Shown here in pieces: positions 1 through 64,000 of a stretch of DNA of 64,000 nucleotides. A model generated the notes under the pieces. The model searched no databases and was not told the DNA's origin. It worked only from the letters and a program-made list of their open reading frames with translations. The DNA is from a virus (taxonomy: Duplodnaviria; Caudoviricetes). How positions within the stretch are numbered: the stretch's first letter is position 1; the number at the start of each line of letters is the position of its first letter. The stretch spans positions 32,001 through 96,000 of IMG/VR virus record IMGVR_UViG_3300023060_000001; one strand, written 5' to 3'. A program made the translations under genes and the position numbers.

Positions 1-156
1 GTTGCATTTAGAACATATTTGTTTAATCATATTATCACTCTTTTCGGTATTGTATATATTAATTATACCAAATAACAGTGTTATTTACAAGAGAGTTCCA
101 CCGAATTCACACAATTTGTTCATGCCTATTACTAAGCAGCCAGACAATAATCGTCT
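1..156 (-). mobile_element. Group I intron in the tape measure gene (5' part), containing the start of an ORF (ATG at 30, MIKQICSKCN...)
   Basis: Exon end CCAGAU pairs with intron GUCUGG, giving P1 with a U.G splice-site pair. P-like element GAAUUCGGUGGAACUCUC resembles the other two introns. Internal TTGTAA..TATAAT precedes a CxxC-starting ORF. Confidence 0.75.
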
Positions 157-1250
157 ATCTGGATCAAGGCTTTCTGACTTCGCTTGATGCTTTCATCATC
201 TACCTTCAATGCTGTCCCGAACATACTCAACCCTGTGAATAAGTCCTCTTGTTCCGTTTGGGAAATTTTACCTTTTGATGCAAATTTAAACTTAACGAAA
301 GCGTCTGTAGTATCTTTTAAACTAAGACCCATTTCATCAACAATTCCATTTATGAACATCATATCCTTTGCAGCAGCTTCCGAACTACCACTTGCAGCAA
401 GCATAGAAGCCTCCATCCCCTGAAAACTCATGCCTACCCGCTTAATTGCACCCGTACCTTCAAAAATAGCGTACAAGCTTGCATAGCTGCGAATCATATT
501 CCTTGTTGAATCGGTTAGACCCTTTTGGGCAATGTTTGTTTTACGAAGCCCTTTTCTATAACGGGTCATATTCTGCCTAACATCGGTCATCTGGTAACGA
601 AGCTTTCTTAACCCTTCCAAGTCTTTCTTATCAACAAGTTGTTGTATTTCCCTTTCATACTTAACACCCTCTCCCATCTTACCTGCAAGTTTAAACCCTG
701 CTGTTCTCTGGATCATGTCTGCTTGAGATTGGACAGCTTTATTATGTTTCTTTAAGGCTTTTGCCCTTTTGTGCAGAGACTCTCGTAAAGAAGCTTCCTC
801 TTTCCTACGATCATCTTCCCTTTGCCTTTTTAAAGTAGCTCTACGTTTTTGCTTATCAACCCAACGTTTCCTTTCCATCTCGGATAATTTTTTGGATTGC
901 GTTGCTTCTTCCTTGAAACTCTTTTCAAAAACACTGGCACTCCCTTGGGCACTTTTATTAGCAAGTTTGTTGTTTGGTATAAGAGAATTAATCTTCTCTC
1001 TACGTTCCCATGCCTTACGAGCTTTCTCAGCTTGTATCTTACTATCCCTGCCATAAGTTGCCTCATCCTTAAGTTTCTTTGCCAGCATAGTTTTGTGCGC
1101 TTTGTTTTCCACTTTATTATTAGTGGATGTACGTTTAGCTTGTTTCTTACCTACACTTTCTAAAAACTTGTCTAAATCATTAGCACCCTTTTTAGCTTCC
1201 TTAGAATCAGTGAGAAACTTTATTACGAATTCTTCAATTATATTAGACAT
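157..1250 (-). CDS. Tail tape measure protein, exon 1 (interrupted by a group I intron; rest of gene lies outside the window)
   Basis: Follows the tail chaperones. Helical K/E/R-rich N-terminus, then a tape-measure domain (ASMLAASGSSEAAAKDMMFI...KRSQKALIQ). The reading frame runs into intron sequence after CAG AT at 157. Confidence 0.85.
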
Positions 1251-1309
1251 TCATACTAACACCTTTTGTTGAAAAGAGACCTTACCTAAATAAGATCCCT
1301 TTTTGTTAA

Positions 1310-1606
1310 TTATTCTTTTGGCTTGGAATCTTCATATTGCGCAATTTCATAATCTTGATTCATGAGCATCTCCTCTTCAAAATGGAAATACTCTTTTATA
1401 TCAGATTCGTGCATCAACTCCTTGAAACTTATTCCATAATTCTTCCATGTGTACTTGATAACCATATTTTGGTATAGTCTTTCTGGGTCTAAAGTGGATT
1501 CCTTTTCAACATGTTTATCTACTATTCCTCTGTAGATTGACCTGTTTGCATCACTTTCTTCAACACTCCTCCCCATGACTTGGTTATAACGTTTTCTGTA
1601 AAAAAA
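1310..1606 (-). CDS. Tail assembly chaperone C-terminal extension, reached by a -1 frameshift
   Basis: GAT TTT TTT ACA (T7 run at 1600-1606). The -1 frame opens right after a TAA and reads YRKRYNQVMGRSVEE... to the stop at 1310. Confidence 0.75.
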   Translation of the reverse strand, partial: FFYRKRYNQVMGRSVEESDANRSIYRGIVDKHVEKESTLDPERLYQNMVIKYTWKNYGISFKELMHESDIKEYFHFEEEMLMNQDYEIAQYEDSKPKE

Positions 1607-1986
1607 TCTTTAAAATTCTCCTCGAACAAGAAGAAGATGAATTCCATGAAAAGTGCTGGCTTGCCTCGGAAGTCTTTATCCAAATCTTCAAAGCTATTAA
1701 ATTGAACACCTTCATCATTTGTTGAACCCATCAACATTTTAGCAATCAGCTTATCAATTTCAGGCTTTTCCATATCCTCTGCAATAAGGCTCATGATATC
1801 TTTGAAAGTGTTCACTTTGTTAAATGTGGCATAATCTTCATCAACATTCTTACTATCTAAAACTTCACCCATGATTGGTGCAATTGTTTTCAACAGTACA
1901 CGACTACCTTTAAAACACTCCCATGTACTCAATACTGTTATTGTGTAAGTCTTATCTCCGATTGTTTTCTTTCTCGTTGGTAACAT
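1522..1986 (-). CDS. Tail assembly chaperone
   Basis: Sits between the tail tube and tape measure genes; has a slippery site near its 3' end. Confidence 0.8.
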   Translation of the reverse strand: MLPTRKKTIGDKTYTITVLSTWECFKGSRVLLKTIAPIMGEVLDSKNVDEDYATFNKVNTFKDIMSLIAEDMEKPEIDKLIAKMLMGSTNDEGVQFNSFEDLDKDFRGKPALFMEFIFFLFEENFKDFFTENVITKSWGGVLKKVMQTGQSTEE

Positions 1987-2025
1987 GATTATCTCTTCCT
2001 CATATTTTATTGTTTTACAAAAAGA

Positions 2026-2057
2026 AAAAGCACCTACCTATGTAGGTAAGTGCTTTT
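2026..2057 (-). terminator. Rho-independent terminator after the tail tube gene
   Basis: AAAAGCAC..TACCT / AGGTAAGTGCTTTT stem with a U-tract. Confidence 0.7.
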
Positions 2058-2071
2058 ATGTATATTACTTA

Positions 2072-2584
2072 TTAAGATGTTAAATCTTGTAAGTTTTGTG
2101 CTTGCTCTGAAATAAAGTCTACAAAGTTATTTGCATTTAACACTTCAGAAGCAGTTTCAGAAATACCTTCCGCTGCTGGTAAGTATTGAACATCATCAAC
2201 ATGGAACATGTGAGTACGAGTACCCGCTTCTGCTGCCAATGCTTGTGGTGCCATCTTACGTAAGTGTACATCTTTAAGGTTAACTAATTCACTGCCTGAG
2301 CGGTCTGTGATAGTGATATCAAAGAATAACAAATCATTTGTAGTTTTAGTTTTTAAATCTAGTGCTGCAACACACATGTTAAATTCTGAATTATGTTGCT
2401 GTAATTCAATTTCAAAAGTACCTGTGTTATCTGCAATAACCGTGTGAGCTGGCACACCATCTGCTGAAACGATTGTACTTGAGTTATCAGAATTACGATC
2501 TACTGTAATTGAAGTCCAACCAGATACATCTTGGAAACCAGCAACTACTATTTTAACGTCCTTTGGACTATAAGTTTTAGCCAT
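2072..2584 (-). CDS. Tail tube protein (DUF3277-like)
   Basis: MAKTYSPKDV N-terminus, size, and position after the sheath gene. Confidence 0.8.
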   Translation of the reverse strand: MAKTYSPKDVKIVVAGFQDVSGWTSITVDRNSDNSSTIVSADGVPAHTVIADNTGTFEIELQQHNSEFNMCVAALDLKTKTTNDLLFFDITITDRSGSELVNLKDVHLRKMAPQALAAEAGTRTHMFHVDDVQYLPAAEGISETASEVLNANNFVDFISEQAQNLQDLTS

Positions 2585-2595
2585 TGTTTTATTCC

Positions 2596-3972
2596 TTAAT
2601 TACCTAGTGTACCAGTGATTTCAATCATGTGGATAGCGCCGCGAAGGGTTCCTTTGAAACTCACTTGTTTAAATACGTTTGCAGCTTTATCAGCAGCGTT
2701 AATCTCAGATACACGAGGTATTGTGATAGAAGTATTTGGTAAGAGGAAGTTGTGGAAATCTTCTGACTCATATTGATTAAGTACTGTACGAACAGCACCA
2801 CGAACTTTGTTCAAGCTTGTTTCATCGAATGCAAGACGACCATTCTTCTGACGTATCATAAGCTCAGTGGTGGTTGCTTCTAAATCAACTTGAAGGTTAT
2901 CACGAGTAACAATATTCATTGTAAGCTCACCACTTGCCACTTTACCACCATAAGTGATAGAAGGGTTTGAGCTAAATGATGCACCGCTGATTTGTACCTT
3001 GTCGTAGAAGTTAACTTCATTACTCTTCATGTTAGACACTTGAGTTGCTGTTAAATTTCCGCCTGTTGCGTTAAGTGCTGCTGGAACACCTGAAACAATA
3101 CGAGCATGGTAAGTAACACGACCAGTTGTAAATGTAGCAATCTCTGCTAAAGCTGCAACTTCTGGGTAAGTGTCTTCTGCTAAGTGGTGATACTCTGGCA
3201 TAGTACGGAAGTATTGATTATCTTTGACAGTTTTAACACTACCAGATAATACTGCCGCATAAGCACCTTCTTCCGCTGTTGTATAACGGAATAGTTTGAA
3301 ACGAGATTCTACTTCAGCAGCTAACTCTTCAATAAAGGTTACACTCTTTTCTTCACTAGTTACATAGTACCATGAATCATCTTCAATTGCAATACCTGCC
3401 AACATCTCTGCTGCAGACTCTTCAACAGCACCCGCAGAAGTAGATAAATTTAGAAGATTGGTCACTGTGAACCAACCATCACCTACTTTATGAGAAAGAG
3501 TTAATATTGCGTCATTCCCAGTACCTGTTACAGTAGCTGTGATTTTTGCATTAAGGTCTGTATTGCCTGTGATAGCAGTAACCACTTGGTCAAGGATATC
3601 TTGCTTAGTTTCACCAGCACCTGCTGTAACACTGATTTCTAATGCAGCAAGAGAACCTAGTGCATTAACTGTTACATTGTATTCTAAACCGTCTACAACG
3701 TCCTCTGTTACGTTTAAAACAGTGGAAGCATTAACACGACCAACTTTAATTGATTGTGGACGAGGTGTCTGTGAGAAGCCGCCACGTAAAGCTTTATAAG
3801 CTGCATCATCTGCTGAAAAACCATCTTCAAGCAAAGCATCTGCATCAGTGTAAGTACGAATACGTTCAGGCCATAAATTGTGTTTTGCCGCAAACATAAT
3901 ACCTTGGAAACCTTGACGACCTACTGTTGCCGTTTCCAAAGAAATATTCGCAATGGCTAATTGTACACTCAT
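2596..3972 (-). CDS. Contractile tail sheath protein (DUF3383-like)
   Basis: FSQTPRPQSIKVGR and C-terminal FKGTLRGAIHMIEITG motifs. Confidence 0.9.
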   Translation of the reverse strand: MSVQLAIANISLETATVGRQGFQGIMFAAKHNLWPERIRTYTDADALLEDGFSADDAAYKALRGGFSQTPRPQSIKVGRVNASTVLNVTEDVVDGLEYNVTVNALGSLAALEISVTAGAGETKQDILDQVVTAITGNTDLNAKITATVTGTGNDAILTLSHKVGDGWFTVTNLLNLSTSAGAVEESAAEMLAGIAIEDDSWYYVTSEEKSVTFIEELAAEVESRFKLFRYTTAEEGAYAAVLSGSVKTVKDNQYFRTMPEYHHLAEDTYPEVAALAEIATFTTGRVTYHARIVSGVPAALNATGGNLTATQVSNMKSNEVNFYDKVQISGASFSSNPSITYGGKVASGELTMNIVTRDNLQVDLEATTTELMIRQKNGRLAFDETSLNKVRGAVRTVLNQYESEDFHNFLLPNTSITIPRVSEINAADKAANVFKQVSFKGTLRGAIHMIEITGTLGN

Positions 3973-3987
3973 TGATTATTCCTTAGT

Positions 3988-4731
3988 TTAATTGTTATTT
4001 GTTGTTCTAAAGGTTACAGCCATAGGAGCAGGGTCATCTTCATAATGATCCAATTCTCCGCCTTCTGAGGCTTCTTGCGAGGGTAGTCCACTGTCAGGTG
4101 GAACAGGAGGTAAAATATTCAAATCACTGTCAACCACTATTTGGTCAAAGTAACCTAAAACATCCGTTGATAGGGTATACTCATCTACTACAGATAAGAA
4201 TATATCAAAAGAACGCATTTCTATATAAGTGTCTTGGTAAACTATGTTAGAGGGAACTACATCAGATTTATTTCTAACTGAAACACCCTGTCCGTAGAAT
4301 TTCTCCAATAACACCCTAAAGTTTTCAACTTCCCAACTCATATGCATTCTGTTAGCAATACTATCTGCTGAATTCTTTCTGTTACCATAAAATTTAATAT
4401 TCATGGAAACTATTTTATTCGTTTGGTAAACTTGTTCATTATCTCTTAAAAAGATATTGACTACTTCCGAGACATCATCTACTATTCTATTATGCGTTAC
4501 ACTACAATAAGGATAGTCTGGTATGTTAGGTTTACGATGTGATCCGTCTTTCTCAAAGTTTCTTTCCAATACAACAGCGGGAATATTCCCATTACCGTCA
4601 TCTGGTACATCTGCAAGAGAACCTTCTATTGTAGCAAGCATATCCCCTACTGAAAGAGAAACTACTTTGGCAACAGACTTTTCTAATCTATCTATATCAA
4701 TCAACTTTATCTCTCCTGTAGAATAGGCCAA
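3988..4731 (-). CDS. Tail terminator/neck protein
   Basis: Synteny upstream of the sheath gene; PDYPYCSV motif. Confidence 0.6.
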   Translation of the reverse strand: MAYSTGEIKLIDIDRLEKSVAKVVSLSVGDMLATIEGSLADVPDDGNGNIPAVVLERNFEKDGSHRKPNIPDYPYCSVTHNRIVDDVSEVVNIFLRDNEQVYQTNKIVSMNIKFYGNRKNSADSIANRMHMSWEVENFRVLLEKFYGQGVSVRNKSDVVPSNIVYQDTYIEMRSFDIFLSVVDEYTLSTDVLGYFDQIVVDSDLNILPPVPPDSGLPSQEASEGGELDHYEDDPAPMAVTFRTTNNN

Positions 4732-5077
4732 GATAATGATTAGGGATTAAACTCACACCACCTGTAGAATGTCCTGTCCAATTGGCAACATCTAAACAGT
4801 AGAATGTACGTCCTTCGTAAACAATCTCATCTGCCATCCATTCTTCTAATTCGTCATTGGCACGTAGTTCAGAAGGGGTTCTTATTTCAATAGCGTAAAC
4901 ACTTCTAAAACCATCGGGTAGTTTTAAATTGTTCTTACCATCACGATAAGGTTGAATATTACATTCGATATCGACTGTGTAATCTTCGGAAGGAACTACT
5001 TCAAAATCTACGTATTGTGTACCACCATCATTCCTACTAATAGTTTCCACTCTGTTAAATAAAGATATTGTACTCAT
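4697..5077 (-). CDS. Head closure/head-tail joining protein
   Basis: CNIQP...LPDG...ADEIVYEG pattern and synteny. Confidence 0.65.
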   Translation of the reverse strand: MSTISLFNRVETISRNDGGTQYVDFEVVPSEDYTVDIECNIQPYRDGKNNLKLPDGFRSVYAIEIRTPSELRANDELEEWMADEIVYEGRTFYCLDVANWTGHSTGGVSLIPNHYLGLFYRRDKVD

Positions 5078-5571
5078 AAGTATTTTATCTCCATTGCCAT
5101 CGAGGTTTTGTAACCAAAGTGATCCATTAGTTCACCTTCGTCTATTAGTGGGGTGGGGTTCTTTGTGACTTTTAAATAAGCTGAGTTTCCGAATATCCCT
5201 TTTCCATCTTGCATGTACTTCCTGCCGATATCATTCAATGCGTTATTAATACTGTAAGTAGTTTTAACATTGAGATAATTTTTGAATATATTGCAGAAGA
5301 ATTTAGTTTGGTTTAAACTACCACCAACAACAGGTTTAATCGGAGCAAAAACATCCCTTTTAGGGAAGCTCACGTTTAAAGCATCAGCATTAGCGTGAAT
5401 GAATGCAAGGTTGGCAAATGTCATATTGTTCCTATCATCCCATGCACCAAATCCTGTTGCATTAGAAGGGTAACCTACATCGACACGTTTATTATCAAGT
5501 TCTTGAATCTTCTTCTTTAACTTCTTCCAAACTTGATTGTTCTTGTTCTTTCTTATTATTTTTGCTTGCAC
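5074..5571 (-). CDS. Tail completion/neck protein
   Basis: VDVGY, LAFIH and PTPLIDEGEL motifs. GTG start at 5571 has a GGAGG RBS, so the gene is shorter than the track ORF. Confidence 0.65.
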   Translation of the reverse strand: MQAKIIRKNKNNQVWKKLKKKIQELDNKRVDVGYPSNATGFGAWDDRNNMTFANLAFIHANADALNVSFPKRDVFAPIKPVVGGSLNQTKFFCNIFKNYLNVKTTYSINNALNDIGRKYMQDGKGIFGNSAYLKVTKNPTPLIDEGELMDHFGYKTSMAMEIKYL

Positions 5572-5662
5572 GAGATTTCCTCCGTGGAGCTTTCTTTTCA
5601 GGAAGAATAACTTCCTCTTTTGTTCCATCTGGAAACACTTTAGTAACTTTCAAAGTTGCCAT
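5495..5662 (-). CDS. Small hypothetical protein (MATLKVTKV..., 55 aa)
   Basis: AAGGAG RBS and an upstream TTGACA..TATAAT promoter. Confidence 0.55.
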   Translation of the reverse strand: MATLKVTKVFPDGTKEEVILPEKKAPRRKSRASKNNKKEQEQSSLEEVKEEDSRT

Positions 5663-5739
5663 TAATGTTCTCCTTTCTATTACACTAATTATATAGGTAA
5701 TCCAACAATTTGTCAAATTACCTATTGTAAAGTGGAGTT

Positions 5740-6288
5740 TTATAGATCGTAATACTTTTTGTTCTTTCGTCTATTTGAAAAACAACTGTAAGGTGATTTC
5801 CTATACTCTGTTTCAACGTCATACCCATTGCGAGAATCAGGGTTATCTTTTACCCTTTTGTATTCTGATTGCGATACGCCACCAAATAAAGCATAACCAA
5901 GATCACTTTTTGCAAGGTAAGCCAATGCCTCACAAACTAATGTTGGATCGGTGTTAAACTTTTCAAGAAGGTTCTCCCACCCAGAAGATTCCCCAGAAGC
6001 AGAACTTGTATATTCTACCTGAATTTCTACATCGCCCACCTTTTCACGTTTTTTGGATATTAGTCCAGATCCGCTTCCATTGGTGGCTTGCTCCTTGTTA
6101 ACCAACCATTGCAAAGTAGATAAAATACTTTCATACGTTACTATGCAAAAGTCTTCATCTTCCAACGAGTGGTTATCTACACTTCGCTGAATAAACCTAT
6201 TCAAATTATCATCAGATATTGCAGAAGTGGATAAATCCCCTAAGAGGAATCGCACTTCACTGTTAACATCTGCTATTGTAAATGCCAT
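5740..6288 (-). CDS. Head-tail adaptor protein
   Basis: VRFLLGD and REKVGDVEIQVEY motifs typical of adaptors. Confidence 0.7.
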   Translation of the reverse strand: MAFTIADVNSEVRFLLGDLSTSAISDDNLNRFIQRSVDNHSLEDEDFCIVTYESILSTLQWLVNKEQATNGSGSGLISKKREKVGDVEIQVEYTSSASGESSGWENLLEKFNTDPTLVCEALAYLAKSDLGYALFGGVSQSEYKRVKDNPDSRNGYDVETEYRKSPYSCFSNRRKNKKYYDL

Positions 6289-6301
6289 CTATTTCTCCTA
6301 A

Positions 6302-6847
6302 TTAAATTTCAGCAGCATGTATTCTTGAGATGGTGATCACTATGTCGTAAATAGATGTTGTACCACTGATAGATTCTAGGCTAAAAGTACCACCGTTTGC
6401 TATAAAAGTACCTAATGTGTAAACAAGGTTAGTATTGGAAATTTCCCTAGCATTAGTAGATCCTGTACCTCTTGGGAAAGTGATAGTTCTTGAGAACACA
6501 GCCCCAATTGTACCCCCGATATCTAAGATTATTTCCGCAACACCATTTTGGTTATCGGTGAATGCTGTAAAATCTATCCTAACAACGTAGGCATCACCTT
6601 CATTATCTGGGGTTATTTTATTATTAACCTCATCCCAAAAGGAAGTGACACCATCTGGAAGGTGGGTTGTAATTGTAGAAGCTGAATCCACGGTTATAGT
6701 AGATGTGAGACCTTGACTAATAATTAAAGGATTACCGCTTGTATACGTACCGTCTATGTAACTTGCCCAACCAGTGAGACCTTTTGCTGCTGTTTTAGCT
6801 TCTGCGGTGGTTATACCATCACCAGAAGGTTTAAATACTAAACTCAT
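6302..6847 (-). CDS. Putative virion structural/decoration protein
   Basis: T/G/S-rich, beta-rich; lies in the head operon. Confidence 0.45.
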   Translation of the reverse strand: MSLVFKPSGDGITTAEAKTAAKGLTGWASYIDGTYTSGNPLIISQGLTSTITVDSASTITTHLPDGVTSFWDEVNNKITPDNEGDAYVVRIDFTAFTDNQNGVAEIILDIGGTIGAVFSRTITFPRGTGSTNAREISNTNLVYTLGTFIANGGTFSLESISGTTSIYDIVITISRIHAAEI

Positions 6848-6869
6848 AATATTACCTTGTTATATAGTG

Positions 6870-7157
6870 TTATAAAACTTCTACTGAAATTTTAGAAGTG
6901 GAACCTTCTTTTAGGCAACGTAACCATACTTCTTCTGAACCAGCAGATATTTTTATAACGCCTGATTCTGTTCGTAAGTCGTATAACACTCTACCATTGG
7001 TATCATCGTTATCAGGTTGGGTATCTTGGTTCTTTAGTAGAACAGGATAAATACCTTTCACCTGAAGTTCCATTGCTGTACCAACAGCAACCCCTGTAAG
7101 CACACTAAGCGCTTGAAATTGATCACTTGTTGCAATTATATCATTTAATGTTGCCAT
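6870..7157 (-). CDS. Putative virion protein, paralogous to the N-terminal domain of 7197..8039
   Basis: Shared GVxVGTAxELQ...NGRV...AGSEEVWLR. Confidence 0.5.
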   Translation of the reverse strand: MATLNDIIATSDQFQALSVLTGVAVGTAMELQVKGIYPVLLKNQDTQPDNDDTNGRVLYDLRTESGVIKISAGSEEVWLRCLKEGSTSKISVEVL

Positions 7158-7196
7158 TAATTTATCCTTTTATTATAGTTATTCTTTTTGGTGGTA

Positions 7197-8039
7197 TTAA
7201 ACTTCTTCCCATTCATCACCCGTGTAGCCAATCATAGTTGCTGATACATTCCCTACTGTTGGTAATTGCGTTGCTCCTTGAGCTTTGTTTGTTAGTGGGA
7301 TGGAGTGGGTTAGAATGCCGTTAACCTCTATGGATATACTTCCAATATAGCCATCTAGGTATAAAGATTCAATCCTAGCCCCCAAGGTTGTTAAGTTTAC
7401 AGAACCTAAACCCCCAACTGTTTTTGTATTCATGTTTTCAGTGCTGACTTCACTTATAGATAATTGACCACCTGAAAACTCTATTAGTAACTCAACATCT
7501 CTGCCAACAACAGGTAACTGTGTGGGTACAAAAACCCCATCTTCAGGCTCAAAAACAGCCTTACCATCCCCTCTTACAAATATAAATGGTCTAGTTGTCG
7601 AGCTTGCAGCAATCATTGAGCTGTCAGTTTCGACGTAAAATGATGTTCGTATTTTAAAATCTGTATTTGCAGGTATTGTAATCCCATCCCCACTCAACTG
7701 CCAATACTGGTCCGTGCCATTAAGCCTAGCCACATAATTAACTTCTTCGACAGCAGGATAAACTCCCACCTTCCCTTCACTTTCAAAATTATCAGTATTC
7801 AACCTAAGCCACACTTCTTCGCTACCTGCTCTCACTTGATAAATGGAAGATGCATTTTTAACACTCTTCATCACCCTACCATTATCATCTGTTGCAGAAG
7901 GTTTACCCTCTTTCCTCTGCACTATTACAGCAGAAGCACACTTAGTTTGAAGCTCAAGTGCTGTACCTACAGGAACACCTGCTACCTCATTCACAGAAAC
8001 AAAATCTTCCCCTGTTACTGTTATATCCGTAGGGGTCAT
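7197..8039 (-). CDS. Putative head decoration/fibre protein with a lectin-like C-terminal domain
   Basis: Shared N-terminal domain plus a beta-rich C-terminal domain (LNGTDQY...LGAR...LDGYI, LamG-like pattern). Confidence 0.45.
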   Translation of the reverse strand: MTPTDITVTGEDFVSVNEVAGVPVGTALELQTKCASAVIVQRKEGKPSATDDNGRVMKSVKNASSIYQVRAGSEEVWLRLNTDNFESEGKVGVYPAVEEVNYVARLNGTDQYWQLSGDGITIPANTDFKIRTSFYVETDSSMIAASSTTRPFIFVRGDGKAVFEPEDGVFVPTQLPVVGRDVELLIEFSGGQLSISEVSTENMNTKTVGGLGSVNLTTLGARIESLYLDGYIGSISIEVNGILTHSIPLTNKAQGATQLPTVGNVSATMIGYTGDEWEEV

Positions 8040-8067
8040 AAATAACTCCTTATAAAATTCTTTATTG

Positions 8068-8097
8068 TTGACACCAAGGTCATTTTATTGTTAAAAT
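8068..8097 (+). promoter_or_regulatory. Sigma70-type promoter for the counter-oriented ORF at 8124
   Basis: TTGACA-N18-TAAAAT with extended -10 TG. Confidence 0.65.
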
Positions 8098-8123
8098 ACC
8101 CTTTTTAAAATTAAGGAGTATTT

Positions 8124-8471
8124 ATGCGATTTGATATTGATAATTGTGGATTCACTTTCGACAAGACTATTCAAGTATCTAAAGGAGAGAAAACTTTCCC
8201 ATTTGTTACTTTAATGAAAGTGGACGATGTTTGCTTTATAGTTAACCATTCTAAACAGAAATTACCTTTTAAAAAGGAACTACTATCTGATAGTGGATAT
8301 AATCCTGAAAGAGGGTATTCTTGGCAATACACACCTTCAAACGATTATAATATTATCAGCGAAGGTATCACCCGTTTACAATGTAACCCTTGTTCAGGAA
8401 TTATAAGCTTTAGCTATTTGCTAGGTTATTGTGAGGCAAAGGGTGTCGATTTAACAGATTACTTAGATTAA
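8124..8471 (+). CDS. Hypothetical protein, inserted against the late operon
   Basis: AAGGAG RBS, own promoter and terminator. Confidence 0.7.
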   Translation: MRFDIDNCGFTFDKTIQVSKGEKTFPFVTLMKVDDVCFIVNHSKQKLPFKKELLSDSGYNPERGYSWQYTPSNDYNIISEGITRLQCNPCSGIISFSYLLGYCEAKGVDLTDYLD

Positions 8472-8477
8472 AAACAA

Positions 8478-8515
8478 AAAGACCGCCTAAGAGAGAATGT
8501 CCCTTGGCGGTCTTT
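8478..8515. terminator. Bidirectional terminator
   Basis: AAAGACCGCC/GGCGGTCTTT stem between convergent genes. Confidence 0.75.
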
Positions 8516-8537
8516 AAACTCTTAACTTTTAATTATA

Positions 8538-9056
8538 TTAAGCTGAGTATTCATCTTTAAACTTTTTCTTCATGTTATCAAGTTTAGCATTTTTAGCTAA
8601 TGTCACTTTGAAAGATTCAGCATAATCTGCTAATTCATCTTTACTTTTCATAGCATCAACTTTTTCCCAATCAGGAGTATCCACTTCTAAAGTGATTAAC
8701 TCTTCTGATGGCTCATCTAGTTCAACAATGTCATCTTCTACAACAGTTTCTTTTTCTGAAACAGTGTTTTTGAAGAATAACATGATTGCAACTTGACCTT
8801 TGATACGAGAAGCCACTTCATCAAGTTGTACTTCTTCTGGTAAAAAGGTGTTTAACTTTTCACACATGATTCGCATATTAGGGCAATGGTAGAAATCTTT
8901 TCCTACAAAGAATGAGAATCGTGAGCTAGTGATACTCTTGTTGAAATCTAAATCTTCGATGTAAAATTGTAACCATTTGTAGAAAAGTTTCTTTGATTTA
9001 AAAAGTTTGTATTGTTCTTTCATTTTGTTTCCTCTCTGGGGATAGTTGTAAGTCAC
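8538..9056 (-). CDS. Hypothetical protein with a C-terminal small helical (HeH/LEM-like) motif
   Basis: SKDELADYAESFKVTL motif; lies downstream of the capsid gene. Confidence 0.55.
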   Translation of the reverse strand: MTYNYPQRGNKMKEQYKLFKSKKLFYKWLQFYIEDLDFNKSITSSRFSFFVGKDFYHCPNMRIMCEKLNTFLPEEVQLDEVASRIKGQVAIMLFFKNTVSEKETVVEDDIVELDEPSEELITLEVDTPDWEKVDAMKSKDELADYAESFKVTLAKNAKLDNMKKKFKDEYSA

Positions 9057-10498
9057 ATTCCGTGTAATGACTTTTGGTATTCTTGTTGTAAGATATCCTT
9101 TATCTTATTGTAATCTGTGTGACTGTAACATTCTGTCCAACCATCACTGAATTTTTCTCTGTCAACTGTAACTCTATCGAACAAGGGTTTCAACAAAGCT
9201 TCAATTGCAGGAGGAGTTTCTCCATTTTCGAAATGATACTCGTCTAGAATAACACCTTCGTAATCTGTACTATTTCTACTTTGATTTTCTAATCGGGTAA
9301 TAGCACCAAGATTGGTTATACCTACTTTTAGAAAACTGGGTTCACCTGTTAAAGTGTTCAACCACATAGAAATGTAAATACTTCCTGCAAGGTGAGATTT
9401 GTAACCATTAGCTTTGCAACAAGGGCAACCTTTACCTAGTCTTACGTTACTATAAGCAATAGGAAATGGTTTATTAGTAACAGGACAAATAAAATCTATA
9501 GGGGTGTTTGACCCAACATAGTCTCCGATCCTTTTGTAAAGTATACCTTTTGCTTTTAATTCAGCATCCACTTCTTCATTGGTCAATCTTTGCCTTTCAC
9601 CAGAAAGTTTAAAACTACATTTTGAACAGAAGTGCCTCTTTAGATGGAGATTTGCTGTACCCATAGGAACAAGACCGTGTTCTTCACAAAACACTTTAAC
9701 AGATTTATTATGGTAATCTTCTTGAGTTATATGTTCTGTAGGGTAGCCTAAATCTTCCACTCTAGATAGGAACTCTTTATAAAACCTTTCTTTTGTTTTG
9801 GACTTTTTGATACACCCACAAGAGGATTTATGTATCTGAGTGGCTTCTTTTATAAAGTAAATCTTATTTTTACACTTGCATTCCACAAAGTAACCTTCCA
9901 CCCCTTCTCTAGATAAACCTCTACCTAAGATTAAATTTCCATTTACCAAATCTCCAGAATAATATTTTAAACGCCTACCTTCTTCAGGTAAAAATTCTAT
10001 ATCTTCTAATTGATAAAACCTATCTACTCTTGTGTGGTCTCTTTCTTTAAAGGTTTTTAATCTTTGCTTTTGGGCACAAACTTGGCATCCATTACCGTGT
10101 TGGTGGTGATCTGCTACAATAGGGAAATAATCTTTACATGCATTACAAAACACTTGAATAGTATCTCTTACACCGTTTAAAGATGTAACTTTATTATAAT
10201 TATACTTATCGCCGTGGAGGGATTTACATTTGTGGATAAAGTATTCTACTTTTAAAAGTCTTTTGTTTACTCGTCTAGCTTCGTTACACTGCCTACAAGG
10301 AGTGACAGCTTTAGAAAATATATCTTTATACCCTACGGTATTTACCACTCCATGAGTTTGGCAAGTGACTTGTAGCTTTTTGTCAAGCCATTTATAAATA
10401 TCCATATTGTACAGAGGGTACTCTGGGAAAGCATTTTCATACTTTTGTAAAAACTTCTTGTATCTGGTAGGGTGATTGTGTAATAATTCTCTCTTCAA
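9053..10498 (-). CDS. Free-standing homing endonuclease (repeated CxxHG/CxxC zinc modules, C-terminal GIY-YIG-like/T5orf172-like domain)
   Basis: Repeats such as CQTHG, CEEHG and GCPCC; GSIYI..FLKVGIT..RL..DGWTECY. Confidence 0.75.
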   Translation of the reverse strand: MKRELLHNHPTRYKKFLQKYENAFPEYPLYNMDIYKWLDKKLQVTCQTHGVVNTVGYKDIFSKAVTPCRQCNEARRVNKRLLKVEYFIHKCKSLHGDKYNYNKVTSLNGVRDTIQVFCNACKDYFPIVADHHQHGNGCQVCAQKQRLKTFKERDHTRVDRFYQLEDIEFLPEEGRRLKYYSGDLVNGNLILGRGLSREGVEGYFVECKCKNKIYFIKEATQIHKSSCGCIKKSKTKERFYKEFLSRVEDLGYPTEHITQEDYHNKSVKVFCEEHGLVPMGTANLHLKRHFCSKCSFKLSGERQRLTNEEVDAELKAKGILYKRIGDYVGSNTPIDFICPVTNKPFPIAYSNVRLGKGCPCCKANGYKSHLAGSIYISMWLNTLTGEPSFLKVGITNLGAITRLENQSRNSTDYEGVILDEYHFENGETPPAIEALLKPLFDRVTVDREKFSDGWTECYSHTDYNKIKDILQQEYQKSLHGM

Positions 10499-10506
10499 AA
10501 CTTAGA

Positions 10507-10580
10507 TTCTCCTTTTAGTAATACACTTTTAATCTTATATAGTATACTATTAAAAGGAGAAGCACAAGGCTTCTCTCTTT
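10507..10580 (-). promoter_or_regulatory. Capsid terminator overlapping a promoter and an RBS-sequestering hairpin for the endonuclease gene
   Basis: Terminator 10553-10580; TTGTGC-N17-TACTAT; 10545-10561 is an inverted repeat of 10507-10523, which holds the RBS. Confidence 0.65.
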
Positions 10581-10612
10581 AAAAATGTTTAATCGATTTT
10601 TTCAATCGTTTA

Positions 10613-11653
10613 TTAAACTGTGAACGAATATCTTGCGATTAACTGATCTTGTGTCACACAGGCTACTAGTGACGATTCCGATTCTATCACTTCTTTACGC
10701 TCATCACCTTTAATGAAAAGGTAACCATCTGAGATAGCTTCTTCACGATTTGCGCCAGCAATAGTATCTGAATGACCGTATACTAGTTTAAACATGTCAT
10801 CCATGCCGCGAGGGAAGATATAACCCTTGTTAGCTTCAACTTCACCACTTACGTCTTCAAGGTAAGTGATACCCTGCCAGCGAAGAACACGACCCGTAGA
10901 AAGACCACCTAAACGTTGACGTAAAGGCTCTTCTTGTGATGCGTAGTTAGCAAATGCTTCAACGTAATCAGTGTGGTTCTTAAGTGCTGTGAAAGCATCA
11001 GTACCAAGGATAGCTACGATTTCATAGTTATCACCTAAATCACCAGCTTTAGCAAATACATGCTTACGAACTTTTTCAAATTCATCTGCTGGGTTACTTG
11101 CTTGATCAGTTAAGTCGTAAGTTGCTGTACCACCTGCTGTACCATTATACATATCAGCATTTGGAATTTCAAACATTGACTGGAATGAACGTTGTAAGTT
11201 AGGACGAGGGTTGCCATTTGCATCTACTGCATAAGTAGAACCTTTAAGTGCTTGGTACATAACTTTCTGGTGAAGTTTAGCATGAGACTTTTGGATACGT
11301 GCGATAACACGAGCAGCTTTTGAGCGAACTGTTTCAGGATCTTGTGCTGTAGCAAACTCACGAAGAGATTGTACATCTTTTGGCTTGATAATTTTATCTA
11401 ATGTGAAGAATGGTAATTCAACCCACGCTGTACGCGCTTCATCTTCACCAGCTACTTGACGGTCTGCACCACGAGCAACTGAATACATGTTATCCATACC
11501 AGAAACGATACGTTCAAATGCAACAACACTCTCATCAGAATATTCTACATCGAATAAATCCATCTTCTCAAGCATGTTCTCAACACGTGGTACAAGTGTC
11601 ATTAGCGGTGTAAAGTTCTGTAAACCTTGATCACCTAAGCGTAAATCTGCCAT
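10613..11653 (-). CDS. Major capsid protein (lambda E-like family)
   Basis: 346 aa, downstream of the protease and decoration genes, highly expressed codon bias, VARGADR..LPFF..D.I.P.DVQ motif. Confidence 0.9.
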   Translation of the reverse strand: MADLRLGDQGLQNFTPLMTLVPRVENMLEKMDLFDVEYSDESVVAFERIVSGMDNMYSVARGADRQVAGEDEARTAWVELPFFTLDKIIKPKDVQSLREFATAQDPETVRSKAARVIARIQKSHAKLHQKVMYQALKGSTYAVDANGNPRPNLQRSFQSMFEIPNADMYNGTAGGTATYDLTDQASNPADEFEKVRKHVFAKAGDLGDNYEIVAILGTDAFTALKNHTDYVEAFANYASQEEPLRQRLGGLSTGRVLRWQGITYLEDVSGEVEANKGYIFPRGMDDMFKLVYGHSDTIAGANREEAISDGYLFIKGDERKEVIESESSLVACVTQDQLIARYSFTV

Positions 11654-11686
11654 TATATTTTTCCTTTTATTCTTATTATTTGAGGA

Positions 11687-12052
11687 TTAAGCTGAAACTT
11701 CTTGAGAAGCTTGAGTCTTTTTACCGAAAGTTGTAAGTTGAGTACCAGTTAGTGGAGTAGAACCTAGTTTAAGTTCTTCAGCGCGGAAGATAACCCAATC
11801 AAGTTCAGCAACAGCACGAATTGTAGCTTCGTCACCAGTAGCAACAGCGTCAATTAAATGATCATCAATTACATAAGCAACAGCAGATGCAAGGTCAGCT
11901 TCTACAGCTTCTGTGAAGTCAGCTTTAAGCAAAGTACCATTTGTCATAGTTGCAGTTTTAGTAACTTGCAGAGTAGTGTTGATCATTGCATCGCCAGTAC
12001 CTTCACCTTGAAGAGCACGTAATACAACTTGGTTACGAGATAATGTAGCCAT
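11687..12052 (-). CDS. Head decoration protein
   Basis: Size and position between protease and capsid genes. Confidence 0.7.
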   Translation of the reverse strand: MATLSRNQVVLRALQGEGTGDAMINTTLQVTKTATMTNGTLLKADFTEAVEADLASAVAYVIDDHLIDAVATGDEATIRAVAELDWVIFRAEELKLGSTPLTGTQLTTFGKKTQASQEVSA

Positions 12053-12099
12053 TATATTTTTCCTTTATTTATAATTATTATGTTCTGCTAATGCAGGGA

Positions 12100-12636
12100 T
12101 TACTTGTTAGCGTTTAACTTTTTAAGGTTAATTGCTAGTTGCTCTTCGATACTTAATGATGTAGTATCTGTTTGAGGTAATGCTTCTTCAGTAGTTTGAG
12201 GAGCAGCACCAAATTCTTCTTGAATAGTATTCATTTCAGCTTTAAGTGATTCTTCTTTAGCTGAGAACTCTGATTGAGCGGTAGCAAGTGCAGAAGTAGC
12301 TTCTTCAACTTTACCAGTTAACTCATTAACAGCCATATCAGCAGAAGCGATAACAGTGTTTAAAAGCTCTTTATATGTACCAGATACTTCATCAGAAAGT
12401 AATACTGACACTAAAGACTCTTTACAATCAGCAGCCCATGCGCTAGAATCTAATTTAGCTTCAAGTGCTTCTTTTGCAGCAAGTGCTTCTTTAGCTTTAT
12501 AATTTGCCAATTCTGTAGAAGCTTGTTCTTTTTCTGCTTCAAGAGCGGCTAGTTTTGTTTGAAGTGTTTCAAGTTCTTGAAGTTGAGCTAACTGTGCAGC
12601 ATCAACACTAGAAGCTTGCTCTGTGTTCTTCGACAT
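12100..12636 (-). CDS. Nested in-frame scaffold protein (MSKNTEQ...)
   Basis: Internal GAGGAA RBS before the in-frame ATG at 12636, as in lambda C/Nu3. Confidence 0.55.
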   Translation of the reverse strand: MSKNTEQASSVDAAQLAQLQELETLQTKLAALEAEKEQASTELANYKAKEALAAKEALEAKLDSSAWAADCKESLVSVLLSDEVSGTYKELLNTVIASADMAVNELTGKVEEATSALATAQSEFSAKEESLKAEMNTIQEEFGAAPQTTEEALPQTDTTSLSIEEQLAINLKKLNANK

Positions 12637-13557
12637 TAAGATTTCCTCATCAGTCTTAGTTAATTTTGCAGCTACTTGTGTAGTGCCTTGTGTTTGCTCA
12701 TAAGGGGCAGAATAGCCACCTAGGTAAGCTTGGAATTCATCTTCTTCCATGACTTTATCGATTAAACCTAGTTGTAAAGCTTTTTCTGCTTTGAACATTC
12801 TGGCTTGAGTATCACGGACAGTTTGAACAGGGATGTTACGCATATTAGCTACGTGGTTGGTAAACTTGATGTAAAGGTCATCTACACTTTCCTGCAAGTC
12901 TTCTAAGAAACCTTTACGGAAGCTACCATCATCTTCAAATGGAACCTTTTCGCTACCAGCAGTAATGAATGTACGTTCAATACCTTCTTTCTCAAGTTGC
13001 TTACTGTTATTAGCAAGAGAAATAACCACACCAATTGAACCAGCTTCTGATTCTGGATTAGCAATCAACTCGTGACAAGCTGCAGCCAAACCCATACCAG
13101 CGGACGCTGCCATACCATCAATATAACCTATTAAACGAATTTTATTATCGTCTGCAATCTTACGTAATTGGTTTGCAGTGAAAATCATTCGGTATGCCTG
13201 ACCGCCACCGCTGTCTAGTTTCATCAATACTGTTTTAACACCCTCGTCTGCAAACTCTTGCATTTGAGAAAGTAAACTTGTGTAACTACAACCACCACAT
13301 AAAGCTTCAAAACCATTTGGTTTATAAGTTGTCGGACCTTCTACTCGAAGAATACCAATATCTTCCGAAATGTTTAGATACTCTTTACCTTCATTGAAAT
13401 CCTCTGATAAAAGAAGTTCTTCTTTATACGTATTAAGGTTTTCTCTGTTTTCAAGAACTTCTGATATTTCTCGGAATTTAGATTCTAATATGAGTTGAGG
13501 TTTTTCTAGGATTGATTTACTAAAGCGGGGGAGTTGATGAGCTTTCTTTTTAGCCAT
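12100..13557 (-). CDS. Prohead protease (peptidase S49) fused to scaffold
   Basis: DSGGG, MAASA and GSIGV motifs; coiled-coil C-terminus. Confidence 0.9.
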   Translation of the reverse strand: MAKKKAHQLPRFSKSILEKPQLILESKFREISEVLENRENLNTYKEELLLSEDFNEGKEYLNISEDIGILRVEGPTTYKPNGFEALCGGCSYTSLLSQMQEFADEGVKTVLMKLDSGGGQAYRMIFTANQLRKIADDNKIRLIGYIDGMAASAGMGLAAACHELIANPESEAGSIGVVISLANNSKQLEKEGIERTFITAGSEKVPFEDDGSFRKGFLEDLQESVDDLYIKFTNHVANMRNIPVQTVRDTQARMFKAEKALQLGLIDKVMEEDEFQAYLGGYSAPYEQTQGTTQVAAKLTKTDEEILMSKNTEQASSVDAAQLAQLQELETLQTKLAALEAEKEQASTELANYKAKEALAAKEALEAKLDSSAWAADCKESLVSVLLSDEVSGTYKELLNTVIASADMAVNELTGKVEEATSALATAQSEFSAKEESLKAEMNTIQEEFGAAPQTTEEALPQTDTTSLSIEEQLAINLKKLNANK

Positions 13558-13672
13558 TACTCTTCCTTTTTATTATTAGTGGAGACAAAGCAATTAATAA
13601 GAATTAATCCACTCTATCTCCTTTATTGTTACATTATAACATAGCATTGCAAATAACACAACACTTAACATA

Positions 13673-14200
13673 TTACGCCGCATTTTCATTGTTAACATCT
13701 GAGTTATCTTGTGAATTACCCCCAGATCCTGATGTACCACCATTATCTTCTCCTTGCTTATCCTGTATGTCGAAAAGCATCTCTCTTAACTCTTCTACAG
13801 GTGTATCAATTGGAACACGGTAATCAACGTCCATCATATCGAGAACATAGTTTATAACGTCTGGATGTGCTGGAAGTATACTCTTTGTACGTGAAACAAG
13901 CTTACCTGCCTCATCAGCAGAAATCTTCTGAACATTACCCGCTTTCCACTTAGGCATGTCCGAAGCTTTATAATCCCAGTTGTTAAGTTTCATCAACTTA
14001 GGGAAAATCTGCTTATTCCACATATCATCTATGATCATAGTATCTAGTTCAACAAAGTGTGCTTGGATGGAAGATTGACCTTCTAAAAGGTTGTAACTTC
14101 CGCCACCGTTTTCACCTGACAACATATTCTGACATGCGAAACAGTTGTAGATTGCACGTTTACGTTGCTCAACTAATTCTACTATATCGAAATTTTTACC
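13673..14200 (-). CDS. Portal protein, exon 2 (GKNFDIVELVEQRKRAI...); spliced product 516 aa
   Basis: In frame with exon 1 after removing 14201-15255. Confidence 0.85.
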   Translation of the reverse strand, partial: GKNFDIVELVEQRKRAIYNCFACQNMLSGENGGGSYNLLEGQSSIQAHFVELDTMIIDDMWNKQIFPKLMKLNNWDYKASDMPKWKAGNVQKISADEAGKLVSRTKSILPAHPDVINYVLDMMDVDYRVPIDTPVEELREMLFDIQDKQGEDNGGTSGSGGNSQDNSDVNNENAA

Positions 14201-15255
14201 CTTAGATCTTCAATAACTGACGCAACTCAATTACCCGTCTTTTTAAGACTGCTCTATATCTCTATAGAAGTTGGGACTATATCTTCACCCTATTTCATAG
14301 GGGCTTACCATTTCCACAACCATCAGCTTGTTGTGTACTCCCTTTCGGGATAGTCTCTGAAGGTTTAACTACAAATTAAAAATAAAGATCGGAAATATCT
14401 TTGTAAGAAGTTTTCCTTCTTATATTTTTAATTAAAATTTTGTTTACTTTATCACTTTCTAAGGAAGATATTATTTCAGAAGAAGATTTACCTTCTGAAA
14501 TTAGCTTGCAAACTTCGTGAAGAATATCGTCAGGAACTTTCCTTCTTTCAAATTTCTTCATATTATACTGAGAAGTTATTTCAACCCTCTGCTTACCTGC
14601 TTTAATATTCTTCACGTAACCCTTAGAGATATCATACTTATTAGCTACATCTACATTTCTCATACCTTCTTGAAGGTCTTTACATATAGAGTGCATGGTT
14701 TCGTCTGGTATAGTAGATAGGTTTGAATCTTCCCCAAAAACTCCGTTAAATACTAGTCTGCCGTTAATAGCAGCCTGTTTAGAGTTATGAGAATAAGTAC
14801 ACCATTCTAGGTTATCCACATCATTGTTAAGTTTATCATGGTCTATGTGGTTTATTACAGGAAGATTATCTGGATTGGTTAACCAAATAAAACCTACTAA
14901 CCTATGGACTAAAACTATCTTATTAGTGGTAGTGTTTCTAAAGGCTTTGTACCCATGTGTTCCTATGTGAACTTTAACTATCTTACCTGTTTCAAGGTTT
15001 TTAATAAAAGACCCATCTCTATTGCAAGCGTAAGGGTATTGTTCTTCATTAGTTCTTAAAGTATTCAAAATTTTTCCTCTTTAGTTGTTCACCAGAGGAA
15101 GAGTAGTTACTTCCCTGCTGATTGTCTCTATGTTGATTATTTTTACAGGTCGCCATCATATCACTATATGGTATTGTAAATCAACCCTTGCGAGAGTTCC
15201 CAGCAATTAAATAAGTACTTTGCATATATTACTATATACAGAGGCAGTGTAATTT
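14201..15255 (-). mobile_element. Group I intron in the portal gene, carrying an HNH homing endonuclease
   Basis: P1 GGAGGU/GCCUCU; P AAUUGCUGGGAA; Q AAUCAGCAGG; R CUUCAGAGACUA; S GAAGAUAUAGUCC; terminal G at 14201. Confidence 0.92.
14376..15068 (-). CDS. Intron-encoded HNH homing endonuclease
   Basis: VHRLV..INHIDHDKLNNDVDNLEWCT..N; located between the Q and R elements. Confidence 0.9.
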   Translation of the reverse strand: MNTLRTNEEQYPYACNRDGSFIKNLETGKIVKVHIGTHGYKAFRNTTTNKIVLVHRLVGFIWLTNPDNLPVINHIDHDKLNNDVDNLEWCTYSHNSKQAAINGRLVFNGVFGEDSNLSTIPDETMHSICKDLQEGMRNVDVANKYDISKGYVKNIKAGKQRVEITSQYNMKKFERRKVPDDILHEVCKLISEGKSSSEIISSLESDKVNKILIKNIRRKTSYKDISDLYF

Positions 15256-16278
15256 ACCTCCTTCAATCCCTAAGAATTGAAGTTTAAACTGTGCAGCACC
15301 AGAACCATTTTCAGAATGCGTATCTGTTGGAAGAACGCAATAACTTTGATCACCAGCATGTAAGTTAGCAAGGTTATCTTTTAATTGTTCAACCATTCGA
15401 GCTTCTGGTCCAGTTGGATTATCAGATGCCGCAGCTAACAATGAACTTGGAGCACCAAGAACAGGCATACCAGCCATATCCTTCTGAACACCAATCAATG
15501 TTAAATCTTGTAAAAGTTGTTTTTCTTTCCAAGGGATGTAAGCTGAATCAAATACTGAAATGCCAGCAGGTTGTGTTGGAGTAGATGAATATGAACAATA
15601 AGCCACTCGGTTAAATGGTATAGTTTGTACGCCAGAGTTCCCCTTGAATCCATTGAATCCTATTGAACGAACACCATCCACACCTTCAAAAGCGGATTGC
15701 GATTGATTCAAAGAGGTTATTCTATCTCCCTTAGGTGTAGTTGCCCAAGGAGTGATCTTATCTAAAGTGAGAGGATGAATATAAGCAAGTTTTTTAAGCT
15801 TCCATTTATCATTCCATTCTGCATCACCATTTTCAAACACCATCTCAAAAGGAGACCATCCATCACGGATCATTGCAGCAGAGCACATACCTACTACTAA
15901 AGGAGTTTGTCCAAATAGGTTTTCCATGTTATATTCAAGGAACTCTTTGATGCGAAGTGATTCTTCCGAGTTTACATCATATTTGAATTTACCTTTAGCT
16001 TGAGCTTTTGCAACAGCCATACTTCTTGCAGAAAAACAAGTAGCGATTGCATCATCGTTTAACATTTGTTGGTAAGTGGTTAGTCGTTGCGTTCGACTGA
16101 GTTCCCAAGGTTTAAGGATATCAATTTGACGCTTGACAAACTCTATTGCTGCAGTGGATAATTGTTTATTAGCGGAACGTTGTTCCCTTGTGGTGCTAGG
16201 AGGGGAATTATCACTTTTCGCCATTCTAGTGTTTGCGTAGGATTGTTTCTTTCTACTACGCCTACTCTTTTTAGCCAT
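15256..16278 (-). CDS. Portal protein, exon 1
   Basis: DUF935-type portal features downstream of terL; ends ...FLGIEGG at the 5' splice site. Confidence 0.85.
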
Positions 16279-16423
16279 GTTTACTCCTGTTGGAAAAGGA
16301 GAACATTTCTCCTAAATGTAGATGTTTCCGCAATGTTATATTATTACGGAAACTTTATTAATTCTTGTTATAAGAGATATTATAACACAAGGGGATTATT
16401 TTGGCAACAGAACCCACTTCCCG

Positions 16424-19054
16424 TCATCGGATAGACTTGCGGTAAGATGTGTATGCTGTTGGGGAGGTGGTGTCTGGGAGGCTGTAGGCGCGGATTATAC
16501 GGTGTTCTCTTAAAGTAAGGTAACAATCACTGACACAATCTACAAAGTCATCCTTCTTAGTTCGGGTTGACCTCTCTCCTGTAAAATCCTCTAATTCTCT
16601 AATAAATGCGTTGTATGTTGCTTTATTGGGAAAAGTATTTTCTACTATGTGAACTATACCATTTTCAGCAGCCGAACAGAAAGTCAAAAATTTCTTCAAT
16701 TTACCTTGTGCTTGTGTACCTACCTTAGCGGTCTTAACTAGGAATCCATTATCTAAAAACATCTTCTTAAGCTGTTCTTCTTCCCCCTTACCTGCACCTG
16801 ATTCACTTGGGATAACTACTGTACAGTCGGCACCATCGTGTTGTGCTTGAAGTAACATCCATTCATCCCTAGTACCTACTCTTTTTCTAAACCTCCCGTA
16901 TATTACATCTTCCCCTTTCTTAAAGTCATCGTGTAGGGTTTCATCCCACTCCCCTGTTATATAATATTCTCCCTTAGAACATTTATACATTTTAACGCTT
17001 GCAGTATAATCGGGTTGTGATTTTATATTATCAGAGTAAGCCTTATCCCAAGCCCTTACACAAATAGACCCTTCTGGAACTTCATCGGCCTTCTTTAAGA
17101 AGCTTTCTAGAAAGTAGCTCTCCCCTTTTGGCTTGGCGTACCAGTTTCCATAAAGTTGAGTTGAACGTTCATGATCTGGGAGGTTATTCAATTCCGACAA
17201 ATACTGTGGGTTACTCTTCAATCCTATCTCATTATCAAATATACTGAAAAAATAGAATGTAAATCTTTTAGGAGGTACATACCTTATAGAACCATCAGGA
17301 AAGGTAACGTTAACTGTTTCTGGGTGGTTATCTTTAAAGAATTGTTCGTCAGGTCCAAACACAGGTTCGTCGTCTTTAACTACATACCACCTAATTTCCC
17401 CGCATTTTTCTATATCAGGGAAACCTGTTTCCTTATCCAAGTAATAATCTACAAACTTCATACACCAAGATGAATTGTCAGGGTTTAAAGTTCCTACCAT
17501 AAAACTATTCATATCTGCCTCAGATCTTAAACAAGTCATGAGCATTTTGGCTTGGTCCCAAGTAAATTGATTTATTTCATCGAAATATACTGCAGAGTAC
17601 CCTTTTCCTCGGTGGCTTTCTTCATCCCCCTCGTGGTACATGTGCCTATATAATGATTTAGACCCTGAAGGGAAAGTCCAAGATTTATCTGACTTATTAG
17701 GTATTGCTCCGAAATGAGTGTACTGGTTTTCTCCTTTCTCCCATAATCCATTAGCCCCCATTATCTCATCATAGCTTCTACGAAACTTTATACTTCTGTA
17801 TTTAGGGTCGTGGGCGAAAAGTAAGTCCATCATAGATATTAGTTCGGTGTTGTGGGTAACTATAAAATCATCTGTTAAGTATAATCTATTTGGATTATCT
17901 ACTCCTATACAAGCACCATCACATGTTCTGGAGAAGGTTATGGATTTCACAACTCTGAATAATCTTTTACCCCTATCTTTAAGTCTGGATAATTTTCTTT
18001 CTAATCTGAAGGGCTTTATCTCGTAAGGTAACCTTATATACAACTTATAAACTTCCTTGCAAAAGGTACGTACACCTTCTTTCTTATAAGACCCTTGTTT
18101 CGATGTTATAGTCGCTAGTCCTCCTAAACTTTGGACTAAATCTTTTATATCTTGAGCTAGAACTTTACTGGTCGTATCATAATATAATTTTCCCTCTTTA
18201 GATATATACCCGTCACTGTCCATTAAACCTTGAAGAAGATTCTCCCTCTCCTCAAGAGAAATAAATTTATATTTTTCAGGTAAAAATTTAGTATTAGAGT
18301 ATGTTCCTGCTAACCCTAACTTACGTAAAGATTTCAATATATTCTCTTTTTCAGGGGAGTGGTTTATGTGTACATCTATTTCTGTGTGAGTAGTAAATTT
18401 ATAACCTAATTCTAATAAAGCTTTATCTATTTCATTATCCGAAGGATCTCTTGTTATCCTTAATATGTTTTTAGATAAACATTGGGATAGGCATCCATCG
18501 CCTAACAGATAACCTAGAAGGTAAGGATCAATATCTATTTTATATTGTGTCTCATAAATTACAGGTTTTGTCACTGGTATCTTGGTCTTATACCCTTTTT
18601 CTAGCCAACCCATTAATTCTTTTGTAGTAAGAACCTTAGCTCTTACAGGAAACAGGTTTTGATCTTCTCTATAAACCCCTCCTTTTTTTAAACGTCTCTC
18701 TGTTTTATTTGGTTGGTGACCTTTCCAAGCTACCCATAAGTGCTCTAAACCTGCCTCGCAAGAGCTACCGTCCTCAAATTCTATTTTATAAAAATCCCAA
18801 TCTTTATGAGGGTACACCTTCTTTACACTCTGCCTATACCCTTCGGGGTTTAATATTATATCGCCCTCTTCAATACAACCATGAGTTTTATTACCAAAGG
18901 GTGTTTTTATCTCTGCGTCAAAAGGCATTACTTTGCCTCCGAACCTGCTGCCGCCTATAAGACAGAAATCAACCTCTTGATTTTTAATCATTTTAAATAA
19001 TTCTTCTTGACGGCCTTTTTGAGGTCTTACATCCTTACTACTATTATAAGCCAT
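16424..19054 (-). CDS. terL: Terminase large subunit containing an intein
   Basis: Walker A GGSRFGGK/T split by the intein; Walker B YFDE; nuclease motifs RAWDKA and DDFVD. Confidence 0.93.
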   Translation of the reverse strand: MAYNSSKDVRPQKGRQEELFKMIKNQEVDFCLIGGSRFGGKVMPFDAEIKTPFGNKTHGCIEEGDIILNPEGYRQSVKKVYPHKDWDFYKIEFEDGSSCEAGLEHLWVAWKGHQPNKTERRLKKGGVYREDQNLFPVRAKVLTTKELMGWLEKGYKTKIPVTKPVIYETQYKIDIDPYLLGYLLGDGCLSQCLSKNILRITRDPSDNEIDKALLELGYKFTTHTEIDVHINHSPEKENILKSLRKLGLAGTYSNTKFLPEKYKFISLEERENLLQGLMDSDGYISKEGKLYYDTTSKVLAQDIKDLVQSLGGLATITSKQGSYKKEGVRTFCKEVYKLYIRLPYEIKPFRLERKLSRLKDRGKRLFRVVKSITFSRTCDGACIGVDNPNRLYLTDDFIVTHNTELISMMDLLFAHDPKYRSIKFRRSYDEIMGANGLWEKGENQYTHFGAIPNKSDKSWTFPSGSKSLYRHMYHEGDEESHRGKGYSAVYFDEINQFTWDQAKMLMTCLRSEADMNSFMVGTLNPDNSSWCMKFVDYYLDKETGFPDIEKCGEIRWYVVKDDEPVFGPDEQFFKDNHPETVNVTFPDGSIRYVPPKRFTFYFFSIFDNEIGLKSNPQYLSELNNLPDHERSTQLYGNWYAKPKGESYFLESFLKKADEVPEGSICVRAWDKAYSDNIKSQPDYTASVKMYKCSKGEYYITGEWDETLHDDFKKGEDVIYGRFRKRVGTRDEWMLLQAQHDGADCTVVIPSESGAGKGEEEQLKKMFLDNGFLVKTAKVGTQAQGKLKKFLTFCSAAENGIVHIVENTFPNKATYNAFIRELEDFTGERSTRTKKDDFVDCVSDCYLTLREHRIIRAYSLPDTTSPTAYTSYRKSIR
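17849..18931 (-). mobile_element. Class 3 intein (361 aa) with a LAGLIDADG endonuclease, inserted in the TerL P-loop
   Basis: Starts VMPFDAEIKTP and ends IVTHN/T; LLGYLLGDG and LQGLMDSDG motifs; Trp (EHLW), Cys (GACIGV) and Thr (VTHN) triplet. Confidence 0.88.
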
Positions 19055-19111
19055 TAAATACTCCTAAAACTATCACCATTTACCCAATACTACCACACCC
19101 CTCTCACAATG

Positions 19112-19549
19112 TCAACACCTCCACTTGCAAACCACCTTACGCCAAATAGCAGCCACTCTCACAAAAGTATAATTTACAAAAGTTTTCCCTTTACAAAGTC
19201 CACACTCTTTCATCACTTGTTTATAATATTTATGAATTGTCACTTTGTCATAACCGTCTAACCCGTGAGAATGTCTATACATTTGGCGTAAAACGTCTAA
19301 CACTAAGCTTGGCAAGTACATCACACTTTCACCATGAACAGTGATTTCCTCTTTACCAGTGCAATTCCACACATTCCAACTGTACCCTTTATAAATAATC
19401 AACTTACCAGAAGGGTGTATTTCTGCCAACAATGTATTCCTTTCTGCACAACCCCTTGCGTAAATGTAATGTGGTGTGCCGCTGTAGGGAGGCGTTTTAA
19501 AGGTGATTTCGCAGTAGGTGGTGTAATCGTATAAGTTTCCATTTTTCAT
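19112..19549 (-). CDS. Hypothetical protein (possibly a diverged DUF1353-like protein)
   Basis: KGYSW..PSLVLDVLRQ resembles the GYxWD..SLVHD family; has its own promoter near 19585-19614. Confidence 0.4.
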   Translation of the reverse strand: MKNGNLYDYTTYCEITFKTPPYSGTPHYIYARGCAERNTLLAEIHPSGKLIIYKGYSWNVWNCTGKEEITVHGESVMYLPSLVLDVLRQMYRHSHGLDGYDKVTIHKYYKQVMKECGLCKGKTFVNYTFVRVAAIWRKVVCKWRC

Positions 19550-19623
19550 AGCTCTACGGCCTTAATAGAAGGGTTATTTGTAATAATTATATGCTTGTTG
19601 TAAAGGGTTGTCAAATTTCAGGC

Positions 19624-19662
19624 AAGAAAAAAGCCCCAGCCGAGGAGAGGCGACTGGGGCTT
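19624..19662 (-). terminator. Rho-independent terminator with a CCUCUCCU loop
   Basis: AAGCCCCAGUCG/CGGCUGGGGCUU stem plus UUUU. Confidence 0.85.
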
Positions 19663-19819
19663 GGAGTTTCCTCAAAAGAGGAGTTCCCTTTTAAAGGGAT
19701 GCACCATAAGGTATGGTGCGAGGAGAGATCTTGAGGAAAGATCAATTTTATTATTGTTATTGGAATTTTTGTTAATTTTAAGGAGATTATTTCGGTCTAG
19801 TTGCCATTGGTTAATCCTC
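19624..19819 (-). ncRNA. Candidate multi-hairpin small RNA or 3' UTR with repeated anti-SD motifs
   Basis: Five consecutive hairpins, five CUCCU/UCCUC motifs and an ARN-rich segment. Confidence 0.45.
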
Positions 19820-21220
19820 TTAATAACTCGATATATTACCGTTTCTAGCGCCTGTGCCAGAGTGGTTTTTTAAATAGGCATTAGCCGTGCCGCTAGCTGT
19901 AACTCCGATACTGGTCGAAAAGTCAGTGCAACTCTCTAACCACATTTCAGCAGCACCAGACCAAACCCCAAAGCCGCCGTAATTAATCGGACCTCCGTTG
20001 ATTATATCCCCCTCAGATTGACCCGCAGTAGATCCAAAATGCCAAACTTGAGTGCCATCACCAACATGCCCCGCATTAGTGCCTATAGAGCCTAGCCAAT
20101 TCCCACCAATATCAATAGCTTTTAGACCATCATGCACTGTAATTCCGTTGTTTGATGTAGACGTATTGTCTATATATCCGTTATCAAAACCAGTGCAGTT
20201 AACTGTAAGCATTGATGGACTGACCTCGCCCTCTACATGCAAGTTAAAACCATCTTTACTATTCAGTGACACATCAGAATTGAATGCTGCAAAAAGCCCG
20301 CAACCAAGTATTTGACATCCGTCTTTTGGTGTTCCACCGCCACCACCCCCGTATGCTAGGTTGAAGCTACAACCATTAACAACAACGTAATTATCTATAC
20401 CACCCCTTACGCTAAAGGCACCGTCATTACCTCCGATACATTTAATGCCACTCATATAGATATTGTGATTACCTGAAAAGCTAGCACCCTCCGCGCTCAA
20501 CCCTATCAAAGTGTTGCCGTTACTTGCTGGAGCTGAGTTAAACGTGTGAACGTAAACTGTCACGTTATCTGTGTAAAAACTACCAGACAGGGCGTTACAC
20601 TCAGATATAGATCCCACTTCTGTGTAAAGTTTTGACGATGCCCTTTTCGATAGCGATGATGGGTCTATAACAGCAAGAGCGTTAGATCTTGCTGTCTCAT
20701 ACACAAAATCCTGCCCCGCTGTTTTTGTGTAAGTTAACTCATCAAAAGTTCCAGTTATAACATCCCCGTAAACTGACTCTATTGATATGGGCGCTGTTAA
20801 GGCTTTAATTGCGTTTGCGTGACCGATTGATTTAAACCTACTGTAGATACCACCTTTTACTAATATTCTGGTTGGCAACCCGCTAGATATTGCCGTGTCT
20901 ATTGCCGCACCTATAGCTCTTTCAGCTTGCGCCCAGCTTGTTCCGTCACCTGAACTGTCAGGCTTGTTTGAGTCTACATATAAAGTGTTTGTAAAAACGC
21001 TAAAATCAATTAAATCTTCAGGCTTTAGATTGCACTGATAAGTGCCACCAACTTTTGCAGCATATACTTCTGGTAGATCTTCAGGCCAGTTAAACCCTGC
21101 TGGGCTTGCTGTGTATTGAATACCTGAATCAATCAATCCATTAACCGTTTCTGCTATTTCTGCACCTGTACTATTACCCGCCGCACCTTTAGCGCCTGCT
21201 ACTAATTTAATAATTGCCAT
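19820..21220 (-). CDS. Putative fibre/spike protein with a parallel beta-helix domain
   Basis: LYVDSN..GDGTSWAQA and repeated DGF/NGI turns; G/N/S-rich. Confidence 0.6.
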   Translation of the reverse strand: MAIIKLVAGAKGAAGNSTGAEIAETVNGLIDSGIQYTASPAGFNWPEDLPEVYAAKVGGTYQCNLKPEDLIDFSVFTNTLYVDSNKPDSSGDGTSWAQAERAIGAAIDTAISSGLPTRILVKGGIYSRFKSIGHANAIKALTAPISIESVYGDVITGTFDELTYTKTAGQDFVYETARSNALAVIDPSSLSKRASSKLYTEVGSISECNALSGSFYTDNVTVYVHTFNSAPASNGNTLIGLSAEGASFSGNHNIYMSGIKCIGGNDGAFSVRGGIDNYVVVNGCSFNLAYGGGGGGTPKDGCQILGCGLFAAFNSDVSLNSKDGFNLHVEGEVSPSMLTVNCTGFDNGYIDNTSTSNNGITVHDGLKAIDIGGNWLGSIGTNAGHVGDGTQVWHFGSTAGQSEGDIINGGPINYGGFGVWSGAAEMWLESCTDFSTSIGVTASGTANAYLKNHSGTGARNGNISSY

Positions 21221-21432
21221 TATCGCTCACTCCATAATTCAGAATTTTCATCCATTACGGATGCGTTGTATATTGCACCTGTACTATCTAAAAATGTATC
21301 CTCTTCTACAGGGATATGAGGTGAGAATTTCCTAGATGATGAGCTTGTAGATGGTAAGCTAATACTAACACTCACTATTCCACTTAGAGAAGACTTTTTA
21401 ACAGGTGTCTCCTGTACGATCTTAACCTTCAT
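21220..21432 (-). CDS. Hypothetical protein
   Basis: Coupled to 19820 by a TAATG overlap; promoter upstream. Confidence 0.55.
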   Translation of the reverse strand: MKVKIVQETPVKKSSLSGIVSVSISLPSTSSSSRKFSPHIPVEEDTFLDSTGAIYNASVMDENSELWSER

Positions 21433-21499
21433 AAAATTTTAAACCTTTTAAATATTGTAATAATTGTTTAAATAGTATAACACATTTACTAAAATTATA

Positions 21500-22006
21500 C
21501 TAATTTACAGAAGGTTCATCATTATCAAATTGAATATCTAAATAAGGGGCGAACTCTTCTTCAATTTCTTCATCTTCTAAATTAGAATTAGCCTTCTCTT
21601 GGGCAAGTTTAAGTTTACGCTCTGCCTCTGCTAAAGCTTTCTGTTCCTTTTCAAAAGCATTATTATTATCCAGCACTTTAGATACTACTGTTAACTGGGT
21701 ATTCTCTTTGTACTTAGTTGGATTATACGCTGGAACATACTCATTCAGGAACATAGGGTTATCTTTAGAAGGTTTCTTAGATGCATCAAAATTAGGATTC
21801 TGTACTTGTACAATATTAGCTTTACCTATGTTAGAAGGATCAGTACTTTCATCAATATCTAAAACAAGTCTTTCTAAAATGTCCATACTCTTACCAGAAA
21901 GTTTTGCCATACGTTTTTGTACACGTACATAAGCAATCTGATGAGCATTCTTCATTTGATCTTCTAATAAAGGAGCACCACCTTTGTTGGTTTTATCATC
22001 TGCCAT
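21500..22006 (-). CDS. Hypothetical protein, candidate terminase small subunit
   Basis: Size, upstream position relative to terL, acidic tail. Confidence 0.35.
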   Translation of the reverse strand: MADDKTNKGGAPLLEDQMKNAHQIAYVRVQKRMAKLSGKSMDILERLVLDIDESTDPSNIGKANIVQVQNPNFDASKKPSKDNPMFLNEYVPAYNPTKYKENTQLTVVSKVLDNNNAFEKEQKALAEAERKLKLAQEKANSNLEDEEIEEEFAPYLDIQFDNDEPSVN

Positions 22007-22020
22007 AATAGGGTCACCTT

Positions 22021-22302
22021 TTAATAATCTGCACTTCTATCAATATTAACTTCAATCAAAGTAGCAATCTCTTCCATCAAATCATACTCACTTTCATGAA
22101 TACCTTCATATTCAGAATAATCACTACCTGTTGAAGATTGACAACGCGAGCACATATCTTCTTCTACTATTGGATAATTACCATTGCTACCATCTAATGT
22201 GATCTTAGTGACTTTATTCGGATTAGTTTTATGTGGAACGACTATTTTCTTGAATTGTCTGGTGCGTGGTAATTCTTTGTTGCAGCTTACACATCTACAC
22301 AT
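22021..22302 (-). CDS. Hypothetical zinc-binding protein
   Basis: CVSC..CSRC; GAGG RBS. Confidence 0.55.
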   Translation of the reverse strand: MCRCVSCNKELPRTRQFKKIVVPHKTNPNKVTKITLDGSNGNYPIVEEDMCSRCQSSTGSDYSEYEGIHESEYDLMEEIATLIEVNIDRSADY

Positions 22303-22354
22303 GGAATACCTCTTGAATTTGGAAGGCTGTTAAAACAGCTCTTATTATTGTAAA

Positions 22355-22492
22355 ATATATTAATAAAGAGCACAAGGCTCTTGAGGAGGTCTATTATGAA
22401 AATAGTATTATGAAGATTAAAGAATGGATGTTCTTTATTAATATATCTCTGTTTATGTTGTAATTATAACACTTTGTTTAAGGGTGTGTCAA
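22355..22492 (-). promoter_or_regulatory. Sigma70 promoter plus a structured leader (terminator/antiterminator)
   Basis: TTGACA (22487-92), N18, TATAAT (22463-68). An 18-bp inverted repeat 22355-72/22429-46 overlaps the hairpin AAGAGCCUUGUGCUCUU. Confidence 0.6.
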
Positions 22493-22497
22493 ATGGA

Positions 22498-22567
22498 TGC
22501 CTTCGGTTGGAATTGAACCAACATATCCTCATTAAAAGTAAGTCGCTTACCAGTTAGCTACGAAGGC
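22498..22567 (-). tRNA. tRNA-Lys(UUU), atypical
   Basis: GCCTTCG/CGAAGGC acceptor stem; loop CT TTT AA; T-arm GTTGG TTCAATT CCAAC; 27:43 mismatch; followed by TCCA rather than an in-register CCA. Confidence 0.75.
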
Positions 22568-22568
22568 T

Positions 22569-22645
22569 TGGCACAAGAGGTAAGATTCGAACTTACAACC
22601 GTCTCCTTAGAAGGGAGATGAACTATCCAATTGTTCTACTCTTGC
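22569..22645 (-). tRNA. tRNA-Arg(UCU)
   Basis: Full cloverleaf; TCTCC CT TCT AA GGAGA; GTTCGAATC; encoded CCA. Confidence 0.93.
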
Positions 22646-22653
22646 TAAAAATA

Positions 22654-22744
22654 AATAACCCTATCCACAGTAGCGACTCTGTGTGCAAGTCGGGTTAACT
22701 CTTGCATAAAGACACCTGATGCCAATAAAGACAACGGCTCCTAG
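22654..22744 (-). ncRNA. Unidentified pseudoknotted RNA, copy 1
   Basis: Three hairpins plus loop UAACCC pairing with 3' GGGUUA; stems covary with copy 2. Confidence 0.7.
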
Positions 22745-22930
22745 CCTACATACCTAATATATTTTATATACACCGCACAGGTACATCCTTCTACTTCCAA
22801 GCTTTGCTTTTCAGCTTCTGCGGTAACGGTTTAATTCCAACTTACAATCAAGTTACCATACAATTGTACATCAGAGATAGGGCGGTAGGATAAGGAAAGA
22901 TATACAATCTTCCATACACCCCTTTTAAAA

Positions 22931-23019
22931 AATAACCCTGTTCGAGTAGCGACTCTCGTGCAGATCGGGTCAGCTTCTGCATAAAGACACCGTTAGCTAG
23001 TAAGCATAACAGTTCCTAA
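22931..23019 (-). ncRNA. Unidentified pseudoknotted RNA, copy 2
   Basis: Same conserved blocks (GGUGUCUUUAUGCA, ACCCGA, GAGUCGCUACU, AGGGUUAUU) with compensatory stem changes. Confidence 0.7.
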
Positions 23020-23081
23020 GGTATTCTCTATGTAACCAAATTCACTCCCTTTTATAGAAGTAACTACTTTCAGTTACATTA

Positions 23082-23435
23082 TTAATAACCTGAAAGTTGT
23101 TCTAATACTTTAGATTCAATCTTAGCTAAAATGCATTTAAGATTGTCAGATACATCACTTTTACCTGAGGATAATCTACTGTAGAGAATACCCAAGCCAT
23201 CAATGATATCTACGGTAAAGTGACTATCTTTTTCTAATAGGTCTAAATTAGCCTTAATCTTTCCCTCTATAGACTTTAGTACACCCACTGTATCATGTCT
23301 TAGATAGTTATCTTCTCGGAAAATCCTAACATGAAGCTTACCTAAAGTATCTAACTTACCTAAAATTTCCTGAACACTCATTAATCTCTCCTCCTGTGTT
23401 AATAAATTTAGGTGAAAAGTCAATTCCTGCTGCAC
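23082..23435 (-). CDS. Hypothetical protein
   Basis: RBS and an upstream TTGACA..TATACT promoter. Confidence 0.55.
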   Translation of the reverse strand: MQQELTFHLNLLTQEERLMSVQEILGKLDTLGKLHVRIFREDNYLRHDTVGVLKSIEGKIKANLDLLEKDSHFTVDIIDGLGILYSRLSSGKSDVSDNLKCILAKIESKVLEQLSGY

Positions 23436-23484
23436 AATTCACCTTATACGATTAAGTATACACTAATTTAAAATGTTGTCAACT

Positions 23485-24201
23485 TTATTGAAGTAAACTT
23501 TCAACAAATGCTTGTTCCTTTTCATCATTCCATTTCACATTAGCAAGTAACCATTGTACATAAGAAAGATCCTCTTGCACCAAATCAACCCACTTCTTAC
23601 CTTGGTCTTTGTACTTGTTGAAATCACACACTTCAATATTATTAACCTTGGGTGCAATTAGTGTGTACGCTTCATCAACAGTGAGATTATATTTTTCCAA
23701 CATGGCAACCAATACGTTAGCGGTCATTAACGCATCGGGCAGCGCAGAGTGTGCATCTCCAATAAACTCTTTACCAAAAGGGTCTTTGTAGCAACCTAGA
23801 TAATAGAATAAAGTGGTATTCTTATGATCACCAGATTCACCTTTTGGTATAAGTTTCCTTGCTAGTTTCAAAGTACATAACAATTTCACATCGTCAGGAA
23901 TAAACCCTTCTGGAAAGAACTTTTCATCAAATTGCATATTGTGGCAAACTACATACTTTGTTGATGGGTGAATTTTAAACTTAGGTAGCACTTTATCAAT
24001 AGTAGGTTTATCTGCCACCATTTCATTTGTGATGCCTGTGATACCCATTGCACCCCATGTAATATCCTTTTCTGGATTGATGTACGCACTTTTGCATGTG
24101 CTTTTGATAAGTTGATATTTCTTATCTAATCGACATTTACCAATTTGAGTTGCTTTTGGATCGCCTAATCCTGTTGCCTCAAAATCAAATACTTCTATCA
24201 T
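23485..24201 (-). CDS. DEDDh 3'-5' exonuclease (DnaQ/ExoX-like)
   Basis: FDFEATG, HNMQFD and AHSALPD motifs. Confidence 0.9.
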   Translation of the reverse strand: MIEVFDFEATGLGDPKATQIGKCRLDKKYQLIKSTCKSAYINPEKDITWGAMGITGITNEMVADKPTIDKVLPKFKIHPSTKYVVCHNMQFDEKFFPEGFIPDDVKLLCTLKLARKLIPKGESGDHKNTTLFYYLGCYKDPFGKEFIGDAHSALPDALMTANVLVAMLEKYNLTVDEAYTLIAPKVNNIEVCDFNKYKDQGKKWVDLVQEDLSYVQWLLANVKWNDEKEQAFVESLLQ

Positions 24202-25576
24202 GTTTTCTCCTCTAGTTTATGTAGTAATTCCGTTAACCATTCTAGGACGTTGTTAGCTTCTTCTGATTCAGGGTTCTCCAGTGTTGATAAGTAAGCTCCG
24301 TGGTGTATAGATGCTAACTCGTCTATTAAATCTTCTTTACTCATTAGGTAACTCCATATAAACATCATCCCAATAAATATCACCTTGTGGAGTACGTTCC
24401 CACTCAAAAGCCTCTGTTAAAGTTTCGTCCCAATTGAACACAGGGCTATCTTTACTAGGTACATAACCTCTGTAAGCAAGTGTAAGATCTTCTAAAGCAG
24501 CCACCTTTCCGATGACACCTGATACCTCTAAAAACAATCGAGATTGCGTTAAAAGGGGTTTATTTTCGATAATTGAATCTTGTTTCATGTTATAACCTCA
24601 TCCAAGTTTGATAATCCGCTTCTGTTAAATGTGAATCCTCTTGTTCCTCAAGTTTATACTTGTGTTCTTCACATGCTAATTCAGCACTCCAACTTCTTCG
24701 GTAAATGGCATCAACACGTTCACCATTCTTTTCAAGTTTACAAAAGGTGCAATACTTCATACCATTGTTTCTTTCTTTGGGTTTAATTTTTCTCATAATA
24801 ATTCTCCTTCTTTTTGTAAAAGGTAGAAAGGATCTTCTGCTGAAACAGACAACACATAACCATCAAGTACCCAATCCATAAAGTTAAGTCCGCAAGTAAA
24901 CTCTCCTTGTTCTTTAAAACCTTTCAGAGAAACTCCAACCTCTTCATAAAGTCTACTTTCAAATTCCACAATAGAATCTGTAGCGCAATCATCTTGCTGG
25001 AATAGTTTAATTAATTTCATAATAAGTCCTCTTTATAATCGACACACTTCAAACGTTCTGGTTCCCAATGCACAAATGAACAGCCATTACGGCATTTAAC
25101 ATTACCACTGGGCAGGAAACCTTCTACAGTAAGTAATCTTCCGTCAGGATCAACCACCACTTGATACTCTGATAATGGATAACCGTTCATATCTTTCTTC
25201 ATTTCATTTCCCCTAAAGGTAAATCTTTTACGAAGTCTAAATCTTTTTCCCATGCTTCTACAATTTCATTAAAACCTTCCCCATATTCTAAAGTGTACTT
25301 AAAATTAATACATGAGTTTGTTTCATAAGATTGTCTTTTTATAATAATACCTGTTGTAATAATATTAAACACTTGCACCTTAACTTTCTGGTTAAGCGAG
25401 TATTTGAATATAGTATCTTTGTAAGATTGTAATTCTTCAATAGCAATCCATGCTTGCATAATATCTTTACCGTCGTATTCTCCGTTACGTAACTTCTGAC
25501 ATAGATACTCTAAATCTTGTTTGTTCATAATATTTCTCCTCATAATTAGCTTTCCCAGAAACGAGAAAACCTTCAA
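24198..25576 (-). other. Cluster of about six small overlapping hypothetical genes (24198, 24337, 24590, 24793, 25017, 25199)
   Basis: Tandem ORFs with ATGA overlaps and RBSs behind the promoter at 25585-25613. Confidence 0.6.
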
Positions 25577-25613
25577 TAGAGGTGATTCTACTGAAGGTTT
25601 TGTGTTGTGTCAA
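25566..25613 (-). promoter_or_regulatory. Sigma70 promoter embedded in a terminator-like hairpin
   Basis: TTGACA-N17-TAGAAT; AAAACCTTCA/TGAAGGTTTT arms flank the -10 and +1. Confidence 0.65.
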
Positions 25614-25758
25614 GGGTTATTTGTTAAAAACCTTATAAGATTTACCATTAGATAAAGTTATTATTGTAGAAGATTCTCCACTTGCAATAAAAACTTCATC
25701 ACAACCCTACAATTTTCATCAGATAGAATTATTTTGGCTAGGTTTCCTTTTAATGCTT

Positions 25759-26598
25759 TCATGTATCTTCTTTTAGAATACAAAGCACTTCCTTTTTTGT
25801 TAAAAGAGGTCTATCCGAAGGTACCCATCCTGTGCATACTGGTAACAGGAAGTATTTACCTTTAGTATAAGATTTTTGAATATAGACTGACTTTCTTATA
25901 TCTTTGAGGTTATAACGTCTAAGGTTTCCCATTATACCTGATAACTCTGAGTTTAAAAGTAGGTCGGTTAAGTTAAAAAGTTTACTTTCCATAATATTAA
26001 CCTTTTTAAATTTCTCTATATTAAACTTATAGAACTTATTACCTTTATGGTGAAAAGTGTTTATATACCCTTTCGTTTCTAAGTGAAGTATATAAGTTTT
26101 CCACTTACTCCTGTGTACGGAAGTAAACCCCTTAATACCTGCTTCAATGAAAGACCTACATATAAAGAATAAGGTTGATAATCTCTGGTCTCCCTTATCA
26201 TTACCTCTATTAAGGTCTTTGTGCTTTATTTTTTGTCTAGATACATTATCAAATTTTAAGAGTTTTGCATAAACATAACCTTGTTTATCCCTAACAGGTA
26301 TTTTGTTAGAATAATTTAAAAACTCCTTTGATTTTTGGTAATCTCTTGAATTTTTAGATGACATCCTAAGAAGGGCGAATGCCATAGATACTTTCTCTGT
26401 ACCACTGGTAATTAGGAATAGAAGTTTATGAGCTATAAAATGCTCTTTATAAGTAAGTTTTACTAAGTTACCATCTTCATCTGAACCTCCCATGCTTCTT
26501 GGTAGTATGTGGTGTACTTCAAAATCACCGCCCTTTTCACAACCTCTTTTGGTTTTTCTATCTAAGCACAACTGCTCGTAAATCTTCTTATAGTTAAT
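25759..26598 (-). CDS. HNH homing endonuclease, probable AUU start
   Basis: EVHHILPRSMGGSDEDGNLVKLTYKEHFIAH; AAGGAG-N7-ATT AAC TAT AAG AAG ATT TAC gives the family N-terminus (M)NYKKIY. Confidence 0.8.
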   Translation of the reverse strand: MNYKKIYEQLCLDRKTKRGCEKGGDFEVHHILPRSMGGSDEDGNLVKLTYKEHFIAHKLLFLITSGTEKVSMAFALLRMSSKNSRDYQKSKEFLNYSNKIPVRDKQGYVYAKLLKFDNVSRQKIKHKDLNRGNDKGDQRLSTLFFICRSFIEAGIKGFTSVHRSKWKTYILHLETKGYINTFHHKGNKFYKFNIEKFKKVNIMESKLFNLTDLLLNSELSGIMGNLRRYNLKDIRKSVYIQKSYTKGKYFLLPVCTGWVPSDRPLLTKKEVLCILKEDT

Positions 26599-26613
26599 AG
26601 TAACACTCCTTTA

Positions 26614-27894
26614 TTAAAATTCTATATCGTAAAAACAATTATCTCGTTTACCTAAAACACTTTCCCATGCTTCTCTCATAATATTAATTAGTAAATCTCT
26701 ATCCCCCACCTGAACAACAAAACTGTCATGCCAAGGAAGTATACATTTACCAAGTTTTATAAACTTATCAATAATGAAGGATGCAATTTCAGAATCATAG
26801 TGCTGCAACACTGCCCATAGTTTCTCTTTCCCAAACCAATGAGATATTTCCTTATTCTTCTCAAGAAGCCTTTCGAATATCTTATTTACTGAACCCTTAG
26901 GTAACTTTAAACTCGGTATTACCCTATTTTCCTTATTTTTATCATCACAGAAATATTTAAACAAAGCTGATTTAGCTTTACCTGTAGTCTCACAGTTAAG
27001 TAAGCACATAAGAGCAAACTTGCTTAATATTCTTGATTCCTTTTTACAACCTCCTGTGATGTCTGAAATATCCGTGTATGGTTCCCAATTCATAGGTTTT
27101 TTAATACCATCCAACTCCATTAATATTCTAGGGTGCATTTGCCTGAAATCTACTTCTGTGACCTTAACTCCATTTATAGTTATAAAAGGTCTTAGTAAAG
27201 AGCTGGTTGTTTGAAAAGAACCGTGGCTATACCAACGACCATGTAAATCAAGTAGATCAGTGAATACTCTTTTATATACAGCAGAAACTCGATGGGACTT
27301 ACACCTTATATCAAACTTCAAAAGCATCTCATTGTACTTCTTTACTAACTCCCTTTTATTTTTAATACCTTTAAGTTTACTGAGTTCCGTTATTATTTCC
27401 TTTGTTTTAGAATCTTTTAATTCTACATAAGTTTCTATAGGTAAAGGTCTCCCTACCTTATCTATATTAATTCTATCAAACAAAAGTCTTAATTTATCGT
27501 TTATAATAAAACAGCTTTTTAAGCTTAAACTCTCGCTGTGGTCATAAAACCCTTTGTAAAGAGTTATGTAACCTAAATCATCAAGCTTATCGATTATACG
27601 CTTACACTTAACGTAACTGATCTTACTGTTATTTAATTTATTGGCTTTTGTGTAGTCCTCTTTCCTCATAGAGAATATACTACCAGATAAATTATTCTTT
27701 ATAGGACTTACTGCAGCAGTTATAAAAACCCACAATTCCTTTTTGTGATTACTAGGGAAATACTTACTCAATTCATTATGGACAGGTTTAAGTTTATTGT
27801 CTTGAGTAAATCCTATATAGAATGGGTCACATCCTATCGTTATTAATGTTCTCTCCTCTATTGAGAGATCTTTTAAGTTTATCATTACATTCAC
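26614..27894 (-). CDS. Minimal family-A/T7-RNAP-related polymerase (TV-Pol-like)
   Basis: HGRWY; motif A EVDFRQMHPRIL; motif B R...K; motif C LPWHDSF; no exonuclease domains. Confidence 0.65.
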   Translation of the reverse strand: MNVMINLKDLSIEERTLITIGCDPFYIGFTQDNKLKPVHNELSKYFPSNHKKELWVFITAAVSPIKNNLSGSIFSMRKEDYTKANKLNNSKISYVKCKRIIDKLDDLGYITLYKGFYDHSESLSLKSCFIINDKLRLLFDRINIDKVGRPLPIETYVELKDSKTKEIITELSKLKGIKNKRELVKKYNEMLLKFDIRCKSHRVSAVYKRVFTDLLDLHGRWYSHGSFQTTSSLLRPFITINGVKVTEVDFRQMHPRILMELDGIKKPMNWEPYTDISDITGGCKKESRILSKFALMCLLNCETTGKAKSALFKYFCDDKNKENRVIPSLKLPKGSVNKIFERLLEKNKEISHWFGKEKLWAVLQHYDSEIASFIIDKFIKLGKCILPWHDSFVVQVGDRDLLINIMREAWESVLGKRDNCFYDIEF

Positions 27895-28027
27895 CTTCGT
27901 TATTTAGGTTTATATTGTTAATCATAATGTAATTCACACATGCTAGTATAAAACTAGGTCTAGATCTATAACCTCTATATTTATCGATATACTCCAATAA
28001 GGGACGGGGTATTATAAGTTTAAGCAT
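27827..28027 (-). CDS. Ribbon-helix-helix-like DNA-binding protein
   Basis: LKLIIPRPLLEYIDKYRG..SRPSFI pattern. Confidence 0.5.
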   Translation of the reverse strand: MLKLIIPRPLLEYIDKYRGYRSRPSFILACVNYIMINNINLNNEGECNDKLKRSLNRGENINNDRM

Positions 28028-28131
28028 AGTAATAATCCTATGTAATTATAGACAGAGTATCATATGGTTCGCTAAGAGGAAATTTAGACTTATAAAACTC
28101 CTCTACAGCCCATAACATACAAGGTTTTAGC

Positions 28132-28374
28132 TCAATCTATGAAATTCTCGAAGGTCGGATCGGTTGAGCAAATAATAGACAAATTACCCCCTAAACATTT
28201 TATAACATCTTCTATCACATTAACACTCACAGATGTACCATCTCTTTTTAAAATAGACACTAATTGTGACCTGTGAAATGCTCCTTCTCCTTTATCTAAT
28301 ATCTGGTCATATGTTAGATTTTTATCCTTTTTCAAAGTTATAACTATATTGCAAAGTTGCGTTTTGATACTCAT
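28132..28374 (-). CDS. XRE-like helix-turn-helix protein
   Basis: KNLTYDQI..RSQLVSIL..VSVNVIEDVIKCLG; own promoter near 28396-28424. Confidence 0.6.
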   Translation of the reverse strand: MSIKTQLCNIVITLKKDKNLTYDQILDKGEGAFHRSQLVSILKRDGTSVSVNVIEDVIKCLGGNLSIICSTDPTFENFID

Positions 28375-28456
28375 ATATTCTCCTATTTAACTCTATTATA
28401 CCAAGAAACTTAGTATATGTCAACAAACATGGTATACCCACCCTGCAATACGTATA

Positions 28457-29329
28457 CTACCCTCCCCTAACCCTAGACGAAATATACCTACAGGGACAAT
28501 AAGTACTCACCTCATCTAAAACCCCTTCATCAAATTCTCCCATAGTACAACCATGATCGTGTATCCCCGTTGGGTTCCTTGTATCCAATACGGTTATCTT
28601 AGTAGGATCATAACTCCACAACAAGTACCTACCACCTCTACAATAAACGTATTGATGGAAGGATGTGTTATGTTTATAGGATATCGCCCTTGTTCCATAC
28701 CTACCCATCATTCCTCCCCAAAAACATCCTCGCAATCTTTCATAATTTTCTCATTCTGTTTATCAATAAGAACCTTTGTATGAAATACACCCGCTAATAC
28801 AAAGACCAAATGTATTACTAAGAACACTGGTTCAAAGAAACCCGCCACCAACACCCCAATACCTGCTAAAAAGAAATCCCATTCCTTAATGATCGCATAG
28901 TGTAAGTATAAACCTCCTAGCAAGGCACCTCCGATATATGCCCAACCGTATCCCACTTTACGTGAATTGTATTCTAATTGTGCTTTAGTAGTTTTCTTCA
29001 TTGTATTCTCCTATTTTACCGTAAGGTTTTGTCATGTAGTCTCTGATATTAAAATTAACATCTGTACAGTAGTTATGCCAATCACTATCCTCTGTTAATA
29101 ATTCGTTGTCAAGTATTTTACAAGGTATTCCGTACTCTTTCATATAAAGCAAAGCCCCTTTGCAAGGTTTAGATGGATCATCGTGACAAGCCCAAGTTTT
29201 ACCGTGACTAACTCTCATTTCCACTATATCCGCTGGAGAAGGAAGACACCCGTAATTCTGAACTATCTCACTCGCTTCATTAAAGGCAAAAGGACAAGCT
29301 CCTTCTGCATTACACTCTTTGTTACACAT
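28457..29329 (-). other. Three hypothetical genes (28457..28735; membrane protein 28708..29001; Cys-rich 28985..29329)
   Basis: Overlapping ORFs with RBSs behind the divergent promoter. Confidence 0.6.
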
Positions 29330-29364
29330 AATATTCCTTCTAATTAAACATTTTCATAATGTGA

Positions 29365-29433
29365 GGTACACTTTATACATATAATTCACTTGTGTCAACC
29401 CTAATTGTAAAATTTATTATATTCTGTTATAAT
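29365..29433. promoter_or_regulatory. Divergent sigma70-type promoters at the strand switch
   Basis: Minus-strand TTGACA near 29393-98; plus-strand TTGTAA..TGTTATAAT at 29405-29433. Confidence 0.6.
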
Positions 29434-29493
29434 ACCTCTTATGGATGCAATTCTGTATCCTGTCACAAAAACAACACTTTAAGGAAAAGATAA

Positions 29494-29889
29494 ATGAGTC
29501 CAGAAGCTGCCTTATTTGGCTTCAAATACCTCTTTTATATTGTTTGTGCAATCTTCGCTGTATTGTGGGGAGGGTTATTTCATTATGTCAAAAAGGATAA
29601 GGACAAACTGGATAACACTTACACAAAGACTGAAACTGATAAAATGATAGAACAGAATAAGTTATCTATCCAGCAAGAAATGGATGCTCGTTATGAAAAG
29701 TTGTTAGTAACCATTGAAAATGCACTATATCAGCAAGCAGAAGATCGTAGGACAAATTCAGAGGGTCGTAGAGATTACGATTATAAATTAGATACGATAC
29801 TAAACACTGTTAACAAGTTAGCTACTGATGTGGCAATCACTAATAACACAATCATAAACTTAGAAAAACGTCTAGATAAGGAAAAGTAA
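29494..29889 (+). CDS. Membrane-anchored coiled-coil protein (holin-like)
   Basis: One N-terminal TM segment plus a coiled coil. Confidence 0.5.
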   Translation: MSPEAALFGFKYLFYIVCAIFAVLWGGLFHYVKKDKDKLDNTYTKTETDKMIEQNKLSIQQEMDARYEKLLVTIENALYQQAEDRRTNSEGRRDYDYKLDTILNTVNKLATDVAITNNTIINLEKRLDKEK

Positions 29890-29890
29890 T

Positions 29891-29992
29891 ATGCCCACTT
29901 TGTTACCACCACCTGATAAACAACCACCTGTTGGTGGAGGAAAACCAAAAGACCCTAAACCGAAAGACAAAGACGAAAAAGAAGTTAACTAA
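29891..29992 (+). CDS. 33-aa Pro/Lys-rich peptide (MPTLLPPPDKQPPVGGGKPKDPKPKDKDEKEVN), not in the ORF track
   Basis: AAGGA RBS; fills the gap exactly; TAATG overlap with the next gene. Confidence 0.65.
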   Translation: MPTLLPPPDKQPPVGGGKPKDPKPKDKDEKEVN

Positions 29993-30492
29993 TGGTGACT
30001 ACTGAGTGGACGACTTTTCACGTAGGCTATTATGAAATTATATTCTTTGTCTTACTGTTTGCACAGGAACATTTTAAAGATTTCGTATCTACTATATGTT
30101 GTCTACTCATGAGTTATTTGAGTAAATCGGTTCCTTTATACTTCATGGTAAATTACGATTGTACTTACTATGAAGCAGTGATGTTTTATGAAGCAATAAT
30201 ATATTGCTTTTCTATTATGATATTAGGGTCAAGAATAGGTGTTATGCTTTGTTGGGTATCCTCTATATCATTTTTTGTTAATGCTGTAGGGTGTTTCATG
30301 CCCTTACACAGTTTCTACGTTTACTACAAAGAGACTTACGTTTTTTGGAATGTATTCATGTTCGAAATTTTAGTTTGGACATGCTTAATAAATTCCAAAT
30401 GGAAACCTCACATTGTAAAATTTGACAAGTCAATCAAGCAGAAGATAGAGAAATTTTTCAGTAGATGGGGTGTTGGAGGAAAGATAAAATGA
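29992..30492 (+). CDS. Polytopic membrane protein
   Basis: About 4-5 hydrophobic segments. Confidence 0.65.
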   Translation: MVTTEWTTFHVGYYEIIFFVLLFAQEHFKDFVSTICCLLMSYLSKSVPLYFMVNYDCTYYEAVMFYEAIIYCFSIMILGSRIGVMLCWVSSISFFVNAVGCFMPLHSFYVYYKETYVFWNVFMFEILVWTCLINSKWKPHIVKFDKSIKQKIEKFFSRWGVGGKIK

Positions 30493-30983
30493 TAGAAGGT
30501 TTACTTACACTTCTGGCAAGTCCTGTTCTTGGAAGTATCTCGGGAATGATAGGGAATTGGATTCAGAAGAAGCAAGAAATAGAGATTATAAAAGAGCAGA
30601 ACAATCAACAATATAAGATGTCCATGCTCAATAGTGAGAATAAACGGAGAGAATTAGATGCCCAATCTACTGCAGACGGAAAGCGTTTAGATGGAGAGGC
30701 TTTTGTAAAAGCACAAGATGCACCAAAGACAGGATGGGCAGCAGGGTTAATGAGCGCCGTGAGAGTGCTTGTGACGACATATCTACTTATATTCATGTCC
30801 TACTTAGCTTATCAGGTGAATACACTTGTAGGGGGCTTAGAGACACTTCCTTTGGATGTATTGATTGACATGTACGGACAGATTATATTCAGCATAATTT
30901 ACCTCACTATTACAGCAATCACCTTCTGGTTTGGTCAAAGACCTTCTCAAACATTTAGAATGATTGGAGCACCAAAGTCATGA
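30489..30983 (+). CDS. Putative 3-TM holin (GTA-holin-like)
   Basis: LMSAVRVLVTTYL...AITFWFGQR pattern. Confidence 0.6.
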   Translation: MIEGLLTLLASPVLGSISGMIGNWIQKKQEIEIIKEQNNQQYKMSMLNSENKRRELDAQSTADGKRLDGEAFVKAQDAPKTGWAAGLMSAVRVLVTTYLLIFMSYLAYQVNTLVGGLETLPLDVLIDMYGQIIFSIIYLTITAITFWFGQRPSQTFRMIGAPKS

Positions 30984-31222
30984 CATTTTCACAAAAGATA
31001 AAAGAGTACAGAGTTTTCAGTATTAGTGCATGTTTATTCATATCTTATATGTTTTATCATATTGTAATGTGGATCACAAGATTTGGTTTGGAAGAATTAC
31101 AAGCTTTGAGTGCAGGGTCTGGTGTTGCGATCAGTGGTATATTTGCATCAATAGCAGCTACGTACAAATTTACCTATGAATTTAGTAGGAATAAAGAAGA
31201 ACACCAGAAGGAAAAAGAATAA
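30980..31222 (+). CDS. Small 2-TM membrane protein (holin-like)
   Basis: Two TM segments and a charged C-terminus. Confidence 0.5.
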   Translation: MTFSQKIKEYRVFSISACLFISYMFYHIVMWITRFGLEELQALSAGSGVAISGIFASIAATYKFTYEFSRNKEEHQKEKE

Positions 31223-31974
31223 TGGCGTATGAATACGAAAAGTTGAGATGGGCTTCTGTTAATGAGACAGATCCTATTTCGGGGGAGAATAACAAAAGTG
31301 AGCCTCCTGCACAAGTTAAATCAAGTGGTTTAAAACGTTACCAAGCAGAACCTCGTCAATGGAATAACTATTTAAAAGCAGAAGTTTATAACGCAGTGAA
31401 GTCTTTGCAAGACCAGATCACTAATTTGACACAAGCTAACACTGATAACCAAGCATTGTTACAACTAATGTATAATGTTGGTGATGTGTGGATGACCCAG
31501 ACGGGAGATAATCCTGCTGATAGGTTTGGATTTGGTACATGGGAGAAAGTTCAAGGTAAGTTTATTGCCACTTCGAGTGACACTGATTCTACTTTTAGTC
31601 CTGTTGGTAAAACTGGTGGTAGTAAGACCCATACCCACAGTAATAATTTTACAGTACAAGGGCATACACTTACAGAAGCACAAGTACCAACCTATGCACA
31701 TAGCCATGATTACAGAGATCGCTATTATGCAGAGGATAGCAGTAATACTTCTTCATCGCCTTACCGAGAATTAATGCCCTCTAGTTATAATAATAATAGA
31801 GGTGCGGGTGACAGTGATACAAATAATATCTACTGGTTATATTATGACACTACTACAGAAAGTGATACTTTTGGTGGTGGTGGAAGTCACAATCACGGAT
31901 TAAGTGGCGGTGTTTCTACTGCAACAACATTACCTCCATATGAAACATATCATGTGTGGAAAAGAACAGCTTAA
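31222..31974 (+). CDS. Baseplate/short tail fibre protein
   Basis: YNVGDVWM..NPADRFGFGTWEK..GGSKTHTH..LPPYETYHVWKRTA. Confidence 0.75.
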   Translation: MAYEYEKLRWASVNETDPISGENNKSEPPAQVKSSGLKRYQAEPRQWNNYLKAEVYNAVKSLQDQITNLTQANTDNQALLQLMYNVGDVWMTQTGDNPADRFGFGTWEKVQGKFIATSSDTDSTFSPVGKTGGSKTHTHSNNFTVQGHTLTEAQVPTYAHSHDYRDRYYAEDSSNTSSSPYRELMPSSYNNNRGAGDSDTNNIYWLYYDTTTESDTFGGGGSHNHGLSGGVSTATTLPPYETYHVWKRTA

Positions 31975-31995
31975 TAAAATAAAGGAAATTAAATA

Positions 31996-34653
31996 ATGGC
32001 AATACAGATTAAAAACACGTACAGTGGACGTACAGATAACACTGACCCAAATTGGCCTTACGGTAAAGGTAGAAACGTTGTAGGTGGTGTTGAGGGAACA
32101 GGTACTCCATTTGAAGCAGATTGGTACAATAACCTAGAGGGGTTTTTGCAAGGTTTACTACTTGAAGCAGATATTACCCCTGATGGTGATGTGGATAATG
32201 CTAATAATAGTCAATTGGTGGATGCTGTTAAGGGGTTGGAGAAGTCCGCGGACAAAGTAATAACATCCGATGGCAGGAACGTTCAGGAAAGGTTGGATGA
32301 TCTACCTAGTGAGGTAGATGCTGCGGGAACTGCTGCAACACTTATACAAGACCACAACTCAAACGCAGGAGCACACCCTGAATTGAGTTCCTTTATAACT
32401 GCGGAGGCTGATAGAGCGGAGGTAGCGGCTGGTAGTGCATCTATAAAAGCAGATCTTTACGATGACACAACGGACGGAATATCTGGCACGTTAGAGGGTG
32501 AGCAATTTCAGGTTTTAAGTGAGGATAACTTGGAATACATTAGATACAGTCATGACGCTGGCGGTGTCGCTACAGAGATAGGTAGATATCCAAGCTCTAA
32601 TTATGTAAAAAACAGCCAAGAAACACTATACTCAAAATTCGTTACAGGCACCGTTATTACAGGATCGCTTGTTAGCTCGTTATCTGGCGTTGTTTCTTCA
32701 AATTCAGACTACAACAGAACAGACTATATACCTATAGAGTCAGAACAGGCGTTTAGGTTTGAGGGTAGGGCGCTACTTCAATCTGGTATAGCTTTTTATG
32801 ATGAAAGTAAGGTGTTTATATCTGGTGTTCAAGCTCCAGTTTCTGGTGTTTACTCATCACCATTGGGAGCTAAATACTTGATAGCCTGCACAAACGTAAA
32901 TGAAAACCCATTACTAGAGGTATTAATTATCACTACTGGATCAAATAACTTTACCGTAAATGGAGAATCGCAAAAGGTACAATTAAATACTTTGAGTGAA
33001 TCTTTACTTGATCTTATAGATAAAACAACCGCTGATGATGGCGCAATTGCTGCTGACGGTTCTATAGCATCAACCACAGCTTACACTGTTACTGATTATA
33101 TAACCGTTGATGAAGATTCCTATATTGAATACACAGGCAGGACTGTGTCACCTTATCTTGGGGTTGCTTTATATGATAAAGATAAGCAGTTTATATCAGG
33201 TATCGCTAATAGTGGTGATGTTGTTTCGCTTCCAATAAGGACAGCGGGTGCGGCATATATTCGCGCTTGCTCCTCAAATAGCGCAGCCAATACATTTACC
33301 GTTAAAACTTTAAAGTACAATTACAATAAGCTAGTAAGAAGTATTTCTGAAAATGTAGATGACTTACTATTACCGGAAATAAATGTTGTTTCAGGTGCAA
33401 TATTAGAGGGTGGCTATCTTGATGCGAATGGCGATTTAGTTTCATCTTCTGCGTATGAAGCAACCGAGTACCTAGGCATAAATGGCAAATCAATATTTTA
33501 TTATACAGGCCGTGTAATATCACCAGCTTGGGCGATAGCTATTTATGATGAAAGTTTAACATTAATTGAAACTAAAGTTTTCTCAGGTGGTAACTATGAA
33601 AATCTTAAAGTTGAGATTGATAACGAAGATGCTAAATACATAAGAGCATGCTCATCTACAGGCAGCCCTGAACCGTTTGCACTAAGAACGCTTAGCTATA
33701 ATATATCAAGTGAATCAAAACCAGATATAAAGCTATTACCAATAAGCGCTACAGAGTTTGATGTTTACCAACTAACAGAAATTGGTGAGTATATAGTACA
33801 CAAATTCAAAAGAAGGGTTTTACCTGATTACTCAGAGGATGGTTGGTATTCTCAGTGGGTTTCCCATAATGGCGAGAATATAGCTCAAGGTAATTTTAAC
33901 TTTATACACAATATAGATAATGCTAATGAAAGCTCGTTTGTTGGTGTTGGTCATGGTTGTGAAACGTTTAGCTGGATTAGATTCTTTGTAGATGGGAAGT
34001 TATTTGATCCAGAAAATGACACAGCGCAATTAACTGGCGATAGGTTTCACTTTCAATTTTTAAGTGATATTTACACCGTTGACGATAGCGCAAGTCCTGC
34101 GGGTTTTGCGGTCGCAGCTTTGCCGCTTGAAGTTTCAACAAAACATTACATGGATTGCGAAATAACAAAGTACGGAATCAAAAGGTATAACAAGCTAATA
34201 TTACAAAGAGATAACATTATATTTAACCAGCTTATAGGTGCTATGCAGCAAACCGAGCAACCGCTAATAAACGATAGCTTGCTATACAATGCCGACGTGC
34301 CTTTTAGGATTTACTTTCCAGTTAGTAATGGTACGCCAGAGCCACTAGCGCCAGACACAACAACCATCGGTGGCAATTCCCTTGTAAATGGCGTTGATAA
34401 AGTTACGGCTTATGGCACCGGAAATGGTTATTCTTACGTTGTTGAGACTAAAGCTTGGAACGCTGATAACTCAAAGGCTAAAGATGCGTCAATTAGGTCG
34501 TGGACTGAAAGAACATCATCTAATAAGATGTATTTCTTCCCAGAGGTAACAAGCTACAACGCATCTACAGTAGGCAAGCTTGCAACACAGTTTAACTCGG
34601 GCGATGTTATAGAGTGTTATAGTTATACAAAATACGGAGTATCTAAACTTTAA
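31996..34653 (+). CDS. Tail fibre/receptor-binding protein with three internal repeats
   Basis: Myovirus fibre anchor (GTPFEADWYNNLEGFLQ..PDG.VDN...SQL); repeated T[DE]Y..G..[FL]YD...A.Y[IL].AC modules. Confidence 0.8.
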   Translation: MAIQIKNTYSGRTDNTDPNWPYGKGRNVVGGVEGTGTPFEADWYNNLEGFLQGLLLEADITPDGDVDNANNSQLVDAVKGLEKSADKVITSDGRNVQERLDDLPSEVDAAGTAATLIQDHNSNAGAHPELSSFITAEADRAEVAAGSASIKADLYDDTTDGISGTLEGEQFQVLSEDNLEYIRYSHDAGGVATEIGRYPSSNYVKNSQETLYSKFVTGTVITGSLVSSLSGVVSSNSDYNRTDYIPIESEQAFRFEGRALLQSGIAFYDESKVFISGVQAPVSGVYSSPLGAKYLIACTNVNENPLLEVLIITTGSNNFTVNGESQKVQLNTLSESLLDLIDKTTADDGAIAADGSIASTTAYTVTDYITVDEDSYIEYTGRTVSPYLGVALYDKDKQFISGIANSGDVVSLPIRTAGAAYIRACSSNSAANTFTVKTLKYNYNKLVRSISENVDDLLLPEINVVSGAILEGGYLDANGDLVSSSAYEATEYLGINGKSIFYYTGRVISPAWAIAIYDESLTLIETKVFSGGNYENLKVEIDNEDAKYIRACSSTGSPEPFALRTLSYNISSESKPDIKLLPISATEFDVYQLTEIGEYIVHKFKRRVLPDYSEDGWYSQWVSHNGENIAQGNFNFIHNIDNANESSFVGVGHGCETFSWIRFFVDGKLFDPENDTAQLTGDRFHFQFLSDIYTVDDSASPAGFAVAALPLEVSTKHYMDCEITKYGIKRYNKLILQRDNIIFNQLIGAMQQTEQPLINDSLLYNADVPFRIYFPVSNGTPEPLAPDTTTIGGNSLVNGVDKVTAYGTGNGYSYVVETKAWNADNSKAKDASIRSWTERTSSNKMYFFPEVTSYNASTVGKLATQFNSGDVIECYSYTKYGVSKL

Positions 34654-34657
34654 AACA

Positions 34658-34686
34658 AAAACCCTCTTAACTGAGGGGTTTCTTTT
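34658..34686 (+). terminator. Terminator after the tail fibre gene
   Basis: AAAACCCTC/GAGGGGTTT stem plus U-tract. Confidence 0.7.
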
Positions 34687-34732
34687 GATTACACTATTAT
34701 TTAATTGTGTTAGAAAAAGATAAAAACAACCA

Positions 34733-34795
34733 TTGACAAAAAGTAAATCAACCTTTAAGCTCTTACCTAATCAAAAGGGTAAGAGCTTTTTTCTT
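34733..34795 (+). promoter_or_regulatory. Sigma70 promoter embedded in a terminator hairpin
   Basis: TTGACA-N17-TAAGCT; AAGCTCTTACC/GGTAAGAGCTT followed by a T-tract. Confidence 0.65.
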
Positions 34796-34834
34796 GCCTA
34801 AAATTTAATTCACCTTACCAAAAGGATAAAAATT

Positions 34835-37800
34835 ATGCCAAAAGTACACACTTTAAACAAAGCTTACTGGTTTTCAGATGAATCACTTCAACCAGAGGAA
34901 CAAATTGAGATCAAATGTTTCCTTTCGGATAATCCTGATTCTTGTGTGGAAGATTATATCCCTTTGCTAAAAGAGATTGCAGCTATAAAAGCAATGTTGG
35001 TTCAATTCAAAGCAATGAAAGATTATCCAAATGAGAATCCACTTCGATTATCTGATGGAGAAATTCACACAAGTATCTCTGCACACAAGGAAATGTTTAT
35101 CCGAATGTCAATTAACTCTTTACAAATTGAATTAGACCTTTTACAATCCACCCTAGACTGTAAGATGAAGGATATTGACTACGAAAAGGAGATCGAATCA
35201 ATGGAAGGTTTAGATGGATTAGAAAATTTAACAGAAGAGGATTTAATAGATGATTTATTTTAGTATTTTTGCAATAGTATTATACATTTTAACTAAGTCA
35301 GTAGGATTTATTTGGTCGGGAGTCGATGCTGTCAGACAAAGCAAACTTTCAGGTAAGAATCACTTACTCTTATCAAAAGGTTGGAGTACACTTTACCGAG
35401 AGGTGATACCTTTACCTGATAATTTAGATTATTTGTCAATAAATAAACTTTCGAAACAATCTTCCAATTTCGAAGGTACGTTACAAGTTTGGACAGAATA
35501 CCATTTTGCATTAGAGTTTTTGACAAGTTTAGAAATATTGCAGAATAATTTTCATCAAGAAGGTTATAAAAGTGTTGACATTGTTGTTCAAGAAGGTGAT
35601 ACTTTGAAAACAATAGGTTTCGATGACTACGTTAATATGATTTCGGATAATAGAGATGACCTCTATGAAGAAGCAATATTGATGGAAGATTATTTTCAAC
35701 ATTTACAATATGAGGAATTTGAAAATGAAGACTAAGTATTACACGAGGATAACACTTGCAGCAGAAGATGGTAGCTCATTGACATTAAGGGTGAACTTTG
35801 TTAGTGAGTATCCTGTCACTTTAGGGAAGGTTAAAGAACAAGCGTTCAATATTGCATCCACTTATGACATCAGTAGTGAGTATGTTAAAGTGGTTGATTA
35901 TACATTAGTTAAACAGGAGAAAATTTTATGATTGAACAATTACCAGAAATTGAAATAGTGTTACCAGAGTACCCAAACAATTTTACGAAGCATAACACTC
36001 GCCAGCGTAAGAAGATGAATATTCTCCAATACAGTGAAGCTATTGTGCAATTAATACTTCCTGTAAAGCACACAGAGGATGTTATTACATGGTGGGAAGG
36101 TGAATACCAAGCTAAAGGAGAAGAGTTCCTTGTGGAGGTGTTTACAGGCGGAGTTGATAAGCAGGGAAATCCTTGTCCCGTAGAGATAAACTTCTTATCA
36201 GAAACCCCTTTTTATAAAGTGAAAGATGGTAAAATCCCAAGTGTACAAGATGAGCCAGATATGTTTGCAATAAAAGCTATCTCAATGATCCCATCACACC
36301 TGCAGGATAAAGTGGTAAAGGTTAATATTTCAGATTGGGATTATGTCCCAGTTGAGGAAAATGAATATGATATTGAGGAAGTATGAAGATTTCAGGGAAA
36401 ATGGATGGAAATCTTATTTCAATGATGTCTCTTTCCCTGATGGTGATCCTCCTTACGCTAAAGTGATCTCCTACTTCCAAAAAAGAGTAAGAGAAGATGA
36501 TAACGGAGGGAGTTATCCTGAAAAGGAAGTGGTGTATGATTTGATGGTGAATGCTGATTGGTTGGTTTACAGGTTTAACCATACTATGAAATATAAACGT
36601 AATTGGAAAGAGAGTGACATTTATAAATTTTCAGCCTTACAGATGTATGTAAATGAAGTGGTGAATGGTGGTTATAAAAAGGCATTGATCACTCGTACAG
36701 AATTTGCTATGATTGCTGAAAAGAAATAATTCAAAAATAATAATTGAGGAGAGAAGATTGGAACATATTACAAATGAAGGGGTTACATATCAACCAGAGG
36801 AATACTTTAAGCAGATGTTTGAGGATGAAGGGGATTTATCAGAATTTGTGCTACCAGAGGATGCATATTTAGATAATGATGGTGGGTATGTTTTCGAGGG
36901 AGACTTACAATGTATGCTGTTTTAAAAATAGGGGTGTTTTTGCAAAAGGTGTATTTTGCAAAAACATTGATCAGAGGAAAAGATCTACTTGTTGACATGG
37001 TGAATGATGACAGGGATGATTATCATGAATGGTGTTTGGTGAAAGTGGAAGATGAGTGCGAAATGGGTGATTGTCCTGTGTTGTACTCTTTGAAAAAGCC
37101 TGTCAATCATGAAAAGGTAGGGGATTTCACACATTATCACAGGGTGAAGATTGGGGATTTGGTTTTGGAGGAACAGGTATGAAAATTGAACATAAGCTAG
37201 TTAAAAGTATCAAAGTTTCAGAATTGGATTCACTTGACCCAATTGAAATACTTATTTCCGAATACGGAGAAGGTTCTGCTGATGTAACAATTAAATGTTA
37301 TGGTGAAAGCTGGACTTCTTATTGGGGAAGTATGGGTGGTAATGTTAAAGAGTTTTTCACTCGAACAAATGTAGGTTATTTGGTAAATTGTTTTGAAAGA
37401 GGTATTCGTGCTGATTCTGATGTGAAAGATACTTCTGCAATGCAGGAAACCTTTAGAAAGAAGATGAGAGAATATATACTGTATAGACGAAGAGAAGAAT
37501 ATATTTTACCAGAAGATGCTCGTAAAGCTTGGGATGAGGTTGATAATATTGATATGGAAGTTATTTCCCCTGAACATGATCATGAATGTTTTAATTGGAA
37601 TGTTGACCATTGGACAGTAGAATCTTCTGCGTGGAAGGTTTTATTTGGCGGTTATGGTATAGGTGATGAGTATTATGAAGAAGAGTTTTCACAATGGTTA
37701 TGGGAAAATGTACCTTTTGAATATGAACCAAATCACAATTATAATTATCTTTGCCGAATAGTGGAAGTTGTTAGAAAGGTTATTATGGAGGAAATTGAAT

Positions 37801-38179
37801 GAGCGAGATTGAAAGAAGAAAGGCTACAATAGTCTTAGTCAAAAATGCAGAAGGTAATCCTGTTAATATTTTTAATTATATTTATATGGAATATAATATT
37901 AATATTGTGGAAGATGTATCAGAAGAAGCAGCTTATTATGTACTGTGTGATTATTTAGAAGATGAGAACATTAATGAAAAGTATTATTGGTTCTATGGGA
38001 AACTTTTCAAAGAGTTGTATTCGGAGAGTATTGATCCATCTTACCACAAGGAAGCACATTTTGTAAATAATAACTGTATCACACTAGATTGTACTTGGTA
38101 TAATGGCGGTGGTAGTTTTCAAGAAGTTGCCTTGGAAGCATTGAAAGAATTAGAGGAGAGGGTGAAAAGTTATGGATAA
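34835..38179 (+). other. Operon of about nine hypothetical early/middle genes (34835, 35250, 35710, 35928, 36343, 36713, 36910, 37179, 37799)
   Basis: Tightly packed, overlapping plus-strand ORFs with RBSs. Confidence 0.7.
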
Positions 38180-39515
38180 GATTTTAGACATTTTGAATGA
38201 ATTGGAAAATACCGCAGGAAGTAGTGATAAACTTGCAATATTAAAACGCGAAGAAGATAATGAAGTTTTGAAAGAAGTTTTCCGTTTGGCATATAGTACT
38301 ACAATCCAATTCGGTGTTAAGAAGATTCCTGATTACACCAAGGGTAGTACATACAACGTACAAATGAATAACTTTGAGTACATGTGTAACCTTTTAAGAC
38401 AACTATCTTCAAGAGAATTAACTGGAGATAAGGCAAAGTTTTCAATAAGCTACTTCCTTTCAAGTGTAAGTGAAGCTACTGCAGAAGTGTTTATTCGCAT
38501 CCTTAAAAAGGATCTACGTTGTAATACAGGTAAATCTTTAGCTAATAAAGTATGGAAAGGGTTGATTCATGTAACACCTAGAATGGGTGCATGTTCTATG
38601 AATGACAAATCCTTAAAGAAGATGAAAACAATTAAACGTTTAGCTGTAGAGTTAAAAAGTGATGGTTCATATGCTGCAAGTGTTTGTAACGACAACTCTA
38701 CAATGTTATCAAGGAATGGTAATCCTTTAGAGATCGAGTGTCTTTCTGAACATTTATCTTGCGGCGCATTTAACGGATTTTCTTTGGAAGGGGAGATTAT
38801 ATACTCTTTAGATAAGGCAGAACGAGAATTAGGTAATGGTATTGTTACTAAGATTGTTAAGGGTACAGCTTCCGAGGAAGAAAAGGGAGCTGCCATGTAT
38901 CAAGTGTGGGATTGTATTGATACAAAATACTACTCTCCTAAAGGTGAATATGCTATTCCTAATCAGGAACGAAGATCACTACTTGAGAAGATGATGGAAA
39001 GTTATTCTGACTGGTGTAAAGATAATAATACCACCCCCAAAATTCATATTATCGAGCGGAAAGAAAATGTAACAGTGGAAGAAGCTTTTGAAATATTTGA
39101 AGGTTATGTTGAAGCAGGTTACGAAGGTGCAATAGTTAAAGATATGTTGGCTTCTTGGAAAGATAATGGTAAACCTTCTTGGAATATTAAACTTAAGAGA
39201 AGGGAACCTGCGGACTTAAAAGTTGTTGGTTGGTACAAAGGTGAAGCTGGCACTAAGTATGAAAACTTCTTGGGAGGTATTCATTGTGAATCAAGTTGCG
39301 GTACTATTAAGGTTAATGTAGGTAGTGGTTTCTCTGATGAAGAGAGATTCACTTTACCAGATAATATGCCAGAAGTCATTGAAGTGGAATATGATTCTGT
39401 TACAGAGGACAAGAAAACTAAACAGAAAAGTTTATTCTTACCTATTTACAAACGTCCACGTTATGATAAGATGGAATCAGATTCGTATCAAGAAATACTT
39501 GATAAACAAATGTAA
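38172..39515 (+). CDS. lig: ATP-dependent DNA ligase
   Basis: ELKSDG motif I; EGE; YEGAIVK; KLK; VGSGFSD; SLFLP. Confidence 0.95.
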   Translation: MDKILDILNELENTAGSSDKLAILKREEDNEVLKEVFRLAYSTTIQFGVKKIPDYTKGSTYNVQMNNFEYMCNLLRQLSSRELTGDKAKFSISYFLSSVSEATAEVFIRILKKDLRCNTGKSLANKVWKGLIHVTPRMGACSMNDKSLKKMKTIKRLAVELKSDGSYAASVCNDNSTMLSRNGNPLEIECLSEHLSCGAFNGFSLEGEIIYSLDKAERELGNGIVTKIVKGTASEEEKGAAMYQVWDCIDTKYYSPKGEYAIPNQERRSLLEKMMESYSDWCKDNNTTPKIHIIERKENVTVEEAFEIFEGYVEAGYEGAIVKDMLASWKDNGKPSWNIKLKRREPADLKVVGWYKGEAGTKYENFLGGIHCESSCGTIKVNVGSGFSDEERFTLPDNMPEVIEVEYDSVTEDKKTKQKSLFLPIYKRPRYDKMESDSYQEILDKQM

Positions 39516-39532
39516 ATTAGAATAAAACCTAT

Positions 39533-39576
39533 TTGACTTATGTAAATTTTAAAGTAGAATACCTTGCATAAGTCAA
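39533..39576 (+). promoter_or_regulatory. Sigma70 promoter within a 13-bp inverted repeat
   Basis: TTGACT-N16-TAGAAT; TTGACTTATGTAA/TTGCATAAGTCAA. Confidence 0.55.
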
Positions 39577-39617
39577 TTAAACTTTACTTAAATTGATATT
39601 TAAATTAGGAGAATATT

Positions 39618-40850
39618 ATGAGTGAACAAGTGTTAAATGAAATCCAAGAGGTAATAACCCGATCAAACAAAGGTAAATATTCACGACAGAAGAAACAACT
39701 TTTAAGCTTAGTTAATGAGACAGAAGGTTTGGAAGAATTGTTCAAAGAGTTAGGATGCTTTGTGGCAGGCGGTGCTGTGACAAGTGTTTTCACTAATAAA
39801 GAAGTTAACGATTTGGACATTTATTTCCGTGATCAAGAAAGTTTGATTAAATTTATAAAAGTGGCTTTTGGTGAAACACCTTGTGTACCCTGTACACCAG
39901 TAAGTGTTGCACCCCTTTCACCCCCGAGTCCTGTAAACTTTAATCAAGATGTGACACCTTCTTCTGTAGAATTAGATATCTTTGCCTTACGATACGTAGG
40001 TCACACTGATAAGAGTGTTATGTTTCTTGATGGAAGTGGTATGCAGGTACAAGCTATTCATTGTGGATTCTATCGAACAGTAGAAGACATTTTCAAAAGT
40101 TTTGATTTCACTATTAACATGGGTGTGTACGATTTTGCACAAGAGTGTTTCGTTTTGGATGAAGACTTCCTAACAGATAATGCTTCACGAAAGTTACGTG
40201 TTAACGAAGGAACATCCTTCCCAATAATTAGTCAACTTCGCTTAGCTAAATACCAGCAACGAGGTTATTCAATTAATCGCAAGGAATTTATTAAACTATG
40301 CTTATCTGTTGCAAGTTTGAATCTTTCTTCTTGGGAAGATGTTAAAAATGCTATAGGTGGAATGTACGGTTACAACATGGATGACCTTTTCGATGAAGAT
40401 AAAGATTTTACAATGGAAGAAGTGTTTGAACAATTGGAAGAATTGGAATGTAATTTAGAGGGAACCACTGCTAAAATTCCAGCTACTGATTTAGAAGATT
40501 TATTGGAATTTATCGAAGAACAACATGAACCAAACGACCCTGATAAAGAGTATTTCTATTATAAGAAAGTGTTAAAAACTTCGGAAGAGGGTGTTTACAC
40601 AAGTATTTATAAACGAGATTTCAAGTATATTGTTGACGAGAGTCCTGATAATTCTGGAAATGGTATTTACCTTTATAAAAGTGTTGATAAAGCGAAGAAT
40701 CATTACGGGTTAGGTAGTAACGATGGTGCAGTGGTTATCAAGTTGACATCGGGTAAAACCCGCGCTAAACTACAATCTGATGGTGGAGGAAAGTATTCCA
40801 CTTGTACAAAATTAACAGTTGTTGGTGAAATGGATTTGGAGGATATTTAA
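39618..40850 (+). CDS. Nucleotidyltransferase (PolyA-polymerase/CCA-enzyme-like head domain)
   Basis: AGGAVTS..NDLDIYF..FDFTIN motifs. Confidence 0.7.
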   Translation: MSEQVLNEIQEVITRSNKGKYSRQKKQLLSLVNETEGLEELFKELGCFVAGGAVTSVFTNKEVNDLDIYFRDQESLIKFIKVAFGETPCVPCTPVSVAPLSPPSPVNFNQDVTPSSVELDIFALRYVGHTDKSVMFLDGSGMQVQAIHCGFYRTVEDIFKSFDFTINMGVYDFAQECFVLDEDFLTDNASRKLRVNEGTSFPIISQLRLAKYQQRGYSINRKEFIKLCLSVASLNLSSWEDVKNAIGGMYGYNMDDLFDEDKDFTMEEVFEQLEELECNLEGTTAKIPATDLEDLLEFIEEQHEPNDPDKEYFYYKKVLKTSEEGVYTSIYKRDFKYIVDESPDNSGNGIYLYKSVDKAKNHYGLGSNDGAVVIKLTSGKTRAKLQSDGGGKYSTCTKLTVVGEMDLEDI

Positions 40851-41827
40851 TGGTTTATACAAAAGAGAATGGTGATAAAGTGGATGAAATCATGAAAAAG
40901 TTTAGTGAATATTGTGGAGAGGATTTCACTGATACTTTTTGCAATTGTTACACTTACACAAGACATGATATGGGTTCTTATGCAATAGACTTCCGAGAAT
41001 TTGTAGAATTGGAAACAGGGTGTTACATTACCGACAGTGATTGGGTTAACACAGGAATATTTACATGGGAGAAGTTGGTGGAACATTTGAATAAAGGTAT
41101 GAAAAAGGAGGAAGGAATTTTGTCAAGTTTTAAAATTGATACTAATAGTAAAGGATTTCAGGAAATCATAGATGGTTTATATGATAAATTCACTGCTCGC
41201 TTAGGAACAAAGCCATACAACCCTGTTAAAAATATCTCTATTGAAAAGTATTACCGTTGTGCAAAAGGTGCTCCCTCGCAATGTGATCAATTTTATAGTG
41301 GAAATGGTATTTTATTCATGGCGGAATCTGATTGCGGTAAGTACTACTATTGGGAAGATTACAACAGTAAAAATGATCTAATCTTTTTCCGAGGGGAGAA
41401 GTCTTGGGTGGAAGATAATTACCAGAAGGTGGTATCCTCCAGTAAATTTAAAACTCACGATAATGGGAGTTTAGTTATCCCTGATAATTTGTCTGCTAAC
41501 GGAGCAATGGATTATATTTTTGAGTATGCTGAATCCTTAGATAAGGAAGACGAATATACAGGAGGTAGTGTAAACTACTATAAACTTCTTGTAGAGAACC
41601 CCACAACATTACCTAAAGAGTACGAAGTGGAGTGTAATGATATCATAGAAGCTTTAGATATGAACTATGCTGAAGGTAATGCTTTTAAGGCTATCTGGAG
41701 AAAATGTGCTGCCAGAAAGTTTGGTATCAAGAAGAAAGGTTATGACAATGGATTGTACGATTCCGAAAAGGTAGTATTTTTTGGAGATCGTATGGTTGTA
41801 CAGAGTAAAACTTGCAAAAGTGAGTAG
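40850..41827 (+). CDS. Hypothetical protein with a C-terminal DUF3310-like domain
   Basis: ECNDIIEALDMNYAEGNAFKAIWR. Confidence 0.6.
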   Translation: MVYTKENGDKVDEIMKKFSEYCGEDFTDTFCNCYTYTRHDMGSYAIDFREFVELETGCYITDSDWVNTGIFTWEKLVEHLNKGMKKEEGILSSFKIDTNSKGFQEIIDGLYDKFTARLGTKPYNPVKNISIEKYYRCAKGAPSQCDQFYSGNGILFMAESDCGKYYYWEDYNSKNDLIFFRGEKSWVEDNYQKVVSSSKFKTHDNGSLVIPDNLSANGAMDYIFEYAESLDKEDEYTGGSVNYYKLLVENPTTLPKEYEVECNDIIEALDMNYAEGNAFKAIWRKCAARKFGIKKKGYDNGLYDSEKVVFFGDRMVVQSKTCKSE

Positions 41828-44504
41828 TCCTGTGATAACATTATTCTTTATCCAAATGTTGGCATCTGCAGGTTATGTGAGTTTCCGTTCCATGCAGGTG
41901 ATCAATATAACAAATAGTCAATGGTGGATGATACTACCTACGAGCCTGTGCATAGCCTTGTGCGAGGTTTATGTTATTCACATGATAGCTACATCAGCTT
42001 TGGATAAAGTGTGGCTGGTGTTGAGCACAGGGTCAGGTGGTGCTATAGGTTGCTTTGTTGCGATGTGGGTTAGTGAGGTTTTTAAGAAGGAGGCTAAAAT
42101 TGATTAAGAAAGATTTAACAGAAATGTGTAACACTCTTTATATGGATGAACTTGCTGTGTGGGTGGAAGAGAACCAGTATGATTATGTCCTTGTTAGAAA
42201 AGATGAGTTAGAAGAATTAGAAGATTCCTTGGATTGTGCCATTGAAGTGATTGAACAAAGTGGTGTTGATTATGAAGAAGCGGTGGGTTATTTAAAAGGA
42301 GCTAATTAATGAAAAATGATATACAAGTTTCAAAACAAGTGTTACTATATGTGGCAGAACAACTTTATGTTAAGGCATATTCCGATGGGAAGAAAGGGGT
42401 TTCCACTGAGAACATTGAAGCAGTGATTGCAAAAGTGGCAGAACAATTTGTAAATGATGTAGACAGATTAGCACTAGCTATTCCAGTTAAACGATAATAC
42501 CATTAATAAAAGGAGAAAACTTTAATGAAAGAGATAACAGCGACAACAGAAACTTTCCTAAAAACTTTAGAAATGATGTACCTTGCAGGCGCAAATGATA
42601 ATGAAAATTCTACAGAAGATGAAGTGTTGACAAAGGAAGAACTTCGTGAGAGAATTGTTTCTCATTTGAAAGTGATTACAGCTAATTTAAGTGAAGCTTC
42701 TTCAAAGGATATTTCCTCGGAACAGGATGATGACTATGGCGAGGAAGCATAAAAGGGAATTAAAGTTAACCATCGAAGAACAGAATTTATATAATATATT
42801 AGTTATTGATTTGGAGGAAGCTTTGGGAGCATTACAAACTGCGGAACAAGAATTATCACTTTCCGAGCAACAGGTTAAACAGGCAGAAGAGAATCTTCGG
42901 TTGGCCGTGGAGAACTGGAAAGAAAAGAAGAAGATTGTAACAGGAGTGGAAGCTGCTTATGAGTGGTTCATTCGGGATTATATAGAGGAGTAGGCATGGA
43001 AGGTAATATTGAGGAAGTGTGTACAGCTTATAACAAAGCGATTGAGTTTGCATTAGAGTTGAATACATATCACGTAAAGTTATTCTTGGAACTTTGGCAC
43101 AATGGTGATTATGAGGAAATTGAATCTTTATTTCCAGAATTTGATACTACTTGTGCCAAGGATTGTGTTTACGTGGGAAAATTCTTAATGTGACAAATAT
43201 GGCACTTTAGCTGCGGAAATGGGGGTTAATGTGCCAAATAGGGCAGATTAGAGGGGGAGGTTTATGGGTATTATAGATTTGTTGAAAGGGGTGGGTGAAG
43301 ATAATTTAATGTTACAATTTATCAGTGGTTCCTTGGTTAAATCTGTTGATAAGAAGGATACACAGGATACCGAAATAACAATAGCAACAAAACAGGCCAG
43401 CACCAACCAATTAATTAACGATACAGGTAAAGTTGGTATTGTTGTGTGGTTAGATCGTGAAGATTATAATAAAGTTTTAGGAGAGTGATTATGAGTAATA
43501 AAAAATTTACACCGCAAGATTACATTTACAAAAGTATTATTGAAGATGTGCTTGGTTGTGGAGATGATATCACTATTAACTGTGAATTAACTCTGAAGAA
43601 TGCTTCGGAGGTTTACAATAACCCAGAGGAATATTTTGCAGGAACGGACTACCCCAGCGACTATATTTACGAATCTACTCAAGAATATAGATATTGTGGT
43701 GAAGAGTGTAATATCTCACCAAAGAGTTATTCTCGTCATTATGAAGTGGATTACGTTGTAAAAGAGATTGATGGTAAGTGGGTAGGATGGAACTATTGGT
43801 ACGGTGGTGGTAAACATGCTGAACCAGAGGCTATAGATTGGATTGGGGATGCTGAGTTTGTAAAGGTGCAATCTGAGGAAGTGGTGACTATTGTGAAAAG
43901 AACTTTTATGAGAGAGGAGTAGAGATTTGAGTAAAACTATTTTTTCAAATGATGAGTTGAAAGGTATCTCGGCAGATATATTAGGAACTATAGACTACGA
44001 CACCTATAAGGATGATTGGGAGGAAGAGAAACTTCTCGGTGAAATTGAACGTCTTATTGGTCAGTGGGTAATTAACATAACCAAAGAGTAGTAAAAGGAG
44101 GTTTAATGGATACTATAGAAGAAAAGTTAGCCGACCTAAAGATAATGATAGGACGGCTAAAGAGTTTATCCTTAGACGATTATGATTATATTCATGGGGA
44201 TGTAGAAGAAATACAATACTTAGTTGGATCATACAGAGATAATTCTGAGTGGATTTCTGTTAATGATAAATTACCTGAAGAGGGTTCACGGGTAGTCGCT
44301 GCATTTATGTATGATAACCTAGAAGGGGGTGACCCTGATGCTTACGTATCTTGGTATTATAACGGGAGGTTCACTGTTGACGGAGATGGGTTGGATATTG
44401 ACAATGGTCATGTAGAAAGTAGTATAAAAGTGACACATTGGCATCCTTTACCTAAGTATAAGACCTGTAAACAATTAGAGATAAACAAAGGAGAAGAAGT
44501 TTGA
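41781..44504 (+). other. Run of small hypothetical genes (membrane protein 41781; 42055; 42309; 42525; 42691; 42963; 43264; 43485; untracked 54-aa ORF 43928..44092; DUF551-like 44106)
   Basis: Packed ORFs with RBSs; WISVNDKLPE..VTHWHPLP in 44106. Confidence 0.65.
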
Positions 44505-45760
44505 GCAATATTAAGTTAAAGAATAACCCTGAGTTAATGGAAGCAATTGAAAAAGCGTTAAATTCTGGTTCAAGTGTTCGTGGTGTGGCAAGGGATGTGT
44601 TGGGGTCGGAGAGCCGAGAGAGTTCAATTCGTGCTGCGATTAAGCGTGGGGATATCAGTTTAGATACAGAAGAAGAAACAGAAGATACCTTATCAGAAGA
44701 GCAAATTGAGGTTTTGTGTGAACACCCTGATTATTCAGTAAGTAATTTGGCAAAACGTTTACGTAGTGCACAAAGAACTAATAATCAACTACGTAAAGTA
44801 CAACGTGAGTTGTTTGATGGAGAAGAAGGTGAAACAAAAAGTATTGAGGGTGTTATTTCAGAAGTATTACAAGGAGTAACATTAGGCCACAGTTCTACAG
44901 TAGTGGATTATAATGAACTCACAGTCAAACCTGCAACTTTAGAAGTGATGTTGAGTGATTTACAACTAGGTAAGTTGACTAGACATTTTAACAAAGATAC
45001 CGCAATGAAAGGTTTAAAGCTGTATGGAGAAGGAATATTAAAAGAGATCTACCAAAAACGTGAAAAGTTTAAAGTAGAGCGTGTAGTGTTTGAACTGCTG
45101 GGAGACCTGTGCGAAGACAATACCAAACACGGTATTCAAAGTGCTATTTCAACAGATTGTGGTTTATCCGAACAAATGGTACTAGCTACCCAAGGTATAT
45201 GGGAATATATACTTAAACCTCTTGCAGGTTTAGGGGTAGAAGTAGAGGTTGTTTGTATTGTAGGTAATCATGCATCTTCTACGCACAAAGGGATGGGTAG
45301 TTTTAAAGAAGGTAAGTATAGTTATGATTACACCATTTTTAAAATGTTAGAACAGTTTACAGAGTTATCTGGCTACGATAAAGTGAAGTTCAATATACCA
45401 GAAGGTACTTTTGGTCACACTACTATTTACGATAAGCATGTTATACTGGAACACGGTTATCATAATAATCACACTGAAAAAGGTATGATTGACCAGATGC
45501 GTAAACGAGGCGCTCAGTTAAAAGTGCATCCTACTTATTGGAGACAAGGGGATAGGCACCATCATATCACTTACGGCCAAGGGGAACAAATCCTGAATGG
45601 CGCATTTTTTGGTATTGATACAGAAGGCTTAGAGTACAGTGGTATTCTAGGTTTCACTAGTGTACCTTCTCAAACGTTGGTTTGGCATACAGAGGAAAAG
45701 TGTCAGGGGAAGGCTACGGTTAAAGATGTAGTCAATATTCAGGTATTTGTAGAAGAATAG
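44501..45760 (+). CDS. Calcineurin-like metallophosphoesterase with an N-terminal HTH-like region
   Basis: SDLQLG, GDLCE, GNH, HG and GDRHH motifs. Confidence 0.75.
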   Translation: MSNIKLKNNPELMEAIEKALNSGSSVRGVARDVLGSESRESSIRAAIKRGDISLDTEEETEDTLSEEQIEVLCEHPDYSVSNLAKRLRSAQRTNNQLRKVQRELFDGEEGETKSIEGVISEVLQGVTLGHSSTVVDYNELTVKPATLEVMLSDLQLGKLTRHFNKDTAMKGLKLYGEGILKEIYQKREKFKVERVVFELLGDLCEDNTKHGIQSAISTDCGLSEQMVLATQGIWEYILKPLAGLGVEVEVVCIVGNHASSTHKGMGSFKEGKYSYDYTIFKMLEQFTELSGYDKVKFNIPEGTFGHTTIYDKHVILEHGYHNNHTEKGMIDQMRKRGAQLKVHPTYWRQGDRHHHITYGQGEQILNGAFFGIDTEGLEYSGILGFTSVPSQTLVWHTEEKCQGKATVKDVVNIQVFVEE

Positions 45761-45761
45761 G

Positions 45762-46667
45762 ATGTACAAAATACTAGAGGAAGAAAAGAGACCTTGTGGA
45801 AAAAGAGATGTAAAGTATGTAAAAGTTCTTTGCACTATACACAAGGAAACTTTTTGGATTAAACAAAACCACTTTAAGACAGGTAGTGTAGGTTGTTGTG
45901 GCTGTAAGGTCATGACTACTTTAGGTAAAGCTAATAATGTAAGACACATTAACGAACTTATAAAAGTAAACGCTAATTATATTTTCTGTCCCAATACAGG
46001 TAAGTGGGATTATAGATGTAGTGTCTGCGGGTACGAAGGAAGCTCTTACTTGGATAAACTTAAGATGGGGAAGATTGGATGCAGATGTTCTAAAAATTTC
46101 AGATACACTAAAGAAGACCGAGAAAAGCAAATACAAGGACTAGTTGATAAGGAAGATAATATAGTGGGTTTTTCTTTAGATGTTTATAACACTACTCTAG
46201 ATAGTTCATTATCCGTTATTTGTTCAGCACATGGTAAGTATACTTGTACCGTAAATAATTTTGTAAATCACCACAGCCGTTGCCCTGATTGTGCTAAAGA
46301 TATTAGTAGTTTTGGGTATTACACTGAAAAGAAGGATATACAAGACTACTTATATTTATTAAAATTAGAATCTGAGTCGGAATCATTTTTAAAGATAGGC
46401 AGATCCTTTAAACCTGAATTGAGAGCTAAGAAGATCGCTAAGGAGTCAGGGTATAATGTAACCGTAGATAGCTTATTTAGTAGTACCCATGAACAAGTGG
46501 TTATGTGGGAAAATAAACTATTAAACGATTTTGAGGGAGTAGCATATATACCTAATAGGTACTTCAAAGGAACGACTGAGTGTTTTTCATTAGAAGGTTA
46601 TGAGGAAATTAAAGTTTATGCAGAAAAACTTAAATCTTCCCTTGACAACAACCCACCCTTCCACTAA
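45762..46667 (+). CDS. Free-standing homing endonuclease, same family as 9053
   Basis: CSAHG..RCPDC; YLYLL..FLKIGRS..GTTECF. Confidence 0.75.
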   Translation: MYKILEEEKRPCGKRDVKYVKVLCTIHKETFWIKQNHFKTGSVGCCGCKVMTTLGKANNVRHINELIKVNANYIFCPNTGKWDYRCSVCGYEGSSYLDKLKMGKIGCRCSKNFRYTKEDREKQIQGLVDKEDNIVGFSLDVYNTTLDSSLSVICSAHGKYTCTVNNFVNHHSRCPDCAKDISSFGYYTEKKDIQDYLYLLKLESESESFLKIGRSFKPELRAKKIAKESGYNVTVDSLFSSTHEQVVMWENKLLNDFEGVAYIPNRYFKGTTECFSLEGYEEIKVYAEKLKSSLDNNPPFH

Positions 46668-46737
46668 TATACACCTATCGCAACAAGGAAGCTCTTGTCC
46701 AAAGTGTTAAGAGCTTCCATTTTAAAAGGAGAGAATA

Positions 46738-47501
46738 ATGTACGCAACAGTATACCAAATTTATGATATGTTAGCTGAATTACCAGAAGATAGTGTTTTT
46801 GAAAATGGTTTCAATAATGCACATAGCTATCGTGGAAGTTATGACAATTTAGCAGTGGAACCTTGTGGTGAAGTATCTGTTACCGAAATGATGGATTGTT
46901 TATCAAATGCAATTGGTGAAACGTTCACAGGTTACAAAGGAGGTGATTTCACAATGGATGGTGGTGAAGAATTATTCCTAGCATATGAAGGATGTTGTGG
47001 TTCACGTGTAGAAGGTTATAAATGCACCACAAATGGTTTTGAATTAGTTTTAAATGAAAATTATTTATAGGAGAAATGTTTATGAAAATTATCGGAATTT
47101 TAATCACTTTTGCAATAGTATGTCTAATCGCACCAACAATCATCTATTGTTTATGGGATGACGTTATGGTGAAGTTTTTCAATCTACCAGATGTAACCTT
47201 TTTAGATAGTATTTGGATTTCAATTTTATCATCGGTGTTATTTAAAAGTTCTTACACTAGCAACGATTAATTAGAGGAGAATATAATGAGAATTTTAATG
47301 ATTTTAATGGGTTGGTTAGGTTTGATATCAGGTAACCTATTTTGGATTGGTCACGCAATTTACGAATTGATTAAAACCGACCAAGGGTTTTTCACCATTG
47401 TAGCAACAAACTTTGGATGGTGGTTACTCCATATGGCAGTATCGATCGTACTTTTCGGAATTGGCTTTTACGCTTTTGACCCAACCAAGAAGAAATGGTA
47501 A
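46738..47501 (+). other. Three hypothetical genes (46738; membrane proteins 47076 and 47286)
   Basis: Strong RBSs; promoter at about 46642. Confidence 0.65.
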
Positions 47502-47598
47502 TCCAAAATAATTAAAATTTGTTGCAAATAATCCTTTACAAATAATCCCCTTCCTGTAAAATGGAAGTATACCATAAGAAAATAGGAGAATAATATTT

Positions 47599-48483
47599 AT
47601 GAAAAAATTCGCAGTGTACAATTTCAAAGGTGATATCCAATTAAACGAAGAGGTAATCCTTGCTAAAACGGTTAACACCCTTACAAAAGAACAAACCACT
47701 TTAGTTTCATTTGATCCACTTTTTGATGAAACGTTTGTACAAGAGGTAAATGGTTACCAAGTTGCCAAGATTCGATTCACTTCTCGAAAAGAACCAGATA
47801 AAACTATTTTAGCAGAACAAACTTCTGCCCACATAGAAGAGAAAGCTTTACCACAAGATGAAGATACCTACAACGCTGTACAAGAGGAGAAACGCCTTGA
47901 GTTAATGCAATACACTGGTTATACTTCAAAAGCTGCTATCGTGGCTGTGGACAACTCTACGGGCAAAGTGGTGGTTGCAGAAGCACGTAATTTTGCTGAT
48001 ATGATCATGAGCGATTTGTTACCTTGTTTCGAAGGTGATTATTCTGAATTGGAATTACTTTCAACAGATCCTGTTGCAACGGAAACTATTCTAACAGGTT
48101 TTCTATTAGATGAACGTAAGAATCTTCCTGACCCATTTACTCTTGTGGAAAAGGTGTCACTTGGTAAGAAAAGTGTTCTTGATAAAAAGCCATCTTCTGC
48201 TACAATTAAAGTTTCTAAAACTTACCCAGCAGTGGATGAGATTTTATCATTGGTGACAGATTTAGGTAATGTAATTAAAAGTGTCCAGCTCGAATTCGAC
48301 GGCGTGTTCGAATTCGATGTGACAAACACTTTATCAATCGAATCGGTTAAGTTTTTAGAAGATTTAAAATTTAAACCAGATGAGGATACTTCGGAAAGTG
48401 TTAACTTTATGACACAGTATCAATTGCAGTTACCAGTAGTGTTCGATGTGATCAACCGTTTAGAAGAAGTTATTGTAAAATAA
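47599..48483 (+). CDS. RdgC-like recombination-associated protein
   Basis: About 300 aa; K.F.VY.F N-terminus; LTGFL..LPDPFTL; C-terminal pattern like RdgC. Confidence 0.5.
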   Translation: MKKFAVYNFKGDIQLNEEVILAKTVNTLTKEQTTLVSFDPLFDETFVQEVNGYQVAKIRFTSRKEPDKTILAEQTSAHIEEKALPQDEDTYNAVQEEKRLELMQYTGYTSKAAIVAVDNSTGKVVVAEARNFADMIMSDLLPCFEGDYSELELLSTDPVATETILTGFLLDERKNLPDPFTLVEKVSLGKKSVLDKKPSSATIKVSKTYPAVDEILSLVTDLGNVIKSVQLEFDGVFEFDVTNTLSIESVKFLEDLKFKPDEDTSESVNFMTQYQLQLPVVFDVINRLEEVIVK

Positions 48484-48544
48484 CATTTGCCATGAAGGTG
48501 AGACTTCTATAAGATGGAGTCTCTTATTCTAAAAGGAAACTATT

Positions 48545-48649
48545 ATGAAAAAGTTATTCACCTTATTCAACAACTACTACCACAGCAGCGATAATTACTT
48601 TACCAAAAGTGATCCTTCCGCAAGTGGCGATTGGTGGCAGGGGTTATAA
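48545..48649 (+). CDS. 34-aa peptide (MKKLFTLFNN...GDWWQGL), not in the ORF track
   Basis: AAGGA RBS directly behind the TTGCCA-N17-TAAGAT promoter. Confidence 0.5.
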   Translation: MKKLFTLFNNYYHSSDNYFTKSDPSASGDWWQGL

Positions 48650-49316
48650 TTATGAAAGATTTTGAAACTTGGTGGGAAGAAGCTTCTTTTATTGAAGATG
48701 ACGGATGTTACCAAGAGAAATACCTTGCAGCAGAATCAGCTTGGGCGGAAAAGGATAATCAACTTAAGGAAGTTATTGAACTTTTGGAAAACTACCCCTG
48801 CTGTATGAGTTGTTATCTAACAAAAGAGGAAATGTTTGCTGCAAGAGATATTAAGGAAAAGTTTATTGAAATTTTGAAAGAGGTATTATTGTGATCACAC
48901 CAAAAGCACATAAATTAGCAGAAGAATACTTTTCAGAGGAAGTGTCTAAGCAATTTAAACTGGAATACCATTGGACAAACCTTTGGAGTAGAGAGAGATA
49001 CTTAACCCGAGAGGAACAGGCTGCAGAAGTGGGGAAACACTTATCTGCGATTAGTTCTCCTATTTGGGAAGTGGTGGAATCTATTTTGGACTGTCCAGAA
49101 GACTTGGAGAAAGTGGATAACTACACTTACAAGTTTAGTTTTGGTAAAGTAGAGTTAACTTTCCACAACGTTGATTTTGGGGGTATAGGTATTTATCCTG
49201 AAATTTACAACACTGCAGAAGAAAGGACTATTATGGTAGAAGCTTACCGAGTTGCGAGAAAGTGGATCGGTGGGCAGCAACAGAGAGAAATTTTAAAGGG
49301 GGTGTTTAGTGAGTGA
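48631..49316 (+). other. Two hypothetical genes (48631 and 48891)
   Basis: Packed ORFs. Confidence 0.6.
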
Positions 49317-50868
49317 ATTTAGTTTTGTGATGGGTGATGTGCCTAAGGTGGAAGGTGAGGAAAAACCTTTTGTAAGAGATGATTCAGACAATAAGTTGTT
49401 CCCTGAAATTCAGGTGAAAGATATAACTTCTATTATAACAAAGGATTGTATTGGTTATAAAGATTCTGATACTATGATCTATAAAGCTTGTCAGAATGTA
49501 GAACGTAAATTCATAAAAGCGGTAAACATTCACACCAAAGAAGAAAAAGTCTTAGAAAAAGTTACTGACTTCTGGGGAAGAGGGAAAGCTATTAAAGAGG
49601 GTACTGTTCTTTTTGAAATGAATGAGGATAGGGTTTTACTGGGGGAAGAACCTTGGACAAAAGAAGACTTCGAAATCGTGGATTGCCAAGAACTCAAGTA
49701 CGATAAAAAGAAGGCTATTGAGCAAGCAAAGATTCAGATCCATAAAACTTTAAAAAGAGAACGTTTGCAGTATAGAATCCCCAAGATTGTAATGGTGATT
49801 GGAGAGGGTGATAATTTTAGGAACTTTTTACCACTAAATCGGCCTTACAAAGGTGAAAGGAAGAAAGTGTTACGTCCCCTTATATTAAAAGAGATCAGGG
49901 AGTGGGCGGTTAAGGAGATGGGTGCTGTTGAAGCTGAACCACGTTGGGATGGTCAGATGGTAGAGGCGGACGACAAAACTGAATACTTCGGTAACATAGG
50001 TTTTCGACATTACCTAGAAACAGGTTTGTATAATACTCTTGTACTAGCGAGTGATAAGGACGCTGGCGGAAACCCTAAACTTTGGGTGAACCCAGATACC
50101 CACGTAGGGGAAAATAATCCCTTGCAAGGTAAGTTTAAAATGCCACAAGCTATGCAAATACCTTCTAGTAATGAATCAGTAGGTGGCATAGAGAAGTCTT
50201 TTAATACGAAAGGGGAATTACAAGGTTTAAAAGGTTACGGTTTCTTATGGATTCTTTACCAAGGCATCTTAGGAAAAGATCAAGCCGATGCTTATGATGC
50301 TCTAGGACATTTAAAAGATTCAGGGTACAACTTAAACTTTGGAGATGAATCAGCTTATAAAGTTTTAAAGCCTTGTAAAAACTCTAAAGAAGCGCTGCAA
50401 GCAGCTATTGATACAGTAGCTAAACTTTTACCTTATGGAGTAGAATATACAGATTTCAAAGGCGATAAGTATGATGTGGATACACTAACTTACTTAAATA
50501 CATATTTTCTTACAGCATATATGTTACGCCACGATAAAGATAAAATGGATCTGTTTACCTTGTGTAAATTGTTCAAAGTAGATACCTCTGCAATTGAAAA
50601 CAATAATCTTCTAACAGCACCTTATGAAGTGTTCAATGAGGATAATGCAGAAACTATAATCGCATCTTATGACAATGTTATTGATCATCTTTTGAATAAT
50701 AACCTGAAAGCATACAAATCTGGTAAGAAGCAAGACCTAGTGGACGCAATGGATTCCATTAAAGAAATGTTACTTGAGCAAAGAAAACTTTCTTCGGAAG
50801 GTAAGACAAAACTTGTACAAAAGAATAAAGACACTGGCGAAATTATTGATTACATTGAAGGAGAATAA
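49309..50868 (+). CDS. 5'-3' exonuclease (T5 D15/RNase H-like)
   Basis: NFR..PYKGER; EADD; SDKD; DQADAY. Confidence 0.8.
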   Translation: MSEFSFVMGDVPKVEGEEKPFVRDDSDNKLFPEIQVKDITSIITKDCIGYKDSDTMIYKACQNVERKFIKAVNIHTKEEKVLEKVTDFWGRGKAIKEGTVLFEMNEDRVLLGEEPWTKEDFEIVDCQELKYDKKKAIEQAKIQIHKTLKRERLQYRIPKIVMVIGEGDNFRNFLPLNRPYKGERKKVLRPLILKEIREWAVKEMGAVEAEPRWDGQMVEADDKTEYFGNIGFRHYLETGLYNTLVLASDKDAGGNPKLWVNPDTHVGENNPLQGKFKMPQAMQIPSSNESVGGIEKSFNTKGELQGLKGYGFLWILYQGILGKDQADAYDALGHLKDSGYNLNFGDESAYKVLKPCKNSKEALQAAIDTVAKLLPYGVEYTDFKGDKYDVDTLTYLNTYFLTAYMLRHDKDKMDLFTLCKLFKVDTSAIENNNLLTAPYEVFNEDNAETIIASYDNVIDHLLNNNLKAYKSGKKQDLVDAMDSIKEMLLEQRKLSSEGKTKLVQKNKDTGEIIDYIEGE

Positions 50869-51126
50869 TTGATGAAAAGTTACACTGCAAAAGATGTAAT
50901 TGCTACGGTAAAGGGTAAGCCTATTTCAGGAACTTGGGGTCATACTTTTGATACACGTAAACCAGAGTATAAAATAATCTCCTCATCAAAAGATATTCCT
51001 GAAAATGGTATAGTTTATCAGAATGATTGTGGCTTCTGGTATGAGTGGGATTTATCAGGAAAGTGTGAAGATGCGTTGGAAATCCTTTTCCAAACAAATT
51101 TAATTTATGTAAAAGAGGGAGAATAA
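50869..51126 (+). CDS. Hypothetical protein; N-terminus resembles the tail tube start (SYTAKDV)
   Basis: RBS; ORF track. Confidence 0.5.
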   Translation: MMKSYTAKDVIATVKGKPISGTWGHTFDTRKPEYKIISSSKDIPENGIVYQNDCGFWYEWDLSGKCEDALEILFQTNLIYVKEGE

Positions 51127-51130
51127 TATT

Positions 51131-51808
51131 ATGACAAAATTATCACGTAGCACCAAAGCAGAGAAAGCAGCAGCAATCCAACAAGTGTACATCACTGCAC
51201 GAAATATTAATGCTTGTGTCGGAAATGAACTCACTTCTGAATATGAAGATAATCAATTTGCACTGACGGAGAGTGAATTTTTAGAAACGGTGAAAGCCAT
51301 TGATGAAAATGATATCATTGAATTACATGACGGTCTTGGTGATATATTAACAACACTTTCAGAACTAGTGTGTATTGTTGATGGGGATGATTACTTAACC
51401 AAGAATGCACCACTTTACCTAAATGACTCTGAGCGAAATGTCGATGATCTTGTGTACGAAGGTTACCGATTCTTCCGTGAACGTAACTATGTTGATGCGT
51501 TGGGTGCTATTGAGGATGCTGTTGATTCTGTGGAAGGTGATATTGTTGCTTATTTACATGCGGTGAATAAATCAAACCTTTCTAAATTCCCTGCTGTTGG
51601 CACAGTTGACCCAGAAGTAGAAGCGGATAAGATTGAGGAAAAGGGTCGTTACAAAGATGTGTATTTTGAAGAAGGTGAACTATTAGGTAAACAGGTTTAC
51701 ATTTTCAAGAGTAAGTATGATTCTAAAAATAATGAACGTTTTCCGAAAGGTAAATATCTTAAGCCAAGTAGTTTCCGTGAACCACAGGAATTATTGGAGG
51801 AAATGTAA
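51131..51808 (+). CDS. MazG-like NTP pyrophosphohydrolase
   Basis: ESEFLE..ELHDGLGDI..VNKSNLSK..GKYLKP. Confidence 0.75.
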   Translation: MTKLSRSTKAEKAAAIQQVYITARNINACVGNELTSEYEDNQFALTESEFLETVKAIDENDIIELHDGLGDILTTLSELVCIVDGDDYLTKNAPLYLNDSERNVDDLVYEGYRFFRERNYVDALGAIEDAVDSVEGDIVAYLHAVNKSNLSKFPAVGTVDPEVEADKIEEKGRYKDVYFEEGELLGKQVYIFKSKYDSKNNERFPKGKYLKPSSFREPQELLEEM

Positions 51809-52280
51809 TGTCATTATTTGAAAAGATTAAAAGTATTGAAGAAGAGTTGGAAAATTATTCTTACTTAGAAACAACTGAGCACTGCTGGTATAAAAACGAA
51901 GATGAAGTTAAATGGGTTGATAAGGAAAACGATGTTTACAGTGGTGAATATTACCAAAGTGTCTTTGAAAAAGATGATTGTGTTTTGGTAAATATGGATA
52001 CTGGTTGTGGCGAAACTGTGACTCAAGTTTTCAAAAAGGAATTACAACTTACCGAAGATGAATTTTACGATAAGTATGAGGACTTCATGTAATGAATAAT
52101 AAAACTTTAATAAATACTGCCATTGAAACAAGTGACCTTTTGTTCTTTGGTGGTAACCTTATAAAACCGTACTCTTTAGAAGGTGATACCCTTTGGTACA
52201 GGGATTTGACGGAAAACTATGAAGCTTGTGCTAATATCTCTGATGCGGAAATTGTTCCTTATGTAGAAGGGGTGGTATGA
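51808..52280 (+). other. Two hypothetical genes (51808 and 52092)
   Basis: TAATG-coupled ORFs. Confidence 0.6.
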
Positions 52281-52834
52281 AAACGGATAAGAATCCTTGG
52301 GAAACACCAGAAGGTAGGCAGGTTTGGAAGACACCTTCAGAATACTTTACATGGTTAAGGGGAGCACTAAGGCGTATTTGGTCAGACTACCCATTAAGGA
52401 AAGTTTGGAAGAAAGAGCAACTTCGTCCTGTTACAAAAGAAGAACGTGCCAATAAGAAATTTCACCCCTCTACTAAGAATGTAGGTGAATGTCATTACTG
52501 TAAAGAATGGTTTGCTGGAAGTAAACTGGAATGTGATCATGTGGAAGAATCGACAGGTTGTAGAAGCTACGAAACTGCTAGTGATTTTTTATGGCATTGT
52601 GCGGGAGACAACGGGGATAATTGGGTGCTGGCTTGTAAACCTTGTCATAAGATTAAATCCCACCAAGAATCTCGTGGGTTTTCTACGTTTGAAGAAGCTG
52701 ATGCGGATAAACAGGCTATCCTAATTTGTAAAGGCGATGAGAAGAAGTGGCTATCTTCTAAAGGAGTGGTTCCTGCAAGTAATGCTAAAGCAAGACGTAA
52801 ACAGGTTTTCGAAGAATTAATGAAACAAATATAA
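52277..52834 (+). CDS. HNH-type endonuclease
   Basis: CHYC..LECDH..LACKPCHKIKS. Confidence 0.75.
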   Translation: MKTDKNPWETPEGRQVWKTPSEYFTWLRGALRRIWSDYPLRKVWKKEQLRPVTKEERANKKFHPSTKNVGECHYCKEWFAGSKLECDHVEESTGCRSYETASDFLWHCAGDNGDNWVLACKPCHKIKSHQESRGFSTFEEADADKQAILICKGDEKKWLSSKGVVPASNAKARRKQVFEELMKQI

Positions 52835-52899
52835 ATAAACTATTGACAGCGGAAAGGATTCTGCTACAATTACCACATTGAACAAACAGGAGAGTAACA

Positions 52900-53539
52900 T
52901 TGAATAAATCGTATAAGCTTTGCAAAACAGCCTCACAACTGAATGAGTATACTCGTCAAGAACGGGATTCACGTTGCGGATACTTGGATGAACTTTGGAA
53001 TAAAGGTGGTGGCTTCCAATCAACAAAGGATGGCCTAAGTGGATTTATGCTTCACCCTAGACAAAACACTTTCCGTACAGTGGGTGATTTAGAGAAAGAA
53101 TTATCTGATGGTCAAGTGGCTGTGTTGAAAGAAACCTCTTTAGAAAGTATGCAGAAAAGTGATTATTTAGAAGAATTAAACTTTGGAGAAAATGATTATG
53201 AATAATGAAGAAAAATTAGATAAATGTATTAACTCTTTTTCAAATACCTATTACAACTTATTAAAGGGTATTTGTAAAGATATGCCTGTGGCTGCAATTG
53301 ATTTCGTTTCAGATGAAGCGGATAAGGTTATTAAAAAGGAGTTGGAAATATTTAAAGATGATAAAGATGTGGAAATGTTGTATCAGGTTTTAGTAAAAGA
53401 AAATTTTGAAAGTGTTACTAAAGATTTCAGCAAAAAGATTCACACCATTTCAGATAATATGGAAAAAGCTTTAGAAGTTGTTCTTGATGATAATGAAGAT
53501 TATCTAGAAAAGTTACTAAGTGAAGGTGATGTACATTAA
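52900..53539 (+). other. Two hypothetical genes (52900 and 53183)
   Basis: Behind the promoter TTGACA..TACAAT at 52843. Confidence 0.6.
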
Positions 53540-54492
53540 TGGAAAAGGAGAATAATATGACAGAAGGTTTCCCATCAGCGAAGGTTGTTGCCCACAGTAA
53601 AGCTCCAAATGGAGAAGAATTAATTACAATGGAAATTGAACTACATCGGTTTGTGCTTCCTGAATTCAATACTCATAGGTGTTTTTCACGTAACTTTCAA
53701 TCAAGCAGGGCAGTCCCTGTTAGTAAGATGATTGAACAAGTTAAGATGAAACCTGCTTTTCCTGTTCACATGGGGGTTAACCAACGAGGAATGGTTGCGG
53801 ATAAAGAATTGATTGGTGTGGATAAACACAATGCAGAACATGAGTGGTTAATGGCAGCAAAGAATGCAGCAAAGACCGCAGAGACTATGGATAAGATGGG
53901 TATTCATAAACAGGTTGTTAATCGTATACTAGAACCTTTCATGAAAACTAAGGGGGTTGTGACTTCTACTAAAGAAGGGTTTGAAAGCTTTTTTAAACTA
54001 CGTTCTCATAAAGATGCTCAACCAGAGATAAAAGAATTGAGTGATAAAATGTTAGCTGCTGTTACCAATAGTGATCCTATGGAGTTGAAGTACGGAGAGT
54101 ACCACTTACCTTATGTTGATTGGACTAGTGATGATGAAAGTATTTACTTTATCGGGAATAGTTTTAACATTAAGACAGTAGAAGATGCTATAAAAGTCTC
54201 ATCTAGTTGCTGTGCTCAGGTAAGCTATCGTGTACTAGATGACAGTTTAGAAAAAGCTATAAAGATTTATGATATGTTAAACTTACCTGAAAATGGAGTT
54301 TATTCGGAAGATCCTCCACACTTTAGTCCAACAGAACATGTTGCTAAAGTGGTTGACAACTCTTTCACGGAGGTGTATTCTTCGTCTACAAGGTCAGATG
54401 CCGTAGACCAAAGCGGTAACTTTAATAGTGTAGAGTTTATCCAGTATAGAAAATGTTTGGAATTGGGTAATGAGGATTATTTTATTGGTTAA
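53539..54492 (+). CDS. thyX: Flavin-dependent thymidylate synthase
   Basis: THRCFSRNFQSSRA motif; FFKLR..AQPEI. Confidence 0.85.
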   Translation: MEKENNMTEGFPSAKVVAHSKAPNGEELITMEIELHRFVLPEFNTHRCFSRNFQSSRAVPVSKMIEQVKMKPAFPVHMGVNQRGMVADKELIGVDKHNAEHEWLMAAKNAAKTAETMDKMGIHKQVVNRILEPFMKTKGVVTSTKEGFESFFKLRSHKDAQPEIKELSDKMLAAVTNSDPMELKYGEYHLPYVDWTSDDESIYFIGNSFNIKTVEDAIKVSSSCCAQVSYRVLDDSLEKAIKIYDMLNLPENGVYSEDPPHFSPTEHVAKVVDNSFTEVYSSSTRSDAVDQSGNFNSVEFIQYRKCLELGNEDYFIG

Positions 54493-54598
54493 TAACGTTT
54501 AAAGGTTAGTAACAATTAACCAAAAAAACCTATTGACAATAAGAAACCATTATGAGATAATAAGCGCCCAGTTTGAGAATAAAGGAGATTCATTTTGA

Positions 54599-55054
54599 AT
54601 GAAGAAGCATTCATTGCGTAAGAATAATAACAATTCAGATAAAGGGGGTGATGGTAAAAAGTCTCCTCCTACTTGGAAAATAATGGGTTTCCCAAGTGAA
54701 TATGAGTACACACATCGCAGAATGTATGACCGTCCTGCCAATGATGTTTTTGTAGAAGATGAATACGATTTTGATTAAAAAGAAGGAAATATAATTATGA
54801 CAACAGCGAATATTGAGATGGAAAGTTTGGTAGATTTTAAATTGGATAGTAAAGATTTCCCAGAAACGGTGATGCTTCTGCAAAACCATTTAGAAGTTTA
54901 CAAAGATACACACGGTAGAAAAGCTCCTTATGCGGAAGATTTCAATAAACTTGTAGGTGATATTCAGGCTGCTTGGGACAAGAAAGAGAGTTACATTTTA
55001 GTGAATGCTAAAGAAGCGGAAGATGTTCGTCATATTTTAGTTAATGGTTTATAA
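54599..55054 (+). other. Two hypothetical genes (untracked 59-aa ORF 54599..54778; 54797..55054)
   Basis: Promoter TTGACA..GATAAT at 54533; RBSs. Confidence 0.55.
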
Positions 55055-55064
55055 GGGGTAGATT

Positions 55065-56331
55065 TTGAGTATAAACTATGTTACTAAAAGTAATGGTGAT
55101 GTTGTAGAGTTTTCTCCTGACAAATTGAACCGTATGGCAGAATGGGGTTCGACCATAGGGATTTGTTGGTCAGGGTTGGTTTTTGATGCATTACGTAAAG
55201 TAGAAGATAAATGTTCAACACAAGAATTACAACAAGCATTAATTGATGCGTGTTCCGATAAGAAAACCCCTGAACATTTAGATATGGCAGCAAGACTATA
55301 CTTAGGTTCTTTGTATAAAACTGTACACGGAGGTTTCGAAGAGAGACCCTCTTTACCAGACTTCTATTATAAAATGACTTCTGCTGGTGTATGGGAATAC
55401 ATGGATTATGATGACTCTGACTTAGATTATCTTGATAGTGTTTTGGATAATGATAAAGATTTGAACTATAAATTATCTACAGTAAAACAAATAAGTACAA
55501 AATATGCAAAGAAGCTAAATGGTGTAGTTTGTGAAACACCTCAATATGCTTTCATGGGTATTGCAATGAAGGTGATGGAAACTCAACCTGATGAGCGTAG
55601 ACTAGAAGATGTTGAGAAGTTGTATACATACTTAAGCGACCTAAAGATTAATATGCCGACACCTTTCTTAGCGGGTTTGAGAACTTCTTTTAAAGGTTTT
55701 GCTAGCTGTTGTGTAATCAAGTCAGAAGATACTGCAGACTCTATTGAGAATTTAGTACATGCTGCTTATAAGTTTACTAATGCGTCATCTGGTATTGGTT
55801 GTACGCTAACCACTCGTTCTGTTAAAGATCCTATAAGATCACAACCTGATAAACATACAGGAAAGATACCTTATTATCGATATTTACAAGGAGCGGTTAA
55901 ATCTACTAAGCAGGAAGTTAGAGGTGGTGGTGCGACAGTCCATTACACTGTACTTGACCCAGAAGTAGAAACCTTGTTAAGACTGAAGCATCCCACCACA
56001 ATAGAAGATAAGCGTATACGTGGGCTTGATTATTCAATGGGGGCAACAAAACTATTAGCTGAAAAAGCTTCTCGGAAAGAACCTTGGATGTTAGTGTCTT
56101 ACTATGATTCTCCTGAGTTATATGAAGCACATTTTAAAGGTTATGACGAGTTTAAGAAAGCTTATCAAGATTATGAAAAGAGTGAAGGTAAGAAGAAGTT
56201 TGTTAACTCTTTTGAAGTATTAAAACTATTCTTGACTCAACGTGGTGATACAGGTCGTAAATACCACACTTGGTTAGACGAAATGAATACACATACACCG
56301 TTTAAAGATACAATCTATAGTAGTAATCTGT
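55065..56331 (+). CDS. nrdA: Ribonucleotide reductase class Ia alpha subunit, exon 1
   Basis: ATP cone; PTP; ASCC; ends SSNL plus the first base of the Cys codon. Confidence 0.93.
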
Positions 56332-56553
56332 GAAATGACGCAGCCTTACGTGGGGACACGTATTGAAGAATTGGGTGAATTGACTGGAAAGCTAAGAGGT
56401 TTTACCTTATGCCAATCAGCAGCGAAGCTCTAAGGATAGAGAACGTTCAGAGACTAGTGGAGTTTGAGAACTTAATTACCACATTAGCGCCCAACACCTA
56501 GAACAGGTGATGATATAGTCCGATACTTGTAGAAATATAAGATTAACATTGAG
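56332..56553 (+). mobile_element. ORF-less group I intron (222 nt) in nrdA
   Basis: P1 CUGU/GCAG; P10 UGAC/GUCA; P GAAUUGACUGGAA; Q AAUCAGCAGC; R GUUCAGAGACUA; S AUGAUAUAGUCC; terminal G. Splicing restores SNLCQEI. Confidence 0.92.
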
Positions 56554-57563
56554 GTCAGGAGATATTTCTCCCTACTAAAGGTTACTTAAACGTTGTGGAT
56601 ATGTATGATAAGAATAAAGGAGTCGAAGCAGGGGAGATTGCTTTATGTTTCCTAAGTTGTTTGGTTGCAGGAAGAATTTCAGAAGAGGAATATGAAGATG
56701 TAGCTTATTACTCTCTTCTAGCAGTAGATAATGTTATAGATTTGATGGAGTACCCTTTTCCTCAAGTAGAGAACACTGCTAAAGGTAGACGTAGTGTGGG
56801 TATAGGTATTACCAATCTAGCACATGATATGGCGGTAAGAGGTTTGGGTTACAGTAGCTTAGAGGGTAAGAATTACATGCACTCTTTAGCTGAAATGCAC
56901 AGCTTCTACCTACACAGTGCAAGCTTACGTTTAGCAAAAGAGAAAGGTAACTGTTCTTTAATAAATAGGACTAAGTATCCTGAAGGTTGGCTACCTGTTG
57001 ACACGTACAATAAAAACGTGGATGATGTACATAGCCAAGGTTTGAAATTTGATTGGGAAAGTTTACGTAAGGGAATCATAAAGCAAGGTGGTATACGTAA
57101 CTCGGTACTAGAGGCAACTCCTCCTGCTGAAAGTAGCTCTCAAGCAAGTGAGACTACTAACAGTCTATACCCTATACGTGAATTTTACACTGTTAAGCGT
57201 TCTGGTAGTACAGTGAATACTTTTGCAGCACCTGATATTGAGAAGGAAGAAGTTAAAAATAGTTATGAACTTGCTTATAATGTACCTACTAAGGACATTA
57301 TAGATTGTTACGCTATCTTCCAAAAGTTTCATGGGCAAGGTATTAGTTGTGACCTTTACACAAACTATAGTAAGTATGAAGGTGAAAAAGTACCTCTTAC
57401 TGTAATGATGAAAGATTACTTCTACGCTACTAAAATGGGGCTTAAAAGTTTATACTATCAGAATAGTAAAGGTGGTATCAAAGAAGACGAGACTAAAGTC
57501 ACGGTTGCAGCAACTTCTATTTTAGAAGATGAAGAAGACGATTGTGAAAGTTGCCGTATGTAA
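56554..57563 (+). CDS. nrdA: Ribonucleotide reductase alpha subunit, exon 2
   Basis: (C)QEIFLP; ALCFL; PPAESSS; KSLYY; C-terminal CESC. Confidence 0.93.
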
Positions 57564-57615
57564 TTTTAAAGGCTGTAGTAAAATACAGCCTATTATTTAA
57601 AGAGGAATTATATTA

Positions 57616-58953
57616 GTGATAGATAATGTATTAAATCGTTCTAACACAGGATGGAAAACAGGAAAGTATCCTTTATTCATGGGGGAAGAGTTAGGCTTAC
57701 ATGATACTATGAATAGACCTTACCCAGAGTTATTCAAACTATTCAAAAAGCTTAAAAGTTTAGACTGGGCAGAAGATGAGATAGACTTGGAAAAGTCAAG
57801 ATTAGATTTTGCAAGTTGTGATAAAAATAGTTACGATGTTATGATAAAAACTTTATCCTTTCAATATGAAGCGGATAGCCTTGCATCTAGATCTATAATT
57901 GCATTGTTTGCACCATTTATTTCTAACAGCGATTTAAGTCAAATGATGTTGAAGTGGAGTGAGAACGAATCCCTTCATGCATTAACTTACTCTGAAATAA
58001 TTAGGCAATGCATATCCAATCCTGACGATGTATTTAATGAGATACTATCTGATAAGAATATAACTGATCGTTCAGATGTTATCGCTAAGAGTTTTTCTAA
58101 GTTGAAAGTGCTTGGTGCTAAATATTCTTTAGATAAAAACTCAGTATCATCAGAAGAAGTGCGAGAGACTTTGCTTTTAAGTTTGGTAGCTTTATATTGC
58201 CTAGAGGCAATGGAGTTTATGGCATCTTTTGCATGTACATTTAGTCTTGCTGAGAGAGACCTATTCGAGGGTGTGGCAAGTTTAGTACAGAAAATAATGG
58301 TAGATGAAACAATCCATACTCAAATGGACGAAGCTATTATTGATATTCTGTTTAAAGAACCAGAATGGAAAGCAACTTTTGAGAAGATTAAACCTCAAGT
58401 TCAAGAGTTAGTGGATAGCGTCTACCATCAAGAAGTTTCTTGGTCGGAGTATATATTCAGTGAAGGACGTAGTGTCCTTGGTTTGACAGCAGGGCTACTT
58501 AAAGATTGGGTTACATACAGAACCGACGCTGTGTACAATAAACTGGGACTTGTTAAGCCTTACAATGTTGTAGAGGAGAACCCTTTACCTTGGATGGATA
58601 AGTGGTTAGATATAGACTCTAATCAACAGTCAGCACAAGAGGTTAGTTTGAACAATTACCGATTAAACTCTGTTATAGATGATACTAGTGAAGATATCAT
58701 TTACGACTTTGGTAACAGAGAGAACACATTACCTTCTGATGTTGTGGTTTATACAAAAGAGTTCTGTCCTTTTTGCGATAAGGTTAAACAATTCCTTAAA
58801 GATAAAGGTATCAATATAACAGAAGTTGATGTGGAAAGAGTTTATGCAAAACAAAGTTTGATAAACAAAGGGTTAACCACAGTACCTCAAGTATTTACTC
58901 AAGAGGGAAATTACTTAGGTGATTGTACTTCTATCATCAACAAATATTCATAA
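57616..58953 (+). CDS. nrdB: Ribonucleotide reductase beta subunit fused to a C-terminal glutaredoxin
   Basis: W.E.E; ESLHALTY; DETIH; then VYTKEFCPFC...TVPQVF..GD. Confidence 0.92.
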   Translation: MIDNVLNRSNTGWKTGKYPLFMGEELGLHDTMNRPYPELFKLFKKLKSLDWAEDEIDLEKSRLDFASCDKNSYDVMIKTLSFQYEADSLASRSIIALFAPFISNSDLSQMMLKWSENESLHALTYSEIIRQCISNPDDVFNEILSDKNITDRSDVIAKSFSKLKVLGAKYSLDKNSVSSEEVRETLLLSLVALYCLEAMEFMASFACTFSLAERDLFEGVASLVQKIMVDETIHTQMDEAIIDILFKEPEWKATFEKIKPQVQELVDSVYHQEVSWSEYIFSEGRSVLGLTAGLLKDWVTYRTDAVYNKLGLVKPYNVVEENPLPWMDKWLDIDSNQQSAQEVSLNNYRLNSVIDDTSEDIIYDFGNRENTLPSDVVVYTKEFCPFCDKVKQFLKDKGINITEVDVERVYAKQSLINKGLTTVPQVFTQEGNYLGDCTSIINKYS

Positions 58954-60287
58954 AGGAGAAACCATGACAAAAGAATCAAATGGCTCAGATTACAAAGAAG
59001 ATTACGCCAAACTGGAAGCAATCATTATCAAGATGTTAGAACACGTTTCAGAATTAGATAACGTTGACCAAGAATTACAGAACACTTTAAACGATTTCGT
59101 TTATGAGGTTGTTGGTCAAGTTAAATTCCTTCTGACAATGTATGACCAGAATATCCAAAAGTACAATCACACTTTGGAAAATATGGATAATGTTATCGAT
59201 GGTTTGGATTGTTCACGAGGGGTGAAAGCTTCTCTAAAAGCAGCCTTACCACAAAAAGGTTAACATTAGGAAGATTGGACACTATGACAAAAAAGAAAAG
59301 AAATATTGTTAAAAGGAAAACAGCTTCTGACGATATAGTTAATTTCTCAGAAGGTAATATCCAGTTTAAATATTATCCTTACACTGGGGAAGTCTTTTGT
59401 CCATCTTCTCACTCCCTTGTGTTAACAGCACACCACTTTGGAATAAGAGGGTTTGAGATTTCAGAAAGTAGGAGTGAAATCCATAAGAACATGTTATTCG
59501 TTCACCCTCCTACTGATATGGAAAAAGTGGAAGCCTTTAGGTTAATTAAGAAAACCTTGCGTGAGTTGAAGGATGACCGTAAGCAGAAGAGAGCAGAACT
59601 TATTGCTAAGAATATTAACAATAGGACAGGTAATCCTATAACATGGGCTACTATCAACGCTTATATTCACAAGCTTAAAACGGGTGATTTATCAAGGGAG
59701 AAAGTTGCTAAATGGTTTAATACTTTTAACGTAGAAGATGACAAACATTTAAAAGCTAAGCACACCACTGTTATAGAAGTCTCTACTCGTAGTAAGGCAA
59801 CTATTATTAAGATGGGATTGGACATTTTGAAAAGGTTGTTCAAAGAAGGTAAGCTTAGGCGTTTGACAGAAGAACAATATCAAGCTAAGATGGAAGTATA
59901 TGCTAAAGAAAAAGCCGATAAGCAAAAAGAAAGTGAACAAGAGGGAGAAAAGGAAACGATTGTTAAAACTGGCGAAAGAAAGGAGGAAAGAGGGTGATCA
60001 ATGATAAAGGTTATTACTATTTAGATTACGAGTTTAATAAAGATGATACAGAAAGGTTATTACAACTAGAAGACGTGGATAACTTCTTAACAGAGAGTGA
60101 AGATAACCCACAGTATATTTCTGGGATAGAAGATAGTAAACACTATAAGAAGGTTTTATTTAATCTTAACCGTAAAAATATTAAATGGGACACCCTTTCT
60201 TTCTTTATATTAAAGAATAAAGGTAATCATACTGCAAGAAATTACAGGGTATGTTGTGATATAGGAGGTTACCATTGTGAAGAATAG
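58919..60287 (+). other. Three hypothetical genes (58919, 59209, 59994)
   Basis: Packed ORFs. Confidence 0.6.
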
Positions 60288-60858
60288 TTGTAAAAATGCA
60301 CCTCCTTTTGTGCAAGAGATAGTTGACCATATTATTGATGTAGAAGGGGGTTATGTCGATAACAAGGATGACTCAGGTGGTGAAACTAAGTATGGTGTGA
60401 CGGAAAAAGTTGCAAGAGCTAATGGTTACGAAGGACATATGTCAGAATTACCAATAACCTTTGCACAAGATTTATATGTCACCGAATATTACCTTACACC
60501 TAAGTTTAACCTTGTTGCAGAAGTGTCGGAAACTTTAGCAAAAGAAATGATGGACTCTGGGGTGAATGTAGGATATCGTACTCCCATAAAGTGGTTCCAA
60601 CGTTTGCTGAATGTATCTAATTGTAAGCAGAAGTATTACAAAGATATAGAAGTGGACGGATACTTAGGTAGTAAATCTATTGGTGCATACACAGCTTTGT
60701 GCAAAAGAAGAGGAGAACTTGAGGCAGAGAAGTACATTTTCAATGGGTTGAATAGTTTTCAGCAAGTTTACTATGTTGAATTGGCAGAACGTAGAGAGAA
60801 GGATGAAACTTTTGTTTATGGTCAAATTGTAAACAGGGTAGAGTATCTTCCATTTTAG
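60277..60858 (+). CDS. Endolysin, glycosyl hydrolase family 108 with a peptidoglycan-binding domain
   Basis: EGGYVDNKDDSGGETKYGVT; DSGVNVG; VDGYLG. Confidence 0.88.
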   Translation: MKNSCKNAPPFVQEIVDHIIDVEGGYVDNKDDSGGETKYGVTEKVARANGYEGHMSELPITFAQDLYVTEYYLTPKFNLVAEVSETLAKEMMDSGVNVGYRTPIKWFQRLLNVSNCKQKYYKDIEVDGYLGSKSIGAYTALCKRRGELEAEKYIFNGLNSFQQVYYVELAERREKDETFVYGQIVNRVEYLPF

Positions 60859-60866
60859 GAGGTGTT

Positions 60867-61257
60867 ATGCGAGCAGGTGTTTTGTTTACTATATTAGGTA
60901 TTATTTATATGTGGGGAGGTACTTACGAATGGTATGGGTTAGAAAATGACGTATTCACTTTTAAAGAAATAAATTTTATAGGTATAATCACAATGTTATT
61001 CGGGTGTCTGATGCTGACAATTGAAAAGGCTGGTGACGATATTATTAAAGCTTTGAAGAAGGAAGATTGATATGAATTGGGAAGAAAAGATTAAACTTTT
61101 GTGGATTTTGTTTGCTATCAATACATTTTTTGGAATAGTATCCGCATTTGATGGCAAAGATGCAGGAGCCTATGTTGTGGGGAACTTTGTAATATGTGCT
61201 ATTGCTATGGCGGTAGATATTATTTGTAAAGAGATTGACAGTTTAAAGGTTAAGTAG
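60867..61257 (+). other. Two small 2-TM membrane proteins (60867..61070 and 61072..61257)
   Basis: Two hydrophobic segments each and similar C-termini; directly follow the endolysin. Confidence 0.55.
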
Positions 61258-61283
61258 TTTTCATAATAATTATTAATTAAGAG

Positions 61284-62117
61284 GTGATAGATATGGCTCG
61301 TAAAGGGAAAAATTCAAGAAAGTCTCGTGGTAATACTGGAACTCCGTCAGCGCAGGTACGACACCCTAATAGAAATCCTAACAAAGGGGAATGTCGTGCG
61401 GATAGAGGGAATCGACAATTGATCGAAGAGCAACAAACAAGCAGAGAAGACTACGATTTATCTTGGTTCCAACCTACCGAGAAACAGAAGGAGATTGTCT
61501 ACTCTATGTGCGTAAATGACCTTACGATGGTACAAAGTGGTTCAGGTTGTGGTAAAAGTACTACTGCAGTTTGGCAAGCCCTTAAAATGTTGAAAAATGG
61601 AGATTTTAAAAAGATATTGCTTGTTAAGACAGCTTCGGAAGATAGTCCTGATATGGTTGGTTATTTAAGTGGGGACTTAAACTCTAAGTTAGAAGCTCAT
61701 ATGGTAGCTATGAGAAGTATCTTCACCACTTTCATGTCTAAGGCAAAACTAGAGATGGAAGAAAAAAGAGGACGTATCGAATTTGGCGTGCCTAATTTTA
61801 TAGCTGGGCGTACCTTCTATGATACTATCTTAATCATCGACGAATGCCAAAAGATGGATCAAGGTACTCTTAAACTGATAACGGAACGCCTCTCAGACAC
61901 GTCTATCTGTATTTTACTGGGAGACAAGGGTCAAAGGTATTCCGCCAAAAAACGTGAAGATGGTTTCACTAAGTTTGTAGAGTTAATCACTGATGTGGAT
62001 GAGGAAGGCCGTTACTCTAAAGAAGATTTAATGGGATATGTTGAGATGACTTCTGCGGACAACATGCGGGGGCGCTTATCTAGACGTATAGGTGAACTCT
62101 TTGAGGAAAATGAATAG
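61284..62117 (+). CDS. phoH: PhoH-like ATPase
   Basis: GSGCGKS; GYLSGDL..K; GRTF; IIDECQ; LGDKGQ. Confidence 0.9.
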   Translation: MIDMARKGKNSRKSRGNTGTPSAQVRHPNRNPNKGECRADRGNRQLIEEQQTSREDYDLSWFQPTEKQKEIVYSMCVNDLTMVQSGSGCGKSTTAVWQALKMLKNGDFKKILLVKTASEDSPDMVGYLSGDLNSKLEAHMVAMRSIFTTFMSKAKLEMEEKRGRIEFGVPNFIAGRTFYDTILIIDECQKMDQGTLKLITERLSDTSICILLGDKGQRYSAKKREDGFTKFVELITDVDEEGRYSKEDLMGYVEMTSADNMRGRLSRRIGELFEENE

Positions 62118-62148
62118 ACCCTTCGGGGTCTTCTTAAAGGAGTGAGGT

Positions 62149-62814
62149 GTGAGAAAAGACCACAGAAAAAGGCAATTAGCGGTATTAGTTGATGAAGATA
62201 ATTATAGTAGGAAGTACACAGACGGGGATGGTAAAAAGCAAAGTTGTCTAGAGTATGCAATACATCATAAAATACTAATGAGGACGGGAAATACTAAAAC
62301 CCAAGAGCATAGACCCACCTATAAAGGGTGTAGGGTTTCTGGTAACCTTAAAAACTATAATTATTTTGTTGAGTGGTGCAGATGTCAGAAAGGTTTTAAT
62401 ACGGAAGGTTGGGTTTTAGATAAAGATATTCTTTCAGGTAAAGATAAAATATACTCAGAAGATACTTGTGTATTTATACCTATGTGTGTTAATAGCTTCT
62501 TAACCTTCAGTAAAAGGACTAACTCTACATCAGTATATGCAGGGGTTTCGTGGCAGAAGAGTTATACTAAGTCAGGTGGAAAATATATAGTATCTTGTGC
62601 TCAACTAGACGGTAAAAATAAAACACTAGGGAGAACAACTTGTCCAAAGGAGGGTTATAAGCTTTACAGAAAAGAGAAAGTGAGATTAGCAAGAGTATTA
62701 GCTCAAAGATATTGCGGAATTGTAGATGACAGGGTTTATGAATATCTTAATAATTTTGAAAAGCACATAGACGATTTAGCAATAAAAGATCAAAACTACA
62801 AAGGAGAGGTATAA
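62149..62814 (+). CDS. Free-standing HNH-type homing endonuclease
   Basis: PTYKGCRV..FVEW..LDKDIL..IYSEDTCVFIP..N; AP2-like C-terminus. Confidence 0.7.
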   Translation: MRKDHRKRQLAVLVDEDNYSRKYTDGDGKKQSCLEYAIHHKILMRTGNTKTQEHRPTYKGCRVSGNLKNYNYFVEWCRCQKGFNTEGWVLDKDILSGKDKIYSEDTCVFIPMCVNSFLTFSKRTNSTSVYAGVSWQKSYTKSGGKYIVSCAQLDGKNKTLGRTTCPKEGYKLYRKEKVRLARVLAQRYCGIVDDRVYEYLNNFEKHIDDLAIKDQNYKGEV

Positions 62815-62815
62815 T

Positions 62816-63898
62816 ATGTATTACAAAGAAGATAACCATTTCGTAGAAGCGACCAAAGTACGTTCACGAGTTAAAAACTTATCTCATGAGATTTTCCTTG
62901 ATGAAAGTATTTCAGAACCTGAGTATTACCGAAACGCAATCTCATTGTTGCGTAACCAAGTGGCAGAAGGGGATGAAGTGGAAGTGTATATATCTAATGG
63001 TGGAGGTTTAGCACATACCGCAAGCATCCTTACAGACGCAATGACCTCCTGTAAAGGTAAATTAGTAGGTTATCTATCAGGGCAAATATGTTCTGCCGCT
63101 ACTATGATTGCCCTTAGTTGTGATGAGTGGGTTGTTGGCGAAGATATTTGTTTTATGGTGCATGGCTGTAGCTATGGGTTAGGCGGAAAGGGTACTGACA
63201 TATCCAATCAACAGGAATTCATGAAAAAGTGGTGTGAAAACACTTTCAGACGTACTTATACTGGTTTTCTTACAGAAGAAGAGATTGTTTTAACATTGGA
63301 ACATGGTAAAGAACATTGGTTTGATTCAGATGAGACAGCTAAAAGGTTAACTACTTTCAAAGAACATCAAGCTTCTTTGCAATCACAAGCCATGAATCAA
63401 ATGTTCGACCAACAAATTGCCGCCGAAGATGAAGCCCTTGACGCAGGATTGAATCACCTTCTTACAAGTGGAAAGGTAACCCAAGCAGAAGTGGATGCCA
63501 TTAAGAAAATCACTCCACTTTTAGATGAAGCTTTTGAATCTGGTGAAATTGATTTGGACAACCTTCCTGAAAGTGGGAAAACCTCCTCACAACAGGATTC
63601 CGATTATTCAAATGCTTTTGCCATCAACGTCAAAGATGAAATTGCGGCAATATGTATGTACACTTTAGACGAAGATGGTATTATTTCAGAAGTGGTGTTA
63701 GATGTTGCAGAATATGACAGTGAGGTTATTGTTTCCAATATTTGGCTAGAGGATAACCTTGACCGAAGTGAACTGATCACTTTAGCAAAGGATATTGGTG
63801 TCAAAGGTGTCGCTCATAACACTAAAGATTCTGGTAAAATTATAAACAAGATTATTGATTATGTGGATTGTCTTATTGAAAAAGAGGAAAACTCTTAG
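62816..63898 (+). CDS. ClpP-like protease with an acidic C-terminal extension
   Basis: ISNGGG; ICSAA (Ser nucleophile); FMVH. Confidence 0.8.
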   Translation: MYYKEDNHFVEATKVRSRVKNLSHEIFLDESISEPEYYRNAISLLRNQVAEGDEVEVYISNGGGLAHTASILTDAMTSCKGKLVGYLSGQICSAATMIALSCDEWVVGEDICFMVHGCSYGLGGKGTDISNQQEFMKKWCENTFRRTYTGFLTEEEIVLTLEHGKEHWFDSDETAKRLTTFKEHQASLQSQAMNQMFDQQIAAEDEALDAGLNHLLTSGKVTQAEVDAIKKITPLLDEAFESGEIDLDNLPESGKTSSQQDSDYSNAFAINVKDEIAAICMYTLDEDGIISEVVLDVAEYDSEVIVSNIWLEDNLDRSELITLAKDIGVKGVAHNTKDSGKIINKIIDYVDCLIEKEENS

Positions 63899-64000
63899 TG
63901 GAAAAGTTAACTGGGATAAAGTGTGAATCTATTATTGGGGAAGCTGTTCATGTCAGAGGTAATTTGTTTGAATACCGTAGAAGCGGTTACATAACCACTT

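Follow-up and report, generated by a model that had tools for sequence, protein, structure and literature searches.

Introduction

Many small structured phage RNAs encoded near tRNA genes lack a known role, and few have been explained. In a 64,000-nt stretch of a Caudoviricetes genome (IMG/VR record IMGVR_UViG_3300023060_000001, positions 32,001 to 96,000; hereafter the window), the initial annotation had described a duplicated, pseudoknotted RNA of about 90 nt as a candidate new phage ncRNA class processed from a tRNA transcript. This locus raises the question of whether the repeated element acts as an RNA in its own right, serves as a signal on the transcript that carries it, or has no RNA function at all. 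The element is small enough to suit structural studies, each of its four helices, the pseudoknot among them, has support from sequence comparison, and its occurrence in three cultured phages of Pseudoalteromonas (J2-1, PH357 and H101) makes direct experiments on phage-host pairs feasible.

Results

Two copies of the element precede the tRNA genes

Both copies reported on the tRNA (minus) strand were confirmed, at 22654-22744 and 22931-23020, and all of the sequence blocks and stems that had been named, including Pb, Pc and the pairing of UAACCC or UGACCC with GGGUUA, are present. Read 5' to 3', the predicted fold begins with an unpaired conserved CUUAGG, followed by hairpin Pa, which is of free sequence, a conserved linker ((GG)UGUC), the 6-bp hairpin Pb, the third hairpin Pc and an A-rich strand of 3-4 nt. 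The loop of Pb would pair with the 3' end of the element, yielding an H-type pseudoknot with Pc inserted in its long loop. In window coordinates, the copies and their parts are:

22654..22744, minus strand: element copy 1 (J2-1 subtype), by sequence, alignment and covariance model
22744-22739, minus strand: copy 1, CUAGGA, the 5' start in minus-strand reading
22738-22715, minus strand: copy 1, hairpin Pa
22714-22707, minus strand: copy 1, linker UGUCUUUA
22706-22701, minus strand: copy 1, Pb 5' strand
22697-22692, minus strand: copy 1, pseudoknot 5' strand UAACCC
22689-22684, minus strand: copy 1, Pb 3' strand
22683-22666, minus strand: copy 1, hairpin Pc
22665-22662, minus strand: copy 1, GAUA
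22661-22656, minus strand: copy 1, pseudoknot 3' strand GGGUUA
22931..23020, minus strand: element copy 2, nearest to the L047/PH357 subtype
23020-23014, minus strand: copy 2, CUUAGGA
23013-22990, minus strand: copy 2, Pa
22989-22982, minus strand: copy 2, linker
22981-22976 with 22964-22959, minus strand: copy 2, Pb strands
22972-22967 with 22938-22933, minus strand: copy 2, pseudoknot, UGACCC with GGGUUA
22958-22943, minus strand: copy 2, Pc

The module is about 88 nt long, and about 120 nt in H101. Searches of the whole 129,542-bp genome with the conserved core pattern and with the covariance model each separately returned exactly these two copies, which a repeat search found to be the sole long direct repeat of the region, 275 nt apart. 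When aligned, the copies share 82% column identity; their flanks are unalignable. The covariance model finds a single copy in each of the other complete genomes, and the second copy of the relative L005 is truncated.

Covariation supports three hairpins and a pseudoknot

Comparison with its relatives supports the view of the element as a discrete, strand-specific structured RNA with three predicted hairpins and a pseudoknot. Among nine model-aligned sequences, 99.4% of cells were paired and six pairs had changed on both sides, pair counts that are suggestive and below R-scape grade in a sample of 10 sequences from roughly 6-7 independent lineages; slid controls gave at most 40% pairing, and the observed values were reached by none of 500 shuffles. 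Nested minimum-free-energy folding was unremarkable for the two copies (z = -0.76 and -0.88), which leaves sequence comparison, and not thermodynamics, as the source of the support.

The covariation proposed from the two copies extends to every stem. Pb occurs in three versions (UGCAAG/CUUGCA, UGCAGA/UCUGCA and UGAGAG/CUCUCA), while Pc has four short versions, among them CACAG/CUGUG in copy 1 versus CGAG/CUCG in copy 2, and one of 8 bp in H101. Seven distinct sequences make up Pa, all of them hairpin-forming (nine were folded, with z between -1.7 and -3.9; the H101 hairpin was judged by eye). The pseudoknot pairs in 10/10 sequences with wobble-only changes in three, and its compensatory changes depend on the one divergent sequence of H101, in which two both-sided changes replace UAACCC/GGGUUA by UGGCUC/GAGCUA. 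As had also been argued, G.U pairs exist on the minus strand only (within UGACCC with GGGUUA, and, for copy 2, as the basal U.G of Pa), and the strand that they define agrees with the orientation of the sigma70 promoter and the tRNAs.

Every model leaves the 5' CUUAGG and the A/U-rich 3' tail unpaired. The Pc loop (AGUCGCUA or UUUCGCUG) is kept in the main group and replaced in H101, and is therefore no universal contact. A U-rich tract, noted earlier on both copies, directly follows the 3' strand of the pseudoknot in most members; H101 lacks it, L207 and L003 have only a weak one, and it is not a conserved part of the element.

Several other readings of the same bases were discarded. An outer closing helix of CCUUAG with a downstream CUAAGG fits PH357 and in part copy 2 but not J2-1, and in copy 1 it would consume the first two bases of the tRNA. 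The UUUA part of a boxA-like UGUCUUUAUGCAA is missing in L047, L207 and H101, and in a split Shine-Dalgarno sequence (AGGA...GGUG) the GG is paired in Pa. A small ORF or leader peptide was likewise rejected: the frame opened by the AUG of AUGCA runs into a stop at codon 4 in L207, paired insertions shift it in copy 1 and L005, its end point differs from member to member, and in H101 the AUG is replaced by AUUGAG.

The family is confined to a small clade of marine phages

The initial annotation could place the element in no RNA class known to it, and Rfam bore this out: with permissive filters over 22400-23200, neither copy matched a family at the gathering score or even at E<=10. Across the whole window, Rfam 15 returned one group I intron and two tRNAs above threshold, and the relatives L047, L002 and L207 were Rfam-negative except for tRNAs. 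The 8,495 candidate structured RNAs (csRNAs) collected from IMG/VR are, like the element, conserved, covarying intergenic motifs in uncultivated phage genomes (PMC10690425). The element is without a match among catalogued RNA families, the catalogue compared being Rfam.

Homologues of the element with compensatory changes occur in related phages. In all, 10 distinct versions occur in about nine related phages or contigs, comprising the cultured J2-1, PH357 and H101, three IMG/VR genomes and some metagenome contigs, with 65-97% identity between members. Loose patterns run on IMG/VR gave about 220 loci, from which the model accepted the known members and L047 only; L254, on a 130-kb contig, was rejected as a G+C-rich chance match. 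The neighbouring exonuclease used as an anchor retrieved close kin only when searched as a single protein, and 16 loci with one new member, L231, when searched as an alignment. Outside the phages, the conserved core pattern had no genuine match in 185,579 bacterial and archaeal species genomes (five chance hits), and blastn found no match among PLSDB plasmids. One metagenome pattern (GGTGTCT + TGCA + ACCC + TGCA) had no match. The family was found only in a small clade of marine Pseudoalteromonas phages; to call it a new phage ncRNA class was an overstatement for so narrow a distribution, which also tempers its general interest.

Within this clade, the module keeps about 70-87% nucleotide identity across phages whose adjacent exonuclease proteins are only 35-40% identical (39%, 35% and 40%). 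That the element is so much better conserved than the protein encoded next to it suggests a conserved molecular partner.

The copies are exchanged, and their helices covary

Copy 2 is 87% identical to the element of L047 and only 74% identical to copy 1. The single copy of J2-1 has a 5' flank like that of copy 2 and a 3' flank like that of copy 1, and in L005 the subtypes stand in swapped order. These comparisons clearly mark the copies as sites of exchange. Conservation stops sharply at CUUAGG, and sequence beyond CUUAGG...GGGUUA is unalignable between subtypes.

Exchange of this kind, visible in the J2-1 flanks, the order in L005 and the closeness of copy 2 to L047, is what one would see if the element had no RNA function of its own and were a recombination linker at module boundaries or a DNA-level signal. 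We consider this extremely unlikely, and it is disfavoured because the helices covary: a linker or DNA site would not keep pairing through both-sided changes in four helices, tolerate G.U pairs on one strand only, or stay far more conserved than the adjacent protein.

The element follows a sigma70-type promoter whatever lies downstream

The element lies in an ncRNA- and tRNA-rich stretch (GC 0.41 versus 0.32-0.36 in the flanks) that follows a DEDD exonuclease gene. The surrounding features in the window are:

22463..22492, minus strand: consensus sigma70 promoter P2, TTGACA-18-TATAAT with TG
22498..22567, minus strand: tRNA-Lys(UUU), the last gene ahead of the next promoter
22569..22645, minus strand: tRNA-Arg(UCU), called by ARAGORN and Rfam
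22745..22930, minus strand: 185-nt inter-copy spacer
23082..23381, minus strand: 99-aa ORF between P1 and copy 2, ribosome-binding site GGAGG
23455..23482, minus strand: sigma70-type promoter P1, TTGACA-16-TATACT, just past the DEDD exonuclease stop codon
23485..24201, minus strand: DEDD exonuclease gene, Pfam RNase_T

P1 matches the sigma70 consensus at 11 of 12 positions; no other strong promoter-like site lies upstream of the two copies and the tRNAs. The element is preceded by an equivalent promoter in J2-1, L003, L005, PH357, L047, L207, L231 and H101, that is, in every relative with known upstream sequence, and the element always lies 95-600 nt from it in one orientation. The exonuclease, annotated 'exodeoxyribonuclease X' in J2-1, PH357 and H101, is a syntenic anchor directly upstream of P1 in all complete relatives. 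The 99-aa ORF matches no Pfam family and is absent from J2-1, L003 and L005. Many further consensus sigma70 promoters on the same strand serve neighbouring modules.

Copy 1 does adjoin tRNA-Arg, as described earlier; the spacing, given then as about 8 nt, amounts to ten A/U-rich bases between the 3' strand of the pseudoknot (ending at 22656) and the tRNA (starting at 22645). Since the promoter scan placed no promoter-like site between them, the two are probably co-transcribed, and P2 would mark the downstream end of the transcription unit. The element is itself neither a tRNA nor a tRNA-like gene, with ARAGORN and RF00005 calling the flanking tRNAs only, nor an intrinsic terminator, the scan finding no terminator-like site at either copy and no canonical terminator between P1 and the tRNAs. 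Polymerase must read through the copies because the downstream tRNAs and ORFs have no promoter-like site of their own. In the leader past the next promoter, a hairpin followed by a U-run can be seen by eye both in the window and in relatives; the terminator scan gave no call there.

What follows the element varies. Its downstream neighbour is tRNA-Arg for copy 1, J2-1 and L003, a tRNA-like gene in L207, a Shine-Dalgarno sequence with a 125-aa gene in L231, a Shine-Dalgarno sequence with a 25-aa ORF in L047, the 185-nt spacer for copy 2 and L005, about 950 nt with neither annotated gene nor tRNA in PH357, and a fresh promoter in H101. With only 4/10 versions abutting a tRNA or tRNA-like gene, the proposal that the element is bound to tRNA processing was not supported.

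A purely cis-acting role would fit the same positional data. The element could be a signal on its own transcript, either a processing or stability module, whose pseudoknot would block 3' exonucleases after RNase P or RNase E had cut just downstream, or a processive antiterminator, with RNA polymerase being modified and transcription from P1 carried through downstream terminators. Wherever the upstream sequence is known, it is inside the transcript of a strong sigma70-type promoter, at a fixed orientation and a distance of 95-600 nt, it sits at module junctions (ORF, leader, tRNA or gene) with an A/U-rich stretch next to it, it is independent of downstream content as a general transcript-level signal would be, and one copy per transcription unit suffices. 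The hairpin and U-run in the next leader, seen by eye and not called by the scan, would suit such a signal, and a position downstream of P1 and upstream of this hairpin is compatible with antitermination. HK022 put and Bacillus EAR are cis-acting antiterminators that lie in a leader behind a host-type promoter, act independently of the downstream genes, occur once or twice in a genome and have the highly conserved RNA polymerase as their presumed partner; put consists of two plain hairpins, and EAR is an Rfam family. The element resembles them in its leader position after a host-type promoter, its indifference to downstream genes and its one or two copies per genome, but shows no sequence or fold similarity to either and matched no Rfam family. 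Against a block to exonucleases, the conserved unpaired bases exceed what this would need; against antitermination, no long-range need is evident among so many same-strand consensus sigma70 promoters, and in H101 a new promoter comes directly after the element. We regard a cis-acting signal as possible, if rather doubtful.

A ligand- or factor-sensing, riboswitch-like attenuator, in which the pseudoknot beside the U-rich tract would set downstream transcription or translation, appears very unlikely. Several small pseudoknotted riboswitches are H-type with an A-rich third strand, and the element shares this build, its conserved pseudoknot being aptamer-like and its loop and junction bases invariant; a U-rich tract comes after the 3' strand of the pseudoknot in most members, and a ribosome-binding site lies within 10-25 nt in L231, L047 and copy 2. 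The downstream neighbours are unrelated, however (tRNA, ORFs or a promoter), unlike the genes that go with a riboswitch, H101 has no U-tract and those of L207 and L003 are weak, the terminator scan is empty at both copies, no conserved alternative pairing masks a ribosome-binding site, and no Rfam riboswitch matched.

Comparison with known phage RNAs

RNAC and RNAD of T4 (species 1 and 2 of its tRNA region) are encoded together with the tRNAs of that phage, the whole set being processed from a common precursor. Like the element, RNAC and RNAD are small RNAs of phage origin, and their function is still unknown (PMC9697503). No sequence or structure relation to the element was detectable; they are reported as late RNAs, whereas the element follows a sigma70-type promoter and also occurs away from tRNAs.

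The suggestion that the element mimics a type III antitoxin found little to sustain it. Such a host-RNA mimic, whether an antitoxin look-alike or a decoy for anticodon nucleases, would disarm a defence system, and the H-type pseudoknot core with single-stranded tails is indeed shared with ToxI (PMC5086642). Copy number also varies between close relatives, with two here against one in J2-1, which recalls the repeat expansion in escape mutants of phage TE, whose phage-carried pseudo-ToxI has the same type of fold (PMC3475682); and the element adjoins tRNA-Lys(UUU) and tRNA-Arg(UCU). ToxI RNAs, in contrast, consist of tandem units of 34-36 nt, the length in ToxIN-family repeats (PMC5086642), and are processed by an adjacent endoribonuclease toxin, while the element, about 88 nt long and with two hairpins more, occurs once or twice at dispersed positions. 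Tandem Repeats Finder detected no array at the element, the two copies being 275 nt apart and of different subtypes. A ToxN-type gene after a terminator is absent as well: a tRNA, an unrelated ORF or a promoter follows, with no canonical terminator, and a Pfam scan of four neighbouring ORFs yielded no toxin-type domain, its only match being RNase_T in the upstream exonuclease. Nor was a close host original or look-alike found in the 185,579 bacterial and archaeal species genomes (core pattern) or in PLSDB (blastn), and Rfam gave no match of any kind. The likeness to ToxI is one of fold only, and we hold a host-RNA mimic to be highly improbable.

The HDV-like theta ribozymes of gut phages are small, pseudoknotted and located directly beside, and 3' of, tRNA genes (PMC10879173). 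A new self-cleaving ribozyme, whose cleavage site in the polycistronic transcript would be in the 3' tail or else at, or close to, the 5' CUUAGG, would accord with the small pseudoknotted module, its invariant junction nucleotides and the sharp end of conservation at CUUAGG, as well as with a phage RNA-processing context beside tRNAs that is similar to the theta setting (PMC10879173). The strand order of the element (Pb 5', pseudoknot 5', Pb 3', Pc, A-rich strand, pseudoknot 3') resembles P1-P2-P1'-P4-J4/2-P2', and mapping by hand onto the nested double pseudoknot of the HDV-like fold (P1, P2, P3/L3, P1.1 and P4) gave counterparts for P1, P2 and P4. Other features of that fold are lacking: the position of P3/L3, between the would-be P2 and P1' strands, is taken by two bases only (GA or GC), the strand equivalent to J4/2 reads GAUA, AACA, AAUA, AUA or GUCA and thus has no conserved catalytic C, and there is no G.U at the cleavage-site pair that would form the base of P1. 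The element furthermore lies 5' of tRNAs or away from them, not 3' as theta ribozymes do, and no known ribozyme model in Rfam matched. We regard self-cleavage as a slim prospect.

A proposed autonomous RNA with a putative conserved partner

Our preferred reading, held tentatively and at somewhat less than an even chance, is that the element is an autonomous, early-transcribed RNA that would show its conserved unpaired bases to a conserved putative partner. Autonomous action is suggested because the identity of the element outlasts the divergence of the exonuclease, unpaired bases are kept while stems drift, and the downstream context is indifferent. We infer transcription, processing and stability as follows. 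The strong sigma70-type promoter would transcribe the element within the ncRNA- and tRNA-rich stretch, and host RNases would free it from the long transcript, with RNase P cutting where a tRNA follows and, in the other cases, an endonuclease acting on the A/U-rich tail. Through the rigid pseudoknot, the conserved single-stranded bases would be presented to the putative partner, for which a host protein or enzyme is the likeliest candidate. In this genome, the second copy could simply provide a higher dose; such a dosage benefit would not be general, because other genomes are single-copy and the second copy of L005 is truncated. Knowing the partner could bring to light a new step, based on RNA, in counter-defence or in takeover by the phage.

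More specific proposals are unlikely, namely a pseudoknotted decoy for counter-defence or host takeover, which early in infection would titrate an RNA-targeting enzyme or an RNA-binding regulator of the host, a new ribozyme class, or intermolecularly paired dimers or rings. As for the last, covariation does not tell intra- from intermolecular pairing, and the covarying 'pseudoknot' pairs might form between molecules, much as the pRNA of phi29 assembles into dimers or rings.

Further candidates were set aside along with these. Copy 1 partly resembles a Cas12a repeat, but the resemblance is lost in copy 2, which speaks against a CRISPR-repeat mimic. A -1 frameshift signal would require a slippery site and an ORF, and there is neither; the neighbouring ORFs include no apparent reverse transcriptase gene that would make the element a retron ncRNA; and a TnpB-like gene fragment, as for an omega-RNA, lies upstream in L005 only. 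A replication origin was likewise dismissed, the switch in gene orientation being elsewhere, near 29.4 kb. Between the two copies, the 185-nt spacer shows 93% conservation in L005, carries two compensatory changes in predicted stems and contains a possible 14-aa mini-ORF.

Two copies of a folded RNA lie downstream of an exonuclease gene

The window covers bases 32001-96000 of a 129,542-bp virus record that carries direct terminal repeats. Among named viruses it is closest to Pseudoalteromonas phage J2-1 (genus Qingdaovirus). The conserved folded RNA, hereafter the element, occurs twice within the following arrangement.

Features of the region in minus-strand 5' to 3' order
DEDD exonuclease gene, minus strand (Pfam RNase_T)
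23482-23455, minus strand: sigma70-type promoter TTGACA-16-TATACT (promoter scan)
99-aa ORF, minus strand, after this first promoter and before copy 2
23020-22931, minus strand: element copy 2
22745-22930, minus strand: 185-nt spacer between copy 2 and copy 1
22744-22654, minus strand: element copy 1
Ten A/U-rich bases, minus strand, between copy 1 and tRNA-Arg
tRNA-Arg(UCU), then tRNA-Lys(UUU), minus strand, 3' of copy 1
22492-22463, minus strand: promoter P2, 12/12 consensus with TG (promoter scan)

All sequence blocks and stems described in the initial annotation were found in both copies. Rfam 15 matches neither of them at the gathering score, and relaxing the search to E<=10 under permissive filters brought no match either. 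The copies share 82% column identity between unalignable flanks, form the only long direct repeat detected in the region by a repeat search, and are exactly two in the whole genome, by core pattern and again by covariance model. Taken alone, the energies of their nested folds do not stand out (z about -0.8), so the case for the element rests on comparison between sequences.

The element family is real but narrow

Members were recovered by scanning for patterns, by blastn and with covariance model R1.

Members of the family and what lies downstream (L-numbers are loci or contigs of relatives)
Window copy 1: tRNA-Arg
Window copy 2: the spacer
J2-1: one copy, directly 5' of tRNA-Arg
Phage PH357: one copy, 5 nt past an ORF in a tRNA-free vicinity; ~950 nt without annotated gene or tRNA
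Contig L003: a different tRNA-Arg, with UUUUC alone intervening
Contig L005: one full copy, then spacer and a truncated second copy
L047, 142-kb IMG/VR genome (same sequence on both Tara contigs L205 and L210): 25-aa ORF, then tRNA-Gly
L207, 76-kb metagenome contig: odd tRNA-like gene with UCU loop
L231, 132-kb IMG/VR genome: ribosome-binding site and 125-aa gene
Phage H101 (genus Shandongvirus), clearly divergent version: new sigma70 promoter

The family comprises about nine phage genomes or contigs with 10 distinct sequences, all named ones being Pseudoalteromonas phages, and each of the five complete relatives searched whole has one copy. The proposed new class of phage ncRNA has homologues, on a narrower scale than the term implied. 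The covariance model found nothing further among ~1.9 Mb of loosely matching loci and no member in 12 more distant exonuclease-anchored loci, and it accepted 0/5 pattern matches from species genomes of bacteria and archaea (185,579 in all); blastn of the element against PLSDB plasmids was negative. Identity between members is 65-97% for the element, against only 35-40% for the adjacent exonuclease.

Copy 2 is 87% identical to the L047 element and 74% to copy 1, and by sequence the two copies are different subtypes. The single J2-1 copy has the 5' flank of copy 2 and the 3' flank of copy 1, and L005 carries the subtypes in reversed order relative to the window genome. The copies therefore serve as recombination points too; that the element is a recombination linker devoid of RNA function is very improbable.

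Covariation points to a pseudoknotted fold

The variable 5' hairpin (Pa) occurs as seven unrelated sequences, each hairpin-forming on a conserved C-G, C/U-G base (nine were folded, with z between -1.7 and -3.9; H101 judged by eye). Pb, the 6-bp hairpin whose loop enters the pseudoknot, has three versions (UGCAAG/CUUGCA, UGCAGA/UCUGCA, UGAGAG/CUCUCA). Pc, the third hairpin, has four short ones (CACAG/CUGUG, CGAG/CUCG, CAAG/CUUG, CACG/CGUG) and 8 bp in H101. In a model-guided alignment of nine sequences, 99.4% of cells were paired and 6 pairs had changed on both sides; sliding the partner strand left <=40% paired, and none of 500 column shuffles reached the observed values for the share of cells paired, the number of pairs or of cells with both-sided change, or the covariation score, figures that come from only ~6-7 independent lineages and are strong hints, not a formal test.

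The pseudoknot pairs in 10/10 sequences. Changes in the main group are wobble-compatible only (UGACCC in copy 2 and L207; GGGUUG in PH357); in H101 the strands change jointly to UGGCUC and GAGCUA, amounting to two both-sided changes. G.U pairs are present on the minus strand alone. Each stem has 6 bp, the first loop 2-3 nt, and 2 nt separate the stems; the long loop holds Pc and a further 3-4 bases, mostly A. In our judgement, rather than by computation, such dimensions fit a classical H-type pseudoknot well. These comparisons show the element as a modular, strand-specific, pseudoknotted RNA under strong constraint.

Position of the element and possible roles

The link to tRNAs suggested initially does not hold generally: the downstream neighbour differs between members. 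Constant are the orientation, the location 3' of a promoter that follows the exonuclease gene, and sharp conservation edges at CUUAGG and GGGUUA. We tentatively favour an autonomous RNA: host RNases would release it, and its conserved unpaired bases (CUUAGG, UGUC, loop A and G, A-rich strand) would meet a conserved partner. The same positional facts fit a role in cis, be it in processing, stability or antitermination, which we consider less likely. Weighed roughly, a riboswitch-like attenuator is improbable, a new ribozyme slightly more so, and a defence decoy has very little probability; no positive support emerged for any of the minor readings.

Several identities were rejected. The frame that begins with the AUG within AUGCA is no conserved small ORF: L207 has a stop at codon 4, copy 1 and L005 shift the frame, and H101 lacks the AUG. 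A canonical terminator was dismissed given a negative terminator scan, downstream tRNAs and ORFs that need read-through, and a U-run that H101 lacks and that is only weak in both L207 and L003. Neither ARAGORN nor Rfam recognised the copies as tRNA. Nor is the fold HDV-like: equivalents of P1, P2 and P4 can be assigned, yet P3/L3 is absent and no catalytic C is conserved; theta ribozymes sit 3' of tRNAs (PMC10879173), whereas the element sits 5' of them. The suggested type III antitoxin mimic found no backing: there are no tandem repeats, the searches of bacterial and archaeal genomes and of plasmids yielded no host original, the scanned neighbours showed no toxin domain, and the unit is ~88 nt, compared with 34-36 nt for ToxIN-family repeats (PMC5086642).

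By comparison with Rfam 15 the element is a new RNA family, though the IMG/VR csRNA catalogue (PMC10690425) may already include it. Its type is familiar, a structured RNA without known relatives in a phage tRNA or ncRNA cluster; T4 RNAC and RNAD are likewise phage small RNAs of unknown function (PMC9697503). Support for its structure is good, and cultured phages make it testable; its distribution is narrow.

Other RNA modules and genes at related loci

A second conserved RNA of ~125 nt, multi-branched in appearance and without Rfam match, directly follows the promoter upstream of the element in PH357 (L002:2885-3005, minus), L047 (120-245, plus) and L207 (105-235, plus); its closing stem changes yet stays paired (AAGAGUUG...CAACUCUU vs UAGGGUG...CACCUUA). 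The spacer (window 22745-22930, minus) is 93% conserved in L005 (620-812, plus), where predicted stems show two compensatory changes (CCGCAG/CUGUGCGG to CCACAG/CUGUGUGG; AACUU/AAGUU to AAAUU/AAUUA) and a possible 14-aa mini-ORF (MEDCISFLILPPYL) differs synonymously at third bases; the spacer is thus a candidate for a further RNA module or a micro-gene. Upstream of the promoter, L005 (3-401, plus) carries not the exonuclease but, by eye, a TnpB/IS605 OrfB-like C-terminal part (CxxC...CxCG...RDxNAAxNI), which suggests that this junction took up an IS element.

The tRNA-like gene of L207 (766-854, plus), immediately 3' of the element and 5' of tRNA-Met, shows an acceptor-like stem of 8 bp and a long arm that ends in loop CUUCUAA (anticodon UCU), together with T-arm GAGGU-UCGAC-ACCUC and 3' GCCA; the D-arm is absent, and both ARAGORN and Rfam's tRNA model failed to call it. 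The leaders of L231 (4360-4430, plus) and H101 (L246:2395-2460, plus) share, upstream of the element, a module (GUGGUGCUU...) with T-arm-like hairpin UUACG-UURGAUU-CGUAA followed by GCCCUGAA, which may be a tRNA-like remnant.

In the stretch 22355-22492 (minus), P2 is followed by a ~100-nt leader that ends, by eye, in a hairpin and U-run uncalled by the terminator scan, with a small Cys-rich gene (22302-22021) next; this layout recurs in J2-1, L003, L047, L207, PH357 and H101. Several perfect or near-perfect minus-strand sigma70 consensus promoters within window 12000-31000 (28423, 25613, 23482, 22492, 19614, 16407) are spread over replication-type and structural gene modules, which suggests that host RNA polymerase drives much of that strand. 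A group I intron lies at window 56322-56542 (plus; Rfam score 91 bits).
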